NCBI GenBank assembly: GCA_001724265.1
Contig: MEDY01000313.1
Span: forward strand, 1 to 36,318
DNA: 36,318 bases
Direction of reading: 5' to 3'
DNA from: Rhizaria sp. SCN 62-66
Taxonomy: Eukaryota
Shown piece after piece: positions 1-36,318 of the stretch. The position numbers and the translations under genes are program-made. Every line of letters begins with the position of its first letter. Position 1 is the stretch's first letter. A model generated the notes under the pieces. It was given only the letters and a program-made list of their open reading frames with translations, did no database searches and was not told the DNA's origin.

Positions 1-1
1 C

Positions 2-148
2 TTCAAGCAGTGCAACTCCTTCCTCTGGCCCTTCAAGCTCAACACCCCCACCGGTGGCTGGGTCTCCAAGAAGACCGGCTTCAACGAGGGCGGCGATGCT
101 GGCGACCGCAAGTCCTACATCAACAACCTCGTCCGCAAGATGTGCTAA
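2..148 (+). CDS. RPL7: 60S ribosomal protein L7 (uL30), C-terminal 48 aa; 5' part lies outside the window
   Basis: Frame from base 2 reads FKQCNSFLWPFKLNTPTGGWVSKKTGFNEGGDAGDRKSYINNLVRKMC then TAA at 146-148. This matches the conserved eukaryotic L7 C-terminus (FLWPFKL...EGGDAG.R...IN.L.R.M). Strong C-ending codon bias. Not in the supplied ORF track. Confidence 0.95.
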   Translation, partial: FKQCNSFLWPFKLNTPTGGWVSKKTGFNEGGDAGDRKSYINNLVRKMC

Positions 149-166
149 GTTGTTGATTGATCGTTC

Positions 167-195
167 TTCACAGGCGCAACCACGCGTCGTGTGAA
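167..195 (+). other. Small hairpin in the RPL7 3' UTR
   Basis: TTCACA(167-172)-GGCGC / loop AACCAC / GCGTC-G-TGTGAA(190-195): 11 bp with one G-U pair and one bulge. Confidence 0.3.
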
Positions 196-718
196 ACAAC
201 TTTCACTCAGTGTTGGGGCTGTAGAATGATGTCATCGTTGTTCCCCTGGGACTACAATGCACTTTGATGAAACCGTTTCAATACACAATACAAACACAGT
301 GACAATCAAATCTTCCCACCTCTTCTTGGCCGTCATGCCGACAGAAGGCTCTCACATTCAAACATCTACCGGGACAATGCTGCGATAGTCCGACGTGTAT
401 TTTAATAATATTGTGGGTTACATAGTATTCTACACAAAGCCATTTTGAACTCCGCATATTGTGCCGCTATAAGAGCTGTTAGTGCTCGCTTTTACAACGC
501 TCCGGACTCCCGACTCGCAACGTTTCGTGTTCATCAGAAGCTTTACGCTCTACGGCTTCTGATTCATCATTCGTCTTTAGCTTTTGTGTTCACCTTGGTA
601 ACTGCACGGTTGGCAATTGTTTGTTATAGTTGCGCTCGTTTTCCTTATCTTCTAGCACTCTGTCTGTCTAAGCACATCAGCTCACTTGTCGATTGCAAGG
701 CACCTCCGACGTTTTTCA

Positions 719-748
719 TTCAGATAAACTACTTTCAGATAAACTACT
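719..748. repeat. Perfect 15-bp tandem duplication
   Basis: TTCAGATAAACTACT at 719-733 and 734-748. Confidence 0.85.
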
Positions 749-1118
749 GGCAATATTGATTTTGTTTATTTGACAAGCCCAAGGTAAACTGAAACGCGTG
801 TATTGATGTGAAAATATAAAAGTATAGATAACTTAACGTGCATATAAAACAGTGTGTTACGTGGAACACATGAGTGGAGGTCGACAAGAGAGAAAAGTGG
901 CACTCGAATAAAAGAGAAAATACAACTCGAGACTACAACACGAAAAGCTCAACCCGCTGTATCCACTGTTATCTTGATTTGTTCGCAATAATTGGTGCTG
1001 ATTTCAGCTTTGTGTCACAAGGTGTATGTACAAGTTCCCGACGTCGTAAGGCGTGGCCGCCGTATCTGATGAGACACGACGTCATGATTTGCTCTCGTTT
1101 ATGGAGAAACAAACAGAC

Positions 1119-4100
1119 TTAACGCATCTTCTTCGCACCGTTCATCGCGTTCTTCCCCCCCGTTTTGGCGTTGCTAGACGCCTTCGCGCCTGTACTCACG
1201 CCCGGCCCCCCGCTTTCTCTGCCGCCACTGGCACCTGCACTCGCAGCCGCGCCGCCGCTCCCGCTCGCGCCCGCGCCGCCGCCCGCGTTGTGCTCGCTGG
1301 CTTCAGCGCGCGCCCGCCTGTACTTGTCGAGCAGCGCCTGCTCCCAGGGCGCCAGCGTCGCGGCGGGCACCTGCACGCCCAGCACCGTCTCGCAGCCGTG
1401 CTCTGGCGGCGCGATGCCGCGCAGATCGGGCCACAGCAGCGCGAGCTGCAGCAGGCGGACCAGGTCGCTGTTGTCCCAGCGCTGCATCATCTCGACCAGC
1501 TCCATAGGCGTGATGTACACGTGGTGCGGGTCCGGCGCCGTGAGTCGCATCATCGTCACCCACGCGCCGACGCCCGGGGCGTGCAGCAGGCGCTCGCACT
1601 TGGACACGAATGGGTCCGGGACTGGACCAGCGTTCGCGGCGGCGGCGGCCGCGGCGGCCGCAGCGGCGGCGGCAGTGGCGGAGTTGCCGCGCTTGTTGCC
1701 GCCGCTGTGTGAGCCCGCGCTGTTGCCGCCGCGTGAGTGAGCGCCGCTCGCGCTTGTACTATTCGCGCCGCCGGAGATGGAGCTGGTGGCGAGCTCCTGC
1801 GCCGTGGGGATCGGGCCGCAGCCACAGAGCCTGAGCGGGCCGCTGGTGGTCCAGTAACTCGTCAGCGCAGCGGCCTCGGCCGCGGGGGCGTCTGTGAAGC
1901 CGAGCCCGGTGCGGCCGTGGGACAGAGTGATAGTCAAAGCGCCGAGAGCGGCGAGAGAAGCGGAGACGGCGTCCTGGGGCTCGTCGTTGGACCCCTTGGA
2001 CTTGTTGCGGAGGTACTTAGACGCCGCCTTGGCGTCGCGACGATCGTTCGCGTCGCCACTGTCGTCGTCTCTACCGTCCTCGTCATCGTCGTCGTCATCA
2101 GCGTCGTCATCGTCCTCATCGTCGTCGTCGTCGTCTTCGTCGACCTGGTCATCGCCGATCATGACCTCGCCGCTGGCAATGCGGCGCGCCTTGGCCTCTC
2201 GCGCCGCCTGCCGCTTGGCCTTCGCCTCGGCCTTGGCGCGGCGCTGCGCCAGCTCGAACGAGCCGTACTGCTTGACGTCAACGCCGACCGCGGCGAGCTG
2301 GTCTGCGGCTTTGCGCAGCCGCGTGACCTCCTCCGCGACGAGGCCGGCGCCAGGCAGCGCGGGGCGCAGCGCCGCGAGCTTACCGCGGAGGAACTCGACG
2401 AGCATCGTGTAGTCGTTGGGCAACTGCTTGTGCAGTCCCAGCAAGAGGCCGCTGAAGATGTCCTGCACCGACAGCACGCCGTCTTCGTCGATATCGAGCA
2501 CGTGGTACAGCAGCAGCGCGCGCGCGGCCGAGGCATCGGCCAGCGTGATCGTCGCCGCCAGCGCGTGGTCCTTGACGTCGATATGCGATAGCTGCGACGG
2601 CACGAGCACGCGGAACAACTTGTCGCCGATGAACGGCAGCGAGGGGTCAAGGCCGGCGAGCAGCAGACGCTGCTTGAAGCGGCCGCGCGTGACGCGCGAG
2701 CTGCCGTGCATCGACGCCAGAAAGGCCTTCTTGAGGAACTTCTTCTCAGCGTGGCGCAGGTCAAACGCGTCCGAACTGGCAACGGCGGCCGTGCAGCGGT
2801 GGTGCAGGTCGCCGAGCATGCGCGTGGCAGTGGCCGAGGAGATGCTCAGTGCGGCTTCGGCGCCGCCCAGCTTGTGCGCCGAGCTCGCCGCGCGGTGCAC
2901 GAACGCCGGCGCGGGGATCGACCGGGGCAGCACGGAGCCGAAGCCGCTGCTCACTGTTGCCGTCGTCGTCGTCACCGCGGCCGTAGTCGCCGCGGCGCTG
3001 GTGCTCGAGCTGGAGCTGGCGCCGTTAGCGCTGCTCGCGTTGTTGGTGTTATTGCTAGAATTGTTTCCGTTGGTGGTGTTACTCGTAGGCTGCGCAGAAG
3101 GCAGCGGCACAGTCAGGGGAACTAACGGGGCGCCAGCGGCAGTCTTGGCCAAAGGCGCGCCGGCAGCAGTGGCGGCGGCGACGGCGGCGGCTGCAGCAGC
3201 GGCCGCAGAGGCAGCAGCGGCAGCGGCGGCGACAGCGGAAGCAGAGGCGTTGGTCTTGGCAACAGTATCAGTCGTGCTCGCCGCAGCACTCGCAGGCGCA
3301 GTCTTGGTCGCAGCGGCAGTCGCGCCCTTGCTCTTGGCATTAGCAGCGTTAACATTAGTACTCGCAGTCGCATCAGTCTTGGCGGTGTGAGCGCCCTCGG
3401 TAGCTCTGTCGCTCACGCTGTTGTTGGCTCTGCTGCCATCCGTGGCGGCCGCGGCAGCGGCGGCGGCCGCGGCGGCGCCAGCAGCAACCGCAGCCGCTGC
3501 AGCGGCCGCAGCGGCCTGTGCCACGGCCGCGGCCGCCGCGCCCGCCTGGGCCGGCGTGTGGCCGGCCCGCTCACTGGCGCTCGAGGCGACGCTCGCGCTG
3601 GAGCCGGAGCCAGCGCCGGAGCCGGAGCCAGTGGCGGTGGCGGCTGTTGTTGAAACTGCGGCGGCCGCGAGCGAGTTGCCGGGCAGGTCAAGCGCGGCGA
3701 GCGCAGTAGTGAGGTCGGCCATCGAGGCCGCGGGAACCAGAGGAAGGCCGCCGAGGCCTGCGACAATGACGCCGCTGGTTGACGCAAAGCTGTTCCCACC
3801 GTTGGCGCCGGCGCCTGCGCTCGGGTGGGCGCTGGAGCTGAAGCTAGAAAGCGTGCTGCCAGGCGTGAGCGAGTGCGAGATGGCGTGGAGCGCGGTGGCC
3901 AGACCGCCCGTCAGGCTCGCGTTCGCGCGCGCAAAGGCGTCCTGGTAGGGGATGAACGCGCCCGCGGGGGCGACAACGACGGAGCCGGCGGATGAGCCCG
4001 CGCTGCTGGCGGCCGCCGTGTACAGGGGGTTCGTGTTGTTGGCGCGGGGGCGGTCGCGGGCCACGGCCAGGGGCGCGGCGACGGTGCCTAGACCGCCGCC

Positions 4101-7100
4101 AACCTGATTGAAGGAAGCAAGAGCGAAAACAAAGAAAGAGATATAGATGAGTTATACCACAATAAATCCATAGATTCTTTGTGAATATCATTTATACAGT
4201 AATAATACACCTTATAAAGTCCATATCATAGAGATATATCTGCTTTAGTAAAAACTTACCTGAGACCAAGCGGCGCCGAGCGAGGCAGTCAGCGGCACCG
4301 AGGTGCTGTGCGCCGCCACAGGGCGGCCGCGGGGCCGGCGCTTGGCACTGCCGCCGGCACCACCGGCCGCGCTCGAGCTAGCGCCGCCACTGCCGGGCTG
4401 CGAGGGGCGAGCGCGGGGCCGGTTGGGGTTGAGGGCAAACGTGTGGCTCGAGCCCGAGCTCGAGCTCGACGAGACAGCGACGGCCTGACCGAGAGTCATG
4501 GGGACGGCGGTGTTGGTATTGCTGTTGGTATCAACATCGGCCTCGTCGTCTTCGTCATCGTCGTTGCCGTCGTTGTTCCCGCTACCGGTCTCAGAGAATA
4601 TAACGGAGTCATCGTCGTCGCTGGCGCTGTAGTAGTCATCCTCGTCCTCGTCCTCGTCTTCGTCAGCGTCTTCGTCGTCATTAGCAGCCTTCTTCCTGCC
4701 CTTGCCGCTCTTGCCGCCCCTGCCGTTGCTCTTCCCCTTGCCGCCACCCACGGGCAGCACAAGGTAGCCCGTGGCCGCCAGCGACGCCTGCTTCGCCTTG
4801 GCCGCCGCGGCTTCTGCCGCCGCCGCCGTGGCTGCCGCCGTCACCGCGTCGCCCGTGCCCGCCGTTGCGGCCGCGGAGGCCGCAGCGGCCAGCGCGGCGG
4901 CAGCCGCGGCGGCAGCCGCGGCGTTGGCGGCGGCGCGCGTCGCAGTCATGGGCTCGGAGTGCAACAGCGCTGACGACGACGAGGACGCAAGCATGTTGCC
5001 AGACTTGCCACCGTTCTTGCCCTTGCCTGCCTGTTGCTGCTGTTGCTGCTGCTGGCCCTGCTGATGTTGCTGCGCCTGTTGCTGTTGTTGCTGCTGTTGT
5101 TGCTTCGTCAACGGCTGCTGCGAGTACATTGCGGGCAGCCGTAGCGCGCTCGTGACCGGAATGCCGGCCGCGGCCGTGTCTTCGGACACCATAAAGTACT
5201 TCTGCGCGTACACCGCCGGCGCGGCGAGCTGCTGCTGCTGTTGTTGCTGCTGTTGCTGCAGCAGCAGCTGTCCCAGCCCGCCGCCCGAGCCGCTTGAGTC
5301 GTTGTTGTTGTACTGGTTGTCGTCGTTGTTCGCGCTGTTGCTGGCGTTGTTGGAGCCGCTATTGGCGCTGCGCGCGGCGGCGCTGGCGTCGACGGTCTGC
5401 TTGAACCCCGCAAGCCGGCGGTGCCACTGGCTCTGCCACGCGTTGAGCGATGCCGCCTCGCGCTCCTCGAGCGCGTCCGTCGACCACAGATGGCGCTGCA
5501 TCGCCGCGCGCGCGCTCACGGTGTTGCCGCCGCTGAGGCCGCCGCCGCCGCTGCCGCCGCCGACGCCGACACCAGAGCCGGAGCCGGAGCCGCCGAGGCC
5601 GCCGCTGATGCCGCCCGAGGAGCTGCTGCCGAGCCGGCCGGTGCCCGCGCCAGCGCCAGCAGTGCCTGCCATACTACCGGCACCAGCGTTGGCGCAGTTG
5701 GCATTGCTGCCGCTATTGGCGCCACCGGAGGAGGACGAGAAATGCGACGGAAGCAAAGAAGCAACGCGGTGGCTGCCGCGACTACTGACGCTGCCGCTGC
5801 CGCCGACGCCGCTGCCGCCGCCGCCGCCGCCCGCGCTGGCGCCTCGGCCGGCCGCGCCAGCACCCCCGACGCCACTGCCTCCAGCGCCAGCGCCGCCGCC
5901 GCCCGCGCCGCCGCCACCGCCGCCGCCGAGGCCGCCGAGGGGGGCCGCGACCGCGGTGCCGTCGTCTGCGGGGTCGAAGATGCTGGCGTAGGCGGCCACG
6001 GCCGTGGGGTGCGAGCTGAACTGGTCAAACACGCCGTCCGCGGGCGGCTGCGCCGAGGAGCGCGTGGTAACCACGGCGCCCCCGCTGCGCATCGTCACCA
6101 GCACCGAGCCGTCGGGGCCGCGCGCAACGGTGCCCGCGCCGGAGGCGGCTCCAGTGGAAGCGCCGCCGCCGCCGCCGCCGCCGCCCTTGGCGCCCGCCCC
6201 TGCGGCGACAGGGTGGCCGGCAGCGGCGCTGGCGCTGCTGCTGTTGCTGCTGCCTCGAGTGCGCGAGCGCGCCGCCAGCAGCATGGGCGTGAGAGCCGCG
6301 ACGGCCGACTCAAAGCTAAGCCGCACCACGAGCAGGTGCTTCATGCGCGCGAACGCGGGCTCGACCCAGAGCCAGGAGCCCGCGCCGCCGCCGCTGGCGT
6401 TCGCGTTGGCCGCGGCGGCGCTGCTGCTGCTGCTCGAGCCGGAGTAGCCGCCCGTTCCGCCACCGCCGCCGCCGCCACTGCCGCTGAGGTAGTTCGCTGG
6501 GGGCAGCCCGCTGGAGCTGCTGCTGCCGCCGTTGATGCCGCTGTTGCCGCTGAGCGCGCCGGTGATGTTATTGCCGACGGCGGCGCTGCCGTAGTAGCCG
6601 CTGCCCGCGCCGCCGGCCCCGCCCGCGCCCGCGCCCGCGCCGCCGACGCCCACGCCGCCCGCGCCCGCGCCCAGCCCGGCCCCAGCCCAGTCGCCGAGCC
6701 CGCTGCCGCCGCCGCCGCCGCCGCCACCGCCGCCGCCGCCGAGGCCGAGCCCGCCGAGGCCGCTGGGACCGGCGCTCGTGCCCGCGCCCGCGCCCGCGAA
6801 GCCCGCGGCGGCGGTGGCGGGGCCGTAGAGCGCGGCGTAGCCGTATCCGCCAGTGACCGCGGCGGGCAGCAGCACCGACACAGAAGGGTCAGCGCCGCCG
6901 AAGCCGAGCATGCGCGTGCCCGCCAGCACGCCCACACCGCCGGGCCCGATGCTGGCGCCGAGTGAGGCCGCCTCGATGCGGCCCGCGTTGCCGCCGCCGC
7001 TGGCGTGCAGAGCGGCGGCCGCAGCGGCCGCGGCGGCGGAGGCGGAGCCGCCCGCGCCGCCGCCGGCGTTGGCCAGGGCCAGCGCGCTGGCGGCGGCGGC

Positions 7101-8533
7101 CGCAGCGGCGGCGGGCTGCTGCTGCGCGTGCGCCGCGCCCGCGCCCAAGCCCGCGGGGTTATAGGGGTTGTTTGGGTTGCCGTGGAGCTGGTCTGCGATC
7201 ACCGCGATGCCGCCGCCGCCGCCCGCGCGCGCGCCTGTGGCCGCGGCGGCGCCCGCGCCGGCGGCGCCGGCCCCGGTGGCAGCGCCTGTGCCTGTAACGG
7301 CGCCGCCGGGAGTGAGGCCACCCGCGCCGATGACGCCGCCGCCGACGCTCGAGGCCGAGGCGGAGGCGTCGAGGCGCAGTGACTCCGTTGGGAGGCGGTT
7401 GAGGTGGTCGACGAGCGAGAAGCCGTGCTTCTGCCAGCGCGCCTGCACGGCGCCGAACTCGCGCCACTCGGCGTGTCCCCAAGAGTGCCAGTTGCTCAGC
7501 GGCGGCAGGCGCTCGGCGGCCAGAGTCAGCGCACGGTGCAGCGCCTTGGTGCGCGCGCGCGACTCGCGGTTGCCCTGGCCACCGCCGCCGCCACCGCCGC
7601 CGGTAGACGAGGAGGACGACGCGGAGGCAGTAGCGGAGACGCCTGTAGAGGCCTGTGAAAGCTGAGGCGCGGCGAAAATAAAGCGGAGGGTATCCTTCCA
7701 GCCTTGCCTGATAACTCAAAAAACAGATTTAAAAAGAGAATATGCATCGGAACATGAGAGGAAAATATGACGACGGTTTACAATTAAGTCAAATGTCCCT
7801 ACTTTAACGTAGATCTACAGCTTGAAATAAAAATACAGACAGAGTTGGGACTATCTATACTCTTAGCAGTGTGATTTGTTTCAGGCTCAGAGACAAAGAC
7901 GCACCTCGAGAGCGCGTCGGCGCGCGCGACGCGTTCCTGCGTGTTGGGCACGCGCATGTCCTCGAGCAGCCCGCGCACGCCAGCGGGCAGGTCGTCGTGC
8001 GCGCGCGCGCACTCGGTGTATGCGTAGCGCGAGACGTTGAGCGCGCGGGGCGGGATGTGGTACGCGTGGTGCGGCTGTGGCTGCAGGCTCAGGAGCTGCT
8101 GCTGCTGCTGGTACGACTGGTGCAACGGGAGCGCGTAGCCGCCGCCCGCGCCGGCGCTGTTAGACGAAGAGGGTGGACGCTGGTAGTAAGAGGCATTCGA
8201 ACCAGACGAGCCAGAGCCTGAGCTAGAGCTTGCGTTACTGCTGCCGAACGATGACGGGGCGACGATGCTGGGGGGCTGTCCGGGGCTTGACGCGCCGGCA
8301 ACGGAGGGCAGCATAGTGGGAAGACCGCCGCTCGCGCCCGCTGAGCCAGAGCCGGCTGAGCCTGCGCCGGAGCCAGAGCCAGAGACTGAGGCGGAGGCGG
8401 GGCCGGGGCTGGAAAGAGGAGTGGAGCCAGTGCCTGAGAACGAGGCTGAGGCGCCGGCGCGGGCGAGAGCGTCGCTGCGGCGCGGGCCAGGGCCAACGCC
8501 GCCGCTGCTGCTGGTGGTCACGCTGGCACTCAT
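1119..8533 (-). CDS. Large (~2353 aa) low-complexity protein with a calcineurin-B/neuronal-calcium-sensor-like EF-hand region; 3 exons
   Basis: Exons 8533-7905, 7707-4260, 4103-1119. Introns 7904-7708 (GTGCGT...TTATCAG, phase 2) and 4259-4104 (GTAAGT...AATCAG, phase 0) join ORFs 7799..8635, 4245..7448 and 1119..4064 in frame (7062 nt, TAA stop). Poly-Ala/Gly/Gln/Asp/Asn tracts separate globular-looking islands, including LPFIGDKLFRVL...IDVKDH...LLYHVLDIDEDGVLSVQDIF. The ATG at 8533 is inferred. Confidence 0.8.
2460..2495 (-). other. EF-hand Ca2+-binding loop DIDEDGVLSVQD
   Basis: 12-residue loop with D1, D3, D5, G6, hydrophobic 8, S9, D12. It follows the helix ALLLYHVL, which resembles the (F/Y)xxYDxDxDG context of calcineurin B/recoverin EF3. 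Confidence 0.65.
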
Positions 8534-9983
8534 CGTGCGGGGGCGCTGCGGCTCGGTGACGCGAAGGTGCAACGGAGGGAGTGACTGCGATTGTTCTGCT
8601 GTGTGAACTGGCTTAAGAAAGTGCTGTAGTGGCACATGAAATAAATTTCAAACAAAGTCATAAAGGTGAGCAAACAATGTGTGTGTGTTTTCTATGAATT
8701 TTAGTGTGGCATCTGCGTTGACGGAACTCTGGTCGTGTACGATTAGAAGTTAGATGTAACCGTTTTTCCTTGCTGGATCGACTACCATTGTCGGTAAGGT
8801 ACCGAGTCGGTCGACTGTGGTCATCGAAAACCGCGTGTGATAAGATCTGACATCAGATATTGCGGTATATAATATCCTCCCTTTAGTATAAGCTTGTGAT
8901 ATTGCATATACAAAGTACGAATTTACTTAAAGCAAGACGTTATAACTACGAAATCCTTATTTATCATGCGATATGCGGTAGGATATTGAGCTCTTTGTTT
9001 TCAAGTTAGGCATGATGCACTTATGAAGAAGCCAAACGAAGCATTCGAATCCATACAAAAATGTATAGTATATGTGTTATGTGCATATCGATGTCCTAAA
9101 TCTGCAAATTTTTTCGGATCTGCAATAATCGTATTGCTGCATAGGACGGAGAGCCATGCAGAGAAGCTTGCATGACAGCAATATCAAGTTCTCGGGTTAA
9201 CTTCTAGTCTCACATGGCCTCGTCCGACAAGGGCTCGCCATAGTCATCGTCTAATTCGTCAATTGATAATGTGGCGATAACATGCTCGTCGTCGGAGCAC
9301 ACTCATCTTCATAGTAGTCCTCGAAGTCATCCTCAAAAGCTTGATCGTCGTTGTCGCCGTCGTCGTCGTCGGACACGCCGCACTCGCCGTGTCCGCCGTG
9401 TAGGCACCTACGGTTACAACAAAAACTTATGCCTTGCCCTGGCCTTCAGACGGTATAATGCAGTCAAACTTCTCATCAACTTCAGTCTGTTACTCATCTA
9501 ACCTACTGCAGAGGCTTTGAGAGATGCGTCGCGTATCCTGGGTGCAGACTCGCAAAGCTAAAGTGAACGTATAACCTAATGTAGACCCAGTGCAACTGCC
9601 ACGCTTTGTTCGGTGGCTCAAAATCACTGTTACGTTAGTCCCTCGCGTTGCTGTACACCTTGGCTGAAGCAATGTTCTGTTTCTTCGTCCGCTCGGACCA
9701 AGGCAGTGAACACTCCTCATGGGCGAAGCAATATTTCCTAGAGTGAATACGGTATTATTTGAGCGTGTACTGTTCTGTAAATTGGATTTTCTTGGCCTTT
9801 TTGTTGGAAAATATAAGTTGTTCGAATAATCACCCGGAATATTGTTTCAAATGTTCCATATTCTGTTCCTCAATGTCGCCATGAACAGACACCACAAGCC
9901 TCCCCTGCTCTAGCTTTGCACTGCTTCTCACACCCTTAGCTTGCCTTCATACGCCTCACGATCGACCCCATAGGTGGCTTTTG
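8534..9983. promoter_or_regulatory. AT-rich divergent intergenic region; probably holds the promoters of the EF-hand gene and the metalloprotease gene
   Basis: Lies between two head-to-head start codons. No specific promoter motif identified. Confidence 0.35.
9210..9410 (-). pseudogene. Possible decayed coding remnant (acidic peptide with a frameshift)
   Basis: Minus strand reads LHGGHGECGVSDDDDGDNDDQAFEDDFEDYYEDEC and, after a frameshift near 9298, SDDEHVIATLSIDELDDDYGEPLSDEAM-TGA. GAC/GAG-rich coding-like island in otherwise AT-rich DNA; upstream frames contain stops. Confidence 0.3.
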
Positions 9984-12900
9984 ATGCGCGCTCCCGTGCA
10001 TCTTGGCCGCTCCCGCTCGCAGCCGTCGGCGCTGCGACTGGTGATGTATCTGCTGGCAGCGGCCGCAACGGTGGTAGCGATAGCTCCCACCCTTGCTTCG
10101 GCCGCTCCCGCGCCTTACGACGCGAACACTTCACACAAGCAGGGGCCCACCTCGAGTCCCCTTACGACGGTTGAGGCCGTCACGCGGCTATTTCTCCGCA
10201 GCGCTCCGGCCTCTGCGCGTCACAACCGCGACAACAGTGCCGGTGCCGTTAGCGATACCGACAACGACGGATTCTTCCCCCAATCCGTATTTTCCCATTC
10301 AGACGCTTCGATGCACGCCCTGGGCGCCAACATCGAGCTTGGCTTCGAGGCTTTTGGCTCACAGTATGCGTTCAACATGACTCTGATGCCCTCCGTGCTC
10401 GCTGCGGACGCGCTCGTCGTCGACGGCGTCCCGCAGAAGGTGCAGGAAACACCCTCGTATATGTACGTCAATAACAAATATGCATATGTACTTAGCCACG
10501 TAAAGGTGTGACATTGAGTAATAATGTCAAACTCTATTTAATCTTCTTTCCGTAATACTCTTGCTCTTCGTTTTCTTTGCGTCATCGCCTTATTTTTGCT
10601 AATGATTCTCTCTGTGATCACTTGCATTTGTGTTGTCACTCCTGTTCAGGTCTCGTTTCACTGATTCGAACGGCAACACCGGCTTCGCCGTCGCCACGAT
10701 TGACCCCACCACGAACACTGTCTACTCCGGTTTGATCCACGAAAACGGCGAGCTGGTCCACTTCCAGCGCGCCAGCACGCTCGCCGACACGATCGGCAGC
10801 TTTCGGGCGCAAACTCTTACTGAGGCCTCGCTCGCCGCCGCCGGCTCCGGGCTCGCCGTGCACCGCGTGAGCGACATGAAGCTCTTCGGCGACGACGGCG
10901 AGCCGCTGCTCAAGTGCGGCACGCTCACGCCGCCGCAAAGCAACCCCAACGCCCCCGCGTACAGCGCCGACGACGATGTGAGTTCTGACTCTGGTTCCGC
11001 GACGGCGGGCAGTGTCAGCGAGGCCGATGTCGGCGCGGCGGCGATGGCGCTGAAAAATAAGCTGCTTCGCTCGCTCGTGACCGCGGCCGCCAGCGAAAGC
11101 GCCGGTGGTGACAGTGGTGACAACGATGGTAAGATCGACTACCACGTCCCGCACGTACCCTTCGCCTCGACACTGTCGAACTCTGACAGCGACAACGGCG
11201 CCAGCGACGAGAACAGCGGCAACCGCAAGCTCCTGCTGAAGAAGTGGACCAACTGCTTCTCTGGCGGCCCCTACAAGCTCCGGTCTTTGCTCGCGGTCGA
11301 CGTTGGCACTTACGCCGCTCTCGGCAGCACCACATCGGCCGTGTCCACGGCAATGAGCGCTATGTACGCGCTCGTCAACACTGTATACTACCCGCAGCTG
11401 GACCTGTACGTAACGATCGACACGCTTCTGGTGCGGACAACGACGGGCACCGAGGCGTGGAACCATCTGGCCAAGACGACCAGCGGAACCACGTGTCCGT
11501 CGAGCGTGAGCACGCTGCTCGATCAGTTCACGGCGTGGAAGAACGCCAACTACCTGAACGACTTCGGCTTCGCACACCTTATGACGTCGTGCTTCCCCCC
11601 GCCCGGCACGGTCGGACTGGCCTATGTGGGTACCATTGGCTCCAAGAGCTACAGCACCGGGTGGAGCCAGCAGATGGGCGGCACCACGTGGCTCACTTTC
11701 GCCCACGAGGTTGGGCACAACCTCGGTGCGCAGCACACATTCAGCCAGGGACAGGGCACCACGGGTACGTCACTCAGGTTCAAACTGAAGGAACAAGGAA
11801 CAAATATCAATGCCACATCCACAATTTTTTTCAATTGCATGTTTATGACTCTAACTTTTTATTTTTAAACGTTATTTGTCGGTGCACGGTATATCCGCGT
11901 CAAATGTAGGTGGCATCATGGACTACGGCAACGGCCGGCTGCTGGCCACCGACTCCGACAACCCGAACGAGTACGGCTTCCACACGACGTTCAGCAAGAC
12001 CGAGATGTGCACGGCCATTTCGCGCTCTATCTCCGGCACCACCAGCGGCCTCGTATCCCCGCTGACCAAGGCGTGGGTAGCCTTCACGCCGATGTGCGGC
12101 GACGGCATCGTCGACGCCGCGCTTGGCGAGGAGTGCGACCCCGGGACTCCGGGCGTGGCGTCAGCGTGCTGCACCGCGCAGTGCAAGTTCACCACGGGCT
12201 CCACCTGCGACGGCGCCAGCGCGTGCTGCGTCAGCTGCAAGATGCAGCCCGTGGCCACGCCCTGCACGTCCAACGGCGCCACGGGCCGCTGCGGCGCTGG
12301 CGGCGTGTGCACCGCCAGCTCCTGCGGCTACTACTCCAACACTGTCTTCTGTGACATGAGTCCCAGCAACGCGTGCAGCGAGCGGTGCGCCTTTACGGGC
12401 TCCACCACCTGCAACGTGCTCAACTCGAACTTCAACCGTACCAACGGCGATCTCTGCCAGCTCGGCACCGCCACAGGTATGTAAACGCTCCTCTTTTTTT
12501 TGCGTCTTCATCATTGACGTTTTTTGTTTAACTTATTACATGTGCCTCATTACTATCTTTGCCCAATGTATTTTCTTGTTTTTGCTGTCGTTTAGGCGTG
12601 TGTTCGGGCGGCGCGTGCGTCGCGCAGACCTACACTGCGAGCAACGTCACGGAGTGGTCCTCCTGCCAATGCCCCGCCTCCGTCATGACGCGCTCCTTGA
12701 CCTGCCGCAATCAGGTCGGCTCGGTCGTCGCGCAGTCATACTGCGCGTCTGCGACGCCTATTTCGCAGGCGTGCTCGTGCACGACGGCGACGTGGTACGC
12801 GGGCGCGTGGTCCGCATGCACGGGCACGAGCTGCGCCGCGGGCGCGGGCACGCAGACGCGCACAATCGAGTGCCGCGACAGCAACGGCGCCGCCACCACG

Positions 12901-15900
12901 GGCTGCGCTGAGTCCTCGAAGCCCGCGGCCTCGCAGGCCTGCAACCGGCCGTGCACGTACTCGTGGACGTGCCGCGCCGCCGCGTCGACTGCGCTCGGCT
13001 CGGCCGAAGTCTGCGGCGAGAGCAACGCCTTTGCGGCCTGCGGCACCACCTGCGGCACGTCGACGCGCACCCGCGTCGTGACATGCCGCGACGACCTGAA
13101 CCAGGCCGCCACTGACTCGGCCTGCGACGGCACCAAGCCCGGCACCTCGCTCGCTTGCACGGCGACCGACACGTGCGGCTGGCGCTGCTACGCTACGGGC
13201 GGTAGCAGCACCGCGGCCGTGTTGTGCGACAACGACGGTGCGTTTGGTACGTGCTCCGCTACGTGCGGCTCGGGCCAGCAGACGCGCGCCGTGGGCTGCT
13301 TCGGCGACTCGCTGGCGACGACGCTGTCCGACTCGTTCTGCACGCCCAACGCACCCAGCAAGCCCGCGACGACGCGCGCGTGCACCGGCACCGGCTGCGT
13401 CGAGCAGTGGTACTGCGCGGCCACGGGCGCCGACGTGAGCACGCGCCGCCTTTGCTCCGAGGTGCCCGCGTGGTCCACCTGCAGCAGCACCTGCGGCGCG
13501 GGCGTGCAGACGCGCCAGGTCATGTGCATGAACCAGCTCGGCCAGGCGGGCACCTGCGCCGGCGTGGCCGCCCCCGCGAACTCGCAGGCGTGCTCGTCGA
13601 CCGCCGCGTGCGTGTGGCGCTGCAAGCCCACGGGCGCGGCGTCCTCGTTTGAGCCCGCGCTCTGCACGTTGTCCACGACCTTCGCGGCCTGCAACGAGAA
13701 CTGCGGCGCCGGCACACGCACCCGCACCGTCGGCTGCTACGCGCCCGCCGCGCTGACGGTCGCGCTGGACGACGCCATGTGCCCCACGGCGACAGCGGGC
13801 GCGAAGCCCGTGACGTCGACGGCGTGCGAGGGCACGGACTGCGTATATTCGTATTCGTGTGCGGCAACAGGCGCCGCGGCATCGACGGCGACGGACTGCG
13901 TGGCCGACGACCAGTGGTCGGCCTGTGGCACCACGTGCGGCGAGTCGACACAGACGCGACAAGTGCTTTGCAAGAACCAGAAGGGCGAGACGGCCGCGCT
14001 GGCCCGCTGCCAGGACTTCCTTCCCGCGGTCACCACGCCGGCCGCGAGCAAGGCGTGCGTGGCCAAGAGCAGCTGTTTGTGGTCCGCGGCCGCGTGGGGC
14101 GCGTGTTCCGCCACCTGTGGGGCAGGAACCACCACGCGCGCTGTCACCTGCCGGAGCTCCAATCAAGGTACGCAATTAGTTCACATGCAATTTCATCTGA
14201 AACTGTGAACATCCTTCATCTCTCCCATGTAAATGACTGTAGCGACGATGTCTCACGTCGTCGCTACACATGTACATATGTACATGTATCATGAAACTCA
14301 TACTCTAACATCATGGAACGCATCATGAAACTCATACTTTAACTCTTATCGTGCTTAAATGGTTTACGCTTTCTGAACTATAGTTGAAATGGCGGAAGGC
14401 TTCTGCTCTGAAGCCGGCTCTAAGCCCGCCACGTCTTCCTCATGCGAAGGCTCCGGCTGTGTGTACCAGTACTACTGCTACAACATCACTGGCGGCACCG
14501 TCGCGCAGGCCACGCCGTGCAGCACCAACATCGTATGGGGTGCTTGCTCCGCCACTTGCGGCACCGGCACGCGGACCCGCGCCGTCACCGCGGTGTGCCT
14601 CAACCAGAACAAGGTCCAGAGCAGCACGGCCTGCGCCGCGCTGACGCCGCCCGTGCTGTCTGAGTCGTGCCGCGCGACATCGGCCTGCGCCTGGGGCTGC
14701 CAGGCCACCAGCAGCGACGCCGTGGAAGCCTGCACCGCCACCGGGCCCTGGGGCGCGTGCTCCGAGCAGTGCGGCACGGGCGTCAACACGCGCGTTGTCA
14801 CCTGCCGCAACGGTACCGGCGCAACCGTGCTGGATGAAACCCTGTGTGTGGACGGCGCCGGCACGAAGCCCGCGACGAGCGGGTCGTGTCTGCTGCGCCA
14901 GTGCCAGTTCGTGTGGCACTGCTACGCCAACGGCGCCGCCGTGACCTCCGCGGTGCCATGCACGACCGAGAGCTCGTGGAGCGCCTGCGGCACAACGTGC
15001 GGTACGTCCACGCAGTCGCGCCAGACCGTCTGCCTGGACTCTGTCACGCGCGAGCAAGGAACTTGCCAGGTACGTTTGGAACGAAACAGTGCTTGACAAT
15101 TGCCTGAGAAAATCTTGAGATTACTAATGTGTTTTTCGATATGTTATTTTTCAATGGCCCAAACTTACGTGCGTTATATTCATTATTTTCTCACTAATGT
15201 TGATATCATAGGAGACTCGTCCGGCCAGCTCCCGCTCCTGCTCTGCGACGAGCACGTGCCAGTGGGCGTGCCGCACGCCCACCTCCGCGCTCTCCGCCGC
15301 GGGTTCTTGTGACGGTGAGTTCGGCTTCGCGTCCTGCTCCGCGTCCTGCGGCAACGGCACGCGCTCGCGTACCGTCGCCTGCATCAACAGCGCCAAGGAC
15401 GTGCTCGCCAACACCATGTGCCCCGTCGAGACGGCGGGCGCGCGCCCGACCGACAGCATCGCATGCTCCGGTGTCGGGTGCGTCTATGGGTGGAAGTGCG
15501 GTCCGACGGGATCGGCGGCCGCCAACCTGCGCGACTGCGCCCTCGAGACTACCTGGTACGTCGTCAGAACTAGGCTTAGAAGCAACGCACTAATCCCCTA
15601 TTTTAATGTATAACGACATCTCACTTGCTTTATTTATACGTTCACTCAACTATCTCAATATTCTCAATACTTGTGCCATATTGCCCCCTCGCAGGACTGG
15701 CTGCTCCACCTCGTGCGGCAACGCCCTCGAGTCGCGCGTCGTCCAATGCCTGAACCAGAACAACCAGGTCGCCGCCTCGGCCGACCTGTGCACGGGCGCC
15801 AAGCCCGACGCGCAGCGCACGTGTTCCTCCACGGCGACGTGTCAGTGGCAGTGCTACGGCCTCACGGCCGACGTCACCACGCGCAAGGACTGCTCCAACG

Positions 15901-18900
15901 CCTCGACCTGGGGCTCCTGCCCCTCGCGCTGCGGCGTTGCCAGTCAGACGCGCCGCGTCGGCTGCTTCTCGCCCTACAACAACAACGCGCTCTCGGAGAG
16001 CTTCTGCGCGGCCTACACCAAGCCCGCGCAGCTGCAGTCCTGCAACGACTCTGACTGCGCCTTCGAGTGGGTCTGCGCCGCGGCCGGGCTCGACGCGTCT
16101 GTGCCGGGCGTCGGCGTGGCGTGCGCGCAGAACCCCGGCTGGGGCGACTGCGGCACCACGTGCGGCTCGCGGCTGCAGATCCGCTCAGTGGCCTGCATGC
16201 GGCCCAACGGCACGCTGGGCACCGCGACCGACTGCGGCAGCACGACGGGCGACATCGCGACCATGCAGCAGTGCACCGCCAATTCCGGCTGCGGCTGGCG
16301 CTGCTACTCGCCCGACGCCGACGCCGCCGCCACGGCGACCAACACGACGGACTGCGCGAGCGAGGCGACCTGGGGCTCGACGTGCTCTGCGCAGTGCGGG
16401 CCAGGCGTCAGAGAGCGCCGCGTGCAGTGCGTCTCGGGCGCCGACGACTCCGTGGTCGACGAGGCGCTCTGTCTGGCCGCGCCTGAGGTCCACGGTGCCA
16501 AGCCCGCCGCGGCGCGCGCGTGCTCGGGTACAACGTGTACGTACCGCTGGTTCTGCTATGCGCCCGACGCGGACCCCTCGACGGCGGAGCAATGCGCGGC
16601 TGACAACGCGTGGGGCGGCTGTGCGACGTCGTGCGGCGAGAGCAATCGCTACCGGACGGCCGTGTGCCGCGACCAGGACGGGCAGGACGCGCTGGGGATG
16701 TGTCTCGAGGCCGAGCCCGAGACGGTGCAGCCCTGCTCGTCGACCGAGACCTGCCGCTGGGGCTGCTCGCCCCATTCTAATGAGTTCGCCGACTGCTCGC
16801 TGTCCGAGACGTGGGAGCCCTGCTCCGCGTCGTGCGGCCTCGGCACGCGCGACCGCACGGTACAGTGCCGCACCGGCTTCGGGGAGGGCTCGCTGGCGCT
16901 CAATGACACCTTCTGCGCGGCCGCGACCGCTGGCGCGAAGCCCGACGCCGCGAGCTCGTGCATCGACACGCCGTGCCCGGCCTCATGGTTCTGCGCGCTT
17001 GAGGGCACGGAGCCGTGGGCCGCCGAGCTGTGCTCCGTGGCGACCAGCTCGTGGCCCGCGTGCACGGCCACGTGCGGCACCGCGACGCTGCGCCGCCAGG
17101 TCCTCTGTCTCGACGTCGACACGCGCGCCGTCCGCGACGACTGCGCCGAGGCCAAGCCGGCCGACGAGATGACGTGTTCATCTTCGGCGGCGTGCGCCTG
17201 GCAGTGCTTCCCCGGCAACAACACCGCCGCAGCCGCCGTGGCGTGCAACGAGAACGCGTGGACCTCGTGCTCCGCGCAGTGCGGGCCCGGCGTCCGCACG
17301 CGCGCGGTCCGCTGCTCCGGCCTCACGGGCGCCGCCGCGGGCACCGCGCTCGTCGACGACAGCTTCTGCCTCCCGCAGTCCCAGTCCGGCGGCGCCGGCA
17401 CCGGCAGCGCGCGCCCCAGCGACAGCGACGTGTGCGAGGGCAACGCCTGCTCTTACGCCTTCTACTGCCACGCGCCCAGCGAGACCTTCGCAGTCGCGCA
17501 CATCGCGAGCTACACTTGCGGCGCCGACGACAACTGGTCCGCGTGCGGCACCACGTGTGGCGCGGGCACACAGACGCGCGTGACGACGTGCCGCGACCAG
17601 CTGGGCCGCGAAGACGCCTCGCGCTGCACCGATCTCCCCACGACGTCACGCGCCTGCACCGGCACCAGCTCTTGCGGCTGGCTCTGCCGCGGCTCGACCG
17701 CGCTCGCGACCGACGCGCCGCTCGCCTGCTCGAGCGGCAACTCGTGGGGCGCGTGCTCCCGCGCCTGCGGCCTGGGCGTCAAGAGCCGCGCCGTGTTCTG
17801 CGGCGACGTGGCGAACCCGCAGTCGACGGCGACGATCGCCGCGGCGCTGTGCGGCGCAGCGGCGTAGCCCGAGAGTGAGCGCGACTGCTACGAGGAGGCG
17901 TGTGCGACGACGTGGCACTGCGCGGCCACGCAGGCGCAGACGCCGTCGCCGTGCACGTCCGCGGTGACGGCCGAGGCGGACTCGACGTGGGCGGCGTGCA
18001 GCACCCAGTGCGGCGACGGTGTGCGCGCGCGCTACGTGACGTGCCGCAGCACGGCCTCGCGCACGCTGCGCGACGAAACCGAGTGCGCGGGTGAGTTCAA
18101 GCCCTTGGCGCAGCGCAACTGCAGCGAGAGCTCCTCGTGCGCCTGGGAGTGCAGTGCCAACGGCACCGTGACGGTCACGAACCCCGCGGTGCGCTGCACG
18201 GCGGGCAGCGAACTCGCGCTCGCCGAGACCAGCACGTGGCCGGCCTGCCCCGTCGACTGCGGCTCCGCAGTCGCCACGCGCGTCGTCGGCTGTGTCAACA
18301 GCTACCTCGCCGCCTCGGCGGCCGGCCGCACGGTCGATGACAAGTTCTGCAACGCTAACTTCTACGTCGGCCAGAAGCCTGCCGTGAACCTGCCCTGCAG
18401 TGGCTCCAAGTGCGTGTACCAGTGGTACTGCTCCGAGCCCGGCAGCACTGTCAAGAAGCCCTGTTCCGAGGCGCCCAGCTGGGGCCCCTGTGGCACCACG
18501 TGCGGCGAGTCGACGCAGCGCCGCACCGTGCAGTGTCTGGACCAGACCGGCGGCGCGGGCGCGTGCGTCACGGCTGCGCCCGCGGACTCGCAGACGTGCC
18601 AGGCGACCGAGACGTGCCGTTGGCAGTGCCGCGCGCCGCTGGCCGCGAACGAAACCGGCATGACGGACGCGCAGCTGGCGCCTACCTTCTCGGCTTGCAG
18701 CGACGCTGAGGACTCAGCCGCGTGGTCAGGCTGCTCCGCTACGTGCGGCGCCGGTGTGCGCACGCGCGAGGTCGTCTGCCACACCGCCGACTACAGCAAC
18801 AGCTCCGGCTCCGGCAGCAACAGCTCGGCGACCGTGAGCAATGCGGCCGTGCTCAGCGACGCTTTCTGTCCCGCCACGGGCCCCGCGGGTGCGAAGCCGG

Positions 18901-21900
18901 CTGTGCAGGGCCCCTGCACGACGTCCAAGTGTTCGCACTCGTGGTTCTGCTCCGCCAATGCGACGAGCGCGGAGCGCTGGTGCCCCGAGGCCGAGGACTC
19001 CGCCGAGCACTGGTCCGCCTGCTCTGCGGGCTGCGGCACGGGCACGCAGACGCGCCGCGCCGTGTGCCGTGACCTGGCCACGGGCTCGGAGTCGACGCTC
19101 TGCACCGAGGCGCAGCCGGCGCTGTCGCGCGCGTGCTCGTCCTCGCGCGCCTGCGCGTGGCTGTGCAACCCGCTCGCGGGCAGCGCTTTTGCGGGCGCTG
19201 CGGCCGTGTCGTGCGATGATGGCGGCGCCGGCGGGTCCTGGGGTACGTGCTCCGCCGTCTGCGGCCCCGGCTCGCAGACGCGCGCCAAGGGCTGCTTCAG
19301 TCTCGACACGGGCGTCGCCGTCTCTGTCGCCGCCGAGCTCTGCGCCGGCGCCGTGGCGCCCGCGACGGAGCAGCAGTGCCAGGCCAAGGCATGCACCTTC
19401 AGCTGGCACTGCTATGGCGACACGAGCGCCGTCTCCGACGCCAAGCCGTGCGCGCAGCAGCCCTCCTGGGGCGTGTGTGGCTCCACCTGCGGGCTCTCGA
19501 AGCAGCACCGCAACATCGTCTGCCTCAACGACGACACCAAGGCGCTCGCCGCTGACGCCGTCGCGTGCGGCCCCGCGGCCTCGGCGCCGCCGCTGGAGCA
19601 GGAGTGCTACGGCTCCTCGACGTGCCGCTGGATGTGCCGCTCGCCGTCGCAACCCGCGACCGCAGCCGGCGAGTGCGTCGACACGGTGACCGCGTGGGGC
19701 TCTTGCGGCGCCACGTGCGGCGCGGGCGTCAAGACCCGCATCGTCGAGTGCCGGCCAGGTGCCGCGGGCGCCGCGGTGGGCGGCACAGCCGAGTCTGACA
19801 TGCTCTGTCCGCAGACCACTGCCGGCACCAAGCCGGCGACGACGACGCCGTGCCGCGCCGCCACGTGCCAGAATTCCTGGTTCTGCTATACCGAGGACGT
19901 CGCCAGCGCGACGCTGTGCGACACGGCGCCCAACTGGGGCGTGTGCAGCAACTCATGTGGCATCGGCTCCCGCAGCCGCAAGGCCGTCTGCCTCGACATC
20001 ACCACGCGCAAAGTACGTGTATCACTATATCCCTGAATTTTCTAAATCTGACATCTCGCAAATGATTTTCACACCCATAATTCCATATTTAACATCACTT
20101 ACTTTATCTCGCTTGGTGTAAAAAAAAAAATTGTTTTTCCTTGCACTTTAGGCGTCTACGACTTGCCCCGAGGCGCAGCCTGACCTGGAGAGCTTGTGCC
20201 AGGGCCGCAGCGGCTGCGGCTGGCGCTGCTATACGTCGACCAACACGACCCGCCGCACGTGCGATGCGACGTCCTTCGGCCTCTGCGGCGCGGCCTCTTG
20301 CGGGCTCGGCATGCAGTACCGCGAGGTGCGCTGCTTCCCGCCCGCCGCCAACGCCACCGCCGTGCCGGACTCGTACTGCACGGCGGACGCCGCGGCGGGC
20401 GCGCGCCCGGCATCGTCGCGCTCTTGCGTCAACACCGACAACTGCTCCTTCTCCTGGCAGTGCCGCAAGCCGGGCGCCACGGAGTGGGCGGCGTGCTCCA
20501 GCGGTGACGCGCAGTTCTCGGCCTGCCCCGCGGGCTGCGGCGAGACGGCCGCAACGCGTGAAGTGCGCTGCGTGAACCCCAGCAATGTCGAGGTCGATGA
20601 GTCCGCGTGCGTGACCTCGAAGCCGCTCACCACGCGCGCGTGCTCCGCCACAAGCACCTGCACCTACGGCTGGCGCTGCTTGACGTCCGCGGCCACCGCG
20701 CTCGAGGCGCCCGCCGTATGCTCGACCGGATCGAGCACGGTCGGCTGGTCCGCCTGCGACACTTCGTGCGGACCGGGCGCTAGCACGCGCAACGTCGTCT
20801 GCCTCAACCTCAACCTGGGCGTGCCCGTCGACTCTTCCCTCTGCGTCACTGCTACCGGCGCTGCGCCCGAGTCGTCGCGCGCGTGCACGGGCACGGGCTC
20901 CTGTCTGTGGCGCGCGGGCACATGGTCCACGTGCTCGCCGCAGTGCCGCGCGCTTTCCACCTCGCCCAACGGCGCCCGCGCCCGCGTAGTGTCGTGCACG
21001 GGCGTGCTCAGCAACGGCACCGCCGTCGCCGTCGCGTCCTCGCTCTGCTCCAGCTCCTCCGCGCCCGTCTCGAGCGAGACGTGTGCCGACACGCCGCTGT
21101 GCAGCGCCGCCAACAAGCCCTTCTGGGTCACTGGCGCGGCCGCCACTGCGTGCGTGGCCGAGTGCGGCACGGGCTACCAGACGCGCAGCGTGGCTTGCCA
21201 ACTCGACGGCGCCATCGTTTCCGACGGGCTCTGCATCGCGAGCACGCGCCCCGCCGCCATCGTCGCCTGCAACGCCACCACCGCGGCGTGCCCGCAGGCC
21301 TCTACGTCAGTCGAGTCGTCGCAGTGCGTTGACCGCGAAGTCACGGTCACGCTGCCGATTCCCACCACGAATGGCTCCGCGTCCACCGCGAGCGAGACCA
21401 AGACCATCACCACCGGGGTCTGCGTCTGCGCCAACGGCTTCACGGGCGCCACGTGCACGGCCCCGCCCTCGACGGTGTCGGCCGTGTCGTACTCGCCCAG
21501 CGGCGCCGTCTACCGCGGCACCACGCTCTTCATTTCCTGGACCTACACGCCCTCTGCAGCCGCGCTCGCGGCGGACGAGACCGAGTATGTGACGATCATG
21601 TACGAGCGCTCGGGCATGGGTGAGAAGTTCCCCGTGCCCATTGCCACAGTCGCCGCCGCGGACGGCACTTACAGCTGGCTGACACCCCTGGACCTGCCCA
21701 CGGCCACGGCGGCGCAGATCTCGGTGCACGTTGCCACGGGCATCCGCGCGCGCTCGCTCGCCTTCGCCGTGCCCTCGGTCTGCTCCGTCGGCGCCTACTG
21801 CAACGGCAACGGCCAGTGCAAAGAGGACTTGGACTCCGGCACGGCCACCTGCGCCTGTGAGTCGGGCTTCACCGGCACGCGCTGCGACGTCGGCGCCTGC

Positions 21901-24111
21901 GATGACGCTAAGTGCTACCAGCCCGGCACGGCCTCGGTCACCGCCGACACCTGCGCCTGCAATTGCAACAGTGCCTACACGGGCGCGACCTGCCTTACCC
22001 CGCTCAACTGCACCAACGCGGCCTCGTTCGACCGCGTCGTGTGCGCCAACGGCGGCGTGAACCAGCCCCCCGCATCTGGCTCCAACGCCGTCTGCGGGCC
22101 CTGCGCCTGCACCAACGCGTGGGAAGATGACACCGACGTGGTCGCCCGCAGCAACCGCGGCTGCACGCGCTGCGGGTTGTCGTGCGGCGCGCACGGCAGC
22201 GGCAACACCGACTGCACGGCCTGCACCTGCGCCGCAGGCTACGCGGGCGCGCGCTGCCAGTGCCGCGCTGTCACCCTCGCGCTGTCATTTAAGTACACGG
22301 TGCTGCCGTGGACGGACATGACGGCCGCGGCGCGCAGCACGGCGCTCGCGCTGCTCGAGTTCGAATTGGAGACCGTGGGCAAGCTCCCCGCCGGCTCCGC
22401 GCGCGCCAGCAGCTCGCCCGCGCCCAGCGTCATCACGCACGTCAAGTACGGCAAGCACACCACCCTGTGGTTCAACGTCGTCGGCGCCTGCGACGTTGAG
22501 ACATTCGACACCATGTCCGCGCTCGACCAGACCGACCTGTTCCCGGTGAGCAACAGTACGACTGCCGACGGTGACAGCGATTCTGCGGCGGCGTTCGCCG
22601 CGCTCAAGTCGATCGAGGCCGTCTCCCTCTCGGCGCTTCTCGCCGTCGGCGACAGCGACAGCAACGGCAGCGGCGTCGCGTTCGCCGCGGCCGCCGTCTC
22701 CGGCGACGCGAGCACCGAGACGACGCTGAGCGATCTCTACACCGCGATCAGCCGCCTCATCGCCGCCTTCTCCCTCGACGGCGACTCCACGGGCTCGGGC
22801 TCCGGCTCCGGCACGAGCACCGGCGCGGCCAACTCGCAGTCGGCGCTGAGCTCCACCGTCGCGCTGTCCTCCGCGGCCATCTCGCGCGGGCTCTATGTCT
22901 CGGACCCCAACTGCACGCCCTCGGCGACTTCGTCCTACTGCCCCGCCTCGACCGGCGCGGTGCGGTCCACGGGCGCGACAACCGACGACGACGTGTGCGT
23001 CGGCTCCGGCTGCGACACTGACGGCAGCGGCGACAGCGACCCCAACTCCAAGTACGGCTTCCTCAAGGCGCTGATCGTGATTCCGGGCGTGCCCGCGTGG
23101 GCGAGCATTGTCATCATCCTCGGCGGCGGCGTTCTTGTGCTCATCCTCCTCATCGTCCTAATCTGCTGCTGCCACAGCCGCAGCAAGCGACGCAAGGCAG
23201 AGCGCAACCGCTCCACGCTCAACGACGCCGCCACCGAGACCTTCGCCTCCCCCGGCGCCGGCGCCAGCGCCAGCACCAGCGCCAGCGGCGGTGTCGGCCG
23301 GGCTGGGGGCCGCAGCGTGGTCGGCGCGACGAGCGTGCAGGTCGAGATGACCCCGCGCCCGCAGTCAACCGCTCCCCGCGCGGGCTCCGCCGCCGGCGCC
23401 GGCGCCCCGCCGCGTGCGGCCACCGCCCCGCGGCCCAAGGGTGCCCCTGCCCCCGCCGCCGCTGCCCCTGTCGCCGCTGCCCCGGCAGCCGCTGCCCCTG
23501 TTGCCGCTGCGGCTGTGGCTGCGCCTCGCTCGAGTGCGAGCAACTCTAAGTACGACCAGGCTGCGACGGCGCCCCGGCCCAGCGTCAAGCCCGCCGTCGC
23601 CGTTCCTGCTGCCGCGACTGCGGCTGCTGCTGCCGCTGCTGTGGCGGCCGCCGCCGTCACTGCCGCCGTCGTCGCCTCGAGTGACAAGCCGGCGGAGACG
23701 GAGAACGAGACCGCTGACAACGATACCAGCTACGACGAGGACGCGGCCTTCACCGGCGCCGCCGTCCCCCTTGCGGCCAACGTTAACACCGAGGCCGACG
23801 CGCATGCTGACTCCGACACCGACGTCGAGGGCGCCGAGAACACCACTCATAACAACAACGCCGTTAACAGCAACAACGCGAACGATGACGGCGAGATCGA
23901 GAACGTCAACTCGGACGCCGCAGACGCTGACGCCGACGCCGACGACGGTGGCGACGTGCTTGACGCTGACGCTGACTTCGCCGCCGAAGCTGACGCCGAC
24001 GCAGCCGTTTCCGAGCCTGTGCCTACTGCCTCTGCTGCTGCTACTGCTGCCGAGGCCGAGGCCGAGGCTGAGGATGAGAGCCAGGGCGAAGGCGAGATCG
24101 AGAGCAACTAA
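9984..24111 (+). CDS. Giant membrane-anchored ADAM/ADAMTS-like metzincin metalloprotease with ~36 thrombospondin type-1 repeats; 8 exons; one internal in-frame TAG
   Basis: Exons 9984-10462, 10650-11764, 11910-12476, 12596-14167, 14384-15069, 15212-15555, 15695-20012, 20152-24111. All 7 introns are GT-AG, AT-rich, 119-216 nt and frame-preserving (13041 nt = 4347 codons, TAA stop). Motifs in order: hydrophobic signal peptide (start 9984 or 10044), cysteine-switch-like LKCGT, RKLL processing-like site, HEVGHNLGAQH plus Met-turn GGIMDY (joined across intron 2), disintegrin-like CGDGIVD..GEECDPG..CC..C, WxxCSxxCGxG..R.V.C repeats, EGF modules (C.C..GFTG..C), TM helix, acidic tail. Codon 2312 is TAG. 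Confidence 0.88.
11704..11736 (+). other. Metzincin zinc-binding motif HExxHxxGxxH (HEVGHNLGAQH), reprolysin/M12B-like
   Basis: Intact motif with catalytic Glu, preceded by GTVGLAYVG and followed after splicing by the Met-turn IMDY. Confidence 0.92.
12095..12310 (+). other. Disintegrin-like cysteine-rich domain
   Basis: CGDGIVDAALGEECDPG...ACCTAQCKFTTGSTCDGASACCVSCKMQPVATPC matches the ADAM pattern CGNG.V..GEECD.G...CC...C.......C....CC..C. Confidence 0.75.
14226..14343. repeat. Hairpin, palindrome and direct-repeat cluster inside intron 4 of the metalloprotease gene
   Basis: 14-bp stem TGTAGCGACGATGT-ctc-ACGTCGTCGCTACA (14238-14268) bracketed by CATGTA (14226-14231, 14269-14274). 20-bp perfect palindrome at 14268-14287. 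22-bp direct repeat ATCATGAAACTCATACT(C/T)TAAC at 14288 and 14322. Confidence 0.75.
17865..17867 (+). other. In-frame TAG inside exon 7 (readthrough, recoding, nonsense allele or sequence error)
   Basis: ...CTG TGC GGC GCA GCG GCG TAG CCC GAG AGT GAG CGC GAC TGC... The same frame continues as PESERDCYEEACATTWHC and stays open to the intron at 20013. Confidence 0.9.
23098..23172 (+). other. Single transmembrane helix with juxtamembrane CCC and basic stop-transfer segment
   Basis: WASIVIILGGGVLVLILLIVLICCC followed by HSRSKRRK: type I topology; Cys palmitoylation is plausible. Confidence 0.85.
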
Positions 24112-25476
24112 GTGCCTCCGTGTTTACACACCCACTTACACGACAAGTCATGTTACGATGTAAGTACGTATGCAGCTAAAAGTACGCAATTCGATTTTGT
24201 CTTGGCGTAAGTGTTCCTGTTTGTCAATAATATCCGCATATGATCCCCTGGAGTATCGTCGTAACTCATTGCTTCGTGACGTCAAGTTGTTACTGCAGCT
24301 GTTTTAGACTCACGACGACCGGAATGGAGTTAACTTTATTTTATTTTCATTCGACGTATCATTGTTGCTTTTTACTTTTTGTATGACGTGACTTGGTGTA
24401 CTTTGTTTTTCTTCCTTTGAGATACTCAAAACATCATAACAAGCATTTTGCCGGGCCGAAACAATACTGTGATGACGGACTGAGGGTTATGTTTGTTCGC
24501 TCGTCGCGCACTTTCATAGTAGCAGTGCGTGGTAATACTTCATTATTTGCTCACTTCTCTGTACTCATCGTGCGTGTGGCTCATGCTTGATTTGGCGTAT
24601 TTCACTCCCTGTTGCCGTCTATTTCTCATGTGCGCATATCGCGCTTCATGAATGTAGTTCTACTACGTATTGCTTAGTTACGCTGTTTGTAAACTTGACG
24701 CACTGTGTGTGCGTTCCTTTGTTTAGCTACTTGTACATGTATTTTATTTTTTTAATAGCACTCGCGAGTACTCCTACGCACAAATACATGTGCTGGGTTA
24801 GTACTCGTGTTTGGTGTTATCTTTAAGCGTTTTTATCGTCTCTTTTTTTTCACTGTGTGTTGATGCTCTTTGCTGCTTTGTGTGTCGCAACCTTGATATT
24901 TTCGTTGGCTCTCGTGTTGGTGTGATTGTGCAAACGAACCGCTAACGTCGACAGCGAAAATAAGCAACGGAGAAACAAATGCGTATGTTCGTGTGTACGG
25001 TGTCTGTCTGACAACAATAACCTCGAGATATCGTTTTTATTGTGTCAAACAAGCACGACTCTGCGAGAACTGCTGCCATATAAACCTCAATCTCTAGCAA
25101 AGCGCTCTCGTGCAAGTGCATTTGCTTTGCTGATTGTGGTCTAGACTCGGCGGCACAGGCCGGGCGCCTCAGCGGCGCCCCCCTCGCGCAGTCGCTCTTG
25201 TTTTCACACTCCGCACATCTGTATCGCGCGCACACAAATATATATATCTTTAATAACGCTCTAACAGCATGTGCGCGGGCCAATCTGTCTGCTAAGTCTC
25301 TGCAATCCCGTGTCGCTTTTGACTCGAACTTAACATGCGAGTGTGTCGTTATTTGGCGTTGAAAAGCGCTGTTTTGACCGTTGTGTGTTGACTTCGAAGG
25401 TGTAGAAGCGATTTATTGGGTCGATAAGACATAATAAAGATACCCTTTTGAGCGAAACTGGAACAAGTGTATTGGT

Positions 25477-25510
25477 ATTACAGAGGCACACCAGCATTAC
25501 AGAGGCACAC
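25477..25510. repeat. 15-bp direct repeat with a 4-nt spacer
   Basis: ATTACAGAGGCACAC at 25477-25491 and 25496-25510. Confidence 0.8.
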
Positions 25511-25673
25511 ACTTTAACGTCTATTATGACTTTCGTGCTTTTCCGCACGCGCGTCGCAGTTTCGATACACACTTAAACAAAAGGGGGCCGGGGTGTGTCA
25601 AAAGGAAAATTTAGGATAGAAAACATGAACAAACGATGAGATGGTACCTGCTTGCATCGCCGCAATGAATCAA

Positions 25674-25880
25674 TCAACAGATCTGTCGTGACGGCGACAG
25701 TGATCAGACTCGCGAGAAACGCTGAAACACTCTGGATAACGCCTCAAGCCATGCGCAACGCAGGCCCGCTGCCGAGATCCAGACGCGACCTGTGCGCATA
25801 GCTTGGTGTCGATGAAACAGTGTCGCCCCTTGCTCTCGCCGCCACACTGAGTCACCACGACTCGCGACAGACAGTGCTAA
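25674..25880 (-). ncRNA. Putative structured non-coding RNA: ~207-nt rod-like fold-back, family unknown
   Basis: Nine nested complementary segments share nearly one symmetry axis (paired-coordinate sums 51550-51560). About eight A-C oppositions on the plus strand become G-U pairs on the minus strand. Confidence 0.5.
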
Positions 25881-26554
25881 AAGTCGGTGAAATATAGTGA
25901 TAGGTGTCCAATAGACGGCCTCAAACAGTGATGTGATGCAATAATGCTGATTTTTGTTGTAGATGCGTGAAATAAATGCGAGATCATGCCGATCTGCGTT
26001 TATATGGGCGAAGATCTGCAGCAAGGTCAGCCTGGTCGGGTGCCCATCCTACGGAAGGAAAGTGGATAAAACACAACAGAAGATGCACAATTAAGTAAAC
26101 AGAAACTTAAAAAAATAGATGCAATTAGTTGTTGAAGAGAATTCTGTTGATTTGATTTTGTTAACGGAATCTGTGGTGATAAACAAAGTCAACTCATGTC
26201 GGTGCAAAAGTTCCCACCACTTTTGCCGATCGGTGTCTGCCTCGGTCGGTTGGTCTCAGTCTCGGTCGGTCAACTGGAGAAAGAAGTTAAGCCGGCGGGG
26301 GGTGGAGGAATGCGGAGCTTTCTTGATTCCGATTTGTGTGCCTCACGTAATGCTGCTGGGACTATTTTGCCTTTAATCATCGATTGACGCTTGCTTTTAT
26401 AATCTATTTGTTGTAGTTGTCGCTTTAGCGGCCCTCGTTTTGGTGCGCTATAGAGACTTGTTCTGTCGCCGCCCCATCCACCCACTGCAGGACCGATCAC
26501 CCTCACCTCGCCTTGCTTTCGCCCTTTGTATCTCGTCCTCTCCGCAGTATCTCG

Positions 26555-27013
26555 ATGCCCAAGATCGCTGACGACCAGAAGGCCGACCTCGCGTGCACCT
26601 GCGCCGCCCTCATCCTCTCCGACTCCAACACTGCTGTCTCGTACGTCGCCCCATTCATCGCACCCTCACAACCGCCAGACTTACGCGAGAGTTCCTCTTC
26701 CCTGCGCTTGCAGCTCCGTCTCGACCACGCGCTTGTCTCTCTCACTATCCTCACAATACCTCTCTTTCGTTTCTCTCTGTTCCACCTGTTCCTCTGCTTT
26801 AGCGCCGACAACATCGCTGCCATCCTGGCCGCTGCCGGCTTCGACAACATCGAGGGCTACTACCCCAAGCTCTTCGCCTCCGCTCTTGAGGGCAAGGACA
26901 TCGGCGCCGTCCTCTTCGGTGGCAACGCTGGCTCCAGCTCCTCCTCCTCCTCCTCCTCGGGCTCCTCCTCGTCCGGCTCTTCCTCTTCTGACTCCTCCTC
27001 TGATTCCGATTAA
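26555..27013 (+). CDS. RPLP1: 60S acidic ribosomal stalk protein P1-like (98 aa), 2 exons, atypical poly-Ser C-terminus
   Basis: Exons 26555-26640 and 26803-27013; intron GTACGT...CTTTAG (162 nt). Product MPKIADDQKADLACTCAALILSDSNTAVSADNIAAILAAAGFDNIEGYYPKLFASALEGKDIGAVLFGGNAGSSSSSSSSSGSSSSGSSSSDSSSDSD. LAC..AALIL.D and P.LFA.AL are P1 signatures. Confidence 0.9.
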   Translation: MPKIADDQKADLACTCAALILSDSNTAVSYVAPFIAPSQPPDLRESSSSLRLQLRLDHALVSLTILTIPLFRFSLFHLFLCFSADNIAAILAAAGFDNIEGYYPKLFASALEGKDIGAVLFGGNAGSSSSSSSSSGSSSSGSSSSDSSSDSD

Positions 27014-27041
27014 TTGGCTTAATCAGACGGATGCTTCAGTC

Positions 27042-27240
27042 AACAACTGGAAAAAAGGCGTGAGTGCGCGCAGCCGCAGCTGTGTGCTCCTGCTCCCGTC
27101 TGCGCCCCACCTCCGCTGTCGTGCTCTCTGCGCGGTGGCGTGACCAGCTCGCTGCGTTAACGCGCTCCCTCATTTGACATGAAGGTGAACGCGGTCGCGA
27201 ACGGTGGGGTTATGGACGCGTGATGCGGACACTGGTTGTT
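27042..27240 (+). other. GC-rich, potentially structured element just 3' of the RPLP1 stop (3' UTR element or separate ncRNA)
   Basis: Nested pairings: AACAACTGG/CTGGTTGTT, CCGCA/TGCGG, CGTCTG/TGGACG, GCCCCACC/GGTGGGGT, CGTGACC/GGTCGCG, GCGTT/AACGC, TCAT/ATGA, with G-U pairs on the plus strand. Confidence 0.35.
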
Positions 27241-27699
27241 TGTGTGTGCTTGTGTTTGGTTTTGTGGGGGATTTTGGATCATATCGATGAATACACCTCA
27301 AAGTGGCATCTTAAAACATTCTCTTTACTCATATCGTATTGTTCCCTTTGCATGAAATGTCTCTCTAGGGCTTCATATTAGTTCCTTTCGTCGAGCCTCG
27401 CGTTCGTCTCCACACCGTCTGCGCTGTGTCACCGCCGTTCGCGCCCTCTCGGACACCGACCTTCTACTTGATCTACGTATATAAATCATTCGTCAATAGA
27501 GATAATAATGTCATTCATTGGTTTAAAGGACATCTTTTTATTCGAATTTAATAACAGATCTGTACTTCACTTGACCTACCCTTATGTATCTATCTATTTG
27601 TCATTTGCCTCTCTCGACGACTCTGTCCCCCCCAACCCAGGACACACACCGACCACACGCACGCCTGTCTTGCCTCGCTGCCTTTGTCGTCGCTGCCCG

Positions 27700-30600
27700 A
27701 TGTCCGCCTCCTCTATCGCAGCCTCCGGGCCCGCTCTCGGCGCCGGCCTCTCCCCGGTAGACTTTTTCCTCTCCCTCGCCAAGGACAGCGCCAACGCCAC
27801 CAGCGCCTCTGCTGCCTCTGCCTCCGAGGCCTCCGCGGCCTCCGCGATGACCGACGGCGCCGCCGACGACGACGGCAACAAGCAGCGCGTGCTGCGCGTG
27901 TTCTCGCGCGGCGACTTCTACGCTGTCTTCGGCGCCGACGCGCTACACGCGGCCGCCGAGCTGTACAAGACGAGCGACGTGCTGCGCTACGTGGGCGCCG
28001 ACGACGCCGTGCCCACGGTGCCCGTCTCGCGCCCACGCCTCGCCGTGCTGCTCCACGACGCCGTGCTCACGCGCGGCTGGGCGGCCGAGGTCTACGAGCC
28101 CGTTGCCGCCGCGGCCGACGCTGACGATCACGATCACGACAACGATGACGACGACGACTACAGCAACGACGGGGCGGAGGGCAAGGGCAAGGCCCGCGCG
28201 TCCTCGTCCTCGTGGTGGCGCCTCGTCGCCCGCGGGTCCCCCGGCGACCTTAGCGCCTTCAGCGAGCTCCTGTCGTCGGCCTCCGGCACCAGCATCACCG
28301 TCGCCGTGCGCGTGTTTGATCTCGCTGGGCAGCGCACCGTCGCCGTCGCGCTGCTCGACACACTTGCCACGGCGCCCGTGCTGTCGCTGGGCGAGTTCCC
28401 CGACACAGACGCCTTCACCTCGCTTGCCACGTGCCTCGGCCAGTTCGGCCCCGCCGAGTGCCTGCTCTCGATCGACTCGGTCTGCGCCGACGCCGGCGAC
28501 GGCGACGTCGTCGCCGAGGTCCTCACCACCGCCAGTGTGCGCGTCATCGAGGCCTCCGGCAGCGGCAGCGGCAGCGGCAGCGTGGGCGCGGGGTCTGGCG
28601 GCGGCAGTGAGAGCGGTCGCGCCGCCCTGTTCCGCCCGTCCCCCGACGCCGCGGGCGCAGTCGAGCGTCTGGTCCGCGAGAGCGACCGCCACGCGCTCGC
28701 GGCCTACGTTGCCGACCACAAGCCCGTCGCGGGCGCCGCCTTTGCGCTCGCGGTGCACCTGGGTGCCGCCACGGCCCGCGGCACGCTCGTCGCCGCGGAG
28801 GGCAGCTGGCGCTTTCAGGTACGATCTCTAGATGTAACAACTTGTGCACATAATCACGCGTTATTAAAATTAAGTTCTCATTACTACATGTCTTTGTACC
28901 AGAGTCCTATCATGCTTTGTTTTTATTTTCTCAAATACTCATCGTGTCTTGTATATTCCTCTTTTGTCAATTTCTCACGCTTCTCTCAAGGCCGTCGACC
29001 TGGGCCGGTACATGCGTCTCGACGCGGCCGCCCAGGTCGCACTGAACATGTTCCCGACCCCGCAGGACACCGAGAAGACGATGTCGCTGGCCGGTCTGCT
29101 GAACCGCACGCGCACTGCGATGGGCGGCCGGCGCCTGCTGCAGTGGCTGAGGCTGCCGCTGCTGGATCGCAGCGCGATCAACGACCGCCTGGACGTCGTG
29201 CAGGTGCTGACAGACCACGGCAGCATGCTCGCGGGGCTGCGCGAGGCGCTGCGCGGCGTCGGCGACATCGACCGCCTTATCCGCAAGCTCCAGAAGCAGA
29301 CGGCAACGCTGGAGGACGTCGTCGCACTCTACCTGCTCGCGTCCCGCCTGCCCGCGCTTGTGTCGGCGCTCGAGACGGGCGCTGAGAGGGCGACGGCGGA
29401 CGCCGCGGCCGCCGCGGGCATCGACGCAGCGGGCGCGGCCGCGGCGGCGGCGCTCGTGAACAAGGTCGCGACGCGCTATCTGGAGCCGCTGAAGGAGGGG
29501 CAGACGCTGGTGATGCCGTACGAGGAGCTCGTCAAGACCACGGTCGACCTCGCGGCCGCTGCTCGGTACGCATATTGTGCATGATTTTATCAAAAACGGT
29601 ATACTTAATGTATAATCTATATTAATGATCTATTTTAAGGCAACTTCCTCACATATTATGCTGTTATATCTCGCTTTAATCATTATTTTCGTAACTCCTC
29701 CCGCAGCCGCGAGTACCTGATCAATCCCAGCTTCAACGAGGAGCTGGCCGAGCTGGACCGCCAGAAGACCAAAGTCAAGACCAAGATGGAGAACTCGGTG
29801 CCGCGTGTGGCGGACGAGCTGGGCCTGGACGACAAGAAGGTCAAGCTGAACCACGCCGGCAACCTCGGCTACCACTACCGCGTCTCGCGCAAAGACGAAA
29901 AGGCGCTGCGCGACTGCAAGACATACACCGCGCTCGAGACGCGCAAGGACGGCGTGCGCTTCACCAACAGCCACATGAAGGACCTCTCCTGTGTGTACGA
30001 GGACCTGGCGCGCGAATACAGTGAGACCCAGAAGGATGTCGTCGACAAGGTCCTCAACATTGCTAAGGGCTACGCGCCCATCTTCGCCACGCTGAGCACG
30101 CTTTACGCCGACCTGGACGCATTCGCCTCGCTTGCGCACGTGGCTGTGAACTCGTCCCCGCCGTACGTGCGCCCCACGCTCCTCCCGCGCTCCTCCGAAT
30201 GCAACAGCAGCAGCAGCAGCAGTGCGAGTGCAATGACCGATGAAAATAGAAACGCTGATGGCAGCAACATCGTGAGCGCGATCCGTCTTCGCGGCGCGCG
30301 CCACCCGTGCCTCGAGGTGCAACAGGGCGTGTCGTTCATCGCCAACGACATCGAGCTGGTCAAGGGCAAGAGCAACGTGCAGATCGTCACGGGCCCGAAC
30401 ATGGGCGGCAAGTCGACCTACATCCGCACCGCGGGCTGCATCGCGGTCATGGCGCAGATGGGCTCCTTCGTGCCGTGCACGAGCGCGGAGCTGTCGGTGC
30501 TTGACGGCGTGCAGGCGCGCGTCGGCGCCGGCGACAGCCAGATGAAGGGCATGTCGACCTTCATGAAGGAGATGCTCGAGGCGGCTGCTATCCTTAAGTC

Positions 30601-31222
30601 GGCGACCAGCGACTCGCTGATCATCATCGACGAGCTGGGCCGCGGCACGTCGACCTACGACGGCTTCGGCCTTGCCTGGGCGATCGCAGAGCACATCGCG
30701 AGCAAGATCAACGCATTCGCGCTCTTCGCAACCCACTTCCACGAGCTCACCACGCTCGCCGTCGAGTCCAACAACATCGTCAACCGGCACGTGACGGCGC
30801 AGACGGGCGCGGGCACCATCACGATGCTCTACCGGCTGCAGCCGGGCGCATGCGACCGCTCCTTCGGCATCCACGTCGCCGAGCTCGTCAGCTTTCCGCC
30901 CGAGGTCGTGGCGCTCGCACGCGCCAAGGCCGCCGAGCTCGAGGCATTCGGCAACGAGTCACAGGCCTTCGTCGCCGCGCAGCAAGACGCGGCCTCGCGC
31001 AGCGCCAGCGCGAGTGCGAGTGCGGCTGTTGAGTGCAAGAGCGAGGGCGGCGCGGCGGCGGCAGCGGCCGCGGTGGCGGCGGTGAGTGACGACGGCGCGC
31101 TTGCTTTCCTGCGCGCGCTGTTTGACTCCGAGGTGACCGTGGGCAGCGCGAGTGCCGGCGAAGGGGACAACCTCGAGATCGATGCGCTGATTGCCAAGGC
31201 CACCGCGGTTGGCCTTGTCTGA
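27700..31222 (+). CDS. MSH2: DNA mismatch repair protein MSH2 (~1069 aa), 3 exons
   Basis: Exons 27700-28818, 28991-29565, 29707-31222. Introns GTACGA...CTCAAG (172 nt) and GTACGC...CCGCAG (141 nt). MSH2-type motifs: FSRGDFYAVFGADA, GSPGDL, YMRLDAAA..ALN, GRRLLQWLRLPL, ARHPCLE, TGPNMGGKSTYIR, RVGAGDSQMKGMSTFMKEMLE, DELGRGTSTYDGFGLAWAI, FATHFHELT, SFGIHVAEL. TGA stop. Confidence 0.96.
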
Positions 31223-31904
31223 AGCATTTTGACTTGACTGAGAACAAATACGGATAACTGCGAGAAGTTGTTGTGGCCTGTGATGGCAGGTTAGGGTGAG
31301 CTTTATGCAATGTTGATATCGGGCCAGATAGAATGGACTCTGATAAAATGTGTATGTTAACTATTTTCTGAAAATTAACTCCAATGCAAGTACACTGTTG
31401 TGTTTGTCTTCGCAGAATGTGCGCACTGGGATGGCTGGTACCTTGGCGAAGGGCGCATTATGAGCAAACAACATAAAACACAATATTTTAAGTCTACAAA
31501 TATGTTACATGTTCACTTATGGCTGTGAGTTTTGAACTATCTCTAGTTTGTCGATAATTGCTTTTTAAAATGTACTTTTTCATTTCTAGCGATCGATATT
31601 TTTCAAGATAATTAAATATTCATGATTTCATCGACTCTTCATAAGCGAGGGATTTTTATAAACGAGGCATTAAAAAACATCCGGGATGAGTTCAAATTCA
31701 ATTTTGTATTTTTTCTACCTGTAAATTGCACATTTCTAAAATGGTTCAAAACTAAACAACGCTCAGTTCGATCAAAAACAGCAATCAAACAAAGCTATTT
31801 CGCTAACAGATACCACAACTCAACTACACAACACACACACAGAACAAACAAAAAGTCACACTGCAAATCGGGAATACAACAGCAAGGCCACGCAACCTTT
31901 TTGC

Positions 31905-34165
31905 TTAGGGCGCGCGCAGGCCCTGTGAGATCTCGTAGTTCTTGAAGGCGGCGTTGAGGACGTCGAAGACGAGCTCGGCGGTTGCCTTCATCTGGGGAGT
32001 GCCAGACGACACCTTGTCCGGGTGCACCATCATGAGCGCCTTGCGGTAGGCGCGCTTGATCGAGTTGTAATCAAGCAGCTGCGTGATGTCCATCTTCTGC
32101 CACTCGTTGCCCTCCCACAGCACGGTCGGCAGCGACGCCAGCAGCGGGCCGATCTGCTTTTCGACGCCATTGCGATAACGCCATTGGTGCACCTTGTGCT
32201 CGTACTGGCCCTTGAGGTGGTTCACCATGGCGATGTCCTCGGCCGTGTCCGCCGCCGCCGTGGGCAGCGCGCCGCCGGAGCTGTTGCCGTAGCTCGCGGC
32301 CGCCGCGGGGGCCGCAGAGGGGGACTTGGGGGAGCCGAAGTCGTCGTCCAGGGGGTCGAACGAGAAACCGGAGCTGGAGCCGGAGGCAGCGGAGCCGGAA
32401 GAGCTCGCGGGGGCGCCAGAAAAGGCGCCGAAGATGTCCGTGGCGGGCGCCGCGCCGCCGCCGCCGGCGACAGGAGACGCGGCGGCCGCGGCGGCCGCGG
32501 TGGCGGCGGCTGCGGCAACGGCAGCGGGCGCGACGGGCCGCGACTCGACCACGTCGTCGTCGATGTCGTCGACTGCGGTCGCTGCGCGGCGCGGCGGCAT
32601 CGCGGGGACAGCGGCGGGCGCAGCAGCGGCGGGGCGAGAGCTAGAACTGGAGCTGGAGCTGGAGCTGGAGCCGCCGCTAAAGAACATGTCGAAGTCGCCG
32701 TGGCCGTGACCGGCGGTGGCGGCGGCGGGCTTGGAGCTGGAGCTGGAGCCGCCGCCAAAGAGGTCGAGGACGTCGTTGCTCTTGTTCGCGGGCGCGGCGG
32801 GGGTCGGACGCGGAGCCGCCGCGCTGCTGCTGCTGGAGTCGAAGAAGCCGCCCAGGAGGTCCATGGTGCCGTGCTGCTGCGGCTTGTTGCTGCTGCTGCT
32901 GCTGCTGCTGTTGCTGCTGCTGTTGTTCGGCGTAGAGCTGAAGCTGCCCAGGAGGTCGATGCTGCCGCTGGCCGAGAGCGACGACGGCGACGACACCACG
33001 GGCGCCGGCTGCTGCGACGCAGAGGACGAGGACGAGAAGAACGAGTCCAGGTCGCCCATCGGGGACGCCACAGGCGCGGGCGCGGGCGCGGGGGCGGGGG
33101 CGGGGGCGGGCTTGGCGGCGGCAGAAGCGGGAGCCGCGGGGGCGGCGGCGGCGGGCTTGGCGGCGGGCGCGGGGGCCGGGACAGGTGACGTGAGCTTCTT
33201 GGGGGCCACTGCGGGGCTCTCAGGACTGCTCGCAGCAGGAGCAGCCGCAGAGCTAGAGCTGGAGCTACTGGAAGAAGGGGCGTCCTTGCCGCCGGGCAGG
33301 GGCACGCGCTTGCGATATGACGTGATGAGCGGGGTGAACTTCTCGGTGTTCTCCAGGCTCTCGGTGAAGTACTCGCGCTGACACTCGAGGATGCGCACGA
33401 AGACCTGTGGAGTTAACAACAAAAGAGAATACATCATAATGAGGTGGGAGTTGCAGTCAGCAAAAGTACATCATATGCATATTCTACGTATAATTTTAAA
33501 CGAACGCATTATATCTTTGCAAGCAAAAACGATATGCCGAAGACATCTCTTGTTTTGCGAAGTAGAGGAAAGCGTACCTGGTCGAAGCGGGAGAAGCGGT
33601 TTGCGATGGCGGCGTCGACGTCAGTGCCGACGCTGCCCATGAGCGTGGCGAGCTGCTTGGCGTTGTGGCGCAGCTTCGAGTCCTCGCGCTCGAACTCCTC
33701 GCCCTTGCCGCGGCCGGCCGCACGCATGGCGTCGACGCGCGCCTTGAGCGTCTCCACACCCACAGACTGCTCGTCGGCGGCACGGAGACGCTCGCGGAGC
33801 ACGCGGAGAGACTCGCGCCAGAGGTCGAGCTCGCGCTGAACGTCCCAGCCGAACTGCTCCTTGTAGAGGAACAGCAGGTTGGACTCCTGGTCGGCCATGG
33901 CGGTGAGGAACTGCTGGATGCTCTTCTGGCGCTCCTCCGACTTGCGGTAGAACTTGCCCACGTCGGCCGCCAGCACGCGCGTGGCGTCGCCCACGGCAAG
34001 CATGGAGCGCGCGTAGCCCTCGACAGTGGCCTGCAGCGCCGTGACCATCGAGTCGAGCTTCTGCAGCTGGTCGTAGCGACGCGCAAGCTCGGCGTCCTTG
34101 GGCGGCTTGTCCGCCAGCCCTATCGTCTGGAGCACGCGGTCGCGGGACTTTTTGAAGAAGTCCAT
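31905..34165 (-). CDS. BAR-like N-terminal domain plus C-terminal auxilin/Swa2-type DnaJ domain protein (~695 aa); probable clathrin-uncoating co-chaperone
   Basis: Exons 34165-33578 and 33404-31905; intron 33577-33405 (GTACGC...CCACAG, phase 0); TAA stop. C-terminus W...KQIGPLLASLPTVLWEG.EWQKMDITQLL...IKRAYRKALMMVHPDKV...AELVFDVLNAAF is the auxilin-type J domain (HPD at 32024-32016). N-terminal ~225 aa are helical with an amphiphysin-like start (FFKKSRDRVLQTIG.AD...D.E). The middle is low complexity with DLLG/DLFG/DIFG/FDP motifs. A possible extra 5' exon (34331-34308, MQPDASSK) would splice via GTTCGT...CTGCAG (142 nt). Confidence 0.85.
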
Positions 34166-35749
34166 CTGCAGCAGCGCACAAGAGGGAACACAGAAGGTGA
34201 TTTAAAACATGTGGGAATACGGTGAGTATGGTTATAGCGGGTATAAAGTTAAGGAAAGGCGCGGAGCAGGGTTGAACGGCTGCGAAGGCACAGAGCAAAC
34301 GACGAACTTTGGAGGAAGCGTCGGGCTGCATTGGGAAGGTGTAACGCGCGATTCGCGCAAAAGCAAAATCAACACCGTAAATTCCAAACATTATTCATCA
34401 TCCGAAGCTAACTTTTCACGCGTCTGACGTTGCTCTGGCGGAGCTTGGGTCTGTGATAGATCTGCCTTCGTCAGCAAACGCTTTTTGGTTGTGGAAGGGG
34501 TCAGTGCGACGGTGCTCACGGTCAGAGTTAAGGTGGATGTGGTGGAAGGAATATCTTCGCTGTTGATCGCCTTTACCTTTGCAATTTCGAACCATACTTT
34601 GGTGAACAATTATTTCATTATTTCTTTCTATGGTGGTCAGGTTTATTTCTATCTCGCATCGAACTCCACAGTGATATCACGGCTACAGTGACAAACGAGA
34701 ATCGTAACTCAGGCAGGTGTAGGTGATGCAGAAAAGTACATGAGCAGATATAGCCATCACATTTAGTTACCACGCATCGACGTTGCATAGTCAACAGAAT
34801 TTGACCTTGCGACTCGCCGATTGACGTGCACAGAACTCACGTTGTCTTCATTAATACGCATTGAGTTAAAAATCGAGTGCCGACACAGAGTCCATTAACA
34901 CATAGATTGATGAGGCCCAATGAATCATGCCACATTAAGAAAGGTACCACAGATTTGTTTTCATAGATGCAACACGACATCAAGACATGACCATAAAGAC
35001 CACCAAGGTAGCAGTTTCACACGTTCGAGGAGAGAGTATTTAACGAATGAAGCAAACTCACAGGGCATCTAGCTCAGCGAAATAGCAGTTCTGAGAAATA
35101 AAAGCAGCAACACATGCTCCAAAGACACACCAGCAAAGTTTCTGTAAAACATTGCACCTTAGAATGCTCGCTACGCTTCGCAAGCGCCTCGCTTAATAGA
35201 GATAAACAAAGGTGACCTCCCCGAACCCAAAATGACCCAACAAAGCCATGGGGTTGTAAGCCAAGACCAAGCTCAAAACAAGTGAGCATCACATTAATAG
35301 AACAAAAAATAATTTTGCTAACATAAATGCAGCCAAATTTGTATACGACGATTGTTTCATTGCATGCAGAGAGGCTTTTGTCTCCCTCACCCCAGAGTCG
35401 TGGAGTAGAGTCTGAAAGAACGCGCGTATTCACCACAATACATCGCGTTGTTGTTGATTTCAATAACAATTCCAACACAAAGCTGTACGTTTTGTGAGAA
35501 ACATATGCTGACTGAGTGTTTCACGATGAAACCAAAGAGATATCGAGGTAGTATGATATAGGCTATTTATTTCTTTTTGGCTGTCAAGTTCGCAAAAAAG
35601 CCAGAGACGACGGGGCCAGTTCTGAAAAAAGAAACTGAATTTAAAATCAAGCCGCCAGCCCCCTCGCACTCTAGCCCCGCGACCGAGCCGGGGCTTGGGA
35701 GTTGAGGTCGAGACGATTGTTTGGGCTCTTTGTCTGTTTGCTGACAAGC
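34166..35749. promoter_or_regulatory. Divergent intergenic region between the auxilin-like gene and RPL18
   Basis: Head-to-head gene arrangement, AT-rich, no credible ORF. No specific motif identified. Confidence 0.35.
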
Positions 35750-36318
35750 ATGGTACGTCTCGCCACCAATCTGCGCATATTATCCCCGTTGTTTTGCTGC
35801 TATCTATCATTGCTATACATCTTTTGTCGTTCTTTTTGAGGAGAACGGGCCGTTGGGAAGTCGCTGCTGGACTCGTCCTAGAGCAATGCCGAAGTTGAGG
35901 CCGACTCTTCGGTGCGCTCGCGTTGGTTCCTGGGGACCTTAGAGTCAGTCTATGTGCCCTCTCCGTGCTGTTTCGACATGTAATTCTTTGCTCCCTGTAC
36001 CATGCACTCACTGCTCTTCGCTTTTCCCATCCTCGCTGTTCCCTTTTGTTTCCCTCTTCCCCCTCTTCTTCTGTCCTCTTCACCCATCTTTCTTCGCTGC
36101 CCTGCTCTGCCCTGCCGTCCGCGTGCTTTGGCTCGTGTGTCTCTATTTTCTCCACACTCGTGCCCTTTATTTGCGCGCTATAACAGGGTATTGATCTCAA
36201 GGCCGGCGGCCGCATCCGCAAGGGTGTCCGCACCAACCCCAAGACGGAGAACGTGTACGTTCGCCTCCTCGTGAAGTTGTACAAGTTCCTCGCTCGCCGC
36301 ACCAGCGCGACCTTCAAC
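35750..36318 (+). CDS. RPL18: 60S ribosomal protein L18 (eL18), N-terminal part; runs off the window
   Basis: ATG at 35750-35752 is followed directly by intron 35753-36186 (GTACGT...TAACAG, 434 nt). Exon 36187-36318 reads [44 protein letters not shown], the conserved eL18 N-terminus (MG.D...R..PKS...Y.RLLVKLY.FLARRT...FN). Confidence 0.93.
35839..35981 (+). ncRNA. Candidate intronic H/ACA-box snoRNA-like or other structured element in RPL18 intron 1
   Basis: Hairpin (AGGA..CGGG / CTCG-TCCT), then AGAGCA (ANANNA, 35880-35885), then a second hairpin (CGAAG/TTTCG; AGGCCGACTCT/AGAGTCAGTCT), then ACA at 35976-35978. No convincing pseudouridylation pocket seen. Confidence 0.3.

Follow-up and report, generated by a model that had tools for sequence, protein, structure and literature searches.

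An in-frame TAG interrupts a giant predicted adamalysin-TSR protease from an unnamed family of anchored protist proteins

Metalloproteases of the M12B type are recognised by an HExxHxxGxxH zinc motif, a downstream Met-turn and a reprolysin-type fold. Among them, animal ADAMs begin with a Pep_M12B_propep prodomain bearing a cysteine switch, have a disintegrin domain that leads into the ADAM Cys-rich domain, carry EGF, a single TM and a tail and have no TSR, and they usually show Asp following the third His of the zinc motif. ADAMTS proteins are defined by a central TSR together with Cys-rich and spacer modules, and are secreted without an anchor; the pairing of a protease with a TSR array is thought typical of these animal proteins. 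We analysed a stretch of 36,318 nucleotides from Rhizaria sp. SCN 62-66 (MEDY01000313.1, hereafter the window), in which a sequence-only reading had proposed that one protein of a probable unicellular eukaryote combines both plans in an architecture not recognised as a described family, its protease head standing on a very long stalk and possibly serving adhesion, the processing of prey or host surfaces, or shedding.

The reading frame is not one ORF, and seven introns are needed to join it into the predicted gene model given in Table 1. Introns 3-6 have GT..AG borders with GTACG/GTATG donors and preserve the repeat pattern across them, while removal of intron 2 joins GQGTTG to GIMDYGNG, as in the homologues aligned. 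No splice joint was present among the 15 joints listed (57 further joints exist), so support for the introns comes solely from sequence signals and homology. In the polyA metatranscriptome X5, which like X4 is an independent 2025 run, all eight pieces listed fall in predicted exons, three before and five after the TAG described below, one of them extending 5 bases past an exon end; RNA depth was 0 in the upstream bin 9500-10003. The eukaryotic origin suspected earlier agrees with the introns, the polyA RNA contigs and the protist homologues. We regard the locus as a real gene, spliced from eight exons, that belongs to an uncultured microbial eukaryote of wastewater/bioreactor communities.

Table 1. 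Features of the predicted gene, with positions counted from the first letter of the window
Feature	Position	Strand	Content
Gene model	9984-24111	+	8 exons, 7 GT..AG introns, 4,346 codons
Exon 1	9984..10462	+	ATG at 9984, N-terminus resembling a signal peptide (residues ~1-42), beginning of prodomain
Exon 2	10650..11764	+	remaining prodomain and M12B catalytic domain
LKCGT	10909-10923		single prodomain Cys
R-K-L-L motif	~11221-11247		in exon 2
Zinc motif	11704-11736		HEVGHNLGAQH
Exon 3	11910..12476	+	Met-turn, end of catalytic domain, disintegrin-like and Cys-rich region
Met-turn	11912-11926		GIMDY
Exons 4-6	12596-14167, 14384-15069, 15212-15555	+	first part of TSR array (12596..15555)
Exon 7	15695..20012	+	middle of TSR array, contains the in-frame TAG
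In-frame TAG	17865-17867	+	codon 2312, K/R position of [KR]P linker, TSR 22
Exon 8, first part	20152..21285	+	final TSRs
EGF-like module, Ig/FN3-like beta-sandwich (21457-21771), EGF/Cys-rich block	21388..22260	+	
Juxtamembrane alpha/beta domain with low-complexity insert	22261..22965	+	putative SEA-like fold
TM helix and basic stop-transfer stretch	23095..23169	+	CCCHSRSKRRK; maximum Kyte-Doolittle mean 3.44 over 19 residues
Cytoplasmic tail and stop	23170..24111	+	313 residues (97 Ala, 22 Pro, 26 Asp, 22 Glu); final TAA at 24109-24111

The domains that the sequence-only reading had listed, from a signal peptide, an LKCGT prodomain and an intact metzincin domain through a disintegrin-like region, about 36 TSRs, EGF, a beta-rich domain and more EGF/Cys modules to a TM and a long tail, are all present; what it had missed is that the frame is not continuous, being interrupted by the in-frame TAG. 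Hydropathy places a signal-like hydrophobic stretch at residues 15-41, and the N-terminal hydrophobic stretches of the metagenome proteins P0073 and P0074 align with the same region. Pfam gave no Pep_M12B_propep (PF01562) match at E <= 0.01, though the single x-C-G Cys of the prodomain is present, and x-C-G is kept in four of the six aligned homologues having a prodomain. Zinc motif, Met-turn and reprolysin-type matches together place the catalytic domain within M12B: Reprolysin_5 (PF13688) matches at E 1.9e-20 (74.4 bits, cut-off 27), four further Reprolysin families exceed the Pfam cut-off on exon 2, PF01421 scores 39.9 bits (cut-off 20.8), and acutolysin-C matches at 4.6e-11 in a PDB sequence search. 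The zinc motif is conserved in 7 of 7 aligned homologues with the strict motif. Disintegrin matches at 1.4e-4 with 23 bits, under the Pfam cut-off of 35.1, but the region aligns well with the CG[DN]G..(G)E.C start of five homologues; no ADAM_CR match follows it in Pfam.

The stalk contains 32 strict and four degenerate TSR cores, and 34 TSP1_ADAMTS stretches were scored by Pfam across the pieces scanned, at 3e-52, 1.5e-20 and 1e-7 in exons 4-6 and at 4.5e-64 and 2.3e-52 in the two halves of exon 7, with five stretches besides TSR cores in the first part of exon 8. Twenty-two TSRs precede the TAG, which falls within TSR 22, and 14 come after. The copies are only 60-88% alike in DNA and show no long exact repeats at that level, so the number of repeats does not stem from faulty assembly.

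Beyond the stalk, Pfam returned an EGF_Teneurin match in the EGF region (1.7e-5), and the AlphaFold2 model of the EGF/Ig/EGF module (mean pLDDT 82.6) retrieved Notch EGF repeats, integrin beta EGF and Ig/FN3 sandwiches in Foldseek, the beta-rich domain being a predicted Ig/FN3-like sandwich; Kre9_KNH, an Ig-like family, matches at 1.6e-5 in the homologue P0018 and at 0.11 in the query. In an alignment of 20 sequences this C-terminal module has 25 invariant columns, nearly all Cys. The juxtamembrane model reached a mean pLDDT of 65.3 with an ordered core above 84, and gave neither a Foldseek match at E <= 0.001 nor a Pfam match. VIA-align ranked MUC16 SEA5 first (Z 7.7, rmsd 3.7, 112 aligned), followed by TMPRSS6 (Z 7.4) and Trop2 (Z 7.1); with Z under 8, these matches weakly suggest a SEA-like fold. 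The tail is rich in Ala, Ser, Asp and Glu.

This arrangement is not a one-off. The order runs from M12B and a disintegrin-like region through the TSR array, EGF, an Ig-like domain and an EGF/Cys-rich block to a putatively SEA-like juxtamembrane domain, TM and tail. It recurs collinearly in six other proteins and is present in Triparma laevis, Paulinella chromatophora and several metagenome proteins. The hypothetical protein TrLO_g4395 of Triparma laevis f. longispina (P0001, 1773 aa) matches the catalytic exon at E 2.1e-27 and shows 363 residues of collinear alignment to the C-terminal module (BLASTP, E 3e-20), the query following it from the prodomain Cys through C-x-C and the alpha/beta domain to the TM. 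A Paulinella chromatophora transcript from GEZN01 (P0005, 1969 aa) aligns at E 1e-14 (BLASTP). Searched against 1.84 billion representatives, the C-terminal module gave 61 matches at E <= 1e-3, 11 of them at <= 1e-10, and by hand count about 27 of the 61 align in a single stretch of at least 200 residues. The metagenome proteins P0017, P0018, P0073 and P0074 combine Reprolysin with 9-11 TSP1_ADAMTS stretches, and all but one of them also have an EGF match; a hydrophobic stretch follows the module in many homologues, as checked in P0017 and P0018. The literature searched gave no description of a protist adamalysin-TSR-EGF-TM family, whose members stand unnamed in the databases. So far the family is represented by one stramenopile, one rhizarian and many environmental contigs.

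The query is best read as a giant member of this family, an unnamed SAR-protist group of anchored adamalysin-TSR proteases. It shares with the family the order from prodomain Cys to cytoplasmic tail, the zinc motif, the GGIMDY Met-turn, the Cys framework of the EGF/Ig/EGF module and, in the homologues checked, a hydrophobic stretch at the equal position. It differs in size: the homologues have 9-12 TSP1_ADAMTS stretches and 1,719-2,055 aa, the query about 36 TSRs and 4,346 codons. It differs also in the long acidic/Ser-rich inserts of its prodomain and juxtamembrane domain, and in having no WW domain by Pfam, whereas P0005, P0074 and P0035 carry one C-terminally. The in-frame TAG is found in the query only.

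The TAG is the only stop within the joined frame, which is identical on either side of it. In the other [KR]P linkers K or R occupies the equivalent position in 22 of 22 cases, and AAG occurs 73 times in the gene, so the TAG reads as a substitution at a conserved linker site. The locus does not resolve into two separate genes in the sense named earlier as fatal to a single protein: the part after the TAG carries on the same TSR and has neither its own start nor its own signal peptide. Downstream, 2,034 codons are undamaged, the C-terminal module keeps every one of its 25 invariant columns, and GC3 is 0.895 compared with 0.885 upstream.

On balance, and with somewhat more confidence than doubt, we favour a giant family member struck by a recent nonsense mutation in the sampled population, for which the joins of the eight-exon model, restoring conserved motifs, also count. 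On the family plan, it would be a type-I membrane protein that begins with a signal peptide and a prodomain whose one conserved Cys probably acts as a cysteine switch, blocking the zinc; the zymogen would be activated by prodomain removal. The active head might be held away from its own membrane by the disulphide-rich stalk; solved TSRs measure ~5 nm each, and 36 of them could span well over 100 nm. Its targets there would be surface or matrix proteins of prey, substrate or neighbouring cells, cleaved by the head and bound by the TSRs. The TAG would have arisen by a single-base change in a conserved Lys/Arg codon of the linker, AAG being the simplest candidate, and ordinary translation would then yield a secreted, ADAMTS-like protease of 2,311 residues with about 21 whole TSRs, lacking 14 TSRs, the EGF/Ig modules, TM and tail, while the anchored form would not be made. 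The mutation is taken as recent because the downstream codons are undamaged, yet this intact half is equally expected if it is still translated.

At contig level the TAG is a real feature of the DNA: the X2/X3 contigs cover 15526-19120 with 0 differences and cross the site unbroken, the ORFs ending at the TAG (P0006) and beginning after it (P0007) each recur exactly on seven public contigs drawn from both Logan and ENA, and runs labelled 2015, 2016 and 2017 contain the stretch. No ORF spanning the TAG (330-3000 aa) was found in sequence searches able to rank an identical one first, nor any sense-codon variant at the site among public contigs. These data speak against an assembly or consensus error, or one allele of a diploid or mixed population whose intact allele escaped assembly, in an organism that makes the full 4,346-residue anchored protein assumed by the sequence-only reading, and we hold that explanation to be rather unlikely. 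It draws on the low contig depth (about 5-7, ~6x), on the perfectly intact downstream half and on the uninterrupted frame of all six full or near-full homologues; moreover, X2 and X3 have identical contig sets, resemble one data set filed twice and are possibly the source data itself, so that the seven contigs may share reads and not be independent.

A premature stop separated from the normal end by 2,034 codons and one intron is a classical substrate of nonsense-mediated decay, and the locus might accordingly be a dying pseudogene without useful product, its transcript lost and paralogues acting instead. Strain differences, with 9:3 synonymous to non-synonymous changes upstream and 4:5 downstream of the TAG, lean in that direction, but the two sides do not differ significantly (Fisher p = 0.20); polyA RNA contigs on exons of both sides and a single lesion in 13 kb of coding sequence likewise make pseudogene decay distinctly unlikely.

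Translation past the TAG, whether by readthrough, A-to-I editing of UAG to UGG or unusual decoding, would give the secreted 2,311-residue form together with less of the anchored 4,346-residue one. It would suit the undamaged downstream half and the RNA contigs found there, as well as the C after the TAG, which is the weakest eukaryotic termination context; TAG also terminates just one of seven ORFs checked in the window, itself unconfirmed as a gene. However, recency of the mutation accounts equally for the intact half, the context UAG-CCC-GAG differs from the known readthrough motif CARYYA, and TAG is not a general sense codon, because it occurs once in 4,346 codons and never inside the other coding ORFs used; we consider such leakiness improbable. 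Similarly slight credence goes to the broader idea that SAR protists assembled the anchored family independently of animals, with the stalk tripled to about 36 TSRs here and a leaky or edited TAG giving released ADAMTS-like and cell-bound ADAM-like forms, which, if true, would mean that pairing a protease with a TSR array is neither animal-specific nor tied to secretion.

Several known systems help to place the nonsense-interrupted gene that we favour. SEA and other ferredoxin-like alpha/beta domains of mucins, TMPRSS proteases and Trop2 are membrane-adjacent, as is the juxtamembrane domain of the query, and provide its top fold matches (Z 7.7-6.2), but the query has no sequence match to them and bears a disordered insert of roughly 70 residues; SEA domains are often self-cleaving at a G-S-V-V-V type motif, and none was seen in the juxtamembrane domain. 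For the catalytic domain, the nearest solved structures by sequence are snake-venom P-III metalloproteinases (acutolysin, VAP1, catrocollastatin), 16 chains of which match at 4.6e-11 to 3e-3, although these are secreted, small and without TSR, EGF or TM. With animal ADAMs the query has in common the signal peptide, single prodomain Cys, M12B domain, CGDG..EECD disintegrin-like region, EGF, single TM and cytoplasmic tail, and it may be likened to a predicted anchored, sheddase-type zymogen of that kind. It departs from them in the Pep_M12B_propep, ADAM_CR and Disintegrin results, in Thr after the third His, in Reprolysin_5 rather than PF01421 as best Pfam family, and in the 2,670-residue array of about 36 TSRs between head and EGF. 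With ADAMTS it shares an M12B head followed by TSRs that score best with TSP1_ADAMTS, and its TAG-truncated product would likewise be secreted; unlike ADAMTS, its full frame has EGF and closes with a TM and tail, which the homologues checked have too. No piece matched the Cys-rich/spacer families PF05986, PF19236 or PF17771 in Pfam at E <= 0.01, all of which are carried by the ADAMTS20-like P0008, a protein that the catalytic exon of the query matches at only 30% over 99 residues (E 1e-5). The hybrid plan noticed at the outset, an ADAM-like head, EGF and TM with an ADAMTS-like TSR array, is conserved in the six other proteins. By domain tests the query belongs neither to the ADAMs proper nor to the ADAMTS proteins proper, and is placed in a separate M12B lineage.

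The gene on the + strand at 9984–24111 belongs to an unnamed protist family and is an extreme variant of the adamalysin kind, at present interrupted by a stop codon. Coding parts of the window contain about 70% GC and the spaces between them are richer in AT; within the gene, eight long open stretches are separated by short AT-rich gaps, all of which begin with GTACG or GTATG and end with AG. When joined, the predicted exons amount to 13,041 bases, equivalent to 4,346 codons, and finish at a TAA stop. Removal of intron 2 creates the sequence GQGTTG/GIMDYGNG, matching GQG(S/T)TGGIMDYG in five homologues and close variants in two more, while removal of intron 3 yields a Cys-rich stretch that is alignable with homologues, so that homology supports the proposed joins. 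No splice joint occurred among the 15 joints listed of 72 in one RNA run at contig level, where the short sides of 20–25 letters correspond to repeat noise; on this basis, and with RNA available as contigs, the introns are predicted rather than observed. Elsewhere in the window, a MutS homologue and two very long ORFs were detected, the latter possibly being exons of one gene, and neither tRNA nor Rfam families were found in the window.

Predicted features of the window
Feature	Position	Strand	Remarks
Exon 1	9984-10462	+	predicted
Exon 2	10650-11764	+	predicted
Exon 3	11910-12476	+	predicted
Exon 4	12596-14167	+	predicted
Exon 5	14384-15069	+	predicted
Exon 6	15212-15555	+	predicted
Exon 7	15695-20012	+	predicted; contains in-frame TAG
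Exon 8	20152-24111	+	predicted
MutS homologue	27508-31222	+	several exons, TGA end; MutS_I 4.6e-8, MutS_IV 4.3e-9, MutS_V 2.3e-77
Two very long GC-rich ORFs (981 and 1,067 aa)	1119-4064, 4245-7448	-	no Pfam family except sub-threshold BUD22

Pfam searches, alignments and structural models recovered all the domains that a sequence-only reading had listed, namely a signal stretch, a prodomain with LKCGT, a metzincin domain, a disintegrin, about 36 thrombospondin repeats (TSRs), EGF, a beta-rich domain, further EGF/Cys modules, a transmembrane (TM) helix and a tail. The N-terminus is hydrophobic and signal-like, and the single Cys of the prodomain lies within LKCGT. Four of the six prodomain-bearing homologues exhibit an x-C-G Cys at the equivalent site, the Triparma laevis protein P0001 has the Cys without the Gly, and P0002 is devoid of the Cys. 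Five Reprolysin-type Pfam families exceeded their cut-offs in the catalytic domain (best, Reprolysin_5, 1.9e-20), which contains HEVGHNLGAQH and a Met-turn; by sequence, the closest solved structures are snake-venom adamalysins (acutolysin-C, 4.6e-11; 16 chains at E <= 0.01). The disintegrin-like/Cys-rich region reached 23 bits in Pfam, under the cut-off of 35.1, and is alignable with five homologues from its CG[DN]G..(G)E.C start. Directly N-terminal to the catalytic domain, at window positions ~11221-11247, appears the motif R-K-L-L. R-x-L-L occupies the equivalent site in four of the six homologues with this region, and R-x-L in the remaining two. As an idea only, R-x-L-L could be a candidate propeptide cut site of the S1P/SKI-1 rather than the furin type, in view of the known specificity of S1P/SKI-1.

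The stalk comprises 32 strict and four degenerate TSR cores, and Pfam assigned 34 TSP1_ADAMTS stretches across the scanned pieces. Two TSR types alternate over 12640-21285, one with a [KR]P linker and a shorter one with C-G-T-T-C-G-x-S-T-Q-T-R, so the array appears to be made of a repeated unit of two TSRs, ~150 residues long. Copies are 60–88% alike across short DNA stretches, TRF reported no array of TSR period, and neither TRF nor the repeat search detected recent duplication of TSR units at DNA level in the window. This low likeness, together with the lack of a TSR-period array, indicates that the number of repeats is no assembly artefact and that the expansion is not recent. Eleven TSRs carry C-x-x-S/T-C-x-x-G, the known O-fucosylation site of TSRs, and W-x-x-W is absent from all TSRs of the array.

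After the TSRs follow, in this order, an EGF, a beta-sandwich, an EGF/Cys-rich block and a juxtamembrane alpha/beta domain. The sandwich matched the Kre9/KNH Ig-like family at 1.6e-5 in the metagenomic homologue P0018 and at 0.11 in the window, and an AlphaFold2 model (pLDDT 82.6) resembles Ig/FN3 sandwiches as well as EGF repeats of Notch or integrin. For the predicted juxtamembrane model, SEA and other membrane-adjacent domains came out as the best fold matches, all with Z <= 7.7, and Foldseek returned no match to this model at E <= 0.001. The ESM Atlas search yielded no usable match. A single strong TM helix provides the anchor, followed by a tail of 313 residues, many of them Ala, Pro or acidic. 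Three homologues bear a cytoplasmic WW domain at the C-terminus (P0005 from Paulinella chromatophora, 9.2e-8; the metagenomic P0074, 3.6e-8; and P0035, 1.2e-7), which suggests recruitment of proline-motif partners by their tails, whereas the tail encoded in the window has no WW domain and is instead Pro/Ala-rich. At 23108-23611, where short GCC-rich repeats encode Ala and Pro (TRF rows at 23255-23510), depth rose to 124-816 in all four runs; since this low-complexity DNA draws contigs from other organisms, the rise is no signal of copy number.

Searches with the catalytic exon led to P0001, a hypothetical protein of 1773 aa from the stramenopile Triparma laevis (E 2.1e-27), as well as to P0005, a transcript-derived protein of 1969 aa with the accession prefix GEZN01, a prefix of the Paulinella chromatophora transcriptome (PMC12569754). 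Both proteins are collinear with the C-terminal module of the gene, which spans the EGF, the Ig-like sandwich and the EGF/Cys-rich block (P0001, E 3e-20 over 363 residues; P0005, 1e-14 over 301). Against 1.84 billion representatives, this module gave 61 matches at E <= 1e-3, 11 at <= 1e-10 and three at <= 1e-30. By hand count, approximately 27 of the 61 align in a single stretch of at least 200 residues, the others being generic proteins with EGF repeats, animal Notch among them. Four metagenomic proteins of 1,719-2,055 aa (P0017, P0018, P0073 and P0074) combine Reprolysin with 9-11 TSP1_ADAMTS stretches, three of them with an EGF match, and a hydrophobic stretch lies beyond the module in P0017 and P0018, the two checked. 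One of 20 clusters of family matches derives from the transcriptome of Ploeotia vitrea, which could contain prey sequence, and the others are environmental. The same plan in these relatives makes the architecture a family trait. Hence, the earlier suggestion that the protein merges the ADAM and ADAMTS plans in an undescribed way was sound as to the combination and the literature, but the architecture is not unique, its domain order being common to the family. What sets the window gene apart from its homologues is a threefold longer stalk, inserts and the stop codon. No description of such a family was found in the non-subscription literature searched; a study on the thraustochytrid QPX mentions an M12B ADAM-like peptidase transcript, without the present architecture (PMC3986615).

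The sequence-only reading, accurate as to the domains, had assumed a continuous frame and missed an in-frame TAG at 17865-17867 (codon 2312). It falls in the linker of TSR 22, within the motif C...[KR]P...C, at a position occupied by K or R in all 22 other such linkers of the array; given 73 AAG codons in the gene and no AGG, the simplest origin is a change of AAG to TAG. Contigs of the DNA runs X2 and X3 span the site (15526-19120) with no differences, their contig sets being identical and maybe the window's own source. A 753-aa ORF ending at the TAG and a 690-aa ORF beginning after it each occur letter-for-letter on seven Logan/ENA contigs that may share reads, and a query with X at the stop retrieved no TAG-spanning ORF at 330-1050 or 1051-3000 aa. 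We consider it likely that the TAG is real in the DNA.

Several ways of explaining the TAG away were rejected. An intron removing it is at odds with the surroundings, where TSR 22 runs on in GC-rich coding sequence with no GTACG-type donor and without the AT-rich composition of the seven introns. As a reassigned sense codon, TAG would appear only once in 4,346 codons despite a GC3 of 0.89, and the gene itself terminates with TAA. Nor do two separate genes, an alternative to the single-gene model, agree with the region past the TAG, which continues the same repeat and offers no start with a signal peptide. Apart from the TAG, the 676-aa P0009 from another assembly is no strain variant: it is identical to the exon 8 product for 669 residues and its last seven are unrelated, as in a contig-end or chimeric artefact.

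The 2,034 codons past the TAG contain no more stops or frameshifts, GC3 is 0.895 after it versus 0.885 before, and the C-terminal module keeps 25 of 25 invariant columns. This intact downstream half implies that the change is recent or that the remainder is still read. The locus can best be regarded as an instance of truncation in the very recent past, or of possible readthrough. When the 300 residues following the TAG were searched against metagenomes, 129 stretches matched and one locus was confirmed among them; as this locus is distant (26% identity), it leaves no close relative for comparison at the TAG.

Strain differences in the 2025 runs X4 (DNA) and X5 (polyA metatranscriptome) showed synonymous to non-synonymous ratios of 9:3 upstream and 4:5 downstream of the TAG, which do not differ significantly (Fisher p = 0.20). 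The eight polyA RNA pieces listed from X5 all lie inside predicted exons, three before and five after the TAG, one of them running 5 bases past the exon end, and RNA depth was 0 in the intergenic bin upstream of the gene; together, these data weakly indicate transcription of both halves. One X5 contig (17869-18360) starts one base past the end of the TAG, which may reflect chance at low depth or variation at the site. In addition, an X4 contig of depth 3 carries a G inserted behind 16736 and lacks one base at 16740, a compensated shift affecting ~1 codon. The stretch is present in bioreactor, wastewater and activated-sludge runs, and the organism is an uncultured eukaryote.

Regarding its possible working, the protein would enter the secretory pathway with its zinc blocked by the prodomain Cys until removal of the prodomain, perhaps through cleavage at the conserved R-x-L-L. 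The head would then sit at the far end of a long TSR stalk braced by disulphides, over the EGF/Ig base and the membrane, where it might cleave external proteins while the TSRs bind them. If the TAG is read as a stop, a secreted head with ~21 whole TSRs would result. ADAMs and ADAMTSs are commonly treated as animal proteins that serve in shedding and matrix remodelling. The family unites both plans among stramenopile and rhizarian protists as well as numerous environmental eukaryotes, and its occurrence in protists means that the M12B head, disintegrin-like region, TSRs, EGF and TM were combined outside animals. It also opens a way to study how free-living protists act on external surfaces, by processing or gripping them; the locus itself, its frame being broken by the stop codon, is of lower value and best regarded as pointing to the family.

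Like an ADAM, the protein would be expected to work as an anchored adamalysin zymogen. Unlike ADAMs, it shows no match to the ADAM prodomain or Cys-rich families, its disintegrin match is under the cut-off, and it possesses a TSR array. In contrast to ADAMTS proteins, it lacks the ADAMTS Cys-rich and spacer modules and has a TM helix, and its catalytic exon is 30% alike over 99 residues to the ADAMTS20-like protein P0008. Judged from its sequence, the predicted product is neither an ADAM nor an ADAMTS.

Follow-up and report, generated by a model that had tools for sequence, protein, structure and literature searches.

The window, that is, the whole stretch of 36,318 nucleotides analysed here, carries on its plus strand a gene for a giant reprolysin-type protease, which is modelled with eight exons separated by seven GT..AG introns of 119-216 nt (intron GC 0.32-0.40). 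Its features are as follows, with TSR standing for thrombospondin repeat and TM for transmembrane:

9984..10462, plus strand: exon 1, with the ATG and a signal-peptide-like N-terminus (gene model; hydrophobic stretch at residue 19)
10650..11764, plus strand: exon 2, reprolysin (M12B) catalytic domain (PF13688, E 1.9e-20; PF01421, E 5.9e-10)
11704-11736, plus strand: zinc motif HEVGHNLGAQH in exon 2, residue 512
11910..12476, plus strand: exon 3, weak disintegrin-like region (PF00200, E 2.6e-4, 22.1 bits against a cut-off of 35.1 bits)
12596..14167, plus strand: exon 4, TSRs (gene model, Pfam, repeat alignment)
14384..15069, plus strand: exon 5, TSRs (gene model, Pfam)
15212..15555, plus strand: exon 6, one TSR (gene model, Pfam)
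15695..20012, plus strand: exon 7 (4318 nt), TSRs with a TAG in mid-exon (ORFs, Pfam, gene model)
17742..17903, plus strand: TSR (TSP1_ADAMTS) broken by the TAG (PF19030 match with the TAG read as X)
20152..24111, plus strand: exon 8, the last TSRs, EGF-like modules, a TM helix and an acidic/Ala-rich tail, ending in TAA at 24109-24111
23107-23169, plus strand: TM helix in exon 8, residues 4013-4033

Architecture of the protease gene

The catalytic domain is recognized by the reprolysin Pfam matches together with HEVGHNLGAQH, which has the form HExxHxxGxxH. The gene encodes more than 30 thrombospondin repeats, 32 cores of which are found by regular expression, and PF19030 is matched in four exon pieces with E values of 3e-52, 5.7e-64, 2.3e-52, and 1.1e-23. 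The initial annotation had counted 14 TSRs after the TAG; a strict regular expression finds at least 12 cores there. Termination at the TAG is predicted from the gene model to give a protein of 2311 aa composed of the signal peptide, the protease, and TSRs with no anchor, while readthrough would give 4346 aa by adding the EGF-like modules, the TM helix, and the tail, in agreement with the two products proposed earlier.

The best named protein matches are ADAMTS-like proteins of a hemichordate and a crinoid, with 33-37% identity. The predicted protein has in common with the animal ADAM and ADAMTS families (M12B reprolysins) a signal peptide, the reprolysin HExxHxxGxxH motif, and ADAMTS-type TSRs. 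Unlike these families, it is a single chain of 4346 residues in which the ADAMTS-like feature of more than 30 TSRs occurs alongside two ADAM-like ones, the EGF-like modules and the TM anchor; its disintegrin match lies under the Pfam cut-off, and its host is an uncultured, GC-rich wastewater protist. Such a mixture of ADAM and ADAMTS features in a non-animal, with its more than 30 TSRs, is a modest curiosity that bears on the age of the extracellular toolkit. The neighbouring gene, MSH2, matches a wide range of eukaryote groups at approximately 50% identity and one NCBI protein at 63%, and its Atlas matches are generic MutS clusters only.

The in-frame TAG in independent data

The spliced model is 13041 nt or 4347 codons long and has stops only at codon 2312 (TAG, 17865-17867, plus strand) and codon 4347 (the terminal TAA). 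The ORF 15594..17867 ends at the TAG, and the ORF 17868..20036 resumes immediately in the same frame. The DNA around the TAG is exon-like, with a GC content of 0.72-0.75, and a search for a GTACGT-type donor near it found none. The eight-exon model built here thus agrees exactly with the initial annotation, which had placed a TAG at codon 2312 of 4347 within a GC-rich exon free of intron-like sequence and had described the frame as resuming at once and staying open downstream. An intron hiding the TAG was considered and rejected: introns here have AT-rich sequence and GTACGT donors, and removal of the sole upstream GT..TAG candidate, of 19 nt, would disrupt the reading frame.

Ordinary ORF calling splits such a gene, which in the public protein collection already appears as a pair of ORFs. 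One of them, P0001 (753 aa), ends at the TAG, while P0002 (690 aa) starts 33 codons past it; both are found on seven contigs (Logan and ENA). GC-rich repeats are error-prone, and it might be supposed that AAG or some other sense codon was turned into TAG by a sequencing or assembly error. However, runs X1-X3 (three runs from two studies, 2015-2017) each contain 1.00 of the sampled words of 16800-19000, and the 3595-nt Logan contig of X3 itself (15526-19120) agrees base for base with the window, with 0 differences including the TAG. Runs X8-X16 contain small shares of the words and are given no weight here. Two assembly sources supplied the TAG-bounded ORFs, and a search among 15 billion proteins (lengths of 30-136 aa and 137-438 aa, and representatives of all lengths) found no ORF spanning the TAG. 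Mis-assembly of repeats onto each other is also unlikely because the repeats are only 60-80% alike at the DNA level. An assembly error, which had been held at least as likely as a switch, is therefore largely excluded by the X3 contig, the words of X1-X3, and the ORFs on seven contigs, and its probability is negligible.

In the search of all-length representatives, high scores were confined to the two window-identical ORFs, all other matches having at most 46% identity. An orthologue was not found in the protein collection, the next best entries being TSR proteins with 33-46% identity. In JGI metagenomes, 333 residues around the TAG gave 342 pattern matches with none confirmed by tblastn, although the TAG-flanking patterns missed the locus itself. 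The TAG is the only allele on record in the sampled reactor populations, and since neither strains nor relatives carrying a sense codon at this position were found, a Lys-to-stop mutation is deduced rather than seen. Window-type ORFs of exon 4 and MSH2 occur on four contigs, compared with seven for P0001 and P0002, and a second strain is present, represented by P0006 and P0160. The TAG may therefore be common to slightly diverged strains, which would make a very recent private change less likely.

Stop-codon usage and possible recoding or RNA editing

Nine coding segments in the 36 kb (approximately 5-7 genes) contain a single in-frame TAG in 8447 codons versus 8 and 22 in the two off-frames, and ORFs called with TAA and TGA as the only stops revealed no further in-frame TAG in true coding frames. 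These counts suggest that TAG acts as a stop elsewhere. The six gene ends described earlier as lacking TAG do lack it, but two of them are probably intronic, the TAA at 4245 being immediately preceded by a GTAAGT donor and that at 33509 lying in AT-rich DNA. This leaves approximately five true gene ends (four TAA, one TGA, and no TAG), too few to decide TAG usage; their +4 bases are G, G, T, A, and G, never C.

If UAG were a sense codon in this host, whether invariably or only in certain contexts, the gene would be intact. The lack of TAG among the gene ends follows the pattern of the two known UAG-only variants, which are reported with 56 UAA and 15 UGA ends and with 104 UAA and 15 UGA ends (PMC5304391). 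No lineage-based prior excludes UAG reassignment, and the best named matches of MSH2 include rhizarians, though with only 49-52% identity. Like this locus, the rhizarian exLh (UAG=Leu) and Iotanema spirale (UAG=Gln) have gene ends of TAA and TGA only, but they carry 1.6-5.4 in-frame UAGs per gene, whereas the window has one in its 8447 codons. The two known variants have 384 in-frame UAGs across 71 genes and 204 across 126 genes (PMC5304391). At a rate of 1 per 1000 codons, one or fewer would be expected in the window with P = 0.002, and many in-frame UAGs at conserved positions were not found within the 36 kb examined. G-ending codons are strongly preferred (CAG 238 versus CAA 26; AAG 190 versus AAA 7), so a sense TAG should be common. 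The five gene ends again carry little weight, given that Guttulinopsis vulgaris uses almost only UAA and yet most likely keeps UAG as a stop (PMC5304391). Scans of the window for tRNA genes and Rfam families gave 0 hits each. Recoding of UAG is thus very unlikely.

The RNA runs offer a further view of the site. In the polyA RNA library X4, contigs upstream and downstream of the TAG have similar depths, which gives no obvious sign that the message is destroyed. None of the X4 pieces listed covers 17865-17867, and the library therefore proves neither an edited nor an unedited message. A contig of X5 stops short of the TAG near 17733, and depth is zero for X6 in the corresponding bin, the pieces listed of X4-X6 thus all missing the TAG. 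Another X4 piece extends 5 nt into intron 4, which means that the library contains unspliced RNA or DNA and is no proof of transcription. The sole oddity is an X4 contig that starts at 17869, two bases past the TAG, and this start could reflect read heterogeneity of the kind expected if RNA editing removed the UAG, for example by A-to-I conversion to UGG or U-to-C conversion to CAG. A branch at the TAG itself would, however, start a contig at 17866-17868 rather than 17869; depth is approximately 4, at which contig ends are mostly coverage gaps, and the four runs list no alternative base at 17865-17868. The unspliced RNA or DNA in X4 weakens the argument further, and we know of no lineage-specific precedent for RNA editing of such a UAG. 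Editing is accordingly considered highly improbable.

The broken repeat, possible readthrough, and a probable nonsense allele

The TAG occupies the x of the xP motif of a B-type repeat. In the 14 other B-type repeats, this position is Lys ten times, Arg three times, and Ala once, which reproduces the tally of the initial annotation; the Lys codons are all AAG (10/10), with CGC for Arg (3) and GCG for Ala (1), and AAG differs from TAG by one substitution. With the TAG read as X, segment residues 15-68 align to positions 5-55 of the 55-position PF19030 profile, X being residue 56 at approximately profile position 43, while the segment before the TAG alone covers only profile positions 5-38. The PF19030 match crosses the TAG, which therefore lies inside a TSR domain and not at a module border, and a short form would break off partway through that domain and lack its last two Cys. 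The TAG is real and reproducible, sits inside a domain, and lies a single step away from the consensus codon of the paralogous repeats.

The base at +4 is C, as had been noted earlier, and the bases at -1 and -2 are G and C. All 15 of 15 repeats have CCN (Pro) as the next codon, which makes the +4 C an inheritance of the KP motif. The minimum free energy is -21.2 for the next 60 nt (z +0.84) and -48.3 for the next 100 nt (z -1.13), the latter compared with -32 to -50 for paralogous 100-nt stretches. Neither a site-specific leaky context nor a downstream RNA element was found, both the 60-nt and the 100-nt folds being ordinary relative to the paralogous repeats.

Functional readthrough of the UAG by a near-cognate tRNA (Gln, Tyr, or Lys) would produce a secreted 2311-aa and an anchored 4346-aa form. 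Termination is weak where C follows UAG, the leakiness order at +4 being C>U>G>A (PMC4615788); yeast inserts Gln, Tyr, or Lys at UAG (PMC4150775), and Lys would restore the motif. The 2035 downstream codons are open with their TSR, EGF, and TM features intact, the polyA RNA library has contigs on both halves, and the true stops of the window, unlike the TAG, never have C at +4. Against this, the +4 C is part of the Pro codon of all 15 repeats and hence unselected for such a role, the downstream fold is not unusual, and UAG is not the leakiest stop (PMC4615788). The short form would carry half a domain with unpaired Cys, whereas the expected place for an evolved switch is a border between modules, and the searches that found no orthologue provide no evidence of conservation. 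Readthrough as a functional device is therefore improbable.

The arrangement resembles readthrough of the Drosophila kelch/headcase type, in which one stop also lies between two long in-frame coding parts, and the ORF1/ORF2 arrangement of kelch can yield a very long extension (bioRxiv 10.1101/2020.06.22.165522). Unlike in kelch, the stop here is UAG rather than UGA and breaks a domain. In kelch, the stop and ORF2 are reportedly conserved between species, and the readthrough product is said to have been detected. The secreted/tethered switch proposed in the initial annotation gained no support from the inherited +4 C, the plain fold, the in-domain stop, and the lack of any other TAG in the 8447 coding codons, which do not disprove readthrough itself. 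That UAG is decoded in a useful fraction, whether by readthrough, by rare or context-dependent sense reading, or by editing, to give a shed 2311-residue and an anchored 4346-residue form is rather unlikely; readthrough, recoding, and editing taken together, with or without such a use, have a somewhat better though still minor chance. If it were so, the 2035 codons would be among the longest readthrough extensions known and this would be the first such secreted-versus-tethered switch in a protist, a cheap route to both a shed and an anchored surface protease from one message.

The preferred reading, held with a probability of approximately 60%, is that the TAG is an ordinary nonsense allele, Lys-to-stop, rather than a switch built in to give secreted and anchored forms. 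The codon expected at the site is one substitution away, and the position of the stop ignores domain borders; together with the context and codon usage, this favours what had been offered earlier as a caveat, that a nonsense allele was at least as likely as a switch. In one thrombospondin repeat, a single A-to-T change would have turned the AAG (Lys) of the conserved Lys-Pro motif into TAG. Ribosomes would mostly halt there, and the main product would be a secreted protease-plus-TSR protein of 2311 residues with a broken final repeat and no EGF modules, anchor, or tail, full-length protein arising only by unselected background misreading by near-cognate tRNAs. The TAG thus probably terminates translation, and the change appears recent and unselected, as the open downstream frame may indicate; the 2035 intact codons nevertheless fit recency and continued translation equally well. 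The absence of TAG among approximately five gene ends and the polyA-library contigs on both sides count against a nonsense allele. As in other nonsense alleles of large modular extracellular proteins, AAG would have become TAG within a domain, in an ordinary context, and with an intact downstream frame; unlike the usual case, the ancestral sense allele is not observed, and the TAG is the only allele recorded, on seven contigs. As an ordinary nonsense allele, it would mean that a real, reproducible premature stop in a metagenome-assembled eukaryotic gene need not imply recoding.

Comparison with the strain in runs X4 and X5 gives nine synonymous and three non-synonymous SNPs upstream of the TAG (P approximately 0.001 under neutrality). 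The downstream SNPs, four synonymous and five non-synonymous, are compatible with neutrality (P 0.18-0.29) and speak against functional readthrough. The contrast between the two sides is not significant (Fisher P 0.20) and rests on single contigs at depth 3-6, with the downstream half partly consisting of the low-complexity tail. The downstream pattern gives a weak hint that constraint may be relaxed beyond the TAG.

Gene model and repeat context of the TAG

The window is eukaryotic DNA whose exons are approximately 0.70 GC and whose introns and spacers are AT-rich; the source organism is uncultured, and the samples come from a bioreactor, wastewater and activated sludge. The gene carrying the in-frame TAG (17865-17867) comprises the following features:

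9984-24111, + strand: single gene modelled from visible splice signals, with 8 exons and 7 introns
Protein start, + strand: hydrophobic N-terminus
Residue 512, + strand: HEVGHNLGAQH of the reprolysin domain (PF13688, E 1.9e-20)
Disintegrin-like region: weak Pfam match, under Pfam's cut-off
Thrombospondin repeat (TSR) cores: 32 counted by regular expression, 20 upstream and 12 downstream of the TAG
EGF-like modules: part of the protein
Residues 4013-4033: one strong transmembrane (TM) helix
Low-complexity tail: part of the protein

The introns of this gene are 119-216 nt long (GC 0.32-0.40), with donors GTACG (6 of 7) or GTATG (1 of 7) and YAG acceptors. The spliced coding sequence of 13041 nt (4347 codons) contains exactly two stops, the TAG at codon 2312 and the terminal TAA (24109-24111), reproducing the figures of the initial annotation. 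Its description of the surroundings was also confirmed in detail: the TAG lies mid-way in exon 7 (4318 nt), where the DNA has the composition of an exon and no splice donor of the local type is near, and the reading frame and repeat pattern resume immediately past it.

The TSRs alternate between two types, and the TAG replaces the residue preceding a conserved Pro in one of them, the B type. A recount of the 14 other B-type copies gave the same tally as before, namely Lys in 10 (encoded by AAG in all 10), Arg in 3 and Ala in 1. With the TAG read as X (residue 56), the Pfam profile TSP1_ADAMTS matches across the stop (segment residues 15-68, profile 5-55 of 55), and the portion before the TAG alone covers profile 5-38 only; the stop is therefore inside a domain, and termination there would cost the interrupted TSR its final two cysteines. 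The TAG is best read as an ordinary nonsense mutation of AAG to TAG, an allele that is real and predominates in the populations sampled (probability about 0.6). Such an allele would cut the giant ADAM/ADAMTS-like protein short within a TSR, and any full-length product would arise from background misreading only.

Recurrence of the TAG in runs and protein records

Three DNA runs (X1-X3; 2015, 2016 and 2017, two studies), possibly among them the window's own source, each contained 1.00 of the 223 words sampled over 16800-19000, and a 3595-nt Logan contig from X3 spans 15526-19120 with 0 differences from the window. In a collection of 15 billion proteins with prokaryote-style gene calls, the upstream ORF (P0001, 753 aa) ends at the TAG and is identical to the window at 753/753 residues, and the downstream ORF (P0002, 690 aa) begins 33 codons past it and matches the window save for the start residue. 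Each is recorded on 7 contigs, derived from Logan and ENA (longest 109,504 nt), and no ORF spanning the TAG was found in the collection at the lengths searched. An assembly artefact, which the initial annotation had kept as an alternative, is largely excluded by these runs, contig and records, and sequencing or assembly error is very unlikely.

ENA also holds a second, very close strain, 1 residue off the window in the exon-4 ORF (P0006; 12596-14167) and 2 residues off in the neighbouring MSH2 ORF (P0160; 29639-31219). Window-type versions of these two ORFs occur on 4 contigs each, against 7 each for P0001 and P0002, which suggests, short of proof, that the TAG is also present in the variant strain.

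The strain in runs X4 and X5 (2025, another study) has 26 listed differences from the window in 15 kb. In the coding sequence upstream of the TAG, 9 are synonymous and 3 non-synonymous (P ~0.0004-0.002 against neutrality, purifying selection), whereas downstream the counts are 4 and 5 (P 0.18-0.29, compatible with neutrality). With SNPs taken from single low-depth contigs, a downstream half that includes the low-complexity tail and a non-significant contrast (Fisher P 0.20), this hints weakly at reduced constraint on the part after the TAG. The tail repeats (23250-23290, 23620-23640), low-complexity GCN and Ala/Ser-coding sequence, draw hundreds of foreign contigs, with summed depth up to 820 and spurious joints among the aligned contigs.

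On either side of the TAG, contigs of the polyA metatranscriptome X4 map to exons (for instance 16364-16821, 17869-18360, 19154-19753, 20743-21357 and 22608-23252). One starts two bases past the TAG (17869), and none among the pieces listed covers it. Another (13226-14172) enters intron 4 by 5 nt (14168-14172), so the library also contains unspliced RNA or DNA. Editing of the TAG in RNA is very improbable. The listing for the four runs gives no other base at 17865-17868, but none of the pieces listed for X4, X5 and X6 (another run) covers the site.

Termination context and UAG usage

The initial annotation had proposed the UAG as a switch between secreted (2311 aa) and membrane-anchored (4346 aa) forms, citing a leaky C at +4. 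The literature statements are sound: the +4 effect falls in the order C>U>G>A, the stops rank UGA>UAG>UAA in leakiness (PMC4615788), and in yeast UAG is decoded as Gln, Tyr and Lys (PMC4150775), in agreement with the residues named earlier. The +4 C is not special to the TAG, since it is the first base of a Pro codon that comes next in 15/15 repeats and is thus inherited, not selected. The preceding bases are G and C, and the predicted folds of the 60 nt (-21.2 kcal/mol, z +0.84) and 100 nt (-48.3 kcal/mol, z -1.13) past the TAG fall inside the span seen at the 14 paralogous positions. Published leakiness is background that any AAG-CCN to TAG-CCN change in this gene would share, and the evidence speaks against a special codon. 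Selected readthrough is unlikely, and the stop most probably mundane.

Use of UAG as a sense codon in the organism is less likely still. Across 8447 codons (GC3 0.81-0.92) from nine segments of the window whose coding status is confident, the only in-frame TAG is that at 17865-17867, against 8 and 22 in the two off-frames, and ORF calling in which just TAA and TGA terminate yielded zero extra in-frame TAGs in true coding frames. G-ending codons are strongly favoured (CAG 238 vs CAA 26; AAG 190 vs AAA 7), so a TAG read as sense would not be expected to be scarce; with a rate of 1 per 1000 codons, P(<=1 TAG) is 0.002. By contrast, in the two known nuclear codes that reassign UAG alone, in-frame UAGs number 384 across 71 genes and 204 across 126 (PMC5304391). 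The observation that no gene end uses TAG stands, although the ends number about five (4 TAA, 1 TGA) and not six, as two look intronic. It is weak evidence against UAG as a stop, and the same source considers that a relative using almost only UAA most likely retains UAG as a stop (PMC5304391). No tRNA genes were found within the 36,318-nt window.

Two minus-strand regions concern these ends. At 1119-7715, ORFs 4248-7715 and 1122-4151, neither with a Pfam match over the cut-off, are probably exons of one gene, with a GTAAGT donor directly ahead of the apparent TAA at 4245. At 31905-34201, ORF 33512-34201 runs out in AT-rich DNA; it probably belongs to the DnaJ-like gene (31908-33470) as an upstream exon, in which case the TAA of this ORF would not be a gene end.

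Relatives and neighbouring genes

No orthologue of the protease gene was found in the protein collection, and a JGI metagenome scan for relatives of the locus returned nothing. The best matches after the window's own ORFs are TSR proteins at 33-46% identity, the nearest named ones being ADAMTS-like proteins of hemichordate and crinoid origin, with no more than 33-37% identity. The MSH2 neighbour is about equally similar to sequences of chlorarachniophytes, a cryptophyte, Capsaspora and animals (47-54% identity; best single match 63%, an NCBI protein). An acidic ribosomal P-protein-like gene (26550-27013, + strand; PF00428, E 1.7e-6) has a poly-Ser/Asp run at its end; none of the nearby frames contains the conserved C-terminal motif usual for such proteins, so the reading may lack a further exon. 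The protease gene itself combines, in 4346 residues, a reprolysin protease, more than 30 ADAMTS-type TSRs, EGF-like modules and a TM anchor in a GC-rich protist, an architecture that is a mild curiosity.
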